Shown here: piece by piece, positions 1 to 64,000 of the stretch
Layout: every line of letters starts with the position of its first letter
Numbering within the stretch: the first letter of the stretch is position 1
DNA from: Carpediemonas membranifera BICM
Taxonomy: Eukaryota > Protista > Fornicata
Length of the DNA stretch: 64,000 nucleotides
Assembly (NCBI GenBank): GCA_019828565.1
Contig: JAHDYR010000053.1
Location: 1,145,044-1,209,043 of the forward strand
Reading direction: 5' to 3'
Made by a program: the position numbers and the translations under genes
The notes under the pieces: model-generated
The model's input: only the letters and a program-made list of their open reading frames with translations
The model's database searches: none
Told to the model about the DNA's origin: nothing

Positions 1-2468
1 CGCACAGACGAGGAGACACGCAACGTAGCCAACGCTGTCCAGATCATCCGGGAGGCAAGGCCGCTCCTCACCGCATCCGAGCTGGTCTGCCTCGAGATCG
101 GGTGTTGCTATCGTCCGGGGTGACTCCAAGGACCAATGCGAAGAGCTCCTGTCGCGGTTGAACTCTCTTGTAGCCAATGACCCGACGATGGACATAAGTT
201 TGAAGCGACACTCGGCTTTGACGAAATTGCACGTCAACAAGGACACCAGTGCTCAAGGAGCTCAATAAGAACAGTCACATCACGCCAGAGCAAGCAGACG
301 CGTACGTCGAGGCCATGCTTCTCGATCCGGACCCTCAACCCCGAATCCACCCAAACTTTATGCTTTATTCGCACAACCTCTGATGGCGGCTCGTGATGTC
401 CTGGACGCCCAACATCGCCCCCCTCGCGGAGTTTGTGCTCACGGTCGTCAAGTTCAGCATGACCCGCACCCCGAGGGCGCATATTTGCCTATCCAGCGGC
501 CCTCTCGCCCAGTCCAACCGCGAGAAGCTTGTCGCTGCCCAGTCGCCCGAGCTCTTCTTGATTGTCAAGGAGACCGTCACTGGCTTCGGGGGCTGAGTGC
601 TGGGCCTCGACTCAGACATGGCCGGGATCCGCCAGCTCCTCAACACCCTCCGGGACGAGGACACCAGCCCAGAGACCATGGCCCGCGTGTGGTCCGTGGT
701 CGCCATACTCAGGGCCAGGCCGCCCGTCCTCCCGCCCTGCCCGACCTAGAGGCGCTGGCGATGGACTCCCTGGCCCACCACAGGCTGACGGACCCCGACT
801 ACACACTGACTGCGGACCCCGTAGACGTCGCCTATCTCGCTGATGTGGCGGGCAGCGTGTATCTATCCATCGCCCAGCTCCTCCACGCCGACCCCAGCCC
901 AGCCCTGGCCCAGTTCGCCGTCAGTCGGCTGCCCACGGCATTCCTCGGCCTCAGTGAGACGAGCGGCAGCACCACCCTCGCATACGGCACATACGCCCTG
1001 CTCAGCATGCTCGTGGCCCAGGACGCCGTGCCGCTGGCTTACCTGCTCACTACCATTGAGGCCGTCCTCTACTGCCTCGGCGTCGGTCTCCACACCTCTC
1101 TGGCCGAGGTCCTGCCGACGATCTCCCAGGGCTTGAAGCGCGTGCTGGCCAACTCCACCGACGCCTTCGCCCTGTTCCCCGTGACGGCAGTGTTCAACTC
1201 CCTGACGGCGTACTTCTCCTTGGTCACGTCACTACCGCACGCCCCGGTCAGTGTCGTCCTCGGCGGACTCATTGGCTTCCTGCACAACGCCTTTGGATCC
1301 GCCCGCGCCGTTGCCCCGCTCCCCAACCTCTCCGTCGACCTCACAGCCCTCGTTGACCAAGCCCTCATCCCCAACGGCATGCCCGGGGTCTCCCCTGTCA
1401 TCGCAGCCCTCGTGCAGCTCTCCAAGGGTCCCGCCGGGCAGTGCCTGCTCGCTGCTGAGGCCATCACCCTCCTCATCCAGGCGGCTGGCACTCGGGCGGT
1501 TGCCGTGACCATCGCCGACGCCCTTCCCGTCCTCGTCGGGCGATCTCGCGGTCATGACGCACGGGTCAGCCGAGGGTGCGGCCGACGCCCAGGCCGTGCT
1601 CGACATGCTCCACGTGCTGCAGACGATCATTGCATTCTCGGACCCCGACCTTGCCGTTGATTTAATCAAAAGCTCGATGATTGTTGAGAAAATCTTCAGA
1701 TCGCCAAGACCTGGAGCCCCATCCCTCTTCTACAAGCTCCTTGGCGCTCTGCCCGTGGGTGCCCCGTCTGGCACCCTCGCACACGCCGCGACACCCGCGG
1801 ACTTCTACTACATCGCCCTGACGCGGGCCGCCCAGCTTCTCTCGGCCATCGTCGCCCACCTTCGCTCCCCTGCCGAGCTCGCGGGTATGCTTGAGGCCTG
1901 CACCGCGATGATCACCCACCTTGCATGGGCCGACCTCCACTCGGGCTGCGACACCATCGCCGTACAGCTCTCGACGGCTATGATGACCATCGCTTACTAC
2001 TCTGTCGGCCACGCCAAGGCCGGGAACATCAGAGCCGCTGTCGTGAGCCAGTACCCTGCCGTCATAGCCCATTGCCTCGCCGCGTTGCCCGGCCAAGAGA
2101 ACCCGGCGCCCATGGTCAACCTCGTCGCGAAGTCCGTCCGCGCACTTTATGCCTCTGTCGAATGGAACGTTACAGAGGCGCAGGTTCAGAAGCCTATGCC
2201 GCCCGTCGTCATCGAGGCGACTAAGAACGTCCTTGCGCACTTTACAGTCGGTATTGACACGGAGCAGTTCACGCATGCGTGGGTCGACGTCATTGAGGCG
2301 GCGCTTATGGTTCTCTTCCTCTCCGGCGACGACTTCAAGGGCATGACCACCGTTGTGGGCCGGCTAACTGCCTGGTACGGCTCTGTGTGCTCAATGGACA
2401 AGGCCGCCTCTAAGTCGAGGCCGATGACTGTGCTGCACACGGTGCTGAATAGGGTCACGTCGGGATGA
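1..2468 (+). pseudogene. Large alpha-helical (HEAT/ARM-like) host gene, frameshifted; product unassigned
   Basis: Overlapping + ORFs (393-596, 3' part of 383-1660, 1554-2468) give Leu/Ala/Val-rich amphipathic helical sequence with GC3-biased codons. Several frame changes; no diagnostic motif recognised. Confidence 0.45.
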
Positions 2469-3019
2469 GGCCGGGTCAATAGATTAAACGGATGGCTTCT
2501 GCTGCTGGATTACAAAGACTTGAGGTCCACGGCGTCCTGGACGAAGCGCTGCGCCAGTCTGACAATGAACTTGGCGCAGCACTTCGTCGGCACATGGTGT
2601 TTCTCGGACCGCAGCCTCGCTAGCAGTATTGAGATCTCGGCAAGGTCTCGTTTGTCGAGCACCCTCCGCTGTCGCTGATCCCGAAGCCCTCCACAGGACC
2701 ACGCGGATCGCCCACATCGCCATGGTACCCGCACACACGACACCAGCAGCACTTGCCACACTAGAGCTGGCGTCCATCATTCGTAAGGTGCGGTCGAATC
2801 CGATGGTCCATGACGATCTCCACTGGGCATTAATGACGCGATACGCAACGTTGATGGCGGAGCGGGCTAGAGCAGGGATGTCTACTAATTTAAGCGTGAT
2901 TAAGTCCGGCTTCGGGTGGAGAAGCGGACACGAAATGACCGCATCGAGGCGCTCAATGGGGCCAACAAGGCCCTGGTCGAGCAGAAGAAGGGGCTCCAGG
3001 AGCGTCTGGGGGGTTCCGA

Positions 3020-5760
3020 GAGGGCCCGCGTCCATGTCGGCCGTAAGCTGCCCGAGCTGCGGCTGGCGTGGAGCCTGGCCGGGGGATGGGATCGCCGCCC
3101 TCCTGGAGGTCGGCAACGCCGGTTAGGGCTTCAGGCTTGGCGATCCAGGCCCTTATGTCGCTCGCGACGTTAGCATCAGCGTTTGGGCCGATGTTGGCAC
3201 CGAGGAGCTTGTGGTCCTGGATGGTATTCTCGGTGACAGACACGTCATCGAGGTAGGCCTTGAGGCAATCGGCGTGCATGACCAGCTCCGGAGAGTTGAG
3301 GCGTACCGCATGGCCAGGCTGAAGAGCGCTGGGCCAAGTGGGTCGCCTTGCTGGGTACATTCGACAGATCTGAGGGGCGGTAGGTCACCGACGGGGGAGA
3401 GGTGGGCTGGGTCGGCGTACATTGTTGTGCAGTACCCCAGAAGGGCAGGGCACAAACTCTCGATGGCCGCTGCGATGAGCGGGCGCGAAACCGTGTTGAA
3501 GGCGTTGGAGAAGTCGAACGCAACTACGAACTCCTCATCGTACTGGTCACGCGCCCAGGCCGCGATTTGCTCGCAGCCGGATTTCTCCCCCAGACCGAAC
3601 TGGTTGGGGAGGGCTTCGCTAAGGTGGGGGCCAACCTGTCTCATTGCAATGACTCCTGCGATGCGACGAATGGTCTCGCCAATCGCGATGGGGCGGCCCT
3701 TGCCTGGCTGGCCTGGCTTCCCAATAGGGAGCAGTATACACTCCGCGAGGAAGGAGAGGTGTCTCTGACCAGCGAGGATGTCATTATCAGCGGGACCATC
3801 CGTTTCGACAGCTCGTTGTTGGAGGCGACCATCTGGTGGAGCGGGGTGAAGTCCATCACAGAGGGTCCTGGGCATGACTACTCGCGGTTGGCGGCCATGA
3901 TCGCTCGGTGCACGTCGGCACCGGTGGCCACTATCGAGGCGGTAGGGGTGACCCCGTTTGGGGGCGTCAAGTCTGCAAGGTCGGCGGGGCAGTCAGCTGC
4001 TGTGAGCGGGTGAAGCCGGCTGAGCTCAGCATGTACCACGTCCGAGTCAGGCAGGTCCCCAGACTGGCTGAGGCTGCGGTATGCCTTCCCGGTGCGGTCG
4101 AGTTCGTCGCACATGCGGATGGCGCGCTGCTGCTGGCTTTCGTCGGAGAAGGGACCGGACGAGAGGGGAGGCTGTCCACCATCGACGACCGTTTGCACGG
4201 CCGACCGGATGGCCCTGTTCCTGCTTCTGCGGTTTCGTCGGGAGGTCCCGCCGCGGGAGACGTAGGCTTTCAACCTCCCCAGCTGGACAAACTGGCGGAT
4301 CTGCGCCAGGGCTCTATCTTGGGCCTCCGTCGGTGTGTCCGTCCTCCGTGCGTTGTACTGCCCGAGGAGGTGAGTCCCGCTGGCGTTACCTTCCTGACAG
4401 CAGAGTTGGTCATACGCTTGGAGGCGAGGCGGAGAGCCAATTCGGGTCTCCGTTGGGGGCGGGTGTCTCCGCTTGGGCGGTAGACGTACTGGTGGCCGCT
4501 TCGCGGGCTGGGCGGCGCTCTGGATGTGCCGCCGACTCGATGAGTCTGGCCATCTCAGCCGCCTGCCTGGCCCGAGTGAGGCCGGCCTGGTCTTTGACAG
4601 CGGTCGAGATGTCCTCAGACATTCGGCCGAGTGCGGTCGCGGTGTTTCGGTACGCGGCTTGCAGTGGCCTTTGTGAGCGTGACGTGCTCGATCACAAGGT
4701 CGTGCCGTCGTCGGTACGGGGCGTCGCTGCCGAGGCAGGCAATAACCCCTGGCGTAGCCCAGGTAGGCAGCACGCCGTCGAAGGCCACTGTCAGCGCATC
4801 GGTGACCATGTTCCTGGCCGGGGTGGGTGCCAGATCCTCGTCGATATCTTGATCACTCCCATCCGAGTCTACCGTGCTGGTGCCAGAGGCAGAGAAGAAG
4901 TGCCTGCCAAGAGCCCTCAGTATCTCGGCCTTGGTGGTTCTGGTCGAAGGTCTTGCTGCGCGGGGTAGTTCCCTAAGGAGGGACTTGAGGCTGGGCACAC
5001 TTGCCTGCGTTCTTGTTCGTTGTTCGTTGGGGATGAGTTCGGCCCAAGCCACGCTGCTACCAGATACTAGCGCGGGTATGAGCCTGTCTGGTATGCCTGG
5101 CAGGTGCTGCCGGATGAGGGCCCGGGCGTCCGGTGAGAGTGGGGCCGCCGGTGCTACATCCAATTCAATGGCCGATGGCAGATGTGCCATCCTCGCTCTC
5201 GACCAGGATGTATTCCAGGTGGGCGGTGGTGACCTCGCCTGTGATGGTGACCTTCGTCCAGGTGGTGGGTGTCTTGGCGAGCAGGGGAGAGACAATAAAG
5301 GCTGCACCGGTCCTGATGAGCCTGGAGAGGATGTGGCGGCTGTCGCACGGGAGTCCTTCCATGATAGCTTGGCGGATGCCCGTGCCGTCATCGGGGAGGC
5401 CGCGGGCTGTTTCTGCCCGGATCGACTCCGCTGTCTGGAGGTCGTATCCCTTGGCCGGCCTGAAGAAGCCAGCAGCAGATGCGCGGCGTATGGCGAGTTG
5501 GTGGGCTGGAGGGGCGTTGGAGTTGGCCAAGAAAGCATTTGCAAGTGCAATGTTCGACTCCCCCTCCAGCCCGCCCCTCAGGATGATGCTGCGGCATTGT
5601 CTCGCGTACCCTCTGAAAGATTCGGCGTCGGCCGCGGTTGTGGCGAGGAAGCGAGGTGAGTTCCTCCATGGCGTGGGAGATATACGTGGTGACGGTATCA
5701 TCCAGGGCATCGGCTATTGCGGCCAGCTGGTTGCGGAATATCGAGGGCCGCTCGTGGGGC
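3020..5760 (-). mobile_element. Truncated non-LTR retrotransposon, CRE/SLACS-like RT
   Basis: RT motifs at 3150-3875 preceded by frameshifted minus-strand ORFs (3878-4273, 4410-4622, 4615-5550, 5165-5710). The 3' part after the RT is missing, no TSD found, and boundaries are approximate. Confidence 0.7.
3150..3875 (-). pseudogene. Reverse transcriptase domain (CRE-like), frameshifted
   Basis: RPIAIGETIRR, NQFGLGEKSGCEQI, FDFSNAFN, QQGDPLGPALF, then YLDD and KLLGANIG in the adjacent frame. Confidence 0.9.
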
Positions 5761-5799
5761 TTTTTGGGGGTTTTCTCTGTGCGGTAGACGCGCGTCGAT

Positions 5800-6240
5800 C
5801 AAACTAGGGTTTGCCCTGGCTGGACTGGTCTGCTTGGGCTGAGCGTGGGGGATCTTAGCTGGCTGCCCGGGTTGAGCCGCGGGCTGACCTTCGCTGGTTG
5901 GGTCTGCGTCTGGGCTTGGTCGCGGCCGGACTGTTTGGCGTCCTGATGGGGCCGCGACTGGGACGAGGGCTGCACTTGATCACGGGCGGGCTGGGGCGGG
6001 CCGCGGGGTGCACTCGGCTGGACTGTTTCGCTCCTCTTTTTAGAGTTTCGGACGTAGTCCAGTCTGCCGCTCGGAAGTGGAGTTCTTCTTGTTCCAAGGC
6101 TATCTCCATCGCCTTCTTGAGGACGTCTGCTGTGACGCGCTTGGTCGAATTGACGGCTAGTGCTACTCCAGGTCCAGGGCTACGTTCCCGGCGGATGCTA
6201 TCTTGGCCTTCTTGAGGCAGGTGACATAGGCCTGCACCTG
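5800..6240 (-). pseudogene. gag fragment of LTR family E
   Basis: KRVTADVLKKAMEIALEQEELHF matches KRKTDEVLSKAMSIALEQEELHY in the 25440-26189 fragment; followed by a Q/P-rich tail. Confidence 0.65.
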
Positions 6241-6249
6241 GAGATAGCA

Positions 6250-6730
6250 TTAATGGTGGATCTTCATCACACCGTATTGGGCGGCTTCAAGTGCCCATCG
6301 AATGACTTTTGGGTTCGTTGCCTCGGTCATGTATATGAGATTGGCGTGATCGGTGTGAAGGTGGATTCCACAGCCCGTGATCATCTCGGCGAAGCGGTGG
6401 GGGTTGGCAACCAGGCCATAGCACTCCTTCTCAGTCGTGTTCCAGTTGAGTTGGTAAAACCGGAAGTCAAATCGAACGTGGCGAACACCTCCGCGCTTCT
6501 GACGCGGCCGAAAGGATCCTCGGGCGTCGGGAGGACCGCGGTCACCGGTATCGTCGCGGCGTTCAGATATCGGTAGTCTAGGACCGGCGGAAGGTGGCCG
6601 TGGCGTTGGGGATGAGGTTGAGCGGCGTGAGCCACTCGAGGTCCCCAGCCGGGTCGATGACCCCAAGCTCGCACAGTTCATCGACGATCGAAGCGGCGGC
6701 GTCAGCTTTGGCCTTGTTCATCGAGCGAGT
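6250..6730 (-). pseudogene. Internally deleted Gypsy pol remnant (RT N-terminus fused to RNase H C-terminus)
   Basis: DYRYLN...FATFDLTSGF joined directly to WNTTEKECYG...HTDHANLIYM...KVIRWAL. Confidence 0.8.
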
Positions 6731-7618
6731 CGGTGCGCGATAGGGTGTTGCTTCCTTGGGAGCAGCTCGATCGACATCTCGCCGAGCAGAACGCCCCGTC
6801 TGTCAAGTGGGTCGTAAAAAAAGACGTTGACATGTTGCTCTACGAGACGCTTGAAGGCGTCGGGGTAGATGTCTGCTACCTGTACCTTACCTTACCTTAC
6901 CTTGGAGGCAGACACGGTCGGGGAGAGGCTGACCGTTCGGTCGCAGGTCGATATTGAGTCGCTCCAGGAGTCCGCGGGAAGCCAGTGCGTCGAACGCAAT
7001 GTTGTCGGTGAACAAGAGCTTTGTCTCGAGCGCGACTTCGTGGTACAGGGGTCCGCCGTGAAGCCTGGTGGGGTCCTCGGGCGTGCATGTGTACGTGGCG
7101 ACTGCTTCTCCTACGCCGATACCATGCAAGGGCGGGGTCACACGGCGAGCTGTGGGGAAGGCGCGCAGATGGCGAGTGTGTACGAGGATGTCGTTGCGCA
7201 GATTGAAGGTGCCAAGTCCTCCAACCCTGAGTTGGCAGAACCAGCGTTTCCTAGATCGTTAGTGCCTGGGTAGCCCTAACGATTAAGCCAATCTCCCGGT
7301 GATACCGTCCCAACTCATTGTGCTGGGTCGGGTCCATTTTTCGAAGATGGTCGCCCCTTGAAATCATGAGTTGGGCAGTGCTCATGAAAGCACTTATAGC
7401 GTGTGGCAACGACGGTGTCCCAGTGCACTCTAGCTTTGACCATGTTCCGGTCGATGCAGAGCTTCGTCGGCGTGGTCTCGCTGAGCTCGTAGGCATCAAT
7501 GCTGTTGTTTAAACAAGCCTCCTCAGTGCCATGGACCACGTGCCGATCGTACTCAAGTGAAATGCGTGTTGCGCGCCATTTTTTTTTTGCAACGCCATTA
7601 TCCCGCCACTCAGTGGCA

Positions 7619-8587
7619 ATGGCCCAATTTGTCCAAGGCTCCTTTCGGTACAAAGAGCTCCCTGTAGTCGACTTTAAGCCTTCAGATTGCTCTTCTATGG
7701 CCGGTACTACTCAACAGGACACCCTCTTCGCGGAACAACTGCGCTGCTTCCTTCAGATGGACAGAACCACACGCCCATTGTCTCAAGACTACATTAATCT
7801 CCAATCTACGACGCTTTCCGACGAGGACCGCGATCGTGAGGTCGCTTGGCTCGCGGACTTCTGCGAGCAGAACCATCTGGCTGACAACCGCTGGCACATG
7901 GCCTTTGCCCGCGCCGTGGACATCATAGACCGCTATATCTCGAGCGCGTTTGTCCACGAGACGTCACTCCACCTTCTCACGATGGTTGCCTTCTTCATTT
8001 CATACAAGGTCGACGACGACCAAGGCCACGAGATCCTGACCTCCTCCTTACTGCCACTTCTCCCAAACTGCACCGGCAAGGAGATCCTCCACGGTGAGCT
8101 GGAGATCCTGGACCGTCTTGAGTGGAATGTGGACCGCCCCACACCCCAGCACTTCGTCCTCATGGCCCTGTTCCAGGCCAACCTCGGCGAGCAGGTCCTG
8201 GCTGAGGTTTATGATGCGGCCAATCGGTTTATCATGATTGCGCTGTCGTCGTCGAGTCTGGCCTGGGCGCAGTCCTCTGTGATCGGGACTGCCGCGCTCA
8301 TGTGTGCCCTGACATACCTGTTCAAGCTCAAGCGGTCATTCACCGCACGGTGTCCGCTCTCGTATGACCAATGGGTCGAGGTGATTTATAACACCCTCGG
8401 CAGTGTGATGAACCACGCTGAGATGGTGCAGGTCGACGATCTTGCGAGATTTATTATGATCGACTACTATGCATCCAAGGGAGTGAATGTGAAGGAGGAG
8501 GAGGAGAAGCAGACGCCGAACGACAGCGGCGACGTTGTGGAGAGGGAGAGAGACGCCCCTCCGACGCCGCAGGCACCCGCCCAGTGA
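7619..8587 (+). CDS. Cyclin (cyclin N- and C-box), intronless
   Basis: RDREVAWL...AVDIIDRYIS...LLTMVAFFISYKV...ELEILDRLEWNVDRPTPQHF...SSVIGTAAL. Start at ATG 7619 or 7697. Confidence 0.9.
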   Translation: MAQFVQGSFRYKELPVVDFKPSDCSSMAGTTQQDTLFAEQLRCFLQMDRTTRPLSQDYINLQSTTLSDEDRDREVAWLADFCEQNHLADNRWHMAFARAVDIIDRYISSAFVHETSLHLLTMVAFFISYKVDDDQGHEILTSSLLPLLPNCTGKEILHGELEILDRLEWNVDRPTPQHFVLMALFQANLGEQVLAEVYDAANRFIMIALSSSSLAWAQSSVIGTAALMCALTYLFKLKRSFTARCPLSYDQWVEVIYNTLGSVMNHAEMVQVDDLARFIMIDYYASKGVNVKEEEEKQTPNDSGDVVERERDAPPTPQAPAQ

Positions 8588-8630
8588 GCTGTGTATATTG
8601 CATAAAGTAGCGCTCTTCCATGACGGGGTT

Positions 8631-9970
8631 ATGGTGCAACGACTTGCATTGGTCGGGGGGAACATCGCGATGTTGGTTGCCCATCAGATCTCTCTCACGA
8701 AGGAGCGCGCCCAGAAGCTGCATGCGGACGCCGCTGCCACCAAGACCAAGATTATCGAGCTGGTGGGCAACCCCCAAGGATCTCAGGCTCGCGGACCTAC
8801 AGGCGCTGGAAGACGCTCTGATGGAGCGTGACTCGTGTCCTGGCATCACGGACCTGACGGAGGTGGACCCCTCGCGATACACGGAGAACAGGGTGCCCCT
8901 TGGCGTGCTAGAGAAGCAGTTCGCGGATGTCATAGTCAAGATGAAGCGGAAGAGGTCGGAAGTGGCAGGGAAGCGCGTCAAGAAGGAGACGGCAGAGAAG
9001 GAGACCAAGGCCGAGGACAAGCCGATCAAGCGGAAGGCAGCCAAAGCGATGACGAGGAAGGTCAAGTCACCAGCATATGACGACAGCGACGATGACTTGG
9101 CCACTCCTGTGCCCAAGCCGAGGGCCGCCAGTAAGAGGACGCGGAGGCCGCCCATCCCGGAGCCAGAGTCTGACAGCGCCGGGACCCCTGACTCTGCAGC
9201 GCAGTTCCCGTCGATCAAGCAACGCATCGCCAAGGCGACCCTGGAGCTCGACTCGAAGACGGAGGAGTACGCCACGCCAGTCCAGACCCGCCCCAGGGCA
9301 CTGAGGACCCGGGCATCTACTATGATGACAGCGATGACAGCAATGGCTATGATACTGGTGACTTCGACGAGGAGATGACCGGGCCCAAGACCAATGATTC
9401 CAGGACACCCGCCCTCCTAAGGTCGACGGCGTCTGTCTGACTTCAGTCAAGTCGGCCTCACAACACAACTCTCTCCTCAGTGTGATCGCGGAAGAGGCGC
9501 CGTCGAGGCGCAGTGTGTCACCCACGAACCGGATAAGACTCACCGTCGTCGCCCAGGTGCCCTTCGCGGTGACAACCTCGACTGGGATGCCACACAGAAG
9601 AGGAGGTCGGCGGCTGATCCTCTGCGGAATCGGCGGGCTCACTGCTCCGCATGTGCCCGAAATGTGGGAAGGTGTACCGCCCCCGAGGACACATTGCCTG
9701 GGTAGGCATATCCCGGACACGGCTGACCCATGCCCCGGTGAAGACCCGGGCCCTCACCCGCCCATAGCGTGGCGGGATGCTATCCGAGTTGCACGCTCAG
9801 ACAACCACACGCGCTCGGCCCGAGCGGTCCAGGATGGTTCCGAATCCCTGCCGGTCGCCCCGAGTACGCGGGAGCCAACGCCACCGGCGACCATCCCACC
9901 CACCCAGCAGAACCCCCTAGATCCCAGTGTGCAGCTGCGAGGGCCTGACCTGCTACCCGCCGTAGCCTAG
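8631..9970 (+). pseudogene. Unassigned frameshifted gene: helical N-terminus, Lys-rich and acidic low-complexity middle, possible C2H2 finger remnant
   Basis: ORFs 8535-8831, 8620-9378 and 9482-9970 can be stitched; CPKCGKVY encoded at about 9654-9680. Confidence 0.35.
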
Positions 9971-10064
9971 GCGTAGTAGCGGCGAAGTTCATCGGCAGAC
10001 AGCCCATTTCCAAGGCTGCGATGAGAGCATTCCTCACACAATGGTGCGCTTGTAATACGGCCTC

Positions 10065-10139
10065 TGTTGTTGGGAACGTTTATCCTTAAAATCTCCACTA
10101 AACTCTTGCGAGTCAAACCTGACAAAACCCTCAGCTACA
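10065..10139 (-). repeat. Gy-G 3' LTR (75 bp), contains the pol stop codon
   Basis: Direct repeat of 14064-14138; TAG of ORF 10135-12417 lies inside it. Confidence 0.9.
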
Positions 10140-13100
10140 TCCCGCTCTCCATGGCATGACTCGCTAAGTAGTCATCGAGCGCCTTGAGCTTCGCAACAAC
10201 CACATAGGGCTGCCAGTCCTCGCTGCCATCGGCCCATTCGACTAGGAACTCCTGCTCACCATTGTCCGTCACGTGCGTGTCCTTAATGCGCGACACCAGG
10301 ATCTCCATCATGTCTCGTCCGTTCATCGTCATCAGTTGCTCGCGCGTCCAACCGGTAGCGTCAAATTTGCGCACACGGTCGAAGTGGATGCGCGTCGTTA
10401 TGTCCTCATCCGGTCTACGTGCCGTGACTCCATAGTCATGCACCTGTACGACCTCATACGGTCCTTCCCATGTTGGCAGCAGCTTAGCTGCCCGTACACC
10501 CGGCAAGACCAGCACCCAGTCCCCGATCTCAACGCGTGGGTTGGTCCTGTCCGCCTGGCGTGCGCCCCTTCTCCTCAGGGTCTCGCGTTGCACCAGAACC
10601 GCGTCGTCGCGTGCTCGTCTCAAGTACTCCTCCTGCTCATCGCCTAGGTCCTGATCCTGGACCTCGATCGCCGTGGTCGGCTCTCGGCGTGGGAGTCCCG
10701 CGTGTGGCTCCGGCCCCATCAGGCCGTACACCAGCCGTGCCGCAGTCGTCCCCGTCGCCTCGGAGTACTCCGTGTTGAGCTGCCGCTGAACGAGGGGGAT
10801 GAACTTGTCCCACTGCTCAGCCTCGCCCCACTCCAGGACCATCGCCCGAAGTCTCTGCAGTATCCGTCTGTTCGCTCGCTCGCACCCACCGTTCGACGGT
10901 GGATGGTAGGGGAACGTCTTCGACTGTCCCGTCCCGAACCTCGCGACCAGAGCTGCGATCGTCTCGTTGATGAACTCACGCCCGTTGTCAGAGTGCAGGG
11001 TCGTCATCGGCCCATGGTTTCCGATCCAGCGCGTTATGGCGTCGGCCGCGGACGCGGCTGACTTGTCCACCGAGGGGTAGATCTCGACGTATCTCGTGAA
11101 TACGTCAATTACCGTGAATACATACTGAGCGCCGCTTTCGGCCTCTGGGGTGATCTTCAGCGTATCGATCGCGACTTTCTGGAACGGAGTCTCCACCATG
11201 TGAGTCCCCATCCTCAGTTGCAGTTGATCCACCGATGCGAGCTTCTGGCATGAGCAGTGGTCCACGAACGACTTCACGTCCTCCCACATGCCGCGCCACA
11301 CGTAGCCCTTCTCCTTCAGCGCCCTATACGTGCTGTACCGTCCCAGATGCTGTGCCATGCCCTTGTGTGCCCTGGTCACCGCCTCGCTCTTGCGCTCCTC
11401 GGTCATCTCGCCTGTAGCGAGCTGCCTGTCCCGGTCTCGCGCCTCCGCGGCGTCCTGCGTGAAGTCGGCCCTCTCCTCGGGGTCGTCGGCCTCGTCCGGG
11501 TCATCGTCCTCTTCCTCCGCGCTGGTGTCCTCCTCGCTATCCGCAATCTGCACGAAGTCGTCGTCTCCAAGCCTGTTGGGTCTGCGCGTGTGCCTCCTCG
11601 GCCTCGTCGCTGCCGCCTTCGCCTCTGGGAGGTTCCTTGACAGCGTGTCTGCGACCACGTTCGACTCACCCGGGAGGTGAATCACGTGGAAGTCGAACTC
11701 CTGCAATGCCAGTCTCCAGCGCAGCACCTTGGCCGACGCTGTCTTCTGCTCCATGCACGTGAGATTCTTATGGTCCGTCTCGATGGTGAACGTGTATCCC
11801 TGCAGATACATACGCCACTTCCGGATACACTCGACGATGGCGAATGCCTCCTTCTCACCGGTGGTCCACCGCTTCTCCGCCCCGTGGAACGCACGACTGT
11901 ACACCGCGACGACGGCCTCTTGACCGTCCTGAGTCCGGTTGCATAGCATACCCCCGAGCCCGACGTCCGATGCGTCAGTCCGGAGGATCAGGTCCTCGTT
12001 ATAGTCGATGTGGTTGAGCTTGATGTGGGCTTTGACCCCGCGCTGCACGTTCACGAACGCTTCCTCAAGCTCGGGCGACCATTTCACCTTCGCCTGCGTC
12101 AGTGTGTCATTCAGCGGTGCCAGATGCTCCCCCAGCTTCGGACAGAACCGTCGGAACCATCCCAACATCCCGATGAAGCGGCGCATCTCCTTCCTAGTCG
12201 TCGGGCGCGGCATGTCCATGATGGCCTGCACCCTGTCATCACCGAGTCTGATGCCGTCCTTGTCCACGATGTGGCCGAGAAACTCGACTGAGTCCCGGGC
12301 GAAGTCGCACTTCGCCGCGTTCAGCCTGAGGTTGTACTCTGCACACCGCTTCAGCACTGCCTCTAGCCGTGCCATCAACTCCTCGCGTGACCTTCCCATG
12401 ACCAGAACGTCGTCCATTTATATGATGACTCCTGATATTCCTTCAAAGACAGACTCCATGGCCTGCTGGAAAAATGAAGGCGCGTTCTTGAGCCCAAAGG
12501 GCAGTCTGTTGAACTCGTACAGACCCCCTGGCGTGACGAACGCCGTCTTGTGCCGGTCCTCTTCCACGACCAGCACCTGGTTGTAACCTGACTTGAGGTC
12601 GAGCGATGCGAAGCAGGTCGCCCCGCCCAGCTCCATTAGCACTCTCTGTACGTCGCGCACCGGCGCTGCAAGTGTCCGCGTGACTTCGTTAAGCCTACGG
12701 TAATCCACGCACAGCCTCCACGACCGGTCTTTCTTGCGTACCAGCACGATCGGCGACGCGAAGCTTGACTTTGACCGACGTATCACACCGGCCCTCAGCC
12801 ACTCCTCGACCTGTTTGTTGGCCACCTCCTCGAGCGCAGGTGCCAGCTGGCGCACCGGCTGCCTCCTGCCTTCTCATCGATGAGGGTGACGGGGTATGCC
12901 GGCAGCCTCGCCGGCGTCTCGTCTAGCGGGGCAAATACCCCGGTGAACCGATCTAAGAGTGCGGCGACGTCCGGTGCCGATCGTTCTCTCAGGTCGCTCC
13001 ACGCCGTGGCCTCCTCGGCCCGTATGAGGTCGTCGACCTCCTGGGCCGCCAGGTCATCCTGGGCCTCTCCTTCCTCCTCCTGGTCGGTCGGGCTCAGGCC

Positions 13101-13403
13101 CAGCGCGCGTATTGTCCCAAATGGGATCAACACGTTCTTCATCCCGGGGACTGCGTATATCTTGACCGGCACCGTCACGGACAGGCCCACTCCTGATCTC
13201 TTCCGCATCCGCACCCAGCCCTCTGCTGCAGCTACGGCCTCTACTTGACCGCCCACCCCGTGTATCGGGCCGATGTCTACCTCGGCCTCCGTCCATCCGG
13301 CGTGTACGCGCTCTGCGAGCCACGCGGGGCTGGCTAGAGCGACGTTGGCTCTCGTGTCGAGTCCGACTCTGAAACGGACGCCCGTCTTGGTCGGCTTTGC
13401 CAC
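10135..13403 (-). pseudogene. pol: Gy-G pol (PR-RT-RNase H-integrase-chromodomain)
   Basis: VGLDTRAN (PR-like), LCVDYRRLN, LDLKSGY, LPFGLKNAP, (Y>stop)MDD, TDASD, TDHKNL, SDNGREF, SNGGCER, FLVEWADGSEDW. One frameshift and one nonsense codon. Confidence 0.93.
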
Positions 13404-13429
13404 AAACTCGAGCGTTCCGCCCCATAAAT

Positions 13430-14063
13430 CCTGTTTAGAGCCCTCCGCCTCCTTGGCCTCCTTGAGGTGACGCGGATGACCCTGCGGGGGTTGCCTCGTC
13501 TGAGGCGTCCATACTTGCCGGTCTTGGTGTCATACTCTCGGTACCAGCCTGCTTTCAGGTCTTGGTCCTTCGTCACGCAACCGTGCGTCTTGTGGCCCTT
13601 CTGACCACACGCGAAGCAGCGGACCGTCACCTCCTTGGCTCCTTCCTCGACTGCCGGCTGCGGGCGGCTGCTGGAGTCGCCTCGACCCGTGTCCGACTTC
13701 TGACGAGTTGCGACGCGTTGCACGAGCCCGGTCCGCAGGGCCCTTGCGACCGCTGCATCCGCCTCATGGGCCCACTTTGCGGCCTCTGTGACGGCCTCGT
13801 CCAGCGTAGAGAGGTCCATCCTGCGCATATCGTCTTGCAGAGCGTCGCATGCCATGAGCTTGCGAAATGTCTTGATAAGGTCCTTCTCGCGCGGTCGGAC
13901 CTCGTCCTGGACCACCGAGAGTATCTCCCTCATCCTGGAGCTGACTGCGGCCACGTGATCCTCGAGGTGATCTCCGCGCTTCGCTGAGATCCCGCTCAGT
14001 TCAGCCAAAACGGCTGCTGCGTCCTCATGTGCCACTAGCTTGAGGAGCGCCTTGCGCACCTCC
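13430..14063 (-). pseudogene. gag: Gy-G gag, 5'-truncated
   Basis: Zinc knuckle CFACGQKGHKTHGC; the reading frame abuts the LTR with no start codon. Confidence 0.85.
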
Positions 14064-14138
14064 TGTTGTTGGGAACGTTTATCCTTAAAATCTCCACTAA
14101 ACTCTTGCGAGTCAAACCTGACAAAACCCTCAGCTACA
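14064..14138 (-). repeat. Gy-G upstream LTR (75 bp)
   Basis: Identical to 10065-10139. Confidence 0.9.
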
Positions 14139-15327
14139 GTTGTATTCAACAAACCGGCCGGGCATGACGATGGCCGTGAGATAAATGTCTTCGGGGCACA
14201 TGGGTTGTTGGTGGAATCCTTGCTTGACGTCTGAGGTGAAGAACCACTTGGAGCCGGCCACGTCGGCGAGGAACGCCTTCGCGTCGGCCATAGGGAAGCT
14301 GTCATGAATGGTGGCTTCGTTCAGCTGGCGGTAATCTCCACATGGGCGTAGTTCTCGCTCGCCCTTCTCGTTGGGCTTCTTGCGGACGACCACGAGTGCG
14401 CTGGCGACCGGGCCATCGGCGTCACGGCAGATGCCTCGCTCCTTGAGATCGTCGAAATGGTTGTGGACCTCGCGGAGGTCATCTGGATGAAGCGGCCTGG
14501 GCTTTTGGTGTGGCGTGCGTGCGTTAGGTTTCAGTCTGATGGTGACTGGGCAGATCCGCTCCGCCCGGGTCAAAGGGGCCAAAGACTGCCTTGTGGCGTA
14601 TGATGATCGCCTTGAGCTCTTGATAGTGCGGGAAGTCGAGGTTGACGTGCACCTCGTCGACTGCTTGGGTTGCCTCGGCGTCGGCGGTGACGTCATCGAC
14701 ACGGCCTGGCGGCGTGTCATCGAGGTAGGCGTGGTCGGGGAGTCCGTCATTGTCCTCGTCGTCATCGTCCCTGCGCAGGTCAATGTGGATGCCCTGCGCG
14801 TTCATAAGGCCTGGGGTCGTGAGTATCTCCGCGCCTATAAGGACTTTGTGGTGCTGACCGCGGATGATGCTGAGTGGCTGGGCCTCGAGGGACGGCCTAC
14901 GGTCCAGGGAGGTGAGCTCGAGGTTGACCACAAGCGCGAGGCCCGTCGTGATGACCTCTTGGGACGCGTTGAGTGCCACGACGCTGGACGGTGCCGTGCT
15001 CAGAGGCACGATCTTCTGCAGTGTCGCTACGGAGCCATCGCTGATGCAGCTCACGGTGGCGCCCGGGTCGACCTTGGCTCGGGTAGTCTGGCCGTTGATC
15101 TTGACATCGATCATCAGCTCGTCGTTGACCTCATCCACGGGGTGGAAGTTGCGCTCCATCTGGCCGCCCGGACCACGGTTCCACTGCGGTGCGAACTTCT
15201 TGGTCTGTTGGGGCTTCTGCTGCTTGGGCTGAGCTTGGGCTGCCTTGGCAGGCTGGCCGCTCGTAGTGGTTGCGGGCTTGTTCGTGTCTGACCCTGCGCT
15301 TGGCGGGTCTGCGGCTGGGCTTGGCCA
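14139..15327 (-). pseudogene. Family E Gypsy fragment: gag C-terminus, protease, RT N-terminus
   Basis: Q-rich gag end WNRGPGGQMER, protease AKVDPGATVSCI, RT RPCGDYRQLN...SDVKQGFHQ...GRFVEYN, cut at the Gy-G LTR. Confidence 0.85.
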
Positions 15328-15407
15328 TGTGATCTGTCGAGGTAAAAGGGAGTCTGATTCAAACTGTTTATAGGGTTGGTAATTGGGCAATTTTTTTTGT
15401 GTCCACA
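15328..15407 (-). repeat. Putative orphan LTR (80 bp)
   Basis: TG...CA bounded and interrupts gag. Shares AACTGTTTATAGG with the Gy-A LTR and terminal GTCCACA with the Gy-C LTR. No second copy, PPT or TSD seen. Confidence 0.45.
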
Positions 15408-17518
15408 ACTTTGATGGGACAATGATTAGGTGGACACTTTTAGATCAAAACTGCAATATATGAATCATATAGACAAGGCAGACTCTGTGACACTCATACA
15501 GAGTTGTCACAACATACGATCTCGAGATATGACGAAAATTCAGTCGGTAGAGACAAATCGACGCCTACCGGCCAGTACAGAGGCTATAACAAAGTGGGGC
15601 TTAATCTCTGAGGACTTTCGAGGTTGGTGAGTGTCTGAGGGGTATCATTAATTTTTTTGTGCAACGATTTTGGCATTGGCGGGATCAAATGGTCTGGCTG
15701 TAGTCACTTTCAGACGCTATGAACGGTATAAGCATCCATTTTTAATAATATTGACCCGATCTCGAGTAATCTAATGAATAGCTCAGAAGAGATTCAGTCT
15801 TGCCAATGGCGATGAAATGAACGAACAGAGAGGCATTGATGGTCGCAAAACATGGCGAAACAACTTCCAAATGCTACTAATAAACGTTTAATGCTCCAAT
15901 GTCTTTATTCCAGCTACCTATTGATCTTGAATGTTGTTAAACATGCTGTTTGCGGTGAACTGGATCACTGCTTCTTCAATTTCGCGCGAAGCACGCACAA
16001 TGGCATTAAATCCCCGTGGAATGCGTGAATCAATGACCCTCACACTGTTAATACTCCCAAGCTCGCCTGCACAGCCTTGAATCTTCACACAACGCGAAAC
16101 AATGCGCATACAGGCATCAATGTCAGGTTCTTCCACACATACATGAAGGTTCTGCCGAATAGATTGCTCAGTGCCCATTATCAATTGTGATGCAGCCAAG
16201 GTACGATGTGGCTCACTAATGCGGAGAAAGCTTTTACAGGGAAAGAAGAAGAGAAAACCCTTGTACCAATAAATGGTTGAAACTGTATAAATGATCAGTG
16301 TGGTCTATGACCACCACAACGAGAGAGGAAAGAAGAGTATTTAGTCAACTGATTAATCCAGGTATCTCGCTGGTACACAATGCTGTTTTGCCATCCATAT
16401 GAATGCTTCGCGCCATGACATGCCTATTTACGATTACGATTTACGTAGTGTGTATACGAGCAATACTCAACATTTTCCCACTATATGACCACCATAGGAA
16501 CGATAGGAACGCGGCGATCCCAGGTTGCTTCCGCTTCCTTGCGCTTCTCCTCAATAACGGCCGATCGGCTTCATAGTCGTGTGCAGAAGAATCGGAATCA
16601 CCAGAGTCAGTCGAAGAAGAAGAAGAAGAAATTTATGGTGCTTGGATTCTGACCCCGGACTGAGCTTGTTTCCCGTTGTCTTGGAACTGAGTGCCCCGGG
16701 GTACTGCCTATTTCCCGTGGCAAACTGGTCAGCAGCGTTTGCCTTGGGCTTTCGGTGCTACTGTCTCCGCGGAAAGCCGATTCCAATCGCCCCAGAGGCC
16801 CTGCGGCCATCTCCGTGCAAATATGCTTTCCTGTCTCCCTGAAAGTCCGGCAACTATCCGGGGAGCCTGGGGGTCTGTCCTCGGGGCATTGACAGGCAGG
16901 ATCGTCCTGCAGAACCTTGACTATGACACTCCTTGCTTCCCTGCAGTCCTTGTAGAGCCGTTCAGCCACGGCACCCTCTCGTCTGTCCGGTTCCCCAATT
17001 CCATGCCCCCTCGACTCTGTTAAGAAGCCTACCCGAAGGCGGGGAAAGTGACTAAGTCCATGCTGTCTACCCCGGTTAGGTGGCGTGGGTCAGCGGCAGC
17101 CCCAAGCGCTAGGCCCGGTTGTCCCTGTTACCCCTTACAACATTTCGCTTGCACTACATGTCCTTGGTTTCCCATGTCGTTAACAGGGCGGCAGGGGCAC
17201 CTGTGCCCCTCCGACCCCCGTGGCCAGTCCCTGCAGTTTCCTTGGGGTCCCAACGAGTGGTGCAACCATATGGATATGGATTTCCTTGACCTTATCCTTG
17301 CTCTGTCCTTGTCGCATGTCCTTTTCTTTCTTATTTCTGGTCTGTCCTTCCTGTTCTTTCCTTGCAGTCGTTCCTTCCCTTACTTTGGTTCCTGGCTACC
17401 GGGATACGTGGGGCCTTTCCTCACTGATCCCAGGAGCTTAGCACCAGCGAGGGTGGTCCATGGCTGATTCCTTGTCCATCCCTTCCCGGTCCTGGAGTCA
17501 GGGGTTCATGACATGCTT

Positions 17519-20500
17519 CTATTCCACCTTGAAGCTGTTGTAAACCTTTGCCAGTTCCCGTAGTCCTGCCGTGAGGCCTTCCCAAATGTCCTCCGAGCCC
17601 CATATTATTAGTTGCTGTAATTCTAGGATGGGTCTTTCCTGGTACCATTCGCCCTGGGGGCCCTGCCTTACTTCCAAGTCCTTAGTTTTGTGCTTCGCTG
17701 CTGTCCACAGCTTTGTCCAAGCTTCTCCCCTGTCTACTGCCGGGCATTCACAGATTATGTGCGCTGCCGATCCTAGCCTCTGGCCCTCTGCCCACTCCCT
17801 GATCATTTCCTGCTTCCTTGCTGGTCCTGGCTTTTCCCTAATGATCCTGTAGAACAGGCTCACCTCCGACTCCTCCGAGCATAGGGGGCATAGTCTGCTA
17901 ATTTCTCTCTTCAGGTCAGCGCCTTGGGCCAGCTCTGTGATGGCTCTCATAGGGCCCTCCCTCTCTCTGCCGACGATGGGGATGGGCTGACATTGGCTGC
18001 AATGGATACAATTCTCTTCCATTCCGCCCTGCTTTGCCCCTTCCCAGCCTTTCGGTCTACCGTAGGCTTACCTTGCAGACACTTGCTTAATTTCCTTGTC
18101 CCCATGATTTCCATTAGTCCTAGTGCCGTACGGCTTTTGCACCGCTTCATCCACCCCCTCCTGATCGTTTCCATGCCATAATCCAGTAGCGCTGGTTTAG
18201 GGGCTCCTTCTCTGGTGCCCTCCAGTAGATGCTGCACTCTCTCCCTAGCTTCCCACATAACCGTGCCCCGCCCCCATTCTCTGTTTCTGACTGGTATATC
18301 CTGGTCCCTGTAGTTGACTATCCTTTTGACTGCCAGCCATTCCATGTGTGCCTGGAGGTCCACCCATCCATTCATCAGCCTCATGGCTGCGCCCCCTCCC
18401 GGTCCTGTTCCTGCCATGATTCCCTGCCAGTCATTCCAGATCCTTCTACCTCCCGGTGCGTTCCCCCACACCTCGACTCCGAAGAGGATCCTGGGCCATA
18501 TATATATTTCCAGTAGTAGCCTGCTTGCTAGTGCTGGCATGTTTGCCCTGGTCCACCCTGCCCATCTCACCAGTCTCTTGTACCTTTCGCTCTGCTCCTG
18601 TTTCCGCCTTATGCAGGCCGACATAGGGTCCTTCCCACTTGCGATCCATAATCCCAGGTATCTCGCCTCCTTCTCTGGCAGTAGTGTTACCCCCTCGATC
18701 CTGACTAGGGCTGTTCTGTCCACGCTAATCATTACATTCTTCTGGGCGTTCACCCTCATTTCATGCTCTCTGATTATGTCCACCATTATGTTGGCGACCA
18801 TCTGGCTATGCTCCGGTTTGCTCCCTGTGACCGCAGTGTCATCCACAAACATGGTAAGTGCTGCCGGTAGTCGGTCGCTGAGGTGGCTCGTGGTCCTTGG
18901 CGGTTCTCTGATGTCGTACCGTTCTCCCTTGATTTTCTTTCTGGCCAGGTGGGGCCAGTTAGCCATGAACAGCACAAACAGTGTCGGTGCCAGGACGCAC
19001 CCTTGCTTAACTCCCCTGTTGGTTCTTTTCCCATGCCTTTGCCCCCTTGACTGATATCCAGGTTTCCTTTATTGTGCCTTGAATTGCCCTGATCAAGTGC
19101 TCCTCCACCCCCATACCCTGTAGCTTATCCATGAGAATGTCCCTTGGTACCGTGTCATATGCCTTCTCGATGTCCAGAAAGATTGACGTGGTCTCACCCC
19201 CTCCTGGTGCCGCTGCACAATGTACTGTATCTGCTGGATGACGTCCCTGTCTGACTGGAAACCAGCCTGTTCTCTTGGTATGAACCTTTTCGTTGCTGCT
19301 TCCAGACGTATCTTGAGCAATCTACCATAGACCCTGTACAGCAGTGGTGTCAAGGATATTGGTCTATATGATTCCGGCTTGACCCTTGGCTTCCCTGTCT
19401 TGTGTATGGCCGACACTGTGGCATACTTCCATGCTTTGGGTACGTCGCCCTCCCTGTAGACCCTGTTGATGAGCCTCGTCACTTCCCTAAGGCCTTTCTC
19501 ATCCAGCTCTCTCAGCATGTCTCCAGATGTGAGGTCAGGCCCTGGTGCGGTGTCCCTCCTGATCCTTTTGATTGCGGCTTTGACCTCGCTTTCCTTGAAC
19601 TCATTTCCGTCCCTGCCCCTCCATGTCTTCCAGGTGGGTTCCCTGCCTCTGCTGACTCTAGCATACTGTTGCAAGAGGATCTCGCTGATGGCCGCCTTGT
19701 CCGTGGTTATCACTCCGTCCTTGAGGAGGCTCTCCGGCATTCCCTTGTATTGGTTGTCACACCACCACCTTCTGATGGCAGCTTCCACTGAGGCCCTTGA
19801 GGCCCTATACCCCCTTTGCACTTCTGCTGATGTCGGCCACCCATTTGGCCCTGCGCTCTCCCCAGTATTTCTCCAGCTCCTCTTTCATCCTTTCCTTCCT
19901 GGTCCTGTTGCCTAATTCTGTCCATGGGGTTCGCTGGAGTTCGCTCCACACTCCGTTCCCGAACACTTTGTCCCTTGCCTTTGCTCCCCTGTTGTTCACT
20001 GGGTCGCCCATGCATGCTCTTATAGTCTCTTCCCATTGGTCCGAGCTCTTGATCCTGTTCAGCTTTGAGACTGTGACTGGCCCCTCCTTCTTTTCATGGG
20101 CCAGGTGTGCACCTCGGGTATGGCCAGAGCCACGTCTCGCTCACTTCTGCCATAGTACCGTTGTTCCTTCCATGCTAGTGTGATTCCATTGTGTGCTGAG
20201 CCCCATACCCCGACCTTCTGAGACTCTACCACCTCAATCTCCGCCCCCTGGATTCCTGGTGTTGTCACTGCAAAGTCCGGGGTTGATGTTCCTGATGTGA
20301 GCGTCCCAGACTTGGGTATGATGGCTTTGAGCCTGTGCTTCTCCATCATATCCTTCCACCGGGTGGATCTTTCCATCTGGCCTGGGTCGATGTTCCAGTC
20401 TCCCATAATTATGGCCTCCATGCTCCCTTTCATGTCCATGATCTTCTGTATAGTGTCCCTGAATCCATCCTTCTCCTGCTTGCTGTGGCCGGATGGGGGC

Positions 20501-20958
20501 CATACACGTTGATGACTAGTATGTCCCTGCCGGTTCTCATTATGCTGGCTTGCACTCTTCCCGATAGGCTGTCCGATATGCCGATGTCCCACTTTGCAGT
20601 TGCGTGTGGGCTCACTATCGTGCCGATGCCTTCCCTTGTTCCCTTCCATCTTGGCGCAGGTTCGTCATTGCCTGCTATGCCTAGTTGTCGGTTGATGCGG
20701 TGCTGACTTTTGACATCCGCCTTTCGTTTTTCGTTGGCTAAGACCAGGTCCTCTTCCGTCTCCCTCCCTGCTAGTGCGTAGTCAAGGTCCATGAAGCAAT
20801 GAACCCTCGTATTCGCCGTTCTCCATGTCTCTTGTATGAGTACTGCCTCTATGTCCTTCAACCTTAGCTGAATCGCCGTTGCCATAGACGCCGTGAAGTC
20901 CTTTTCCTCTTCCTATGTGTCCCTCTGTGTTCAGACTAAGTATCTTGTAGGTTACCAT
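17519..20958 (-). CDS. LINE-1 ORF2 (APE endonuclease, RT, C-terminal CCHC), several frameshifts
   Basis: LSLNTEG, IQET, INVYGP, GDWN, TPDF, SAH; YRPISL, QAGF, GVKQG, FVDD, YLG; CPLC...HIICEC. Confidence 0.92.
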
Positions 20959-21291
20959 TGCCTTTGTCCTGTTTCCTTATCCTGCGAATTCCCAGAATTT
21001 GGGAGCCCCAGCTTCCCGCTCCTCTCCTGCTATCCTTGTCCTGACAAGGGGCCTAGATGCCGGTCTCGGTGACCCTTTGTCAGGCCAACCTTGTTACCAC
21101 CTGGTGACCTTCCATTCTTCGGGCAGGGTACTTAGGAGGGGGACGATATGACGTGACCCCCCCTTTGGCTGCCGCTACAGCCTACCGGCAGTGCATTTCA
21201 GCTAATGCCGGGCCCTGGGTGGGAGCCAGGGCTTGTGAATTATAAAGAAAATGTTGCTTGTTCCTTGAAAGAATACTGCTTTACCATGTCC

Positions 21292-24200
21292 TTACTCCTC
21301 CTCCGTGGACTCCCCACTGCCGCTGCAGCTGTCCTCGGCCTGACTCGCTTGCTGTCCTTGTAGACTCTGCATTACCATGATGAACTGGGTCATCAGGTCC
21401 ATGGGTGAGATCTGCTTGGCCTTCTTATCCTTCTTGTGCTTGTGCCGGGGGATCGTGGGCTTCTCCTTGCTGGGCTTAGTCGCGGCGCCGGAGAGCACCA
21501 ACCTTCCGTGGCCTTGCTCTTGCATGAGTCGGGCAGCCTTGAGCGCTGAGATCTCTTGTTGCGCCTCTGCCAACTGCTTTCGGAGCCGCAGCTTCTCCGA
21601 GTCCATGCCGGTTGCCTGTCTGCTTCCAGACTCCCAGTCCGTGTCCTCTTCGTGCCTGCTTCTCTTTCCGCTGTCCGAGTCCATGATCCTACTCGTGCTG
21701 CCCTCCTTGCGCTTGAGCGTCGTGGAGGAAGAGTGATCCTTGCTGTTGTCCATGCCTCCCTCTGAGCCTCTACCGGCCCAGGTGTTCCCGCTGAACGAGC
21801 CTCTCATCTGCGTTCCCGTGTTGTCCTTGTCTCTCCCTGTCGTCTCCTCCGTGGTTACGATCCGAGGTCCTGTTCATGTTACCAGCTCTGTCGCCGGTTC
21901 TGTCGTCAGCTCTGACACCAGCTCTACCGCCGGCTCCGTGTCCTACCCTTCTGTCCTCTTCCCTGTCTCCATGCTGGTCGTGATGTCCTTGATCCGCGTC
22001 CTGGCCGAAGTGCCTGCCCACCATCCTGGTGCTAATCCGCCTCGCCTTTTCCCTCCAGGCCGTTGTCGAAGAACCTACTTTGGTATGGCTGTTCGGACTT
22101 TCCGTCGATGGTGGGGACATACGTGATGCCTGGGACATTGACTGTGTTGGCTCTGGGCTCGTCCGGGATAGCTGCCGAGACTAGTCTGGCCCCTTCCTTG
22201 CGCATACGGCTTAGGATGGTCCCAGCCTCGCTGACCCTGACCATGCCCCAGTCTCTCGGGATGAAGCTCGCCCCTAGGGTGATCCTACCCCTGTTCCTGG
22301 GGGCCTTGACGTTGACTATGACCTTCTCATAGTCCCTGAGGCTCTCTGCTAGGTCGTCGCAGCCCCAGACTCCTTGATGAGCCGTAGCCTCCTTCGAGGG
22401 CCACCACTCGTATAGCATGGCCATGGTTATGATGTCCTCCTCCCTTGCTGCCCCTAGGCCCTTCCTGACGCGTACCATGCGGAGCTGGTTAGCCGTGGCT
22501 CTTTCCATGATGGTCCATAGCGGGCTTCTCTCCAGTACACCTTCGTTGTCCATGATTGTGAGGGGGGCCAGTAAGATGCCCTTCATGCCCAACAGAACCT
22601 CCCCGAACCCGAAGCCGATGCCGAAGCGGTGTCCGTTGTCCGGGACTACGAGGATCCTGTCGCCGACTTCCCTGCTGACGTCCCTTGCGTCCCCGATCGG
22701 GTACGTGCCGAAGATCTCAAAGGTGTCCCTCCTTGTCGCGAATTCCGGGCCTCCCATGATATCCATGCCCGGCTCCGCCTTCCCGACTGCTTCCATGGTC
22801 TTGTCGAGTGCCTTACCCATGTAGTGGTAGACGTCTGGGGTGCTCATCCTCTCCTTGCATAGGGCCCTGATCCTGGCTGTGAAGACTACTGTATCCGCCA
22901 ACCCACAGTGGTAGCAACCCGCGGTGTGTCTGTGGTACGGACAGACTCCCTTGGGCTCGCTCCTGTTCTGCCATCCATTTGACCATGTTGTTACTGCTTC
23001 CAGGTAGTTGGCCTTGTCGAGGTTGTCCCTGAGGTTTTGGCCAGCCTCCTCCCTTGCCGTTGTTCTCCAGGATCTCTGGTAGCTTCTTCTCGTCCACCAG
23101 CCTAGCTTGGAAGAATTCCCTGGTTCCTTGCTCCAGTCCATTTGTGGGGTTCGTGAGGAGGAAGCTTTCCATCTCCACCCCCTTTGCATACATGATTATC
23201 TTCCAACCCTCCGACCTTTCGATCCTTGCCAGCTGAGCCGCCAGGCGGTTGGCCCAGTCCCTGAAAGTATGTATGTGCTTCTCATACTCGATCGGCGGCC
23301 GCCCCGTCCCGACCTCCACGAAGGTGGCCGGCGGCAGCCCCGTCACTGCCCATGCCGTGTACCTCGCTTGGTCCATGCTTGCTGCCGGTATGTCCTGGTA
23401 GTACAGGCCATGCCCATGTCCAAGAATGTCCCCAGTGCTGAGGTCAAAGAGTACGATCCCGCCCTCAACCGGGATGGCAGGGATCCCTGCCTTCTTGACG
23501 CCAGGGTCTGCGCACTCGAAGTCGATGGCTCCGATCACCAGTCGTTTCTCCTTGTCCTTTCTAGGCATCCTCGGCGGCTGACTGCTGTCCTTGTTTGAGT
23601 CGACCTCCTCGTCCTGGTCGATCTTGCCTTGGTTGGCCCCGACCATGTCCTTGTTCACTTCCAGGAGGCTGTCGTCGAGGCTTCTCCTGCCGGGCATGGT
23701 GGCCTGCTGGCGTCGTTCCTCCTTGTCCTTGACATGTTGCTCCTCGTCTCCGTCGATGACCGTGCTAGCGGACGACCTGTCCAGATCGGCATGTTCGTCC
23801 CTATTGCTGCGGACCGAGGTGGCCTTGAGCACTTCCAGCCTCACCTTCCGGAACGGCGGCTCGTTGCTAAGGGGGGTCTCCTCCCCTTCGCCCAGGATAT
23901 TGGTTCTGCCCTTCAGGTAGATCCCTGACTTGTTCCATGCTGCCTGCCATATGGCCGGGGCCTCCGGTGCCTGAAGCCTGAGGATGTCCCTAGCCTCCTC
24001 CATGAAGCGGCTGATGGACCATGCTGACGTGTCGCTTAGCTCTAGGATGACCCTGTACTTGCCGTCCTCTTGCTCGTAGGCCACTCTGGTGACCGGGCCT
24101 TGGTTTGCCGGATCCCATACCTTGTCGTAAGGCACGCCTTCTACGGCCTCGTCTCCATGAGCCCCTGATACCAGTATGAACGACCCTTCGGCCTTCTTGA

Positions 24201-24798
24201 CGCTGTCCCTGTCTACATCCCATTCGATGGGCCCATCTTCCTTCGGCTTGAGAATCGCCGTCTCGATGTCCTTCTCAGATGGCCATCTTGCCATGCCAGT
24301 GAAGCCCGCTTTCAGCGTCTTGGGCTCCAGTGCCTGTGCCATGTCCTTTGCTTCCTCGTCTCTGGGGTTGAGCGCCTCTGTGAGCATGTAGAAAAGGTCG
24401 CGGAGGCCGTGGATGCCGCATGGGTTCCTGAGGATGATGTCCTTGTTGTCAGTGACGCCGGTTGCGAAGAGGATGCGTCTGGCGTTCATGATTACTTCCT
24501 TGCGTCCTTTGGAGTTCGCATTGAGCGACTTTCCTGTAAACTTGCCTGTTCTACGAAGAAGTAGGGTCCTTGAATCGTTCCTTTCAGCGAGGAAGCTGTC
24601 CAGTAGTTCCCTGATGTCCTCCCACTGCTTCTGCGTGGAATCCCTGATCCTTGTCGGTATTTCTACCTGCATTGTTGAGTGCAAAATTTCTCCCCTTTTC
24701 CTAGTCCATAAACTGGGTCGGAATTTTTGGGTCCGAAAGTCGGGCCACATGTACATATCCGGGTGAGGTCTCCGTCCAGGCCTTCCAGTTTCTCCCAT
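21292..24798 (-). CDS. LINE-1 ORF1 (about 1150 aa when stitched) with Maelstrom/DEDDh-like domain and C-terminal coiled coil
   Basis: ORFs 22813-24798, 22032-23189, 21770-22138 and 21292-21807 are colinear with LINE-3 ORF1; IDFE...PVEG...AKGVEME...CPYH...HCGLAD. Confidence 0.85.
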
Positions 24799-25439
24799 TG
24801 TCCATGCTCCGTACTATATAGGCCATTCTTTCAAAAAGGCGCGGTCCTAAAAATGCGTCGCCCTTTTCTGAGTAGCGGGGCCTTTCTGTGTAGTTGTTGT
24901 TGCTTTGTTCGTAGTCTCCTTTTAGCCTCTATCGACGGCCCCTGTTTCCCTTTTGTGCTGCCCTTCCTTCCTTGTGGTCTTGACAAAACCATGTAGCCGC
25001 CGGTGCTAGCACTGGCCCTCGACGGTTGTTTTCCTTTTCCTTGTAAACATACGTTCCATGAAGACACTTTGATTCCTTGGTATGGGCGTGGAGCTCCCAC
25101 TCGCGCCCAGCGGTATGCCCTGATGGCAACCCTTGAATGTCCAGACAGGAGGCCAAGGCCGCTCCTTCTGAGCTCCATGGGGCACTGCCCTATCCATATA
25201 GGCCAGGCCTGTTGGTCCTTGTCCATCCATGATCGAAGTGTTTCCACTTTGCTGAAATCATTGGTGGACTTGACCAGAGTCAGTCTCATCGGAGGATTCG
25301 TCAGACTCATACTCATCATGAGTGACATGTCCAGAACACGAGCAGATACAGACCTTGAGTTTGACAGCATCATCGGGGGCAGGGTCAAGCAGCTGTACCT
25401 TCATATAGCCATTGACCCACTTGAGCTGACGTGAGAGAA

Positions 25440-26189
25440 AACTCTCTCGACGTGACGTCATCAACTTGGCGGAAGCTGCGCTCCATCTGCCCGCTCTGCC
25501 CGCGGGACCAGTGTGCCGTGAACTTAGGCTTGCTCTGTCCGGCTGGCTGACCTTGTTGCGCCTTGGCAGGTTGACCCTGGCTCTGTTGTGCCTTGGACGA
25601 CTGGCCTTGCGGGCCCTGGCCTTGCTGTGTCTGCTGGCCGTCCGCCCCTGCCTGCTGGCGGGTCTGTTGAGCCTGTCGGGATTCCTGGGGTTTGTCCTGC
25701 TGGCGTTGGCCTTGGCCCTGAGACGAGCCGCCACCTCGGCGAGCGTGCCGTAGGTTGTGGCCTTGGCCTGGCGGGGGGGCGCCGGTCGGCGGCCGCGGCG
25801 TGACGGCGCTCTTCCGGACATAGTCGAGACGAGAAGCCTTGTAGTGCAGCTCTTCCTGCTCGAGAGCGATGCTCATGGCCTTTGAGAGGACCTCATCGGT
25901 CTTTCGCTTAATGCTCTTGAGAGTCAGCACAACTTCGAGGTCGCGGGCGACGTTGGCGGCGGAGACCGCCTTCGCTTGCTTCAGGCAGGCGACGTACGCG
26001 TCCACCGCGAGGCGATGGTAGCCCTTCGCGGTTGGAGTGAGGTCCGCAGACACCTTGCCGTCCTTCTCCTCCGTGAGGAATTCTTGCTCGAACTCAAAAA
26101 TCTGGCCCACTGCGTGCTTGAACCGGGCGTTGAACAGCCCCAGGTTGTGGATGAAGTCTCTGTCGGTTCCAGATGGGAAGGAGAGACGT
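25440..26189 (-). pseudogene. Family E gag fragment
   Basis: Ends in WSRGQSGQMERSFRQVDDV, homologous to the sequence just before the protease at about 15130-15190; Q-rich, no zinc knuckle. Confidence 0.75.
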
Positions 26190-26264
26190 TGTAGTGCTTG
26201 TAAAGCGAGCGTAGCGTCGAGTGGCTCGAGTCTGCTGGTACAGATCAATGAACCAATCTCCACA
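26190..26264 (-). repeat. Putative orphan LTR (75 bp) joining two unrelated fragments
   Basis: TG...CA bounded segment exactly between an integrase remnant and a gag remnant; shares TTGGTTCAT with the Gy-D LTR; no TSD. Confidence 0.35.
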
Positions 26265-26771
26265 GCCTATTCTTCCGCGCACTCAGCACCTTATATGGCC
26301 CCAGGAGCCCGTGGAGCTTGTTTCTCTTCACCGGAGCCAAAAAGACCAACTCCCCAGCTTCAAAGCTCGTCTGCATCACGGACTCTGGCTCCTGGCCGTT
26401 CCCGGCAATCTCGGCTGCCTCTTTCAAGGTCTTCTGCAGTCTGTGCATGTACTCTGTGGCCGATGAGGCCTCATGTCCTCCTGTGAGCTCAAGCGTCTTG
26501 CTTCCTCCTCCCAGCGTGATAGACTGTCCATATAGCATCTCCGCCGGTGCGAATCCTGTCCTAGAGTGGACCGTTGTGTTCAGTATGTGGGCTACGTACG
26601 GGAGTGTCTCTGACCACTTCGAGTATCCGTCCATTGCGGCGCAGAGCCAGCGGACGTGCCTCATGACTTCTGCATTCTTCCTCTCTACCACCCCGTTGCC
26701 TTGCGGATGATAGGGGAGCGTGCGCTGGTGGTGCACGTCAAGTTGTTCGAGTAAAGAGCGGACCACTCCGT
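26265..26771 (-). pseudogene. Gypsy integrase C-terminal fragment
   Basis: TLPYHPQGNGVVERKN...LNTTVHSRTGFAPAEMLYG...GPY. Confidence 0.9.
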
Positions 26772-26856
26772 TGTTGTCTCCAAAGACTAAGAAGAGTTCT
26801 GGTTTATAAATAGGGTGACTCTCTGACAGTCATTGACTTGCTGAGTGGAGTCCACA
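26772..26856 (-). repeat. Gy-C 3' LTR (85 bp); PPT at 26857-26866
   Basis: TG...CA bounded, preceded on the minus strand by GGGGAGGTAG. Removing LINE-2 joins it to 48306-49404, which contains a chromodomain end. Confidence 0.75.
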
Positions 26857-27148
26857 CTACCTCCCCATGGTCGCACATTGAAAGAAAGAAAGAAATTTAA
26901 CGTATCCTGTACACCTGTGTAAATCAGGGAATTACCAGTTTGCACCACCCCATGTCCCCGGGAACGCCTTAGCGTGTTGACTTCCCTTCGTGAGCGAGCC
27001 TGATACTACGTTGGGGGCGTTAGCACCATCACCGTCAGGGTCCAGCTGGTAAGGCTGGGTAGTCCCTTGCATGTTGACCTATCAACTGGCTGGCCCGATA
27101 CCCCCAAAGTCGGGATAACCCAGGTCTTACTCTTGGGGGTCCTTCGGG

Positions 27149-27211
27149 TGTGAAGCGAACTGTTTATAGGTAAACCGTCTAAAGGTAAAAATGGTCTAAA
27201 CTACCGTGACA
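27149..27211 (-). repeat. Gy-A 3' LTR (63 bp)
   Basis: Direct repeat of 37878-37940. Confidence 0.95.
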
Positions 27212-27269
27212 CTACCCTCTCTTTGGAAGAAAACCCCTCCTGGGGAGCAAAAGAAACCAAAGAGGGACC

Positions 27270-30120
27270 TTAAACGTAATTAGCAAGGTTCTTACGGGCC
27301 TTCCGAGCACGGCGCTTAACCTCTTCGACGTGGGACACAGACCTTAGGTGCTGTTCCGTGCGTTCATCATAGTTTTTCCACTTAATGGTCACCATACCGG
27401 TTTTCCAGTCGATTTTCTCGATCTTTTCGATCTCAAACTGTTCCTTATCGGATTCGGCTAATTGCTTCATTTGAGTCTCTTCAAGATCTGTCTCAAATGG
27501 CATCAGTTTGTCGACGTGGGTAACTCTAATGTCTCCTGTGACAATAGATTGCAGCTTCACCTTATGGTTCGGCAGTACCTCGTGAATCTTCCACGGGCCT
27601 CTGTTCGGGCAGTCGAGCTTCTTGGGGTTTTCATGTTTCCATAGGACATAGTCACCTACTTCTACCCCCTTCGTCTCGATCTGGCTCCTGGCGGATGTGC
27701 CTTCCCTTACGGAGTCTTCCAGTGTCCTTAGGACCTCCTGGAGAGATTGCTTGAACTCAACAATCCTCTTGTCGCCCCACTCTGCCCCGTCCCACTCAGT
27801 GGAAAATAGGTTGTGAGGCTGACCGAATATTAATTCATGAGGGGAGAACTGCGTAGCAGTGTGTGTCGTGCCATTAAGTATCATTTGAACGGTTGGCACC
27901 AATGTTGCCCACTCGTCTCGGCTCGCAATAGCGAGGACCATCCACCTTAAGTGGCGACCAATCTCTGCATTTCTCCTCTCCACCAGCCCATTACTCTGGG
28001 GGTGATATGGGATCGTGAAGTGCCGAAGCACCTTCAGCTCCGTGAGCATCGCGTCCAGTATGGAGTTTGCGTATTCCGGACCCCCATCAGATTGGAGTTC
28101 GAGAGGGACACCGTATCTCGTAAAGACTCGGTCCCATAGGGCCTGTGCAACTGTGCGTGCGTCATCGCTGGCTACGGGGATAAGCTCCGTATACCTAGTG
28201 AACATGTCAACTGCTGTGACGATGTATCGTGCCCCCAGATTATCCAAGGGCAGTGGTCCAATGGTGTCCACAGCCACGGTCTCCCATGGCTTGCCTCTAA
28301 GGCTGGATCCTGCTTCGACCTCAATGTAGTTTCTTATTCTCGACTTGAGGCAGATCGGGCACCGCTTAACGGTTCGTCTGACATCATTCAGCATGCTAGG
28401 CCAAAAACCCATCTTCTTCAGCATCTGATACGTGGCATTTGAGCCAGTGTGGAATTGATGTGCCAACTGCAGGAAGGTGTCGCGTAGCTTACCGTCCGGG
28501 ATGATCGGGACTCCTTGTACGAAGTACGTAGAGTCCACCAGGGTGCAGCCGTCTAGGCCTTCCCAACCGATCCTATGTTCCTCAGGGAGGCTGGCCTGGG
28601 CCTCGCTGATATCCCATAGGGACGGTCTCACCTCGCTCTCCTCTGCTTCTAGCAGATTTAAGGAGTGTGAGTCCCGGCAGGTGCTCTGCACCCGCGACAG
28701 CATATCTGCCATGACGTTAGCGTTACCAGATATATGACTAATGGTGAACGTGTAGTCCGATAGGACGGTAACCCAGCGAAGGAGCTTCTTTGATAGCTCT
28801 TTCCTCTGTAGTAAATATACCAAGTTGCGGTGATCCGTATGAATCTGGATATCATCCTTCAACCTAAAGAGTTGGGCCATATCGGGCCGCGTCAGGCAGT
28901 ATATGATCGCATGAAGCTCTTGTTCATACGTGGGCCACCTGGACTGGGTGGCACTGTGGCTCTTAGAGAACAGTGAGACGAGTTCCCGGTTACCGGACTC
29001 GTCCTCCTGGACTAAAATACCCCCGAGTCCTTCGTTAGACGCGTCCGTCTCAAGGATCCATTTCTTAGAAAGGTCGGGGAAACTCAGGATCAAGTCGGAT
29101 GATAGCCGTTCCTTGAAAGCTTCGAAAGCTTCATCCTGCTCTTGGGTCCAGGTGATCAGCTGTTGATCTTTTGACGCTTTAAGCATGTCATTAAGCGGCT
29201 TTAGGAGGCGCGACGCGTCCGATACGAACTGCGCGACATAGTTAAATGATCCTAGAGTGCGCTGAAGCTGCTTCGGAGTTTCCGGTCTGGGGATGGCTCT
29301 TACGGCATCTACCCTCTCGGGGGAAAGTTGCTTCCCTTTTTCTGAGATAATATATCCCACGGCCTCGATGTGATCTGTACCAATTACACATTTTGGGCCC
29401 TTCAGACGTAGTCTATACTCCTTGCAGATGTCAAAGACTTTCTCGAGGATCTCTAAGAACTCCTCTTCTGTCTTGGCGTAGACCATAAGGTCATCAATGT
29501 AAATGTCAACTCCTTTGTGGAGGACCGGGGCGAACGCCTTTTGCATTGCCTTTTGGAACCTAGAGGGTGCATTGCAGAGCCCAAATGGGCACCGGCGGAA
29601 CTCCATGTAATGGTCCGGTGTGACAAAAGCTGTCTTCGGAATGTCCGTCTCCTCCATGCTCATTTGATAATAGCCCTGCCGTAGGTCAAGAGCCGCAAAA
29701 ATCTTGCATCCAGCTGCCCTATCGACGAACTGACGGAGGTTTGGTAGTGGGAATTTGTCCTTCACTGTATTGGCATTGAGGGCCTTGTAGTCGACACATA
29801 GTCTGATCTTATCTGATCCCTTGTGTCCCTTACGGACAACTACAATGGGTGAGCTGAACGGTCCCGATGAGGGTTGGATTATCCCGTCCGCCACTAGGTT
29901 CTCGAGCTCATCATTCACGAGCTCATTTGTTGTCTCAGCGAGGCTTCTAGGCCGCAGCTGGACGAGCTCCTCACGATCTATGAGCTCTATAGACATTTTG
30001 TCCAGGCGAGACCCTTCACTAGGCAGGGTTTCGTCAAAGACCTCTTCGGCCTCAAGAATCTTAGATATGATTTGGTCCCGAATTTTAGATTCGGGGACCG
30101 TTACACCAAGACTTCCTGGG
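27270..30120 (-). CDS. pol: Gy-A pol (RT-RNase H-integrase-divergent chromodomain)
   Basis: CVDYKALN, LDLRQGY, PFGL, YIDD, TDASN, TDHRNL, SDGGPEY, SNGLVER. The frame is open upstream of ATG 29996 to about 30120. Confidence 0.95.
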
Positions 30121-31180
30121 TGTCACACACGTTGGCTTCTGAATCCAAGTATCGGTGTGCAAAGGGGAGCCACTCATCTTCGTTCGGGTCCGACATAATC
30201 TTCCCCAAGTTGAAGTTTAGGGTCTCGTCCCCAATCAGCCCTAAGGCTCTGAGGACGTCGCATCCAAGGAGTACCTTGAAAGCTTCCCCAGGCAGCACGT
30301 AGTACCGCCACTTGACCCTAATGGGCGCAGCCCCAATATTAGGAAGAATTATCTCCATTTCAGCCACTTGGTCTGTTGTGACAGTGCTGTTATCGCCCAG
30401 GGTTACCCTGATGCGTTCCCCTATTGACACGCTGACTGCCTCTTTTGGCAGTTTACGCAACGCCGCCTTGCTCATAAAGCTTCTAGAGGCTCCGGTGTCA
30501 ACAATGAACCGATATTGATTTTCCTTTAATACGGCGGACGTAGTCATAGGGCCTTCAGCGATAGCTGCGAGGTTAGCCTCGGCCTTCCTCTCCTCCAGCC
30601 GATGCTTTGGATGCTGGGGGCAGCGGAAGGACTTGTGCCCGTACTTCTCGCAGATGGGGCAGAAGGGGATCCCGAGCCTATTCTTGATGGGATCTGGGCC
30701 CTTAGGACCCTGGGGAGGCTGTTGAGCCGGCCCCTTGTGGGGGTGACTGGGCTGACCGCCCTGGCGCTGCCAGTTCTTTCTCTTGCCCGTATGGGCTTGA
30801 GGGCGGTCTGTAGGCTGGACATGGCCCAGGGGGGTGAACCCCCGCTTATCGAGGCGCTTGGCTGCCTTCACGGCACACTTGACAACGTCTTCGAACGAGG
30901 TCGCGCCAGTGATAGCCGCTAGGGCTCGGGTCTGTTTTTGCAAGACCGAGGGCCCTAGGCCCTTTACGAAGCACTTCCCCGCGTAGCGAGAGAAGTTGTC
31001 GCCGGGAGTACTGTCCTCAGGTAGATCTTGGAGTAGGTCGTCATCGTCTGCCAGCTTATCGAAGAGTTGGAGGCGGGTACGCACGGTGGCGGCGTGTTGG
31101 CGGGTGATGCTGAGGAGCGCGTGAGGGCCCGGGGTTGCTGTAGGGGCCTTTAGGGCGGCTAGGTCCTTCGTCAGTTGTAG
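30101..31180 (-). CDS. gag: Gy-A gag (3' part) and protease
   Basis: CPICEKYGHKSFRC knuckle, IVDTGASRSF; in frame with 37620-37856 once Gy-B and one TSD copy are removed. Confidence 0.92.
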   Translation of the reverse strand, partial: LQLTKDLAALKAPTATPGPHALLSITRQHAATVRTRLQLFDKLADDDDLLQDLPEDSTPGDNFSRYAGKCFVKGLGPSVLQKQTRALAAITGATSFEDVVKCAVKAAKRLDKRGFTPLGHVQPTDRPQAHTGKRKNWQRQGGQPSHPHKGPAQQPPQGPKGPDPIKNRLGIPFCPICEKYGHKSFRCPQHPKHRLEERKAEANLAAIAEGPMTTSAVLKENQYRFIVDTGASRSFMSKAALRKLPKEAVSVSIGERIRVTLGDNSTVTTDQVAEMEIILPNIGAAPIRVKWRYYVLPGEAFKVLLGCDVLRALGLIGDETLNFNLGKIMSDPNEDEWLPFAHRYLDSEANVCDTQEVLV

Positions 31181-31288
31181 TGTCAGCCATTTATATATGA
31201 GATACGTATTTGATACGGTCTTGATCCGTCCAGCTCGACACCCTTGTGTCGAGCTCTCTTTGTAAAGTCTTTTTCCTTAGTGATCACA
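31181..31288 (+). repeat. Gy-B 5' LTR (108 bp)
   Basis: Direct repeat of 37508-37615; TATATAT box and internal 10-bp hairpin. Confidence 0.95.
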
Positions 31289-31299
31289 GTAAGCTTACT
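31288..31299 (+). promoter_or_regulatory. Palindrome AGTAAGCTTACT at the primer-binding-site position (Gy-B)
   Basis: Perfect 12-bp palindrome starting at the last base of the 5' LTR; no TGG tRNA-type PBS. Confidence 0.85.
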
Positions 31300-31308
31300 T
31301 CCAAACTA

Positions 31309-34300
31309 ATGGATAAGGGACCTTTATGTACACAGCCTGAGATTCACGCAGTCCTCTCATTTGCCGAGAAATTGGATAAGCATGTTCGCTCGGGCGGAAA
31401 GAGGCGCTTGCTTAAGCGACTCGGACCCGCGGTGACCTCATACTGCAAGGCGATGGGTACTGATATTACCAGAAAGTATCAGGCCGCAAAACATCACGAT
31501 GATGGCTCCAAAAGAACGAAGCACGAACGCGAGGACATCGTATTCCAGGCGATTGTGGACATTGTTAAGCCCTCCGATGCGATCCTTGAGCGCCGCCTTT
31601 TCGACCTATCGACCACTGGTATCGATATTGGCCGCCTATCTCTCTATATCGACCGCTTCGCTTCCCGCCGCCGTCTCATTGCACCCACGGGCAAGGATTC
31701 AGTCCTTCGCGGCCAGTTTTTGCGCGGAATCCAAGACGAAACGCTCAGAGAGGAGGTTTCTCACGCCTCCAAGGGTCTGTCACTTGACGCGACCTTTTCG
31801 ACCGCCCTCCTGACATGTAAGCGTCTGGAGGAAGCAATCAAGCTCACTTCAACGTCCAAGCCTGCCCCTGCTCAAGAGCGCGAACGCTCTAAGCAGTCCG
31901 CTGTCCGCAAACGCCCCCCGCGTGAGCAGCGCGAGCCTCAGGATCAGCCGCGCCAAGACAAGCGGCAGCAACACCAGCCCCGCCAGTATCAGACGCACTT
32001 CCACCAGCAAGGCCAACGTCACGGTCAGCGTCAGCAGCAGACGCAACACCACGGTCACCAGCGAGACATCGTATGCTTTAACTGCGGCAGGCCGAACCAC
32101 CGCGCTTTCGAATGCACCAGAGAGAAGGCCGTGTGCGCGAAGTGCGGCAAGTCGGGGCACCTAGACAAGTTCTGTCAGGTAAACCCCAGATCATGCTTCT
32201 CTGTCTCTGTTTCTACGTCGGCGGCTGAAGGCCAGCGCTCCCTACCCGTCGTGAGTGCCGTCGTCCCTATGGGTAGCGACGAATCTACCACATGGCACCG
32301 TGTCTTATTCGACTGTGGTGCTGACATTTCTCTTGTCAACCCGGCTTCCGCCAGAGCGGCCGAGCTCATTCCGACGAAGCTCGCTGCACCCATTAAGATC
32401 AAGACTCCGGGTGGAACGATCGAGACTGATACGTGTTATGAGGTGCCGTTGAAGATGTGTAAGTCACCTTTCACCCCGAAAGGTCTATCCACCACAGTCT
32501 CCGCGTATGGGGTTGACTGTGCTTATGATCTCCTCTTGTCATATCAGACCATGGTCGAGTGGGGTATTCTCCCCAGCTTGTGTGAACCGTCTCAGTCTGA
32601 CAATGAAGACGCCTTGGAGCCTTTCGTGCCAGAGCCTGAGCCGCTCCAGGCGTATACTCTGTCTTCGGACTACACTCTCACTCATGACCGCATCCTCGCA
32701 GCTTATGCTCATTGCTTTGATGCTCGAGAAGGGTTCTCAGCATTAGAGCCATACGACCTCGTACTCAAGGAGGACCGCGTCGTCGCCACGAGATCCAATT
32801 ACATACCGTACCAGAAGCAGGGCCTGTTCGACGAGCACGTCAACGAACTACTGTCGAAGAAATACATCGAGGCCAGCTTCTCGCCATACTCTTCTCCAGC
32901 ATTGCTCGTCCCCAAGGGCAAGGACAAGACCAGGATGGTCGTAGACTTCCGCAGAATCAATGATTTGACCACGCCATTCGACTATCCGATCCCCGAGGTT
33001 AACACGTGCTTGACCAGGCTTGCTGGTGCCAAGGTCTTCGCCACTCTCGACCTCTCGAAAGGGTATCACCAGGTCGAGCTGACCGAGCGTTCTAGGCAAT
33101 ACACGGCGTTTATGACCCCCCGTGGGAAGTTCCAATACACCGGAATGCCGTTCGGCCTGAAGAACGCTGGCGCGCACTTTCAGTACGCGATTGAGCGCGG
33201 GTTCCAGGACCTCTTAGGCGACGCCTGCATTATATATATAGATGACATTATCATCTTTGGACGCTCGGAGCAGGAATATCTGGCCAACCTCGCTAAGGTG
33301 CTCCGCCGATGTGACGAGCTCAAGCTATCGTTGAACAAGGAGAAGTCGCATTTCGGCCTAGCCGAAGTGGAGTTCCTAGGATGGGTTGTGTCCGGCTCGG
33401 GTTTCCGGATTGCTCCAGACAGGATCCGCGATGTAGAAGGCCTGCGGCTACCGAAGACGAAGAAGGCCACGCAGGCCCTTATGGGATTCCTCAACTTTAT
33501 GAGAGACTTTGTTCCTAACTTCTCCGAGCTTATCCGACCGTTAGCCCGGGCGGCAAGCGGCAAGGAGGCTCCGGACGGATTACCTCAGGCAGAGGCGCTG
33601 GCCAAGGTTAAGGACCGCCTCTGCCACGCACCGGCACTCGAGCACTTTGACGTTTCGAAGGATCATGTGGTCATGACAGACGCGTCTGATCTCGGGATCG
33701 GGGGTGTTCTCCTCCAGGACGGCAAGCCGGTGTGTTATATGTCCCACGCGTTCTCAGATGTGCAGACGCGTTGGAGCACGATCGAACAGGAAGCGTATGC
33801 GATTGTCACCGCCCTCCAGAGGTGGCGCCGTTTCCTGTGCTGGACGTCGTTTACTCTCCTCACTGACCACCGGAACCTGGTCTACATGTCACGATCGTCT
33901 AACGCAAAAAGTCCAGCGTTGGTACGAGTCAATCGCAGACCTAGACTTCACAGTGAAGCATGTGGCCGGGGTTGACAACGGAGCGGCGGACGGGCTGAGT
34001 CGAGTCTTCTCCGCAACTGCCAGACAGGCAACAGCTACCGATGACGAGATCCAGGCAGCTCATATGCACGGCCAGGCCCACCTCCCGGTTTATACGACGG
34101 TAGAGTGGCTGAGATCTAACGGGCTCCGGGCTCCAGTGGATAGGGTAGCGCGGGTCATGGATCGTTGCCCCGTGTGCCAACTTACCGCCAAGCCGGCCGA
34201 GGCGTCCAGACCGTACCTCCACACGGCGAGCCTGCGACCGTTCCAGCGGGTAGCCATGGATACTATTGGCCCCCTGCCAGAGTCTCGCGGGTACAAGTTC

Positions 34301-35272
34301 ATCTTAGTTATTATTGATATGGCCTCGCGGTGGACCGAGCTCGTCCCACTCAAGTCCACAAGGGCGGACGAAGCTGTGACTGCCTTCGTCAACGGATGGA
34401 TTCTCCGGTACGGCGTGCCCAGAGTTCTACAGACAGACGGTGGCAAGCAGTTCGTCAACAAGCTATTCACAGATCTATCGGTGCGCGTAGGGTTTGCTAC
34501 TCACGTCACCACCCCGTACCATCCACAGTCAAACGGCATTGTGGAACGGGCGAACAGCCGCATTGAGCGCATTTTACGCAACAGGCAATACCAGCTTCGG
34601 AGCGAGTTGTGGTCAGACTCCCTCCCTGTCGCGCAGTATATCGTCAACGCGTCTCCCCACACCGCGACACGCTTAACACCGGCCGAGGTCATCTTCGGTA
34701 GCGATTTCCGTGTCCCGGCAGACGTGATGATGGCAGACGTCCAGAGTATGGCTGGACAGCCCAGCAGTAATGTTCAAGCAGCTCAGTTAGCCCGAGACTT
34801 GGCAGAGGCGAGAATCAAGGTCATGCACCAAGATGCGCTAGACAAAGTGTCAGCAACGACACCTATCTCGTCCGACTATGTGTTGGTCAAGTACCCGAAT
34901 GGACCGCCGTCCAAGTTGGCGTCAGGATGGCGAGGGCCTATGAAGCTAGTGCGTCCTATCGTGAGGCAGAACCTCACGGTGGGCTATGTCGTCAAGGATG
35001 TCAACACAAAGAAGGAGTTCCAAGTCGCCTCGGAGAGAGTTCGCGCCTTTATGGGTGAGTTGTCCGAGCAACGGGCTCAGGAACTCGCGGCAGTCACGCT
35101 CGGTGAATATCTGGTCGAGTCCATACTAGAGTCGACGAGTGAGGCCAGGATGAGAGACAGGAAGTTCCGGGTTAGATGGCTGGGATATGAGCCGTCAGAG
35201 GACACATGGGAACCATATGGGAATGTCAAGGGTTGTGAAGCACTGGATGTATTCCTGGGAAGGGCCAAGTAA
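31309..35272 (+). CDS. gag-pol: Gy-B gag-pol single ORF (two CCHC knuckles, PR, RT, RH, IN, chromodomain); one frameshift in an A5 run at about 33908
   Basis: CFNCGRPNHRAFEC, CAKCGKSGHLDKFC, LFDCGA, YIDD, TDASD, TDGGKQF, YLVESIL...FRVRWLGYEPSEDTWEP. Confidence 0.95.
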
Positions 35273-35301
35273 ATGGCGCCCAGAGAGAGTCACAATCTGA
35301 T

Positions 35302-36630
35302 TTATTCAATGGCACCAAGGCTGTCACCAAGCTCAAAGAAGATGCCGTCATGCTCCCAGCGCCGACGAACACGACGCCATAAGTTATGCTCGTTGAGATA
35401 ACGAGTGACAGGCATGGTGCGGCAAAGATCCTGGGTCAGGAAGGTCAGTGACGGCAGCGGATAGCCCGAAAACTGGACGAGCAGGATGAACGACTCCTCC
35501 TGGCGGGCGTTCTCGTAGAGCTCGATGTGCTCTTTGACCTCCACCACACCGTACGCGGCGGACGTGTCCGTGAGCTGGAGCGTGAACAGCTCCTTGTTCA
35601 TGGCAAGCTCCATAGCCGGGAGATGCTCAAGCCGGACACAGGTCCAATAGGCCCGAACGAAGTCGCGGGAGCGGGTGGCGGTCAGGCGCGAGGCACCGCG
35701 GTTCTCAGCCGCCATAAGCAGCGAGAACATGGCTGGGTGTCGGCCTGCCATCACCACGCGCTTGAGGAGGTCCACCACCACATCACGAGAGACCGTGGCA
35801 CCCGGCTCTCGAGTGCGCTTCAGCGCCAGGAGGGCTCCCTCAGCTGTGGCGACGTGGTTTGTGGCAAACCGGTCGCTCGTCCCGCCCTGGACCAGAGCCG
35901 CGGCTACGGCGCGAGTGTCTTGGACACCCTCCATGGAGCGCTGGAGAGCGCACCCGATGGCCGTCACCTCCGCGAACCGACGAAGGATGTCGGCAGAGAC
36001 GTAAGCAGCCGTGACCTCGGTCATAGCGCTGCCGAAGAGCTTCCCGGTCTGAACTCGGTCGAGGAGGGCTGTGAAATTGACTTCGAAGCAGTTGGAGAAG
36101 CGAGCAGTGCTGATCTCCGCAAAGGTGGTGCGGAAGGTCTCGACCTGACGCTGCTCGCGTGCCGGAAGAGGTTCGGCGGGCTCGGTCGGCTCGGCGACGG
36201 TCACAATAGCCCTAGGGGTTTCGACATTGGCGCGGTAGCGGGTCTGTCGGTGGAATGGGCGGACAGGGACCTCTACGACACGCTGGTTGAACTCAGCGCC
36301 CAGCTCACTCGTGCGGGTGATTGTGGTCTGAGCAGATTCGGGATGGCAGTCGGTGATGTGCCGTCCGGAGCGTCGAGGTCGGAGAACGGTGCGATCGGGA
36401 GCTGAACCAGCTTCTTGGTGCGAAATGGCATCACCATCGGTGTTCTCAGCGGTGTTTTCAGTGGATGGAGGCGTGTGAGAACCTTCAGTAGCTTCCTGGG
36501 AGCCGTCACCATTCAGCAGCTCGACATGCTTTCGCTTCAAGGCCTGAAGATCGGAGATGAGCACACCAGTAGGATTGGCCGTCATATACTGGTCGATTGC
36601 AGCAAAGAGTTCCTCCTCTACGTTTGTCAT
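35302..36630 (-). CDS. Gy-B antisense accessory ORF (about 442 aa) with C-terminal chromo-like domain
   Basis: Uninterrupted ORF inside the LTRs, homologous to 62427-63249 in Gy-D; TATATAA about 55 bp upstream; stop within AATAAA. Confidence 0.8.
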   Translation of the reverse strand: MTNVEEELFAAIDQYMTANPTGVLISDLQALKRKHVELLNGDGSQEATEGSHTPPSTENTAENTDGDAISHQEAGSAPDRTVLRPRRSGRHITDCHPESAQTTITRTSELGAEFNQRVVEVPVRPFHRQTRYRANVETPRAIVTVAEPTEPAEPLPAREQRQVETFRTTFAEISTARFSNCFEVNFTALLDRVQTGKLFGSAMTEVTAAYVSADILRRFAEVTAIGCALQRSMEGVQDTRAVAAALVQGGTSDRFATNHVATAEGALLALKRTREPGATVSRDVVVDLLKRVVMAGRHPAMFSLLMAAENRGASRLTATRSRDFVRAYWTCVRLEHLPAMELAMNKELFTLQLTDTSAAYGVVEVKEHIELYENARQEESFILLVQFSGYPLPSLTFLTQDLCRTMPVTRYLNEHNLWRRVRRRWEHDGIFFELGDSLGAIE

Positions 36631-36896
36631 AGCGCCGTTTGAAATCTGGGAGGCGTCCCAGATTTGATTTACATGTATACATGAGTTATATAATCTCAGG
36701 AGGACACCCACCGCGCAAGTTACAGACGCTGAGCACGCCTGTATAGCCAATACTGGCCAAGGGACAGCCGTTCACGTATTCTCTCGCGCGTTTTATGCCG
36801 AGACGAGATCTCGAGGAAAAGGGGAAGAAAAACACCTCCAAGAAGTGATAATGGACAAAGTTTATACGAAGAACGTGGTTTTGATGTTGGTTATTC

Positions 36897-37094
36897 ATGA
36901 TGGAGCTCGTATTCTGGGCACAAGAAGTCCGAGCGGAGACGAAGAGAAGAAAACTCCCGTATCTCGCCAAGGAAGCGGAATTGGAGCTAGTTAACTGCAT
37001 TTTTGAAGCCTATGTAAGAAATAGCGGAAGAGGAGCACAAACCGCCAACTATTCCGAATCAAGCCGAATGCATGACATAACCTGCACGGTTTGA
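36897..37094 (+). CDS. Gy-B small sense ORF or exon with conserved PxLxxE...FExYVR motif
   Basis: The motif recurs at equivalent positions in Gy-C and Gy-F with synonymous changes. Confidence 0.5.
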   Translation: MMELVFWAQEVRAETKRRKLPYLAKEAELELVNCIFEAYVRNSGRGAQTANYSESSRMHDITCTV

Positions 37095-37507
37095 TGCAAT
37101 CAGACAGAACACTGGTATGTATCGACTACTAGGAGGGGCAGGATCCCCAGGTAAGATACCCATGACACAGCGCGCTTATTTAGTGGTACCACGAGTCTTT
37201 TCGAATCTGTAGAATCTTTGCGCAATCTAGAAAATCTTTAGAGAATTTCCGTGGGTGGACTCCACGCCGGGCGATGGCTTAGGACGCTATGTCGTCAGCC
37301 TAGTCAACGGATACTATCCGGCGTACACGCAAGTCCCGTGTGCGCGACGGTCAGCCCTCTAAGTTGAACTTAGTTGGCATCCCCGGATCACTGGTCATTC
37401 CCCAGCGATCGACGGTTATAGGGTCAGCACTCTTGGGCTGTTCCCCCAAGACCTGATTAACAATGGTATCCTTTTCGTGATGCTCTTAACAGAGCATGGG
37501 GGGGAAG

Positions 37508-37615
37508 TGTCAGCCATTTATATATGAGATACGTATTTGATACGGTCTTGATCCGTCCAGCTCGACACCCTTGTGTCGAGCTCTCTTTGTAAAGTCTTTT
37601 TCCTTAGTGATCACA
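37508..37615 (+). repeat. Gy-B 3' LTR
   Basis: Identical to 31181-31288. Confidence 0.95.
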
Positions 37616-37619
37616 GTAG

Positions 37620-37856
37620 GACGTCATCAGGCATAAGGCGCTGCTCCACCCAGGCGATGAACGCGTCCAACTTGATGGTAGCGGGGTCATGGTCATCCGC
37701 TTGTAGCTCTAAACGCGTTGACGGGGAAAGGAGGATGCTTAAGGGGAGTTTCTTGTGAGTGTCGAGGAATATTGTGGCTTTGGCCTTGAAGTCTTGGAGG
37801 GACTCAAAGGTAGCTGTTTCGGTATCGATTGACGGAGTTTCAAACGTCAGGGACAT
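37620..37856 (-). CDS. gag: Gy-A gag N-terminus
   Basis: ATG 21 nt after the 5' LTR; continues in frame at 31180. Confidence 0.85.
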
Positions 37857-37866
37857 CGCAATGACT

Positions 37867-37878
37867 AGTATTAATACT
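37867..37878 (-). promoter_or_regulatory. Palindrome AGTATTAATACT at the PBS position (Gy-A)
   Basis: Perfect 12-bp palindrome overlapping the last LTR base. Confidence 0.85.
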
Positions 37879-37940
37879 GTGAAGCGAACTGTTTATAGGT
37901 AAACCGTCTAAAGGTAAAAATGGTCTAAACTACCGTGACA
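37878..37940 (-). repeat. Gy-A 5' LTR (63 bp)
   Basis: Identical to 27149-27211. Confidence 0.95.
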
Positions 37941-38672
37941 CGGGCCCCCGTTCTGCCTGGCACCCGCCACCGGGGCCTTCTGCTCGGTTTCCCCCTACAG
38001 GGCTCCTCTCAGGGATATGTTCTCCATACCATTCGACCCAGTTTGCAATTTTTCAGGCACCCGCCGAAGCGGTTTCGGGCTTGGCGTTTGCCGTACCACG
38101 CAATTGGGCCAGTTATGAAACCCACCGATCATCGCTGGGTAGCTATATGATTCACGGCTGCGTTCGGGCTCTTCCACACTTTCCGTTCCGGCATGGATCC
38201 CCTCCTCAAGGATTTGTTCCCTATAGGGCTTCTTCCTAGCTTCCGGCTGGTTCCAAGTTTTGGGTGCCGGGCCGTTCGGCGCAGCTCTGATTTGGTCCAG
38301 GTGCCGCCCAGGTGGTATTGTTGCCTTATGGTTACCCTCCTGTTTGGCTGCTGCGCCCCGATACCTCGCACGTACGTGTATACATGTGCATACGTGCCCC
38401 GCCCTATGGCTCTGGGTTATTTCTTATACGTGTGAAGAGTGTGCCGGTTCTGCCGGCTGAATGTTGTCTACGTTCCCAGTATGGGTGAGCGTTTGTGTGT
38501 TAGCGAGATTAGTGTTCGGGGTTGAGTCCCCCTTCCGCGGCTGGGTGCTACCGGGATACGTGGGGCTTGCGTCCCCCGCTGATCCCAGGAGCGCTCCGCT
38601 TCGGTTGAGGCGGGGGGTTGGGTCCCAGTTTGACCCTGGTCCCAGAGGTCATAGGATTCTGGGATGGTGTAC

Positions 38673-41600
38673 TTACCCGTCTTTCCGGAGGTTCAGAAGG
38701 GCACGTCTGCCGTTCTGCAGTCCCTCTCTGACGGTATGGTCCTCGCTGCGGAGGAGCCAGAGCATTTCCAGGATTTCCCTTGAGTTGTACCACTCCGCCT
38801 CCTGTCCTTGCCTTAGGGCGTGGTACTGTGTGCGTAGATGCGCCTCCGCCAGGATGTCATTCCATCCTTCTGGGCGTTCTACCGCCTTGCATTGGCAGAT
38901 GATGTGGCTTTGTGTTCCCAGGGGCTGGTTGTATGCCCATTCTGAGAGGATTTTGGTGGTTTCCGCCGCGGTTCTGGTGACAGTGTACAGGCGAGTAATG
39001 GTGTCACCTTCTGAGTCCAGGGTACATAGGGGGCAACACCGCTTGATCCTGCTCAGGAGGGCCTGGGGCTGGCCGATCGCGCTCCCAAGTATGGCTCTGC
39101 TTCTGCCACTGTTGCTGGGGGAGGGGAGTGTGTTGGATGCAGTCATGATTACTCTCTTGACTTCCCGTCTGGTTATCATCTCACCCTTGATCATTCCTGG
39201 TTTCTTGGGTCTCTTCCCTTGCTGCATGCTGAGGATGACTTCCGGGGCTAGTACTGTTGCCACCCCTTTGGCCGTTCGGCTCCCGGTGTGCAGTAGTTCT
39301 TCTGCTGTGAGGGTCCAGCCTCCCCTCTTTGCTCTTTCCCTGGCCGGGTCGTGCGCAGACTCATAGAGCCTCACCGCTCTCTGCCCCATATCTGCCTCCC
39401 AGCACATCCATCCCATTAGTACACGGGCGGCTCCTCCTCCCCCTGGTCCTGTGCCTGCCATTAGGCCGCGCCAGTTGTTCCAGATGGCTCTTCCCCCTGG
39501 CGCTTGGCCCCAGATCTCGATCCCGAACTCGATCTTGGGCCAGAGGAAGGTTCTGAGGATGGATTCCGAGGTGGCGGCCGGGGTGGATCCTTTGGTCCAC
39601 CCTGCTCTCCTTGCCAGGGCTAGGTATTTCCGGGATTGTGACGTCTTCATTTTGATGCATGCTGCCAACGGATTCTTCCCGCTGGCTAGCCAGAGTCCCA
39701 GATACCTTGCTGAGTCTGACGCCAGTGTGGGAGTTCCTTGGATGCTGACCGCTGCAGTTACGTCGGTACTTATCACCACACTTTTGCCTGGGCTGGTCTG
39801 GAGTCCATGGGCTTCAATTACCCTGACTACTGCGTCTGTGCCTTCTTCGGCGAGCTGCGGGGTCTCGGCTGAGATGCTTGTATCATCTACAAACATTGCA
39901 ATGAGGCAGTTTTTGGGCCTATCGTCCGTTGGAGGGAGGCAGGGGTCCGGGATCTCTCTATGCCGGAGGTACAGTGCCGCCTGGCTTAGCCAGTTAGCTG
40001 TGAAGAGGATGAACAGAGTGGGGGCCACCACACATCCTTGCTTGACCCCCATGTTTGTTCTGGACCATGTGCTTGCCCCTCGTACCGAGATGTACGTTTC
40101 TGTAAGTGTATTTCGGATGGCCCTCGTCAGTCTTGGGTGTACCCCCATGAGCGTCAACTTGTTCACCAGCAGGTCCCTTGGGACCGTATCATATGCTTTT
40201 GCTATGTCAAGTAGGACGCTGGTACGGTTTCCGGACTGGTGGAGTTGGGCTAGGAGGGCTATGTGATCCACTACAGTTTTCCCTTTCATGAACCCAACTT
40301 GCTCTCTGGGGATGAACTTCTCCACCGTCGGCCTGAGGCGCCATTTCAGTATCCTCCCGTAGGCTCTGTATAGGAGGGGGGGTGAGGGAGATCGGTCTGT
40401 ACGAGCTGGGCGTGAGCTTGTCCTTCCCAACCTTGTGGATAGGCGACACCGCTGCATACTTCCATGTGGTTGGCATGGTCCCGCTGTCGTATACTTTCGC
40501 GAGCAGGACTGTGATTGCCTCGTACGCTGACTCGGGGAGGTCCCTCAGACAATCTCCAATAATCCCGTCCGGGCCTCCGGCCGAGGACTTCCTTATGGAC
40601 TTGACCGCCGCTGTCACTTCTTCAAGCGATGGCGGATGGTCCTCCATGTCCGTTTCCGGCTCGGTTTCCCAGGTGGGTTCCCAGGTGGGTTCCTTCCCGG
40701 AGCTTACCTTCGCGTACTGCTCCTGGAGGGAGTCTGCAATCTCCCTCTGCCTTGCTAGAATCTTGTTTCCAGCCTTCAGCATCACCGGGAGACCGGCGTG
40801 CTGCTTCTCGTTCCAGAAGCGGAACACTTGGTTTGCGAGGATCCTTTTTGTCGTTTTGTACCCATCACGGGATCCAACCTCAACCTGCTCATTCCAGTCA
40901 TGTTGGAAGGTCCTCCATGATCTGCTCAGTGCTCCGTTGAGGGACTTTTTGATATCTTTGGCGGCGGTTTTGCTCCAGGTGGAGGCTTTGGCCAGCCGTT
41001 CCCATACCTCACTAGGGATACGTTCCTGGTTTTCTACAGCGAATGGGTGCCTTCTGGAGGTAGCAAACCCGGTGGACAACCATTTCCTTATGAGAGTCTC
41101 CATCTCGTCCACTGGTATTTTGCTGTCTAGTGGTGGCCACTCTTCTAGCTTGGGCCCTGTTCTCCTGGGTTTGACCAGCCACGTATCGATCCGTGGGATT
41201 TCCAGTCTCTTTGATATCTCTGGTTTCCCTGTCGGGTTGCTATCCCAGGTGAGCTCTATGGCTTTGTGTGCCGACCCCCAGTGCCCGATTGTGGTCTTGT
41301 CTATTACCCTAACAACCGGGTTTTGGATACCCCCTGTTACCGCTGCATAGTCTATTGTGGACGTTCGGGAGTTAGTCCCGTACGTCGGTGCAGTTGGTGC
41401 TATTGGGGTGAGGTTCCATCGCTGGAGGGTCATCGCAGTTGCTTGCCTGAGTTTCCCTGGCCTCCTGTTCCAGTCCCCGATGATGATGATGTCACACCCC
41501 TCATAGTTCGCGACGGTTTGCTCTAGCATCCGGTCGAACTCCTCAATCTCGGGTCGTGCACATCCACTATCGGGAGCGTAGATATTGATGACTGCCGTGG

Positions 41601-41928
41601 CCCTCGATGCTTTGAGGATGCTTACTTGGATTCGTGGGTTCGTCCCGTCGGACACGCCTACGTCCCATTCCGCTTTGGAGTGCGGGCTAATCAGTGTGGC
41701 CAGTCCCTTTGTGGGTCGCTTGCGCGTTGCCTCTAATGGCTTGACCTCTCCTGCACAGGCGTACTGGAGATCTACCCAGCAAGGGATGGTGGTATTACCG
41801 TACCGCTTGGTTTCCTGGAGGAGGATCGCATCAGTCCTTATCCTCTTGCGGATGGATAAAGCTATGGATCCGCTGTAATCGTTTGCGCCCGCTAGGTGCC
41901 CTTCGCTGTTTAGCGATATTATTCTCAT
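38673..41928 (-). CDS. LINE-2 ORF2 (APE-RT-CCHC), one frameshift in a homopolymer run at about 40380
   Basis: ISLNSEG, LQET, INIYAP, GDWN, TIDY, SAH; YRPISL, LDIAKAYD, GVKQG, FVDD, YLG; CPLC...HIICQC. Confidence 0.93.
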
Positions 41929-42502
41929 TCAGGTTGTTCTGACATAAACTGCGGGAGTTACCCTGCGCGCACTAATCTGCTCTTTGTAGACATTCCCTTT
42001 TTGGGCGTACCTTTTGGTGGGTTGCTGAGGCCTCTAACCGAGCAGTCGTTTCCTTTTGGGCAGGCTTGTGCCTGTATTCCCTTAGTTCCCGGCCTAGGGC
42101 ATACCATTCCCTTTCACAGTCGGGGCCTCACGATGCTTGTCGGCATTGCTGCCGGTCTCCGCTTAGCTTCCTTCCTCGCCGCATGGCAGGACCATTACCT
42201 AACGAGCTTAGGTGGGAGCGACAGTGGTTGTTGCCCCTCCCAAGGCTGGAGTTACAGCCTGCCGGACAGGCAGGGCTCTTTTTACCTTTTGGTAACCCTG
42301 CCCCCGGCCCCTGTGGGGCACAGGGGTTTGTTGAAAAAAAGAATGTGTTGCATTTTTGCTCCCGCCGGAATGGTTCGCCGGTGTCCATTTGGACTTTAAG
42401 GCCCTACTAGTCACAGCCTGGCCATACATGCTGGTTCATATATATACTTTTAGCTCAGACTTATATCACACTACCCTCTGCACCTCTTACTTATGATTGT
42501 TT

Positions 42503-45500
42503 CTACTCTCCTTCCTTCTCCTCGTCTCTCTTCCTTCTCAGGTCAGACCTGAAGTTATCCATCTTGGCTGCTAGGGTGAAGCTGAGGGCTTCGTTGGTTG
42601 CCGAGAGTCGGGCCGCGCGGCTGAGTAAGTCCTCGTTCTCTTCGGTTAGAGACGAGCACTTCTCCGTTGTCTTCCTGAGGTCCTTCCGCATCTCGTCCAA
42701 CGCAGCTTGGGCTGCTCTCCGGGCTTCCCGTTCTTCCTCCAGCTCCTGGCTTTTGGCCTTGAGCTCGTTGATGGTTCTGGCTGCAGCTTCTTCCAGCTGT
42801 TGTCTGACCTCTGCTTCTCGCCGGGCCATGGCTTGGTCCAGCAGGGCCGCTATGCCTCTGCCCAGGTCGGTGTCCTCCTGTCGTGCTCTTTTTGGGCTGC
42901 AGGTCCTCTTGGTCCACCTGTCTGACCTGGCGGGTCTTGGCTGATGGGTTGGGGGTATGGGGGGGCACAGCTCTTAGTTGGAGGGGGCCCGGGCTCTGTT
43001 CGCTCTGTCCTGCTACTTTGCGGTTGTTCAGTGACAATTTGCCCGCGTGGAGGGCCATATAGGCCCCCTATGCCGCCATTCGGCAGGTAGACCTCCGTCC
43101 TCCTGTGAAGCATCTTGGCGAGTTCAGTAGCCCTTCGTCTCACCTTTGTTCGAAGCGCCTGCTTCCTCTCGGTCCTCAGTCTGTTCTTGGCGTTAGTGCT
43201 GGCGCCTTCCGGGAAAACACAGTTCAGCGTGTCCCATGGCTTCCCCCCTTTTGGGTGTTCCACGCCTGAGCCCGCCAGGGCGAGTTTGCCTATCCAGGAG
43301 GCGCTCCTCAAGGTGCCCACTCGCCTCTTCCCTCTTTCTGCTGGTTCATCCGTGATACCCCAGTCCCGGGGGAGGAACGAGGGGAGGAAGTTGATGGAGC
43401 CTGTCTCCGGGTCGACACACATGTTGGCCAGGAGTTCTCGATCGTCGGCTGGGACCTCCGTGAAGTAGTTGAAGATCTTCTTCCTGGCTTCTCTGCCCAT
43501 GTGGCCTCCAGCTATGTCGAATTTGTGGACGGGCATCAAAGACGCCGCTTGGGATAGGGTCATCGTTTTGGTGTCGCTGACGTCTAGAGTAAGCATCTTT
43601 TCCGCGTCTATTTCCGTGGGCTCCCCCTCAGGTTCGCCCAAGGGAAACCGTCTTGGACAGCGCGGCGGCGCCCGTTCCACTCCGAGTGGATTTCCAGGAG
43701 GATGGGTCGCGCTGGTTCGCCTACTCTCGCGAGCGATTCTGGGTTTCCGATGATCACGGCTGTTCCTTCCAGGGCTCTGGTGATACCCTTTCCGGAGCTG
43801 AAATCGTTTTCCTCCCAGTTGGTCATGATAATCTGGCCCCGTTTGGGGTTCTTGGTGCCAAAGAGGTTGACTTGTTGGGACAATGGGGTTAGGCGACCGG
43901 CCGCCACGGTGCCGGGGCCGTGTCTGGCGTTGACTTTGGTCGCCAGGTCCTTGTATTCATCATGGTACGGCGACTCCCCTGCCCATGAGCATGCTTCCTA
44001 GGGCTGTGAGGTGGGCTTCTACCTGCCCCCAGTCCCAGCCTAGGTTGTCTCTCATCCAGAACGCTGTTGCTAGTCTGGCGTAGAATATGGAGACATCTGC
44101 TAGGGCGCAGTGGCAGTGGTGGGGTGCGTGCTTGTGATAGGGGCACACCACTTTTGCCTCCGGGCGCTGTTGGTACCTTCTGGTCCAGGTCCGGCCCAGT
44201 TCGGACTGGGGTCGGGAGGGGAGGCCGGTGAGGCTCTTCTCCCCACTATTGGGGTAGAACCAGGTCAGCGTGTCGAGGATGTTGGGGAAGATCGTGTTGA
44301 GGTCAGTTTCATCCATGAGGCGTAAGCTTAGCCAGGTGCGGAGGTTCCCGTCTGGGACGAACTTCTCACTGGTCAGGATGCTTCTCTCAGCCTCGACTCC
44401 CTTAGCCACGATGTGGACGTGGGTCTTCTGTGGCCCCGAGTCGTCTTCCAGTCTCTTCAGCTCTGTAGCCATCTCGGTGCACCATCGCTTGGCGTGGGGG
44501 AAGTCTGCTTCGTATCCCTTGGGGGCTTTGCCCGTGGTGTCGTCGACAAACGTAGCTGGTGGGCAGCCATGGATGTAGTGCGTGACCCACAGACATTGGT
44601 CCAGGGTATCCACTGTGATGTCTTCCCCAAGCATCCCGTGCATGTAGTAGAGGATTTGCTCGTTAGCTGGGTCGAAAATCAGTGCCGCCCCTTCGCAAAT
44701 GATGGCCTCGTCTCCTCGGTTGGATCTGGCTCTTCCTTCCTCAAAGTCCACCATAGCGATCAACTGCCTGGTGGTGTTGGCTCGTTGGGTGATATTGGAA
44801 CGAGGCGGGCTAGCTCCCATGTTGGGCCCGCATGTGCCCTTGTTTGGCGTGGTGGGTGTGTCATCAGGGCCGGAAGTCCTGCTGCCGCTCGGGCCCAGGG
44901 GGGTTTCTTCTTCGTTAGTACCCAGGGCTCCATGAGATGCCCCGTCCCGTACGGGCTCTATAACTTGGGTCTGCCCCGTTGTGAGCCAGTAGTTAGTGAT
45001 GTTGCGCGTCAGAAAGGAGGCAGACACCAGTTCGCGGGCAATCCTCGCGGGTGGGGGCCAGAGACGCCTGGTCTTATCCCATGCCGACCAGAGTTCGGGG
45101 AAGCCGGGGACTGACCACCGTTGGATGAGGTCTCTGACCTCCTCCCTCAGGTCTGCCTCTGCTGCCGAAGGCTCTTCTTCCAGGGGTGGGGGTGGGAAGA
45201 CTGGCCTCATCACACCCCTCGGTTCTGCTGTAGATGAGGATCTCCTCGACGGGGCCCTGGGTCCAGATCTGGATGGGCGTGCCGTCTGGTCTGCGGAAAC
45301 CTCCCTCCGGGGGGTGAGGGGCGTGGTAGCCTTGCCCTTTGGCTAGTTCCCGGCCTAGGTCGGCCCAGAGCTTCTTGTTTTCGCGTCCTAGTGAGGGGGA
45401 GCCCTCTGGCTGCAGCTCCCGCGGAGATGGCGTGTCCGGCGGCATGGAGGAGCCACATTGCAGCCTCCATCCCGTACTTGGTCTGGATGCCGTTGCCTGA

Positions 45501-46352
45501 GATCGAAGAGTGTCCTGCAGCTTGCAGCGATGTTGCCACGAGCTCTAGGAGGAGCGTCCTTGCGACCTTTCCCGTTCGGGCAGTGAAGTCCGTTGCGTCA
45601 TCTCTGGTGAAGACCATGGCAACGTCCCTTGTGGGAATAGCCGCATCTGCTGAGGCTCTGATGCAGTCCCATTCGTCCGGTGTGGCCAGTTGCTTGCCCA
45701 GTGGCGTTAACGACTCCTTGATCCCATTTGGGGTGGTGTTTGCGCAATCCAAGGCGTCTGGGACGCTTTGGGAGCTGTTCGAGGTCATTGTGTGGCGTGG
45801 TCTCGAAAAGTCCCGGTTATGGATTCGGCCGAGATCAAGGCCCTCCTCCACGGGGAGAAGTGATGGGGTGTGTTGCTCACTAGCTGGTGCCGTCTGGCTC
45901 GTCCGGTGGGGATGTGCTACGTACTTGGAGTAGTCCGCCTGGACTCTGGGGTAGAACACAAATTTGGGGGACCCTGGGCGAAGCCGGCTTAGTGTCTCCG
46001 CCTGCTCTAGGTCCAGCCGGTTCCCTTCAATGAATAGCCAGTATGGCTGTTGGGCGGCTTTTGTGTACCGTCTCAGGAGGGGAAGTGATGCAAACAGCTT
46101 CTTGGCCCGGCTTTTCCGGAGCTCCCCTGGGCCTTCCTTTGCTGTAAAGCTTCCCTGTTCTGGGTCTACAATCTTGTCGTATCCTATCGCGTTGCCGAGC
46201 TGGATAATGGACGTATTTGCTTTTTCCCTTCTGGTTTTCCTGAGATCCCTTCTGGGTGCAGCCTTAAGGGCGAATAAGCCATAAATCATGCTTTCTTCCC
46301 TATCTGGCATGTCCCTGTTGGGATATTCCCCTGTTTCCATTTGGAGTGGCAA
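42503..46352 (-). CDS. LINE-2 ORF1 (stitched) with Maelstrom-like domain and C-terminal coiled coil
   Basis: ORFs 45210-46352, 43960-45213, 43608-43907, 42850-43680 and 42503-42829; VDFE...ICEG...IHGCPP...AKGVEAE...CPYH...HCALAD; FLPRDWG shared with the other LINEs. Start uncertain. Confidence 0.8.
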
Positions 46353-48305
46353 AAGGCGGGAAGTGCACTTTTGCCAGCTTCTTGGAGGGGCTTGAGGAGG
46401 TCTGGTGGAGGTTCCAAGGGGCGCCAGCCAGCGATGTCCTGGTCTTGTATGGCTCCTTTCCCTTCCTCAGGGCGGATGGTTCAGGGGCGAGGTATGCGAG
46501 GTTTGTTGCGGACCTTGTTTCCACACAAAACATGTCTGGCGAAAACCCAAAAGGGAACCTTATTGCAGGGACAGGGAGCATCGCCCCACACGGGGCTGCT
46601 GTCCCTTATTCCCCATGCGTCCGTTCCATCTCTCCTTCCACCTTCACGCCTCCTCCTGGCCATTCGGCCGGCGCCTCCGCTGCCCAGCGGTCCCCAGAGG
46701 GGGAGGTGCATTACCAGGGGTTATGCACTCCGATCCCTATCGAGTCCTTGGCCCGAGTACGGCCTGGACTCCGATTTCGGGGGCGCCGCCTCTTTCCCCG
46801 GGAAGCAGGGCCCTCTTCGCACTCCGACGGGGGATCCCATATTCCCCTCCGGGCCCCAGGGTAGTCCCTTGCCTTGTGGCGGCAGGGGCTTCACCGCTCC
46901 TTCTCGGGAGTCCCCGACTCCTGGCCCGGCGACTCCTCGGGGTTGGGAGGCGCATTTCCTGCGGACCATAGCTGACGATTTTGCCCAGGTGGACGTCCTG
47001 GCCAGCCGGTGGCGGGAGCGTGCCGCTGCCTTTTCCTACCTGGCTCAGAATTACCGTGACGAGGACCTGAGTCCCCACGAGTCTAAGTCGGCTCGGGGTT
47101 TCGACGCTGAGCTGAGGGGCCAAATGCGGGTCTATAAGCGCCTTCGTGCTCGCATAGACGCCCGGCTGCACCAGCTGGTTGCCATTCACGCCCCTCGTCC
47201 TGTATCTTGTGGTCGCAGCCCGGTTGTTTCCTTCCTGGGTCGCGTCACTCCCAAGAGGTTGTGAGTCCTGGTAAACACCGTGATGGTTTATGCCTTTTGG
47301 CTTCGGCTGGGCGTTTCTTGTGGGGCTGTGGACGGGGCCCTCAGCGCTCCCGGTCTGTTGTCCGGTATGGCTGGTGTACTGGGGGCCTGTTGTGGTGGCC
47401 CTGTTGCCTATGCCGGCGGCGGGCGGCGATCCCGGCTCTCGTGGCGATGACGTCCACAAGCCCGGTCTTGGGCGGCATGAGAGCACGGGCGCCGGAGTAG
47501 TGTGGCCCAGTGGCCTCCCAGTGAGAGCCTATTGGCCGCCGGTCCCGGTGCTCTCGGGTTACTTTGCCATATGGCCCCAGTTAAGTTGTCTGAGGCAATC
47601 GTGTCGCAGTGCCTCTGGGGCCTACTGCGGGTACCGGTTACGGTAGGGGTTTCAATCATAAAGGTGGCGCAGTACGCTTGTTCGCGTTGATTTCCCTTGT
47701 GGGTTTGTGCGAGGAGCGTTTAGTTGCGTCTGGTCCCCTTGTGGGTCCCAGGAGCATGGGCGGTAGGTTTTGTTTGTTGTTAGAGTACTGTGTATTCTGT
47801 CAACGCTTTCCTACCGAGGCTAACTTATTCCCTTTTGGGTGGTTTTTGCCTCTGTGCATTTTTTGGGCACACGAGGACGATCATCTGTTGCTCGACATAG
47901 CTTGGCGCACGGCGAGGTATACAGGGCAGGGGAGTGGGCTCCAGGTGAGGTGGTGCGCACCTCACCTGGAGCAGCCAGTTGTCCTCTGCCGGCCCGCTCT
48001 GGCGCTAACCTGCTTCGCAACGGGCGATCTCCTCCGGGGAGCAATTTGCTTCCCCAATGTGCCCTATGGCTAGTGGGTTAGGAGAATACTTCCCATTTCT
48101 GCTCTCGTGCCCCAGAGCAGACGAACTCTTGGTCCTGAAATTACCATTTGGTGGATGCTGGCGCCGCGGGGCACCGTCGCTCGCTTCGAGCTCGAATAGC
48201 TTTCAATGAGATCCGATAAATCCCGATTGCCAGCTTTTGGCCTTTTTCCGGTTGGTTTCGTCAACTTCCCATACCGGACATTTCAACTGCCATGGTCGCA
48301 CATTG

Positions 48306-49404
48306 TGCCGGCCATGACAAAACCAATCTGGATGTTGGAATTACATGTTCGAATTGGGCAGTCTCGCTGAGTTCTGCCTGTCAACCACTGCTGGGATTAT
48401 GACTGTGGTACAACCATTAACTGGCATTACGTCCCGCAACCCATATCGGGAATTACGCTTTTGTTCTTGAATCGTCCCGTCGGACAATTGTGTGGTGATG
48501 CACGTGCTGCGTTAGAGGTTCCTGTGTTATCATGGGACTGTCCCTACCCCCCACGGACGTTGAGACTCCGTAACTGGGGAATTATACATGTTACGTTTGA
48601 CGTAGATAAATGCTGGAGGCCATAGCACCGGTGATCGAGTTTGTTCGTTCTGCTGCGCTGATTGGCGCTTTTCTTACATAGGCTTCGAAAATGGCCATGA
48701 GAGGCCTCAATTCCTCTTCGTTGTGGAGTTCTGGCCCTTTTTTGCATCGCGGCGTTTGTATCGGTGTGACGGGCAGGGGACAGGAACACCGAAGGGAAAC
48801 GATGAACTAACTTTAAATTGACTTTGACGATCATTGACCAATCATAAAAGAACTGATTGGGACAGCTAACACAACGTGACACTGCCTCCATGAGTGGGCA
48901 TAGGCCGTCTATGTTCGTAGGGGGTTCAATTGGGGTCGCCATTCGGCCCCTCATCAATTGATTCAGAAGGATGGTGGTGAACTCGCATGGTGGAAAATCT
49001 GTCCGGATACACGCAAAATCATACAACGAACCGCTAAGTAACTAATCAACATCAATATTCTTGAACGGCGTCGTGTTCCGCATCATTCTCAACGCAAAGC
49101 ACACAATACAAGAGCCGCACTTGCAAATCTGCGGTTTCTGCCTCCGCAATGAGAGATGTGGAGTATTATTAAGTAGATGACGACAACTAGAGAGCTTTAC
49201 GGGCGCTCTTCATCTTCTTGAGCAATTGGGGATGCTCAGCAAGATAGTCGTCAAGGGCAGCGAGCTTGTCGAGGTCTCGGGTATAAGGCTCCCAAGTTGC
49301 CTCACTATCGTCGTAGCCGTGCCAGAGCACGTGGAATTGGAGGTTCCTCTGCCTCCAGCGGTGGGCGTCAACTCCTCGGACGACATACTCGTTGTGCAGG
49401 CGGG
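48306..49404 (-). mobile_element. Gy-C 3' internal region and integrase chromodomain end
   Basis: EYVVRGVDAHRWRQRNLQFHVLWHGYDDSEATWEPY (49187-49404), then about 0.9 kb of 3' region contiguous with the PPT/LTR at 26772-26880. Confidence 0.8.
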
Positions 49405-49601
49405 TGTAGTCAATATTAATATCTACCAATATCCCTGGGAGGGTCCAAACCTCTTTTTACTCGTAAACTCTTTCTCTTCCAAACCACAGTACTAGTACTT
49501 ACCTATGGGTAGAGAACAGAAAAAACAAGCGCCGCTCCTGAAAGAGGCAACATTCAGCGCTTTCGTAGCTTTTACGACGTCACTGCGTGACTTTAAGGCT
49601 A
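49405..49601 (+). mobile_element. Gy-I 5' end: 84-bp LTR (49405-49488), palindrome, gag start (ATG 49505); gag resumes at 58029 after LINE-3
   Basis: TG...CA segment interrupting Gy-C integrase. Reconstructed gag MGREQKKQAPLLK...RDFKARGGKAKLRKLISPEIQSY aligns with the Gy-B gag N-terminus. Confidence 0.8.
49488..49499 (+). promoter_or_regulatory. Palindrome AGTACTAGTACT at the PBS position (Gy-I)
   Basis: Perfect 12-bp palindrome between LTR end and gag ATG. Confidence 0.8.
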
Positions 49602-50380
49602 AGAAAGAAAGAAAGAAAGAAAATTTATGGTGCCTGGTATCGGGCCCCGGTTACTTAGGCTGATCTCCCTTATTACTGGAGCCGAGTTCCCCGGGCGCTG
49701 CCTCCTCCCTGCGATTGAACTTGTCAGCTGCGTCCAACGAGCGATTCGGTGCTACTGCTTCCGCTCACTCCCGATTTCACTTCCCCCCATAGGCCTTCGC
49801 CATCTCCGTGCGCTGAGCGCTTTCCTGTCTCCCTGTAAACCCGGCAGCTTCCAGGGAGCCTGGGGGTCTGTCCTCGGTGCTTCCACAGGCAGGTTTGTCC
49901 TGCAAGACCTTCTCTATAGCACTCCCTGATTCCCTGCAGTCCCTACGGGGTCGTTCAAGCATGGCACCCTCTCCTCTTTCCAGATTCCCTGTTCAGTGCC
50001 CCCACGACCCTGTTAAGTGGCCTACCCGTGGGCGGGGAAAGCAACTAAGTCCCTCTCATCTACCCCCTGTTAGGCGGCGTGGGTTAGGGCTAACACAGAC
50101 TCTAGATCTGCAAGGCCTAGTACCCCTTATGATAGTTCTCTTGTGCTACACTTCCCAGCGTCCCTCTATCGTTCACAAGGGCGGCGGGGACGTCATGTCC
50201 CCCCGTATCCCATGCTCAGTCCCTGCAGTTTCCTTAGGTTCACCGCGAGTGGTGCAACCATCCAATTGATGGATTTCCTCTGTCCCTGGCCCTGCCCTCT
50301 CCCTGGGAAACATGGGGGGTCTCCCCTTGATCCCAGAGTCTATGCTTCCCTGCCCCCTTTCTGGATGTGGTGTTCCTTAT

Positions 50381-53300
50381 CTATCCATCTATTCTATAGC
50401 TATCATAGACCTTTGCCAGGGCTCTCAGCCCAGCTCGCAGTCCTTCCCATATCTCTTCCGACCCTGTTAACACTAGTTGTTGCACCTCTAAGATTGGCCT
50501 CTTCTCATACCACCTCCCATTCGGGCCTCTTCTGACTTGCAATTCCCTGGTCCTCTCCTTAGCTGTCTTCCATATCTTTTCCCAGTCATCTCCTCTTTCA
50601 ACCTCTGGGCACTCACACATAATGTGGGCCGCCGATCCCAGCGGCTGACCCCTTACCCACTCCCCTGATTAGTGCCTGCTTCCTGGCTTGGTTTGGCTGC
50701 TCTCTCGCTATTTGCCACAGTAACTCTATCTCGCTCTCCTTTGTGCACAGGGGGCACCTCCTTTGTATCTTGTGTTTGAGTTCCTCACCCATCGCCAGGT
50801 CCGCCAGCGCTCGCTCTGGGCCTTCTCCCCTTTCCGCTGATGATGGAGACGGGCTGACATTCGCTGCCACCGACACTATCCTTTTCCACTCTGCCCTTGA
50901 CTGCCACTTCCCTGTCTTCCTACTTATGGCCGGTTTCCCCGCCATGCACTTTCCCATACGTTTGGGTCCTAGGACTTCCATGAGCCCCACCGCTGTCTTG
51001 CTCTTGCACCTCCTGGTCCAGTTCATTCTTACCATCTCCCTACCAAAGTCTATCTTCCCTGCATTCGTTGCTCCCTCTCTTGTTCCTCTGAGGAGTGCGT
51101 TCACTGAGTCCCTGGCTTTCCACATAATCGATCCCTCCTTCCAGACCCTGTCTCTGATTGGTATATCCTGGCCCCTGCTTGTCACGATCCTCTTGACTGC
51201 TAGCATCTCCAGGTGGGCTTGCAGGTCCATCCATCCGTTCAAGATGCGCATGACCGAGCCCCCACCTGGGCCTGTTCCGGCCATGATGCCCTGCCAATCC
51301 GTCCATATCTTGTTCCCCCCTGCTGCGTAGCCCCACACCTCCACTCCAAACATTATCCTCGGCCATATGTAAACTTCGAGGAGGAGCCTGCTGGCTAGCG
51401 CCGGCATGTTGCCTCTGGTCCATCCCACTCTTCTCACTAGCTTCTTGTACCTTTCGCTCTGCTCCCGCTTCTTTCTGATACAGGCTGCCAGTGGGTCTTT
51501 TCCGCTGGCTATCCAGAGACCTAGGTACTTAGCTTCCTCTTTTGCCATTAGGGTAACTCCCCCCACTCTCGCCACTGCTGCCCTGTCTACACTGATCATC
51601 TCACTCTTTTGTGCATTTGCCCTCATGAGGTGCTCCTTGATAACTTCTATGACTAGGTTCGCCACTATCTTGCTCTTTTCCGGTGTCTCCCCTGTGACCG
51701 CTGTATCGTCCACGAACATGGTTAGGGTGGCCGGCAGCGTGTCCCGGACTCTTGGTAACTCCGTTGGTGGTTCCCTGATATCGTACTCTTGTCCCTGATG
51801 CTTCTTCCTGACCAGGTGAGGCCAGTTTGCCATGAACAAAACGAACAGGGTCGGCGCTAGGACACATCCTTGCTTCACTCCCCTGTTTGTTCTCTCCCAT
51901 GACCCTGCCCCCTTCACCGAGATCCATGTCTCTTCTAGTGTACTCTGTATTGCCCTGATGAGGTGGTCTTCGACCCCCATTCCCTGCAGCTTATCCATGA
52001 GGATGTCCCTCGGGACGGTGTCATAGGCTTTCTCTATGTCTAGGAAGATCGACGTGGTCTCCCCCCCTTCCTGGTGTCTCTGCACGATGTATTGTATCTG
52101 TTGTATTACGTCCTTATCCGATTGGAACCCTGCTTGCTCTCTTGGGATGAGGTGCCATGTGGCTGCTTCTAATCTTCTCTTCAGGAGCCTACCATACACC
52201 CTATACAGTAGTGGTGTTAGCGAGATGGGTCTGTACGACTCCGGCTTCACTCTGGGCTTCCCTGTCTTGTGGATGGCCGAGACTGTAGCATACTTCCATG
52301 TTGTCGGGATCTTGCCCTCCCTGTATACCCTGTTCATGAGCCTAGTTATCTGAGCGATCCCCTGGTCATCTGTGTCCCTGAGCATGTCCCCTGTAGTGTG
52401 GTCCGGTCCCGGTGCAGTGTCCCTCTTTGTCCTTCTGATCGCTTCTCGTATTTCTCTCTCCTTAAATTCGTCCTCCCTCTTTCCATTGCCTCTATCCTTC
52501 CACTCCGGTTCCCTGCCCCTGCTCACTCCTGCATACTGTTGTAGGAGGATCTTACCTATTTCTTCCTTGTTGGTGGTAATCTTCCCGTCCTTCAGTATGC
52601 TCTCTGGCATGCCCTTGAACTGGTTTTCACACCACCATCTTCTTACCGCTGCTTCCACCATGGACCTGGATGCTTTGTATCCTTCCTTCGCGCTCCGGCT
52701 GAGGTCCTGGATCCACTCTTCCCTGCGTTTTCCCCAGAAGGCCTGTAGCTCACGCTTCATGATCTCACTTCTGGTCTTGTTTCCCTCTTCTGTCCATGGT
52801 GTGTGCCGGAGTTCCGACCACACCTTTTCTTTGATGACCTCTTCCCTGTCTCCACTGCCTGGGTGACCTGACGGCTCGCCCATATCCTTCCTGATATCCT
52901 CCTCCCACTCATCCAGGCTCTTAAAACGGTGCAGTCTTCTGACTGATGTGCGTTCAGCCTTCTTCCTCATGTTCCACACTCTGACGCCCGGTATGTCTAG
53001 GACTTCCTCTCTCTTTTGTAGTCCGTTGGATCCGTTGTTCCCTCCATTCCAGTCTTATCATGTTGTGGGCTGACCCCCAGACTCCGAGTCGACTAGCATC
53101 CAGTACTTCTATCCTTGCTCCTCTGATCCCTGATGATACCAGCGCGAAGTCCGGAGTGGTAGTTCCCTTGGTGAGGGTACCTTCCATGGGGATCACTGCT
53201 CCCAGCTTATAGTCCCTGATCAGGTCCTTCCATCTTGCCATTGTGGCTATCCTTTTGGGGTCGAGGTTCCAGTCCCCTATGATGATTGTTTCCATCTCTC

Positions 53301-53832
53301 CTTTCATCTCCATAATGCTCCTTATTCCGTCCCTGAACTCGTCCTTCTCCTCCCTTCCGTGGCCGACCGGTGGGCCATACACGTTGATCACCAGGATGTC
53401 CCTATGGGTTCTGAGTATGCTCACCTGTATCCTCCCTGATAAGCTATCTGTGATGCCTACGTCCCAGCTCCCTCTTGCTCTTGGGTTGATGATTGTGCCC
53501 ACTCCTTCTCTAGTACCCCTCGTCCTGGGCGTCCGGCTACTGCTCCCTGCTATGCCCAGCTGGGCATCTATTCGGCGCTGGCTTTGGGCTTCTTTCTTCC
53601 TCCTCTCGTTGTCCATAGCTAGCTCCTCCTCTGTTTCCTTCCCTGCCATTGCGTAGTCGAAGTCTATGAAGTTGTGTACCCTCGTATTCGCCGTCCTCCA
53701 CGTTTCTTGGATGCATACTGCATCTGTGTCGCTCAGTTTCATCCTTATAGCCGTTGCCATTGAGGCCGTGAAGTCCTTTCCCTTCCCGATGTGTCCCTCA
53801 GTGTTCAGGCTCGCTATCTTGATCGTTTCCAT
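50381..53832 (-). CDS. LINE-3 ORF2 (APE-RT-CCHC), two frameshifts
   Basis: ASLNTEG, IQET, INVYGP, GDWN, SAH; YRPISL, LDIEKAYD, GVKQG, FVDD, YLG; CPLC...CEC. Confidence 0.93.
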
Positions 53833-54149
53833 TCTTGTACTCCGTCTTTCCTATCCTGCGAATTTTCGGAAATTCCCTGCAATCTGCCCTTGTCCCGTCA
53901 CGGGGCCTTCGTGCCGGCTCCGGTTACCCATGGCGGGCCAACTATGGGTTACCCTGGTGACCATCCTTACCTTCGGGCAGGGATACTTAGGAGGGGGCGC
54001 ATTGGCGTGACCCCCCTTTGGCTGCCGCCACAGCCCACCGGCAGTGCATTTCAGCTAATGCCGGACCCTGGGTGGGAGCCAGGGTTGGATTAAAAGAAAA
54101 GAACTGACAACTGTCACTATCACTCTCAAAGAATACCACTTTACCCTGC

Positions 54150-57100
54150 TTAATCGGTCTCCGTTGAGTTGCCACTGTCACTGCCATCATCGCTCTGGTT
54201 CTCGGTTGCCATCCCCTGTTGTTGCTGCATGGTCTTCATCACCGTTGACACGATCTGGGCCACTAGCTCCATCTGGTTTAGCTGTCTCGGCTTGCGAGAC
54301 CTCTTTGTCCGAGTCCTCTTCTTGTGGCGGACTACCCTGTGCTCCTTGCCGGTACCCTGGTTTCCCTGGGTGTCAGCCGGTGCTGGGGTTGGCGTCGCCT
54401 GCTCCTCCTCCCTGCTGTCCCTGGCCCTGAGTGCGAGAATCAGCTTCTTGGCTTCATCAAGTTCCTTCCTGAGTTCGTCCCTCTCCGCGTCGCTGTCACT
54501 CGACTGTCTGCTTCCAGCCTCGTAACGGGCGTCGCCGTCGAGCTTGCCCCTCTTTCCAGCCCCTGTGTAGCTCACCGCCCTGTCCTTGCCACTCCTCTTG
54601 CCGGTCCCATGAGGGGGTGAGCGGCGTCTGATCTCTCCGGAGTCTCTGCCCTGATCGTCCCTGCGCTCTCTGTCCTCATGATGAGGCCTGACGTCCCTGC
54701 GCTCTCTGTCGCACCGATGGACGCCGTTGTTTCTGGGCTCTCTCTCGTCTCTGAGGGTTCCGTCGGCTCGGCGGTTGTTGGTATAGAGGTCATCTCGGCC
54801 TACTGGCCCGACCGGCGTGCCAATCATCTCGGTGAGCCGTCTGATAGATCCCTCTATGCCCATGTCCGAGTAATCGACCGTGTAGGGTCTCTCCTCCTTT
54901 CCATCTCTTGACGGGATGTACTTAACCGTCGGCCTCTGGGTGATCTTGCAGTTATCCTCTGGCGGGATGGTCGTGGACACCATACGGGTCCCCACCTTCT
55001 TCATCCGTCCCAGTGTCGTCCCTGCCTCTCTGACCCTGATACAGCCCCAGTCTCTCGGGATGAAGGCCGCTCTGATGGTTGCGCTATACCCTGGGGGTGC
55101 CCTGACGTTCGCTATGGCTTTCTCCTCGCGTCTGACGCTCTCTGCCAGGTCGTGGACTCCCGGCTGACCCTGATGAGCAGTATCCTCCCTTGAGGGCCAC
55201 CAGCTGTAGACCATCGCGATGGTGACGATGTCCTCGTCCCTAGTAACTGCCCTGCCAGCTCTTCCCTGCAACATCAGTCTCTGAATGTGGGTCGTGTTCT
55301 CATGGATCGACCATATGGGGACTCTCGTGGTGACTCCTCTCTCCATGACCGTGGTTGGGGCCAATAGAATGCCCTTCATACCCTTAATGACCTCGCTGAA
55401 TCCGAAGCCGATCCCATAGCAGTGATCGTTGTCCGGGACCACTAGGATGCGGTCGCCCTCTTCCCTGCTTAGGTCCCTGCTGTTGCCGTACGGGTGCCCT
55501 CCGAAGATGTTGAAGGTCTCACGCCTGTACGCTACTCCGTTGCCTCCGCAGAGGTCGTCTCTGATCCCTGCGTCCCTGACCGTGTCATACATGCTGTTGA
55601 AAGCGTTACCCATCGCACTCTCCAGATCCGGCGTGCTCATCTTCTTCAGCATCATGCCCCACACCTTCGCCGCGAACAACGTTGCATCTGCCAGCGCACA
55701 ATGGTAGCACCCTGCAGTGTGCCTGTGGTACGGACAGGCCCCCTTCGGGAGCTCCCTGCGCTGCCATTGGCTGGCCCATATATCTGCCATCTCCCTGTAG
55801 TTCTTGATCTCGTAGTTTGCCCTGTACTCTCTTGCCTTATCCGGGGCGAGCTCCTCGATGGCGTCGGCCAGCTCGCTATCGTCCACCAGCCTCATTCTAA
55901 AGAAGTCCCTGGTGTCCCTGTTGAGCCCGTTGACCTCGTTCGTCAGGGAGGAACTTCTCCATGTGGACGCCCTTGGCATGAAGGACTAGCTTCCAGTTCT
56001 CCCTGGTCTCTCTGTCTCTCAGCTTGGCTGCGAGCCGCGTGGCCCACTCTCTAAATCTGCTGAAGTGCTGCTGATAGTCCATCGGCACCTCCCCTGTGTC
56101 CACTTCCACGAACGTCGCTGGGGGAATCCCCGTCACTGCCCACGTCGCGTATCTGCTCTGGTCCACCTTGTTGGCCGGCAGGTTGGGCTCATAGAAGAGG
56201 CCGTGGCCATGGCCAACGACCTCCCCCGTCTCGACGTCCACTAGCACGAGCCCCCCTCTGTCGGCACCGCACTGATCCCTGCCCTCTCACTCCCAGGATC
56301 TCCACACTCGAAGTCGATAGAACCGAGGATGAGCTTCTTCTGACCCTGACTCTGCAATGCCTCCGGTAGGCTCCCTGCTGATGCACTTCCCTCTGATGCT
56401 CGGGGTATGCTCTCTTCTTCCTGCTGATCAAGCTCGGCTCCAAGGCCCCTTCTGGCGCTCACTCCTTCCGCTTGTGTCAACACGACCTTGGGTTTGGGGT
56501 CTTCCTCTTGGCTGGTCTGTGCGCCGCTCTCGTTGTCTGACTCTTCTTCCCTGTCCCTCTTTTGGCGGCGGCTGGTGGCATTGATCACCCTGGCCCTGAC
56601 GTCAGAGAAGACGAGCTTGTTGCTGAGCGGCGTCTCCTGTCCTTGTGCCCTTATTGCGCCTCTGCCCTCCGTGTTGACTCCTGTCTTGCACCAAGCTGCC
56701 TGCCAGACCGCCGGCGCCTCCGGGGCCTGCAACCTGAGGATGTCCCTGCCTTCCTCCATGAATCTGGTGATCTGCCATGCTCTGCAATCTCTGATGTCGA
56801 TGAGGACCTTGTAGGTGCCATCGTCCTGCTCCATAGCGATCCTGGTGACCAGGCCCTGGTTAGTGGGGTCCCACACCTCCTCTCCTGCGATGGCCTCGAC
56901 GGCTTTCTCATCTCCATACCCTGATGTGAGCGTGAATGTGCCCGTCTCTCTGCCCTCAATGCTGTCTCTCTCACTGTCCCACTCGATGTTGCTCTGTTCT
57001 CTCGGTTGGAGGATGGCCTCTTCGATCTTGTGGTCGGAAGGCCACTTGCTCATGTCCCTGTGCCCTGGTTGGATGGTGACGTTCTCCTTGGCCTCTGCTA

Positions 57101-57497
57101 GGCGCCGTTCTTCGTCCTCTCTCGGGTCTAAGGCCTCTGTCATTGCGTAGAAGATGTCTCGAAGCCCTAGGATTCCGTTGGGGTTACGGAGGATCTCGTC
57201 TCTGTTGTTGGTGATCCCTGCGGCACGTAGCACTCTCCTCGCATTCAGTATCACCTCTTTTCGTGCTCTGGAGCTAGCTCCGAACGATCTCCCTGAAAAA
57301 TCTTCTGCGCGACGCAGTAGTAGCGTTCTGGTGCCCTTCTCTTCCATCAAGTAGTCCGTTAGTAGCTCTCTAATCGTGTCCCACTCTTTTGAGCGGATTC
57401 CCTGATCTTATCTGGTATCTCCACTCTCATCTGGTTGTTCTCTTTTCCCTGCATGAAAAAGCTTGGCAAATGCATCGACGCGAAAATCGGTCAGCAT
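54150..57497 (-). CDS. LINE-3 ORF1 (stitched) with Maelstrom-like domain
   Basis: ORFs 56241-57350, 55897-56247 and 54150-55979; IDFE...PTEG...VTGIPP...AKGVHME...CPYH...HCALAD. Start approximate. Confidence 0.85.
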
Positions 57498-58378
57498 GGC
57501 CCTGCGCAGGTACTGTCCCCGCACGGACCTCCCTGTTTTCTCATTTTTCCCTGATCGTTTGTTTTGGGGCTCGCGGCGAAATGGCGCGGTTCTAAAAATG
57601 CATCGCCATTTTCATGCCACACCGTCCCTGGATTTTGGCCGTTGTTACGCCATTCGTAGTGTGTTCGCGGCCTCTATCTGGGCCCCTGCTGTTGTTCGCC
57701 GGTGATCCTTCCTTCCCTCTGAGCTGGCGAAAATTCCATTCCATCGATGCTCCGACATCCTTCCCTGCGCTCTCCGTCTCTTTCCCTGTAAATCTAAGCT
57801 CCATATTGTTCGTTCTCTAGTCCCTGTGGCTATGGAGCTCCCACTCATAACCGGCGGTGCACCCTGAATGTAACCTTCTGGTTCGTTGGACAGGGGCCAT
57901 AGTCGCTCCTTTTGAGCTCGATGGGGCACTGTTCTATCTATTCTAGTACAGGCCTGTTGGTCTTCATCCACCCCTGTTGTAAGTGAGAACACTTAGCTGA
58001 AAACATTGGTGGACTGACTTTAAGGCTAGAGGAGGTAAGGCGAAGCTCCGCAAGCTTATAAGCCCGGAGATCCAGTCCTATGCATCACAAGTGCTAGGCT
58101 TAGAGACGCCGCGTTCTGGCCGTACATTTGGGTGCCCTTGCTCGTGATGGCCTTGAGGCGTGCACCGCGGTCGAGTGTTGGCATCAGGGTAAGGTACAGG
58201 TGAGGCAGGATGGTCCTGGCCTCGGCGCGAAGCTGGTCACGCACGGACACGGGGGCGGAGGGGGCGGCCGTTGCCGCTGTTGGTTCATCAATAGATCATT
58301 TAATAGTCTTGAGTCGTCCAGCTCGACACATGGGTGTCGAGCTCTATTCTTTGTAAAGCTTTGTTCTCACGAACCCAC

Positions 58379-58390
58379 AGTAACGTTACT
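58379..58390 (+). promoter_or_regulatory. Palindrome AGTAACGTTACT at the PBS position (Gy-D)
   Basis: Perfect 12-bp palindrome after the LTR; gag ATG at 58395. Confidence 0.85.
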
Positions 58391-58394
58391 TACA

Positions 58395-61300
58395 ATGACT
58401 GAGGACAAGGGTCCGTTATGTACTCAACCAGAGATTAATGCTCTGCTTTCGTTTAAGGAGAAACTCGATCGCCATGTCCGAACGGGCGGAAAACGCCGAC
58501 TTATCAAGCGTTTGGGTCCGGCTGTCACCTCATACTGTGCAGCAGTTGGTATAGACGTAGCCAAGACATACAAGAGCGCGAAGCACAACACAGTGACGGG
58601 CGAGAAGCGTAAGAAACATGAGAGAGAGGACCTCGTTTTTCAGAGCGATTGCTAACGCAATTAAGCCCACTGATCCGATCCTAGAGCGCCGTCTTTTCCA
58701 GCTAACGACCCAGGGTATTGACGTGGGACGTCTCTCACTCTATGCCGACAGATTCATCAGCCGCAAGGCCGTCTTGGCTCCCTCTTTCTCCGACGCCGTG
58801 ATGCGCAGCATGTTCGTGAAGGGAATCCAGGACGAGGACCTCCGTAGGGAAGTCAAGGAGGCGGCTACAGGGCTTGACCTTAACAGCACCATCCAGGTCG
58901 CTCTCCAGACGTGCAAGCGTCTCCAAGAGGCTGCGATGATTACTTCCAGGACCATCAAGTCCGATTCTCAGCCTCGAAACCGCCCTCCTAAGGACCAGCG
59001 CGCAAGCCATTCTCGAGGTCTGCGCCGACAGGGCGGCCCGCCTCACCCGGGTGAGCACCAGTCTCATGGCAAGCACCAGTACCGGGGAGCCCAGTCTGAA
59101 ATGCAGAGAAGTCAGCAGACCGGCTCAAGCACCGATCATCAGAGCACCAGCCGTACCATCGTGTGCTACAACTGCGGCAAGTCCGGTCACACATCGCGCC
59201 AGTGTCGGAACCCGAAGACTGTCTGCAGCAAGTGCGGTAAGCAGGGACATCAAGACAAGTTCTGTCGGGGTACTTCAGTAAACCCCCAGGCTTGTTCATC
59301 CTTTTCTCGTGCACCCGCTCATGTCCTGACATCGTTGAGTCAGACACACAGCAACGCGCTCCCGATAGTAACAGCAGAGGTTCCGGTCGGTAATGATCAC
59401 AGTGTGCAATGGGAGCGTGTACTTTTCGACTGCGGGGCGGATATTTGCTTGGTGAACCCCCAGTCGGCAACCGCTGCTGAACTTATTCCGACGAAGCTCA
59501 GTCAACCTATCGTCATCAAGACTCCAGGGGGATCTATTGAGTCCGACGTTTGCTATGAGATTCCCCTTCTCATGCATAAGTCACCTTTCACTCCAAAGGC
59601 ACTGTCGACTACTGTCGCCGCATACGGAGTTGAATGCATCTACGACCTTCTATTGTCGTACCCAACGATGGTTGAGTGGGGCATCCTGCCCAGTGTCGCG
59701 GAATCTCAAGCGAGCCGGGACTCTGACGATATGGAACCGTCCGTCCCCCCAATGGACGCGATGCAGTCCTACACTATGTCAACAGATTTTACAGCGATGC
59801 ATGCGCGAATCATCGCCAAGTTCAGCCGTTGCTTCGAGGAGCGTGAGGGGTTTTCTGCCTTAGAGCCTTATGACCTGATCTTGAAGGAGGACCGAGTAGT
59901 AGCGTCCAGGTCAAATTACATCCCTCACCAGAAGCAGGGTCTGTTTGATGAGCACGTCCGGGAGCTGTTAGCCAAGAAGTATATTGAGGCGAGTTTCTCT
60001 CCGTACTCGTCTCCAGCTCTCCCTCGTCCCGAAGGGCCGAGACAGAACTCGTATGGTTGTCGATTTCAGAAGGATCAACGACCTGACTGAGCCGTTTGAT
60101 TACCCGATCCCAGAGGTTCAAGCGTGCCTCGCACGGTTGGCAGGAGCTAAGATCTTCGCCACGATTGACCTTTCGAAGGGTTATCATCAAGTCAAGTTGT
60201 CCGAAAGGTCGAGACAATACACTGCGTTCCAGACCCCACGAGGCAAGTTCCAGTATACGGGCATGCCGTTTGGATTGAAAAACGCTGGGGCGCATTTCCA
60301 GTTTGCAATTGAACGGGGATTCCACGATCTACTTGGTACCGCGTGTATCATATATATTGACGACATTATAATTTTCGGCCGCACAGAGCAAGAGTACTTG
60401 TCCAACTTGAACAAGGTGTTGGCGAGGGCCGAAGAGTTGAAACTCAGCCTCAACAAGGAAAAAGTCACACTTTGGACTCGCAGAAGTCGAGTTCTTAGGC
60501 TGGGTGGTGTCGGGTACAGGATTTAGAATTGCGCCAGACCGCATTCGGGATGTTGAGACGCTGCGTGTCCCGAAGACGAAGAAGGCCGCTCAAGCCCTAA
60601 TGGGATTCTTGAACTTCATGAGAGATTTTTGTGCCAGGTTTTTCGAGGATCGTGCACCCTTTAGCTCAAGCCGCGTGTGGCAAGGCACCTCCCGACGGCA
60701 GCGATCAGGTCGAGGCTTTGGCGCAGGTCAAAGATCTGCTGTGTCAGGCTCCCGCCCTCGAACACTTCGATGTTACCCGTGAGCACGTCGTCATGACTGA
60801 CGCGTCAGACCTTGGAATTGGCGGAGTGTTGCTACAAGACGGTAAGCCGGTGTCATACATGTCCAAGTCTTTCAACGATGTGCAGACGAGATGGAGCACA
60901 ATTGAACAGGAGGCGTATGCAATCGTTTCCGCGTTGCAGAGGTGGCGCAGGTTCTTGTGTTGGACACCATTCACATTGCTGACTGATCATCGCAATCTTG
61001 TGTTTATGTCGCGTTCTTCCAACTCCAAGGTTCAACGGTGGTACGAATCAATATCTGATCTTGATTTCACGATCAAACATGTGGCCGGAGTGGATAACAG
61101 TGCAGCCGATGGTCTCAGTCGCGTGTTTGCGGCATCGGCAGATCGGTTGCCAGTGGCGTCTGAGACGGAGATAGCTGAGGCACACAGACACGGGCAAGCT
61201 CACCTGCCACTGCATACCACGATACAATTCTTGAGGACACATGGCAAGAGGGCGCCCGTGGATCAGGTGGCGAGGGTGATCGACAGATGTCCGGTATGTC

Positions 61301-62401
61301 AACTCACAGCAAAACCAGCTGAAGCCGCCAGGGCATACTTACATACAGCCGGACTCAGGCCGTTCATGAAGGTAGCAATGGACACTATCGGTCCGTTGCC
61401 CGAGTCGCTCGGATACAAGTTCATTTTTAGTAGTAGTCGATATGGCTTCGAGGTGGACCGAGCTCATTCCGCTGAAGACAACGAGAGCCGACGAAGCTGT
61501 CAGAGCATTTGCTGACCAGTGGATACTCAGGTATGGAGTCCCTCGAGTCCTCCAAACAGACGGAGGCAAGCAGTTTGTCAACAAGCTGTTCAAGGACTTG
61601 TCCGTCCGAGTTGGCTTTTCAATCCATACAACCACTCCATATCATCCACAGTCAAATGGAGTGGTCGAACGAGCGAACAGCAGAGTCGAGCGTATTCTGA
61701 GGGCGCGGCAGTACGAGCTGAGGTCGGAGCTGTGGTCGGAGTCGTTGCCAGTTGCACAGTACATTGTCAACGCGACACCACACTCAGCAACGCGTTTAAC
61801 CCCAGCAGAGGTGATTTTTGGTAGTGATCTGCGCGTACCGGCCGACATGCTAATCGTCAAAGAACTGGGTGAGAAGGCGGTCAGCCAACCAGCGAGCAAC
61901 GTAGCTGCTGCCAAACTCGCTCGAGAGCTCGCTGAAGCACGTATTAAGGCAATGCACGCTGACGCTCTCAGCAAGTTGCCCCCTCCTGAACCAATTACGT
62001 CTGAGTTTGTATTGGTCAAATACCCGAATGGGCCACCATCAAAGTTGGCTGCAGGGTGGCGAGGCCCCATGCAACTGATCCAGCCTATCATGAGGAATGA
62101 CTTTCCTGTTGGTTACTGGGTTAGAGATGTCAATACGAGGACCGAATTCCAGGTCGCGTCCGAGAGGGTCAGACCATTTTCAGGCGAGCTGTCCATGCAA
62201 CATGCCCAAGAGCTAGCAGCAGTGACGATCGGCGAGTATGTCGTGGAGTCGATATACGAAGCAACGCATGAGCGCAGACTCAGCGATCGGCAGTTCCACG
62301 TCCGATGGGCAGGGTACGAGCCTTCGGAAGATACGTGGGAGCCGTACCAGAACGTTAAGGGATGCGAAGCGTTGGATATATATCTGGGGAAGGCCGAATA
62401 A
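58395..62401 (+). CDS. gag-pol: Gy-D gag-pol with chromodomain; about five frameshifts in homopolymer runs
   Basis: Two CCHC knuckles, LFDCGA, YIDD, TDASD, TDGGKQF, YVVESIY...FHVRWAGYEPSEDTWEP. Confidence 0.93.
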
Positions 62402-62426
62402 ATGGCCCCCAAGCATCAGAAACTGT

Positions 62427-63249
62427 TTATTCGCAAGTGTCACAACGGACGTTACCATCGAGGGCAACGTCGTCGGCGAGGTAAGACTCGTAAGACAGAT
62501 GCTCAGTGAGGAACTGGGCAACGGCAGGGTGAGTCTGCATGCGCCGAGTAGCGATGGCAATGCTGCTCACATTGGGGCATTCCTCATAACTGACATGCAG
62601 GCGCAGAAGACCAGGGGCGTCAAAACGATAATGCCAAACACGCGAGACCGTGAAGGCTGCAGAAGTCATGTCTTGCAGAGTCAGCGACGGGGCGCGGTCA
62701 GCAGTAACCGGCATGAAGCCTGACAGAAGACTGAACTCTGCGTCGTCGAAGGAAGCGCCGCTACGCATGCGAGCGAAGTACTGACGAGCGAACTCAGCGC
62801 AATCAGCGCGGGTGAGGATACCGAGGGCCTCTCCCATGTGCAGCACAAAATATAGGTTGACATCGTGGCCGAGCATGACAGCACGGAAGACATGAGGACG
62901 CATGGTGACGATGCTGAGGCCAGAGCGATTCTCGATCTCTTGCTTGAGCGCGTTCGGCACATACGCGCGTTTGTCTCGAACAGCAGTGAGGTAGGCTGAA
63001 ACGATGGCAGCATCAGTCGAATCGCGACGTATGGAGAGGTAAGCCGACATCGCCTGGAGTACGATAGCGTCACGGCAGAGATCAGCGCCGGCGTCATGCG
63101 AGTGCACTGCAGCGGAAGCGCGGGTGTAAGAGTGCAGCCGGTTGTCGGTGAGCAGCAGTAACTCAGTCCGGGGAGAGTTCCAGTAGTAGCTGACTGCCTG
63201 CCGGGTGACGAGTTCCACGTAGCCAGAGAGGGATGGCGGGGTGTCGTCC
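62427..63249 (-). CDS. Gy-D antisense accessory ORF, 3' part (5' part displaced by Gy-F)
   Basis: Frame open up to the Gy-F junction; aligns with the Gy-B antisense ORF; stop within AATAAA. Confidence 0.75.
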
Positions 63250-64000
63250 TGTGGTTTGACTATACCTGTTTTACTGGGGGAAAAGACTTCGACACAGGGG
63301 TGTCGAAGTCAATCCATAAATGTTCTTAAATTGTACTGACTGACACTGCCCCTCCATGCTCAACTGACTTGAGTATGAATAACTTGTGCCGGTAGGCCTC
63401 ACAGGGGAAAGCCTGTGCTAACCTACTTCACCGTTGGCGGCTGGGGAATAGCCCAGTGCCCGGGAAGGGTACTCTGCCTTAGCTCGGTAACCCTTGCTTC
63501 ACCGTCGCTAACTGTGGGTAGCACAGCAGCCGGAACACCGTTGACATACTCTTACTGCCACGTAAGGGTGTCCGGTACAACCGTAGTTGTTCTGTGGTGA
63601 CGTATCTCCAAATTGATTGACTCAGAATTTCGTGGTACCACTGTGTAAGTATTGCGTCATACGCTCAAGGGTTAGTCTTACCCGGGCTTACCGCCCTCCC
63701 ACGGGCCATTACTGGGCCGTATGGTCGTCGATTAGTTCATTCGGATCCTTAAAATGCACAAATGGCTTCAGTTCGAAACCACCATGGTATGCGGCCTTGA
63801 AAGCCCTCATTCTTACATAGCGTTCGAATAACGCCTCTAGAGGCCTCAAAGCCTCTTCGTTGCCGAGATATGGCCTTTTTTGCTTTTCTCGTTCGTCGAC
63901 AGTTGGGACGCCGCGAATATTGCTCTATAACACTAACAACATCAGTATTCGTCTCATAGACGTATAAATATCGTGATTTTTGCGGACTTATCGTCCTCAA
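63250..64000 (-). mobile_element. Gy-F 3' end: 96-bp LTR (63250-63345), PPT, 3' internal region
   Basis: TG...CA segment with the TCGACAC-N4-GTGTCGA hairpin, PPT GGAGGGGCAG, and the FExYVR motif shared with Gy-B and Gy-C. Confidence 0.8.

Follow-up and report, generated by a model that had tools for sequence, protein, structure and literature searches.

The 64,000-nucleotide stretch of Carpediemonas membranifera contig JAHDYR010000053.1 analyzed here (the window, within which all positions are numbered) contains three minus-strand LINEs, each of which bears the motifs of a nuclease domain, of probable Maelstrom (MAEL) type, in its first open reading frame (ORF1), followed by an APE endonuclease and a reverse transcriptase (RT). 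The elements are identified as LINEs because APE and RT lie downstream of the domain in each: Pfam Exo_endo_phos and RVT_1 were matched in three of three copies, on the same strand as the domain. The initial annotation had described the nuclease motifs in all three elements, and there they are indeed found, intact in copy 2 and interrupted by one frameshift in copy 1 and two in copy 3. The features are as follows.

16626..25270, minus strand: LINE copy 1, 'D' subfamily (blastn; APE and RT fragments present)
22782..23556, minus strand: copy 1 probable MAEL-type domain, single frameshift at 23053/23054 (tblastn, frames)
37961..48289, minus strand: LINE copy 2, 'A' subfamily, about 10.3 kb, 3' end without poly(A)
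45210..46352, minus strand: copy 2 N-terminal ORF1 region, in a different frame from the nuclease ORF (ORF list)
43960..45213, minus strand: copy 2 nuclease-bearing ORF, 417 aa (ORF list)
44026..44775, minus strand: copy 2 probable MAEL-type DEDDh domain, uninterrupted (alignments, codon check, AlphaFold, fold matches, hhalign)
42555..43680, minus strand: copy 2 C-terminal ORF1 region, split over two frames (ORF list, alignments)
38673..41928, minus strand: copy 2 ORF2, two overlapping frames (Pfam)
40207-41928, minus strand: copy 2 APE endonuclease (Pfam Exo_endo_phos, Exo_endo_phos_2)
38673-40457, minus strand: copy 2 reverse transcriptase (Pfam RVT_1, E 1e-27)
49611..57340, minus strand: LINE copy 3, 'F' subfamily, both ends approximate (blastn, Pfam)
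55575..56340, minus strand: copy 3 probable MAEL-type domain, frameshifts at about 56286 and at 55947 (frames, tblastn)
52954-53832, minus strand: copy 3 APE (Pfam)
50613-52979, minus strand: copy 3 RT (Pfam)

Copy 2 is 99.2% identical to genomic copy L054 over 8.95 kb, and position 37961 is the 3' terminal base shared by at least 27 genomic copies of the element; no target-site duplication of 7 or more bases was found in its flanks, the 5' boundary being approximate. Its nuclease frame extends to 991 aa in A-subfamily copies elsewhere, and its N-terminal ORF1 region resembles the N-terminus of the annotated protein P0001, in which that region is continuous with the domain. The C-terminal ORF1 region contains a conserved F-I-P-R-D-W-G block and a basic tail. 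PDB and Atlas searches with the two regions flanking the nuclease domain gave no matches, nor did a Pfam search with the C-terminal one. Copy 1 is 99.4% identical to L052 over 5.4 kb by blastn, with similarity picking up again at 17590, and has about 2.3 kb of additional sequence relative to L052 (17590-19909); tblastn with an intact D-subfamily domain aligns to it in two pieces of 100% and 98.9% identity. One D-subfamily copy with an intact domain lies at L052:3900-4673. Copy 3 is 98.9-99.8% identical to L051 and L053 (blastn). Its frameshift near 56286 is common to several F-subfamily copies, and an F-subfamily variant with an intact domain is present at L064:1262-3331. The frameshifted copies 1 and 3 were read by reference to intact paralogous copies, with their pieces left unjoined and no consensus built.

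The sequence of copy 2 yields a predicted catalytic set of D25/E27/E145/H237/D242 and a set of putative zinc ligands, E43/C226/H229/C238. The codons of these and two further residues, all checked by script, lie at the following positions.

44746-48, minus strand: D25
44740-42, minus strand: E27
44692-94, minus strand: E43
44638-40, minus strand: H61
44386-88, minus strand: E145
44311-13, minus strand: D170
44143-45, minus strand: C226
44134-36, minus strand: H229
44110-12, minus strand: H237
44107-09, minus strand: C238
44095-97, minus strand: D242

A multicopy family of nuclease-bearing LINEs

Young, multicopy APE-type LINEs of C. membranifera carry the domain, and the LINE family is both abundant and recently active. 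Six-frame searches of the 24 Mb genome returned at least 107 matches, which fall into at least seven domain subfamilies that are 25-50% identical. Some genome annotations list fragments of the domain as stand-alone hypothetical proteins, as a host gene adjoining or interrupted by LINEs, with the domain outside the element, might be expected to appear. Such a gene is exceedingly improbable, given that the domain recurs at 100 or more places, always upstream of APE-RT and inside repeats that are 99% identical over 5-9 kb; that in one subfamily the domain, APE, and RT share a single open frame; and that LINEs of a second organism (assembly GCA_002919055.1) carry the domain in the same ORF1-ORF2 layout. 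In the subfamily with the fused frame the domain does not sit in a separate ORF1, which qualifies the initial assignment of the domain to ORF1.

Alignments show that D-x-E, the ExoII Glu, H-x4-D, and E...C-x2-H-x8-C are invariant across the subfamilies and both assemblies. This genome-wide invariance agrees with the earlier observation that the residues are kept despite divergence between the window's copies. Specifically, ExoI (D25-x-E27) and ExoIII (H237-x4-D242) are invariant, and the ExoII position is likewise fixed, as Glu (E145), so that the set is DEEDh, as in nidovirus ExoN (PMC7968707). Both the D-E...E...H...D and the E-C-H-C series can be placed, as had been claimed, with the amendment that the ExoII acid is Glu rather than Asp. 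Similarly, a (P/I)xEG motif does follow hhhDFE, at a distance other than the roughly 14 aa first given: its Glu lies 16 residues past the Glu of DFE. Between subfamilies, pN is 0.33-0.52 and pS, which is saturated, 0.58-0.81; judged from these sequence comparisons, the domain residues are under purifying selection. Since the same residues are invariant across divergent subfamilies, with at least 107 matches and pN below pS, the recurrence of the motifs is not due to chance. Several near-identical F-subfamily copies are frameshifted within the domain, and therefore an intact domain in cis may not be required for the spread of every copy.

The first protein of these elements is about 700-1200 aa long, with the domain between two other regions. 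A word-indexed protein search with copy 2 returned one match, a C. membranifera hypothetical protein, and relatives of P0011 were not found in GTDB genomes. The RNase H domain was matched only three times in the whole genome, and the LINEs are therefore taken to lack RNase H. Two Piwi-domain genes are present in the host genome. The DNA-replication and repair machinery of C. membranifera is unusually reduced, and the published genome analysis masked repeats and did not discuss retrotransposons (PMC8516963).

Relationship of the domain to Maelstrom

Searched against 1.84 billion proteins, the family profile recovered only LINE proteins and one other, P0015, a transcript of the amoebozoan Rhizamoeba saxonica that was matched at E 1e-4. 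The Pfam Maelstrom model (PF13017), with a cut-off of 22, gives P0015 a score of 69 bits, and among PDB sequences P0015 best matches the Maelstrom chains of Bombyx and Drosophila; a word-indexed search with P0015 returned P0015 alone. In hhalign comparisons, a LINE-only profile matched P0015 over the whole domain (98.5%, E 2.4e-15), as did another LINE profile (97.9%, E 3.8e-13), while the controls E. coli DnaQ and RNase T reached 0.09% and 0.43%. A language-model search also gave Maelstrom as the first named family. The link to MAEL goes through this single intermediate protein. LINE proteins, searched both as ORF1 pieces and as full-length ORF1s, did not match PF13017 at E values up to 1-10, and the same scans gave no match to RNase_T (PF00929) or related models. 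Because it falls below the PF13017 gathering score, an operational threshold, the LINE domain is called a divergent MAEL relative and not a curated member. PDB sequence searches with one LINE protein and two family profiles returned nothing relevant, and six-frame searches of the host genome with PF13017, PF00929, and PF00636 gave no candidates, which are weak negatives.

The zinc segment of Bombyx Maelstrom comprises C290/H293/C302/R306, plus E137, and the LINE spacing C-x2-H-x8-C-x3-D is identical to that of the first four residues (PMC4408791). E43, which follows strand 2, aligns to Bombyx E137 via P0015, at the sequence level only.

The domain has a DEDDh/RNase H-like fold. AlphaFold model 2 (pLDDT 83.3, pTM 0.82), built on an alignment that contained P0015, has the topology b1-b2-b3-aA-b4-aB-b5-aC, and its top PDB matches are all DEDDh nucleases or Maelstrom. 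With VIA-align, all five Maelstrom entries lead (Z 13.0-13.6, rmsd 3.3-3.6 over 176-187 residues), and a search of 48,161 chains made independently of Foldseek likewise placed Maelstrom on top, at Z 13.3 and 13.2. Matches in a viral structure library were limited to generic phage and giant-virus DEDDh nucleases. A first AlphaFold model, made from six sequences without P0015, put RNase T marginally ahead; at pLDDT 58.6 its quality was too poor for a ranking of families, and it was set aside.

These rankings bear on whether the LINEs instead captured a generic DEDDh exonuclease, of RNase T, ERI-1, or DnaQ-like descent, whose Cys/His pattern came to resemble that of MAEL by convergence. Foldseek E-values on model 2 favor Orn, RNase T, and 3'hExo over Maelstrom, DinG-exo and RNase T trail Maelstrom by less than one Z unit in VIA-align, and a direct Pfam Maelstrom match is lacking in the LINE proteins. 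However, hhalign stays under 1% with DnaQ and RNase T and reaches 98.5% with P0015; among the 1.84 billion proteins, one MAEL protein and not a single RNase_T or DnaQ protein reached E 1e-3 with the family profile; and both the Bombyx-identical zinc spacing and the alignment of the Glu after strand 2 to E137 (PMC4408791) argue against generic descent, which we consider improbable. The MAEL identity put forward in the initial annotation is supported by the kinship with P0015, the hhalign controls, the zinc spacing, and the fold. At the level of profiles this support comes from hhalign to a Pfam-Maelstrom protein and not from a direct Pfam match; at the level of structure, the expected DEDDh fold is recovered and Maelstrom ranks first by Z, although not by Foldseek E-value.

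Proposed activity and role of the LINE nuclease

Maelstrom is a host factor in transposon silencing. Those of its protist relatives that are competent nucleases function in RNAi, and its closest viral counterpart disables the sensing of dsRNA. The best explanation of the observations as a whole, and one that we regard as likely, is that the ORF1 domain of C. membranifera LINEs is a divergent, protist-type MAEL nuclease. By analogy with characterized relatives, the domain is probably an active 3'-5' exoribonuclease. The DEDDh (here DEEDh) exonuclease fold would be braced by a Glu-Cys-His-Cys zinc site, with C226, H229, E43, and C238, the last adjoining H237, holding a structural zinc. Catalysis would be Mg/Mn-dependent, with two metals on D25, E27, E145, and D242 and with H237 as the general base, and the predicted active-site arrangement is that of the Entamoeba MAEL protein, trypanosome RIF4, and the arenavirus nucleoprotein. 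The nuclease would be carried within the LINE ribonucleoprotein.

Typically, the protein of a LINE ORF1 is a chaperone that binds RNA, which is a general point in favor of a domain that, like animal Maelstrom, has no catalytic function and serves in RNA binding or as a chaperone, its acidic residues being kept for structure. Animal MAEL binds single-stranded RNA and does not cut it (PMC4408791), and the LINE domain has Glu in place of the canonical Asp at ExoII. Against this, the five catalytic positions, which animal MAEL has lost, are invariant in two organisms across subfamilies of 20-30% identity; Glu at ExoII does not preclude activity in nidovirus ExoN, for which that position is given as D/E (PMC7968707); and the amoeba protein EhMael, which retains DEDD together with ECHC, is an active exoribonuclease (PMC4408791). 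A silent module is accordingly rated a poor prospect, and an active MAEL-type nuclease is the reading followed below. TbRIF4, moreover, is a DEDDh exonuclease that prefers dsRNA and is essential for RNAi (PMC3359990).

The protist MAEL proteins (EhMael EHI_192630, trypanosomatid RIF4, and P0015) share with the LINE domain the DEDDh fold and both the catalytic and the Glu-Cys-His-Cys sets. They are host genes, in contrast to the LINE domain, which is embedded in a retrotransposon, present in more than 100 copies, and below the Pfam Maelstrom threshold; ahead of its Cys-His-Cys segment, the LINE domain also carries an insert of 50-70 residues. In structure, the domain model is matched best by animal Maelstrom (Bombyx 5AF0, Drosophila 4YBG), in which the zinc-ligand spacing is also identical, but animal Maelstrom lacks the DEDD residues, is not an exonuclease, shows 11-12% structure-based identity to the LINE domain, and, unlike it, has an HMG box and a host piRNA-silencing role.

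The C-terminal exonuclease of the arenavirus nucleoprotein (Lassa 3R3L, LCMV 4O6H) is, like the LINE domain, a DEDDh nuclease of a selfish element, and it degrades dsRNA, blunting host sensing. It has the same zinc tetrad, with the catalytic His immediately before the last zinc Cys (PMC4408791, PMC7968707). Compared with the domain model, arenavirus nucleoproteins give Z 9.7-9.8 and 18-21% identity, the highest in the PDB list, and the nucleoprotein ExoN (Arena_ncap_C) has a feature score of 0.84 and no sequence-profile match to the LINE domain. It differs in being an RNA virus protein, in its longer His-to-last-Cys loop, and in a Z below that of Maelstrom. Another retroelement-borne 3'-5' exonuclease fold is the RNase D-like ORF3 of bdelloid rotifers, in which ExoII has also changed to Glu and two families have a Cys-His-Cys motif; however, ORF3 is DEDDy and the third ORF of LTR and Athena (Penelope-like) elements in another host kingdom, whereas the LINE domain is DEDDh and belongs to ORF1 (PMC5408684).

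What the nuclease might do for the element is a more tentative matter. The role that we favor is that it may remove element-derived dsRNA or small-RNA duplexes and so blunt the host Argonaute pathway. A second possibility, ranked after it, is that the nuclease shortens transcripts that read past the element, so that they end at its precise 3' terminus, which lacks poly(A). That it clears away the template RNA once reverse transcription is complete seems doubtful. It is likewise a speculative proposition that the LINE MAEL is a suppressor of small-RNA silencing and, at the same time, that retroelement MAELs were the source pool of host Maelstrom/RIF4 and of arenavirus ExoN.

Known LINE ORF1 types carry RRM plus CTD (L1), CCHC knuckles, PHD, or an SGNH esterase (CR1/L2/RTEX). 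The C. membranifera ORF1 occupies the same place upstream of APE-RT and has a basic, coiled-coil-like tail, but its enzymatic module is a nuclease, unlike those types, and Pfam scans of it detected no RRM, CCHC, PHD, or esterase domain. A literature search yielded no published MAEL-type domain in a LINE ORF1, consistent with what the initial annotation had stated. With these LINEs, the few known kinds of LINE ORF1 domain would gain a further enzymatic one. The nuclease is a testable candidate for a transposon countermeasure to small-RNA defense or for a factor that matures the 3' ends of LINE RNA lacking poly(A), and it bears on the origin of the MAEL and arenavirus ExoN lineage.

Three LINEs and the layout of their first protein

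The window is a region rich in transposons. It holds three LINEs, all on the minus strand; in each, Pfam identifies APE endonuclease and RT domains downstream of the nuclease region:

25270 to at least 16626, minus strand: LINE copy 1 (subfamily D), APE and RT downstream (Pfam)
~48289 to 37961, minus strand: LINE copy 2 (subfamily A), 8.95 kb at 99.2% identity with a copy elsewhere in the genome
37961-38672, minus strand: A-subfamily 3' UTR, ~710 nt
at least 57340 to ~49611, minus strand: LINE copy 3 (subfamily F), APE and RT downstream (Pfam)

Interleaved with them are Ty3/gypsy-type LTR retrotransposon polyproteins (RT, RNase H, integrase; 10135-12417, 27270-29996, and 31246-33975), one of which also has a CCHC knuckle and a protease. 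Another type of repeat (37700-37940) adjoins the 3' end of copy 2 and has 100% identical copies on contigs C25, C68, C67, and C1. In copy 1, ~2.3 kb of RT-bearing sequence (17590-19909) is absent at that point from the near-identical locus L052; either L052 has lost it or copy 1 has been rearranged. The genome searched comprised 24,237,836 bases in 69 contigs (published values: 24.2 Mb, 69 contigs, GC 57.1%; PMC8516963). At least 27 genomic copies of the A subfamily share their 3' end to the very base, and neither poly(A) nor a simple repeat is present there. Only three RNase H domain matches occur in the genome, and thus the LINEs with the nuclease domain carry none.

Intact first reading frames (ORF1) are large, 700-1200 aa, and share a layout that is common to the C. 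membranifera LINEs and to those of a second assembly, GCA_002919055.1. From N to C terminus, this layout is:

N-terminal region, 250-400 aa
nuclease domain
C-terminal F-I-P-R-D-W-G domain
coiled-coil-like, basic tail

Both flanking domains are conserved, the N-terminal one at L052:2760-3593 (corresponding to window 23900-24700) and the C-terminal one, which bears the F-I-P-R-D-W-G block, at L052:4659-5237 (corresponding to 22250-22800), and both are kept in the second organism; neither has a match in Pfam, PDB sequences, or Atlas. In the A subfamily, the N-terminal region (45210-46352) is out of frame with the nuclease ORF (43960-45213), as it is in the 99% identical locus L054, unlike the related B subfamily, in which the annotated protein P0001 has both continuous. 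Subfamily G has a single-ORF layout instead of a separate ORF1: the nuclease shares one 1700-aa open frame with APE and the start of the RT, a fusion also seen in annotated protein P0014. The subfamily G copies, each with the MAEL-type domain at residues ~704-930, are:

L062:2869-8112 (contig C6)
L063:2415-7493 (contig C9)

An element of this kind that appears intact lies in the second assembly, which is fragmented (L059, contig PPCM01001449.1, 1244-9015), with an ORF1 of 1250 aa followed by an ORF2 of 1177 aa bearing APE and RT. No element of GCA_002919055.1 exceeds 34% identity to anything in the C. membranifera assembly, which marks it as a different organism.

Identity and conservation of the nuclease domain

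The initial annotation proposed that this LINE lineage carries a Maelstrom (MAEL) nuclease, an identity supported here by a profile alignment to an amoebozoan protein, by residue spacing, and by a structural ranking that places Maelstrom first. Direct searches with the LINE proteins matched no Pfam family and no PDB chain, and the only database proteins near to the query were C. membranifera hypothetical proteins. A direct match to the Pfam Maelstrom profile was absent; a link through an intermediate was found. An HMMER profile of six subfamilies, searched exhaustively against 1.84 billion representative proteins, gave 16 matches, 15 of them LINE ORF1 products from C. membranifera or GCA_002919055.1. 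The remaining match, P0015, comes from a transcript of Rhizamoeba saxonica, an amoebozoan; this 352-aa sequence scores 69 bits on Pfam Maelstrom (cut-off 22) and has Bombyx and Drosophila Maelstrom chains as its top PDB sequence matches. In hhalign, the LINE-only alignment A5 matched P0015 at 98.5% probability (E 2.4e-15), with 177 aligned columns that begin at the D-x-E strand and end at the H-x4-D helix, and alignment A3 did so at 97.9%, whereas the identical test gave 0.09% for Escherichia coli DnaQ and 0.43% for E. coli RNase T. By sequence, the family is thus specifically MAEL-like and not a generic DEDDh group.

Six-frame searches found at least 107 domain matches genome-wide, falling into subfamilies A to F, which are 25-50% identical to one another in the domain; another subfamily, G, was identified as well. 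The domain of copy 2 is uninterrupted, with key codons verified; frameshifts interrupt that of copy 1 once (23053/23054) and that of copy 3 twice (~56286 and 55947). Frameshifted pieces were kept unjoined, and intact paralogues elsewhere in the genome were used by reference. All the motifs described for the three LINEs are present in each. Invariant are D25-x-E27, E43-G, H61-G, G85-x-P-P, A-K-G-x3-E145, and D170 and, in the C-terminal part, C226-P-Y-H229-x7-H237-C238-x-L-A-D242 (copy 2 numbering), so that both the proposed catalytic set (D25/E27/E145/H237/D242) and the proposed Glu-Cys-His-Cys set (E43/C226/H229/C238) hold across subfamilies. A comparison between subfamilies gave pN of 0.33-0.52 against a saturated pS of 0.58-0.81, indicating purifying selection on the domain during diversification of the families.

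The C226-x2-H229-x8-C238-x3-D242 spacing is the same as that of Bombyx Maelstrom C290-x2-H293-x8-C302-x3-R306. The Bombyx zinc ligands are E137, C290, H293, and C302, with R306 at the ExoIII Asp position and D122 and N124 at the ExoI position (Chen et al., PMC4408791). The putative ligand E43 aligns to a Glu of P0015 that in turn aligns to Bombyx E137. The ExoII acidic residue is a Glu (E145), located in the helix following strand 4 of the model; P0015 likewise has Glu there, and in nidovirus ExoN, ExoII is given as D/E (PMC7968707).

Predicted structure

Modelling from six sequences gave a poor result (pLDDT 58.6); 16 sequences, P0015 among them, yielded a model with pLDDT 83.3, pTM 0.82, and a b1-b2-b3-a-b4-a-b5-a topology. 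The Foldseek matches of this second model were DEDDh nucleases only, and the order among them depended on the measure: Orn, RNase T, and 3'hExo came top by E-value (2.8e-5), and Maelstrom entries by TM-score (0.50-0.51, at E 2.4e-4). In VIA-align, all five Maelstrom entries led (Z 13.0-13.6, rmsd 3.3-3.6 over 176-187 residues), followed by DinG-exo (12.8) and RNase T (12.6), a margin within the tool's stated tie range. A Foldseek-independent search of 48,161 chains gave Maelstrom Z 13.3 and 13.2 and DinG-exo 12.6, again within that range; among its entries, the nucleoproteins of LCMV (Z 9.8, 18% identity) and Lassa virus (Z 9.7, 21%) showed the highest identities. Given these margins and the presence of P0015 in the model alignment, the predicted structure alone proves a DEDDh fold and favours MAEL over other DEDDh nucleases. 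As a lead, a language-model look-alike search returned Maelstrom as the first named family, then Rv2179c-like, DEDDh_C, and the arenavirus nucleocapsid C-domain.

Possible roles and precedents

Judged by its homologues, the domain should degrade RNA in the 3'-5' direction as a two-metal exonuclease, and we infer from the invariance of its residues that it is active. An amoeba MAEL protein that retains DEDD as well as ECHC breaks down RNA in the presence of Mg or Mn, and the arenavirus nucleoprotein, with the same two motifs, is an active 3'-5' exoribonuclease (PMC4408791) whose exonuclease domain takes part in suppression of host innate immune signalling (PMC7968707). Trypanosome RIF4, a MAEL homologue according to Zhang et al., prefers dsRNA and renders siRNA duplexes single-stranded for Argonaute (PMC3359990). 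We favour a counter-defence role, in which the LINE nuclease would degrade element-derived dsRNA or small-RNA duplexes; next would come trimming of read-through transcripts to the element's precise 3' end, and last, removal of the RNA template. Two Piwi-domain (Argonaute) genes are present in the host genome (C7:87108-88037 and C65:23790-24737), their open frames being ~800 aa long; a quick six-frame look at that genome, a weak test, found no RNase III, Pfam RNase_T, or Pfam Maelstrom genes.

A frameshift just past the E-G-G motif of the domain is shared by several F-subfamily copies that are 99-100% identical (window ~56286, L051:2770-2812, and L053), and broken copies have thus spread or been copied recently. 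This argues against strict cis-necessity of an intact domain. Since a 97% identical variant is intact (L064:1262-3331), trans-complementation is possible.

Full-text literature searches found no report of a LINE or other retrotransposon ORF1 with a MAEL or DEDDh domain. Repeats were masked in the published work on the C. membranifera genome, which does not discuss retrotransposons (PMC8516963). The closest published case is a DEDDy exonuclease encoded by ORF3 in bdelloid LTR and Athena elements; the authors of that study described DEDDy exonucleases as previously unreported in retrotransposons and drew attention to a Cys-His-Cys motif in two of the families (PMC5408684). What appears to be new here is a LINE lineage carrying a MAEL-type nuclease in its first protein.

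Follow-up and report, generated by a model that had tools for sequence, protein, structure and literature searches.

The minus-strand primer of an LTR retroelement can end nowhere but at the junction between the 5′ LTR and the body. To our knowledge, all well-studied LTR retroelements use a host tRNA to begin the minus strand, except those of the Tf1 group, which use their own 5′ end. The window analysed here, a stretch of 64,000 nucleotides from the genome of Carpediemonas membranifera, holds four gypsy elements (Gy-A, Gy-B, Gy-D and Gy-I) that carry a palindrome at this junction. This raises the question of how such elements start reverse transcription, and with what molecule their palindromes pair.

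The gypsy elements of the window and their 5′ LTR junctions

The earlier note on this DNA had placed a perfect 12-bp palindrome at four junctions, and rereading the sequence confirmed all four, each overlapping the final A of its LTR. The features referred to below are as follows, with positions in the window unless a locus is given.

31181–31288 (+): Gy-B 5′ LTR, 108 bp, TG...CA, with an AT-rich box (31190–31199), a hairpin (31232–31256) and TGTAAA (31262–31267)
31288–31299 (+): Gy-B palindromic primer-site candidate AGTAAGCTTACT; it starts on the final base of the 5′ LTR
31309–33975 (+): Gy-B gag-protease-RT-RNase H frame, ATG at 31309, with zinc knuckle, RVP_2, RVT_1 and RT_RNaseH
33704–35272 (+): Gy-B integrase with a C-terminal chromodomain (PF00385; Pfam)
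37508–37615 (+): Gy-B 3′ LTR, between the polypurine tract GGGGGGGAAG and the target duplication GTAG; no palindrome
37867–37878 (−): Gy-A palindrome AGTATTAATACT
37878–37940 (−): Gy-A 5′ LTR, 63 bp, with an identical 3′ LTR at 27149–27211
about 49405–49488 (+): Gy-I LTR; a LINE cuts the element off near 49600
49488–49499 (+): Gy-I palindrome AGTACTAGTACT
about 58278–58379 (+): Gy-D LTR; chromodomain gypsy body to about 62401
58379–58390 (+): Gy-D palindrome AGTAACGTTACT
31232–31256, 58320–58343 and 63298–63321 (−), and L001 at about 7616–7639 (−): LTR stem-loop
37183–37192 and 63632–63641, L001:7961–7970 and L004:845–854: motif of a conserved block before the 3′ LTR

Gy-B is a complete element of 6.4 kb whose two 108-bp LTRs are 100% identical and which is flanked by the target site duplication (TSD) GTAG. 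Gy-D is 78% identical to it, with an LTR 80% like that of Gy-B, and has its chromodomain (PF00385, Pfam) at 61442–62401. The LTR ends of Gy-B and Gy-A are set by LTR pairs, Gy-D and Gy-I being without a 3′ LTR in the window; the Gy-I junction is the same in 18 genomic copies. Pfam matches place protease, RT, RNase H and integrase in this order along Gy-B, Gy-A and Gy-D, a chromodomain also lies at the integrase C-terminus in relatives, and the best PDB match of the Gy-B RT-RNase H is Ty3 (E = 4.6e-64). The elements are Ty3/gypsy (Metaviridae) of the chromovirus branch, which gene order, chromodomain and LTR features all match.

All four palindromes are immediately preceded by CAC and start at the LTR-final A. 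The in-frame gag ATG follows after 9 nt in Gy-B, 10 nt in Gy-A, 5 nt in Gy-I and 4 nt in Gy-D, within the 4–10 nt given previously. It had also been said that every intact 5′ LTR junction of the window has this structure: the palindrome is indeed present in all four, with the correction that Gy-I is only a 5′ stub and that Gy-A has its body divided by Gy-B, which is nested inside it.

Window elements of which both LTRs are seen have LTRs of 63–108 bp, and the range across the elements of this genome is 63–128 bp, with the start codon 0–25 nt from the palindrome in most families. The surveyed elements described below have LTRs of 69–128 bp, lengths of 4.1–6.4 kb and target duplications of 4–5 bp. 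Thirteen LTR pairs have TG...CA ends, purine-rich tracts ending in AG or GA (e.g. GGGGGAAG) upstream of the 3′ LTR and TSDs of 4–5 bp; LTR pairs and target duplications together fix the LTR end at CA. NTAAA lies 14–53 nt upstream of the LTR end in all 15 LTRs inspected (TGTAAA in Gy-B), and TAAA(C/G) occurs within 25 nt past the stop codon in candidate host genes of the window, the cyclin gene included, so that NTAAA is probably the poly(A) signal of the organism, as judged from a few genes, and would leave a very short U5.

Several other features of the window were recorded. The LTR stem-loop, with the core TCGACAC/GTGTCGA, is common to Gy-B, Gy-D and two relatives, and its outer pairs covary between families (AGC/GCT versus ACT/AGT). 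A stretch of about 2.2 kb in Gy-B (35273–37497), from the integrase stop to the polypurine tract, lacks any Pfam match. About 300 nt upstream of the 3′ LTR, three related elements have in common a conserved block in which a PPT-like GGAGGGGCAG with a small GGGG/CCCC hairpin is succeeded by CTTA...A and by a second palindrome, GTGGTACCAC, that does not vary. The antisense frames in the 3′ part of Gy-B and beside Gy-D show no mutual relatedness and no Pfam match. A copy of the L002/L003 family at 10061–14138 (−) has its 5′ LTR end, palindrome and gag start replaced by unrelated sequence, leaving no intact junction. Three related LINE (non-LTR) elements, at 50613–57350, 38673–41928 and 17947–24798, all on the minus strand, encode an endonuclease/exonuclease/phosphatase domain and an RT; the first of them truncates Gy-I, its 3′ end being marked by an (AAAG)n run at about 49600–49626. 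A host gene with a cyclin N-terminal domain lies at 7499–8587 (+), and an Rfam search of the window gave no match.

Palindromic junctions across families and their covariation

Elements were located by their RNase H domain and not by the palindrome, which avoids circularity. The survey comprised 20 RNase H-anchored loci, out of 848 candidate gypsy RNase H matches in the 24.2 Mb assembly, with LTR pairs obtained by self-alignment; six small loci were sampled in addition. A 5′ junction could be defined in 14 of the 20 central elements, and all 14 have a perfect palindrome overlapping the LTR end; the remaining six (L001, L004, L005, L007, L009 and L012) are 5′-truncated or interrupted and gave no junction. 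Adding the junctions of neighbouring elements brings the number of families in this genome to 17. An exhaustive protein search, which also matched proteins of Andalucia godoyi, yielded eight further elements, six in GCA_002919055.1, one in Aduncisulcus paluster (BQXS01) and one on an environmental contig, the last with an LTR of about 510 bp, and a palindrome of 12–14 bp was found at the same place in each of these eight elements from outside this genome. A word-based protein search returned only distant plant-like and insect-like gypsy elements, which were left out of the analysis. Of the 25 5′ junctions that could be defined, representing more than 20 families, all 25 have a perfect palindrome of 10–14 bp overlapping the LTR end; their sources are 17 families of this genome together with six elements of GCA_002919055.1, one of A. 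paluster and one of the metagenome contig.

Perfect palindromes of at least 10 bp number 290 in 264 kb, about 1.1 per kb, and the chance of one starting in the last three LTR bases is about 0.003 per junction. Across the genome, ACAGTA-NNNN-TACT is found 234 times, compared with 41 times for the reversed control, and among the first 100 of these 234 the core is self-complementary in 89, versus 6% expected. Sites outside the AGTA...TACT pattern also exist, for example CATTGAATTCAATG, within which the gag ATG lies, CAATATATATTG, ACAGTGATCACTGT, AATACTAGTATT and CAGTAATATTACTG; the gag start codon is within the palindrome in the L002/L003 family. The palindrome at the LTR junction is real, lineage-wide and strongly selected.

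Three candidate cases were considered and rejected. Six hits with a CTCG core, taken as possible non-palindromic variants, are internal RT-antisense sequence of another repeat and not LTR junctions. An LTR pair at L004 that seemed to lack a palindrome belongs to a minus-strand element, and AGTAATTACT adjoins its LTR. A 16-bp palindrome at C1:1574666 might have been the trace of read-through into a partner primer, with LTRs head to head, but its flanks are not inverted repeats. As a separate observation, tandem gypsy arrays with common LTRs occur at C1:899865–911708, C3:199176–209857, C8:590178–599183 and locus L011, the spacing of their palindromes or RNase H hits being 3943, about 5334 and about 4356 bp.

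Examining palindromicity and covariation across post-LTR junctions had been proposed as a check, and both are evident: all 25 junctions are palindromic, and in the 24 that were tabulated, centred on the palindrome, arms and core covary. Mirror pairs 1–5 are complementary in 24/24 junctions with three or four pair types per position, and mirror pair 6 in 21/24, while pairs 7, 8 and 9 are complementary in 6, 2 and 5 of the 24, that is, at the level of chance, which means that there is no flanking stem. The LTR-final A occupies mirror position 5 or 6. In a maximum-likelihood RT-RNase H tree, the families lie 0.3–1.3 substitutions per site apart, and sister families differ by compensatory flips: Gy-B (AGCT) and Gy-D (ACGT) have one pair flipped, Gy-A (AGTATTAATACT) and its sister L009b (AATACTAGTATT) are separated by two pair changes, and P0013 and P0014 differ at three pairs. 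Arms and core both vary and yet stay symmetrical, a pattern that marks base pairing and not a protein site.

The junctions contradict the idea that the core is a family-specific pairing code, since different families have the same palindrome. L019 and L020 both have CAGTAATTACTG, five families have the core GTAATTAC, AATACTAGTATT is found in two and AGTAATATTACT in several.

Covariation also bears on the possibility that the site acts in DNA, as the target of a dimeric protein or as a methylase- or nuclease-type site, or is a by-product with no function. Every core is a restriction-site-like hexamer, Carpediemonadida have horizontally acquired adenine methyltransferase genes, and a gene adjoining one gypsy element of GCA_002919055.1 (L034:768–2330, −) combines an RT domain with a weak match to Dam, an adenine methyltransferase, which fits retrotransposon-borne methyltransferases (bioRxiv 10.64898/2026.05.21.726589). 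A protein site would, however, conserve bases and not symmetry alone, and the constant register of the site relative to the LTR end suggests a role in reverse transcription, so that a site acting in DNA, or one with no function, seems very unlikely.

The search for a pairing partner

If the site is selected for base pairing, its partner might be a tRNA, another part of the same transcript or a second copy of itself. Priming by a tRNA or tRNA fragment, as in most LTR elements or in copia, is the default for Ty3/gypsy. The absence of a tRNA-type primer-binding site (PBS) had been noted in the window, and it extends to the whole survey, with TGG following the LTR in 0/25 junctions. There are at least 15 different palindromic sites, nothing else is conserved between LTR and ATG, and a tRNA primer would leave the symmetry unexplained. 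No tRNA gene lies within the genomic DNA sampled, and among the matches listed the palindrome hits coincide with none of the 63 located tRNA genes, a comparison made by coordinates; tRNA fragments were set aside only by logic and by these gene coordinates. We consider a tRNA-derived primer scarcely credible.

A partner in cis was sought in the LTR, downstream of the site and along whole elements. The 12-mers had been said to have no complement in the LTRs, and a duplex scan agrees, staying at the level of shuffled controls in 14 of 15 LTRs. The 150 nt downstream likewise have no excess of complementarity to the site over shuffles (duplex scan, 14/15 families), and 8-mers of the site do not recur elsewhere on either strand in nine complete elements. 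The sole outlier is GAGTTTAGTG in the L003 LTR (L003:2081–2090), a 10-nt stretch that could pair with the first 10 nt of the palindrome (L003:2136–2145), three of the pairs being G-U (z = −3.35), and is either chance or a Tf1-like remnant.

These scans weigh on Tf1-type self-priming, in which the first bases of the transcript would fold back onto the site. Its appeal is that these elements are chromodomain gypsy lacking a tRNA PBS, as are Tf1, Maggy and Skippy (PMC6934838), and that the L003 LTR offers the complement just described. The other 14 LTRs have none above shuffled controls (the transcript starts being taken to lie within the LTR), the 8-mers of the site never recur in whole elements and the palindrome would be left with no reason to exist, all of which makes this route highly improbable.

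Fold-back of the site on itself is a different matter, as the RNA could be cut past the palindrome and the 3′ arm could fold onto the 5′ arm as a mini-hairpin, copying its own U5-R. The geometry fits, with the 3′ arm paired beside the LTR end, and a hairpin has been proposed for the fungal GalEa elements (PMC5445492). Yet the central 2–4 nt would then be a loop, and they are always self-complementary. The predicted energy of the hairpins is only 0 to −3.7 kcal/mol, with the centre unpaired and no hairpin formed by 10-nt sites, against −10.6 to −23.4 kcal/mol for the homoduplexes, which upholds the earlier argument that a hairpin does not account for a palindromic centre; these energies are predictions for naked RNA. 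A downstream second copy akin to that of GalEa is also lacking, and fold-back in cis appears to us improbable.

For 132-nt leaders, 13 of 15 predicted dimers make their intermolecular contact through the palindrome. No pairing partner is in sight other than the same site on a second molecule, and selection for the pairing of two identical strands, as the earlier note had suggested for two genomic RNAs, is the best reading of the covariation, the predicted energies and the missing complement elsewhere.

Proposed priming on a partner RNA and its relation to known systems

The site adjoins and overlaps the last 1–3 bases of the 5′ LTR. Since the CA end of the 3′ LTR adjoins the target duplication, the first minus-strand deoxynucleotide must be laid down within 0–3 nt of the LTR end, and a start at this distance requires the 3′ end of the primer to pair with the first bases of the palindrome. 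From this geometry and from the sequence comparisons above, we suggest, at a probability of roughly 45%, that in this lineage of chromodomain Ty3/gypsy elements, which would not depend on tRNA, the minus strand may be primed at the palindrome through its pairing with the same site of a second RNA. Their placement agrees with this, as the self-priming Tf1-type elements belong to the chromodomain Ty3/gypsy group too (PMC6934838).

The palindrome might alternatively be a dimer-linkage or packaging site only, with the true primer, a host small RNA or a protein, coming from elsewhere and acting at the same place. Covariation proves the pairing of identical strands and not priming, and retroviral dimer initiation sites are palindromic, as are parts of the lentiviral and MMTV primer sites (PMC8096270). 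However, the 3′ end of the primer has to pair inside the palindrome, 0–3 nt from where the LTR ends. As many host primers would be needed as there are different palindromes, at least 15, and the stretch from LTR to ATG is otherwise unconserved. Palindromes can overlap a PBS, and those of the MMTV PBS are dispensable for dimerisation (PMC8096270). A role in dimerisation or packaging alone is in our judgement unlikely.

Self-paired priming may be pictured as an RNA-dimer start, which we put forward tentatively and with slightly less confidence than the priming site itself. Co-packaged genomic RNAs would pair through the palindrome, the RNase H of the element would cut one of them and the cut RNA would prime the other, so that 10–14 nt could serve as dimer linkage, primer, PBS and translation-to-replication switch. 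Two genomic RNAs, or one and a 5′ fragment, would form a duplex of 10–14 bp, and the element RT/RNase H would cut one strand 1–3 nt inside the 3′ edge of this duplex. In AGTA-NNNN-TACT families the cut would fall after ...TAC, in agreement with what the earlier note proposed, with the C opposite the first post-LTR base. The new 3′-OH, paired to the first post-LTR base of the partner, would then be extended through U5-R. The primer-template duplex would measure about 10–11 bp, the same size as in Tf1, in which RNase H makes a similar cut in the duplex of the element's RNA. Dimer formation would compete with translation, because the start codon is so near in most families and within the palindrome in L002/L003.

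The scheme has its difficulties. A long partner-derived primer (R-U5-palindrome), if untrimmed, would let plus-strand synthesis run past the palindrome, and the self-complementary end of the plus-strand strong-stop DNA could snap back on itself. Cutting both RNAs of the dimer would leave no copy of the site for the second strand transfer.

The lack of a tRNA site, the lack of a complement in cis and a covarying self-complementary site together point to a third solution to the priming problem, which would couple genome dimerisation directly to priming and, if true, would explain how elements with LTRs of 63–128 bp and almost no leader replicate. Such families may be overlooked or ranked too low by LTR annotation software that requires a tRNA PBS.

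Among known systems, Ty3 of Saccharomyces cerevisiae, which primes with initiator tRNA-Met, has the closest solved RT-RNase H and the same gene order, TG...CA LTRs and short target duplications, whereas the elements described here have LTRs of 63–128 bp and a palindrome in place of the tRNA site. The HIV-1 DIS palindromes, 6 nt long, lie in a hairpin loop and are additional to a tRNA PBS. They too are self-complementary sequences of the 5′ leader able to join two genomic RNAs, but the present sites have no flanking stem (pairs 7–9 being at chance) and no separate PBS. Tf1 takes its primer from its own RNA: a non-palindromic site pairs with the 5′-terminal 11 nt of the transcript that carries it, in a duplex of about 11 bp, and the cut is made by the RNase H of the element. 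Both it and the elements studied here are chromodomain Ty3/gypsy with no tRNA PBS, but here no such complement of the site was found in the LTR and the site pairs only with itself. Self-priming elements of the Tf1 group that lack a tRNA PBS include Tf1, Tf2, Maggy, Skippy, Cft-1 and others, all chromodomain Ty3/gypsy (PMC6934838).

The nearest precedent is fungal, and the statement that no description was known is not supported: the palindrome of the GalEa copia elements is already published (Donnart et al. 2017, PMC5445492). In the literature accessible to search, this paper and one that cites it were the only hits for such a palindrome. tRNA-independent priming was known before, and a structural precedent for the palindrome exists in copia elements; what is added here is the link to GalEa, the complement test over whole elements, the energy comparison, the tree and the rejection of the family-code idea. 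GalEa elements (Ty1/copia, Pezizomycotina) have no tRNA PBS and carry after the LTR a 9-nt sequence, CTGATCAGT or CTAATTAGT, which becomes a palindrome once the LTR-final A is added (ACTGATCAGT or ACTAATTAGT) and whose variants fall at mirrored positions (Donnart et al. 2017, PMC5445492). This Conserved Hairpin Site forms a hairpin with an inverse-complementary copy, CHSeq2, 12–41 nt downstream, and its mechanism was left open (PMC5445492). The absence of a tRNA PBS and a post-LTR palindrome that includes the LTR-final A are common to both groups. The Carpediemonas-type elements differ in having no CHSeq2-like copy (the 150 nt downstream being at chance, with no 8-mer recurrence), and their palindromes are longer (10–14 bp) and far more varied. 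They are also chromodomain gypsy elements of metamonads as opposed to copia elements of Pezizomycotina, and a search for copia-type RT (PF07727) in this genome gave no match, the control genomes giving none either. The metamonad junctions would be a second, independent example beside the fungal palindrome, which could be a convergent or a related case.

Follow-up and report, generated by a model that had tools for sequence, protein, structure and literature searches.

Antisense open reading frames situated between pol and the 3' LTR (aORF-3R) have been described in several Ty3/gypsy retrotransposons, i.e., gene23 of maize Grande and the corresponding frames of rice RIRE2, Silene Retand and bean PvRetro13 (PMC7264820; PMC11963269, excerpts). 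The GENE23 protein of Grande is nuclear and its gene has its own promoter; no function is known for the antisense 3' genes of LTR retrotransposons (PMC7264820). Elements of this type belong mostly to plant non-chromovirus lineages and their antisense products present Transposase_28, SMC, plant mobile domain or DUF domains, whereas the gene studied here had no Pfam match. An antisense gene in the same position of a non-plant Ty3/gypsy element is brtn, from the Boty-like elements of Botrytis and Sclerotinia (as cited in PMC7264820 and PMC8365987); searches with our antisense family found no brtn-like match. The REXdb table of eORF domains, as excerpted, contains no chromodomain (PMC6317226, Additional file 4; domains with E<=1e-10 in at least 5 elements), and the ORF3s of rotifers are enzymatic (PMC5408684, excerpts). 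A literature search, with subscription papers outside its scope, found neither this Carpediemonas family described nor any antisense accessory ORF with a chromodomain. Antisense 3' genes are already known, and a chromodomain-bearing one is new as far as that search reached.

We studied a stretch of 64,000 nucleotides of Carpediemonas membranifera DNA (the window), in which retroelements form a nest with a few host genes among them. One of these elements, Gy-B (31181-37615), is a chromodomain-bearing Ty3/gypsy element in which LTRs, a target-site duplication and a polypurine tract are present, and its domains follow the order gag-PR-RT-RH-INT by Pfam. A chromodomain lies at the integrase C-terminus, as in chromoviruses. 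As in aORF-3R elements, an antisense ORF was found between pol and the 3' LTR; the same arrangement occurred in another full-length element from outside the window, L001 (PPCM01002278.1), and, weakly, in Gy-D, near the right end of the window. The features of Gy-B were as follows:

31177..31180 (+) and 37616-37619: left and right copies of the target-site duplication GTAG
31181..31288 (+): 5' LTR, 108 bp, TG...CA, same sequence as the 3' LTR
31309..33975 (+): gag (zf-CCHC), protease, RT and RNase H, by Pfam
33758..35272 (+): integrase frame (rve) with C-terminal chromodomain; stop within AGTAAA
35105..35269 (+): first, canonical chromodomain, on the integrase (PF00385, E 4.4e-8; E 2.1e-9 for the Gy-D counterpart); cage Y/W/Y
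35273..35301 (no strand): gap of 29 nt between the converging stops
35302..36630 (-): antisense accessory gene, 442 codons, 442 aa; stop within AATAAA
35386..35562 (-): predicted second, divergent chromodomain, residues 357-415; predicted cage Y360, F387, Y390
35596..36138 (-): conserved core, about residues 165-345, without known family or fold
36526..36630 (-): N-terminal segment common to Gy-B and the homologues P0045/P0049 (see below); ends ALKRKH, then a variable linker
36642..36665 (-): perfect 10-bp hairpin, 11 nt upstream of the antisense ATG
36685..36695 (-): TATA-like AT-rich stretch upstream of the antisense ATG, candidate internal antisense promoter
37492..37615 (+): polypurine tract and 3' LTR (the LTR itself 37508-37615)

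With identical 108-bp LTRs and a 4-bp target duplication, Gy-B is a young element. The nearest named relatives of its integrase were C. membranifera proteins (63% and 45% identity). Its coding region has a frame break near 33930, ahead of the integrase frame, where L001 has a single frame of 1344 codons; the break is either an assembly error or a mutation, and assembly indels are plausible because breaks occur likewise in Gy-D and apparently in a long unannotated host gene at 383-2468 (+). Neither in Gy-B (31289-31298) nor in L001 is the 5' LTR followed by a TGG primer-binding site. Gy-B, Gy-D and L001 each have short palindromes just 3' of the 5' LTR, and in Gy-B a search of the post-5'-LTR sequence against the LTR for self-priming matches of at least 6 bases found none. 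A TCGACAC...GTGTCGA hairpin is common to the LTRs of Gy-B (31232-31255), Gy-D (58320-58343) and the element inserted into Gy-D (63287-63312). Three elements of the window share a non-coding block of about 75 nt in the same element-relative orientation, at 36950-37021 (+), 48670-48741 and about 63810-63883 (71% identity between the first and second copies, 80% between the second and third); it lies about 470-490 nt ahead of the 3' LTR in two of the three and is possibly a packaging or promoter signal.

Other elements surround Gy-B. A gypsy element at 10064-14305 (-) has identical 76-bp repeats, a weak integrase chromodomain (E 4.8e-7) and a pol stop that overlaps the 3' repeat, leaving no space for an antisense gene. 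At 49190-49456 (-), 450 nt from the non-coding block shared with Gy-B, a frame matches the chromodomain family PF00385 (E 1.3e-8) and lacks an upstream integrase core; it is either the remnant of another chromovirus or a stand-alone gene. In three LINE-like elements (22032-24798, 43960-45210 and 54150-57347; negative strand), the upstream ORF combines a Cys/His motif with an acidic D-F-E motif, and two copies align at 30%; Pfam confirmed endonuclease and RT in the LINE-like element at 50-54 kb. The motifs of the upstream ORF presumably recall the DEDDh nucleases of Maelstrom or arenavirus NP, a reading to which Pfam and PDB sequence searches gave no support. A host cyclin was found at 7499-8587 (+) (Cyclin_N, E 1.3e-12).

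The antisense ORF of Gy-B is real and conserved. As the initial annotation had proposed, a long frame converges on pol: in 1000 mononucleotide-shuffled versions of the stretch from pol to the LTR, open runs extended to at most 314 codons, and none (0/1000) reached 442. The family showed no similarity to gag. An env or env-like ORF3 was rejected, in agreement with the annotation, given the antisense strand and the lack of a hydrophobic N-terminus or clear transmembrane segment (the best 19-residue Kyte-Doolittle mean was 1.04-1.57 in four antisense proteins). The conserved core is probably helical; a single-sequence fold prediction over 292 residues gave a pLDDT of 37, which is low confidence. 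ALKRKH is a possible nuclear localisation signal. An AT-rich stretch and a hairpin precede the antisense ATG in both Gy-B and L001; the L001 hairpin lies directly ahead of the ATG and is unlike that of Gy-B in sequence.

The annotation had also placed the antisense stops 25-30 bp from the pol stops, each within AATAAA. The measured stop-to-stop gaps were 29 nt in Gy-B, 25 nt in Gy-D and 34 nt in L001, and both antisense stops of the window lie in AATAAA, as claimed, with the pol stops in AGTAAA (Gy-B) and AATAAA (Gy-D). All six converging stops of the three elements are embedded in A[AG]TAAA. Among the 100 open frames of at least 150 codons in the window, 24 end in TAA; the stops of four are embedded in A[AG]TAAA, and those four are the converging ones, with no others among them. 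Moreover, the AATAAA at the Gy-B antisense stop is the sole copy on that strand of the element, and it is likewise the sole one per element in Gy-D and L001. Dual-use stop/poly(A) hexamers with median UTRs of 11-24 nt have been reported in protists including Giardia and Naegleria (PMC11529991, in whose excerpts Carpediemonas is unmentioned). By analogy, the converging A[AG]TAAA stops resemble these metamonad signals, and the 29-nt gap of Gy-B would provide space for two very short 3' UTRs.

A HMMER search with the Gy-B antisense protein against 1.84 billion representatives gave two matches. The first, P0045 (C. membranifera J8273_6937), matched with E 1.4e-30 and 32% identity over query residues 24-292 and shares N-terminus, core and C-terminus with Gy-B; the locus tag of an integrase, P0002 (J8273_6925), is 12 lower, and the contigs of the two proteins are equal in length. 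A profile search added P0049 (J8273_5620), mostly a near-copy of P0045 on a different contig. The second match, P0046 (E 2.5e-6), was located in L001, one of 58 candidate stretches. Other searches yielded nothing further: a word-index search with the Gy-B antisense protein (0/7995 candidates), the Atlas (no usable match for Gy-B; P0045 gave leads only below 0.9 or with TM below 0.5), PDB sequence searches with queries A2 and A5 (chance-level matches, best E 0.082 and 0.12) and BFVD (no match at E<=0.001). Locus scans were equally negative for the integrase in metagenome contigs (0/100 stretches) and for A2 in genome contigs (0/36) and viral contigs (0/38).

The layout of L001 is the same as that of Gy-B: a gag-pol of 1344 codons with a chromodomain, flanked by matching LTR copies (75 bp, 100%), and the antisense homologue, with the two converging stops in AATAAA and AGTAAA. 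As it stands, the L001 antisense gene is in three frames. Removal of two segments, one of 29 nt (GTATGT...ACTAACCCAG) and one of 28 nt (GTTCGT...CAG), gives a stop-free frame of 391 codons. Aligned with Gy-B, this frame continues over the second junction, where two residues are gapped (core score 165, 0/300 shuffles); exon 1 by itself gave no significant alignment, and exon 2 aligned more clearly with P0045 (0/300 shuffles) than with Gy-B (18/300). For the two segments there are 19 and 9 GT-AG options, respectively, that would repair the reading frame, and assembly indels are frequent in the window. The first intron chosen is the option with metamonad-type signals; small introns with GTAYGT/ACTAAC or pyrimidine-rich ends are known in metamonads including C. 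membranifera (PMC1201135, excerpts). These candidate introns, together with the stop-embedded A[AG]TAAA, suggest that the antisense gene has a separate transcript; lying on the antisense strand, such introns would be retained when the genomic RNA is reverse-transcribed. BLASTn alignment of the 3' regions of Gy-B and L001 found no match.

The relation with Gy-D was less clear. The relevant features are:

58618..62401 (+): Gy-D gag-pol in four frame pieces, with the integrase chromodomain (62234-62398) at the end; stop within AATAAA
62427..63249 (-): Gy-D antisense frame, about 273 codons, 5'-truncated; weak family match
about 62496-62663 (-): candidate chromo-like part of the Gy-D antisense frame; cage positions F/Y/C
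63250..63345 (-): 96-bp LTR of another, oppositely oriented element, polypurine tract on the high side; interrupts the Gy-D antisense gene

A gene length of 207 aa did not hold for the Gy-D ORF: the frame is open for about 273 codons to about 63249, where it is cut by the foreign LTR, so Met 63050 is probably internal. Nor did the direct alignment of the Gy-B and Gy-D proteins stand, since its score (41) was equalled in 125 of 1000 shuffles and the best BLASTP E-value was 4.6; what remained was weak profile support. When a profile was built from the cores of Gy-B, P0045 and L001, the best non-self match among 1238 six-frame segments was Gy-D (E 0.086), and hhalign against this three-member profile scored 23.9 over 130 columns (0/200 shuffles); a search with the whole-protein profile put Gy-D in third place (E 1.3). 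On these profile matches the Gy-D antisense frame is a probable distant member of the family. The interval 63250-64000 belongs to a different LTR element that was inserted into Gy-D, and is the 3' end of it. This interval contains an intron-like segment 3' of an ATG (63891-63945, +), which may belong to an antisense gene of the inserted element that extends past the window.

Identities between Gy-B and Gy-D were 76% for integrase, 49% for gag and 28% for the antisense core, the last in a forced alignment for which shuffled-codon controls gave 28-31%; between L001 and Gy-B they were 53%, 27% and 32%, respectively. The earlier statement that the antisense proteins are far more diverged than gag-pol is thus correct for Gy-B against Gy-D but not against L001, where core and gag are conserved to a like degree. 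Since integrase is closer between Gy-B and Gy-D than between Gy-B and L001 and the antisense similarity is clear only for the latter pair, the pattern suggests that the antisense cassette was swapped between lineages, or changed faster in Gy-D. The pS values were 0.70-0.84 in all real pairs, and the antisense-core pN/pS of 0.65-0.76 compares with 0.73-0.90 in three shuffled controls at saturated pS; dN/dS is uninformative because synonymous sites are saturated. The Gy-B antisense protein is conserved relative to P0045 and L001 beyond this synonymous saturation. It is very improbable that the ORF is a mere passenger without function for the element, be it a shadow frame or a remnant that was captured or inverted. 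In favour of that reading, dN/dS is inseparable from the alignment controls, the mirrored plus-strand frame is partly open (35623-36405) and homologues were found in a few sequences only. Against it, the open frame, its start, its stop context and the protein sequence have all been retained at a divergence where synonymous sites are saturated and the flanking DNA is not alignable, and candidate introns lie on the antisense strand of L001.

The initial annotation recognized a chromodomain pattern in the C-terminus of the antisense protein and proposed structure prediction as a check. Pfam assigned no family to any antisense protein tested, the PF00385 gathering threshold not being reached, and an HMM built from 32 of 47 integrase chromodomains gave a best E of 0.18 on the antisense proteins. 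Profile-profile comparison aligned residues 357-416 with the integrase chromodomain profile (HH score 24.3, probability 40%, 0/150 column shuffles), and the unselected whole-protein profile found the same place with an HH probability of 11%. As a control, 30 of 32 integrase windows scored at most 14.5, and the two over the chromodomain scored 19.6 and 20.3. AlphaFold, with four family members as its only input and neither templates nor known chromodomains, produced a model of three strands and two helices, the first helix short (pLDDT 73, pTM 0.63; pLDDT 49-62 in the other four models). Foldseek matched this model with chromo-type proteins in 37 of 38 rows (best E 0.083), and in VIA, run against 48,161 chains, the first 39 of the best 50 rows were chromo-type (best Z 5.6, where the tool's "distinctive" level is 8). 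Among the matches, GEN1, eEF3, New1, cpSRP43 and ZMET2 are chromodomain carriers. The support lies in the agreement of independent methods and the uniformity of the matches, since no single score is strong. The pattern seen in the annotation is in this way borne out by prediction: the Gy-B antisense C-terminus is predicted to adopt a chromo fold, a three-stranded sheet followed by a helix, like solved chromo domains.

The best structural matches (7-24% identity) were the chromo and chromoshadow domains of HP1/Swi6 (PDB 9cea, 2rso, 7vrf and 3g7l; Z 5.2-5.6, rmsd 2.3-2.8 over 52-56 residues in the VIA rows). HP1/Swi6 is organized as CD-hinge-CSD, whereas the Gy-B antisense protein presents one C-terminal chromo-type domain behind an unrelated core. 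With the HP1 positions Y24, W45 and Y48 as reference (PMC3350952, excerpts), profile alignment placed the cage at Y360/F387/Y390 in Gy-B, Y/Y/Y in P0045, Y/F/Y in L001 and F/Y/C in Gy-D. The annotation's altered aromatic cage was therefore right in part: the near-invariant Trp is replaced by Phe or Tyr and the TWEP strand motif is replaced, but all three sites remain aromatic in Gy-B, P0045 and L001. Gy-D has Cys in place of the third aromatic and, alone, did not match the chromodomain profile. The antisense domain resembles the Group I integrase chromodomains (MAGGY, Tcn1) in predicted fold and in its three aromatic cage positions (PMC3350952, excerpts), and differs from them in residing on a separate antisense protein, in the change of the middle Trp and in the loss of TWEP. 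Group II plant chromodomains, in contrast, keep the Trp and lose the first and usually the third aromatic (PMC3350952; PMC6317226, excerpts). By profile, the antisense domain is weakly similar to the integrase chromodomains of its own clade, and a 79-column match of the antisense family that includes the integrase linker and chromodomain was weak (E 0.065). On this sequence likeness, the most likely source of the second chromodomain is an integrase chromodomain that was duplicated.

Given the homologues, the same layout in L001 and the predicted fold, the proposal of a conserved accessory gene with a divergent chromodomain is sustained, and, irrespective of its role, the ORF is very probably a functional accessory gene whose product has a chromo fold. 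For that role, our main reading, to which we assign a probability of roughly 40%, is that the antisense protein is a trans-acting chromatin reader that counters the silencing of element copies. The second gene, antisense behind pol, would be expressed from its own promoter just upstream of the ATG, its transcript spliced in L001, and polyadenylation would occur at both converging stops, with little overlap between pol and antisense mRNAs, while the genomic RNA would read through to the 3' LTR. The protein would be imported into the nucleus via its basic N-terminal motif, where the predicted chromodomain may bind methylated-histone chromatin on the element's own copies, and it would either sit on the mark, acting as a decoy for HP1-like readers of the host, or recruit an activator through the helical core. 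A diffusible, separate reader would suit regulation better than targeting, because the integrase already carries a canonical chromodomain with a full cage. The VANC proteins of the Arabidopsis VANDAL DNA transposons are fast-evolving anti-silencing factors that act in trans; the likeness is a functional analogy only, VANDAL being another element class. A fuller version seems doubtful to us: an integrase chromodomain duplicated into a stand-alone spliced antisense gene whose product is an HP1 mimic that lifts silencing, with stop/poly(A) signals that end the gag-pol mRNA at its stop, separate translated from genomic RNA and avoid dsRNA, and with the cassette swapped between lineages.

Among the alternatives, all of them unlikely, we rank first an integration cofactor, whose chromodomain would tether the pre-integration complex to a mark or host protein unread by the integrase chromodomain. 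The predicted chromo fold would fit, chromovirus chromodomains serve targeting, as that of the MAGGY integrase does by binding H3K9me2/3 (PMC3350952, excerpts), and the elements sit in a dense retroelement nest. However, the integrase cage is complete (Y/W/Y) in all three elements, antisense divergence does not track integrase divergence, and the product of a separate mRNA would not be packaged with Gag-Pol by default. Next comes a chromoshadow-like or other non-reading chromo fold, i.e., an adaptor that binds protein or nucleic acid and reads no methyl-lysine. The top VIA row was indeed the HP1-alpha chromoshadow domain (Z 5.6), chromoshadows also occupied Foldseek ranks 4 and 5, and the losses of Trp and TWEP and the Cys of Gy-D point the same way; but the HP1-alpha row is tied with chromodomains, Z differences below 1 being ties, and three of the four members keep the three aromatics, whereas most shadow domains lack Y24 and Y48 (PMC3350952, excerpts). 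Behind these two we place a self-limiting factor that would compete with the integrase chromodomain or help to silence copies and so restrain copy number. The weak likeness to the integrase linker and chromodomain would fit a competitor, and antisense units have been proposed as negative regulators of transposition (PMC7264820), but tail-to-tail poly(A) signals would minimise RNA overlap and the gene-bearing elements appear to have been active recently, the LTRs of Gy-B and those of L001 being identical.

Carpediemonas-like protists lack ORC and Cdc6 and are for that reason expected to use alternative silencing mechanisms (PMC8516963, excerpts; further host background in PMC5874029, excerpts). 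A predicted reader fold with three mutable cage residues makes the function of the antisense gene directly testable, and the antisense chromodomain would serve as a heterochromatin probe in these organisms. If the pol stop does contain a poly(A) signal, Gy-B and its relatives would keep mRNA and genomic RNA apart by a means that is unusual among LTR elements.
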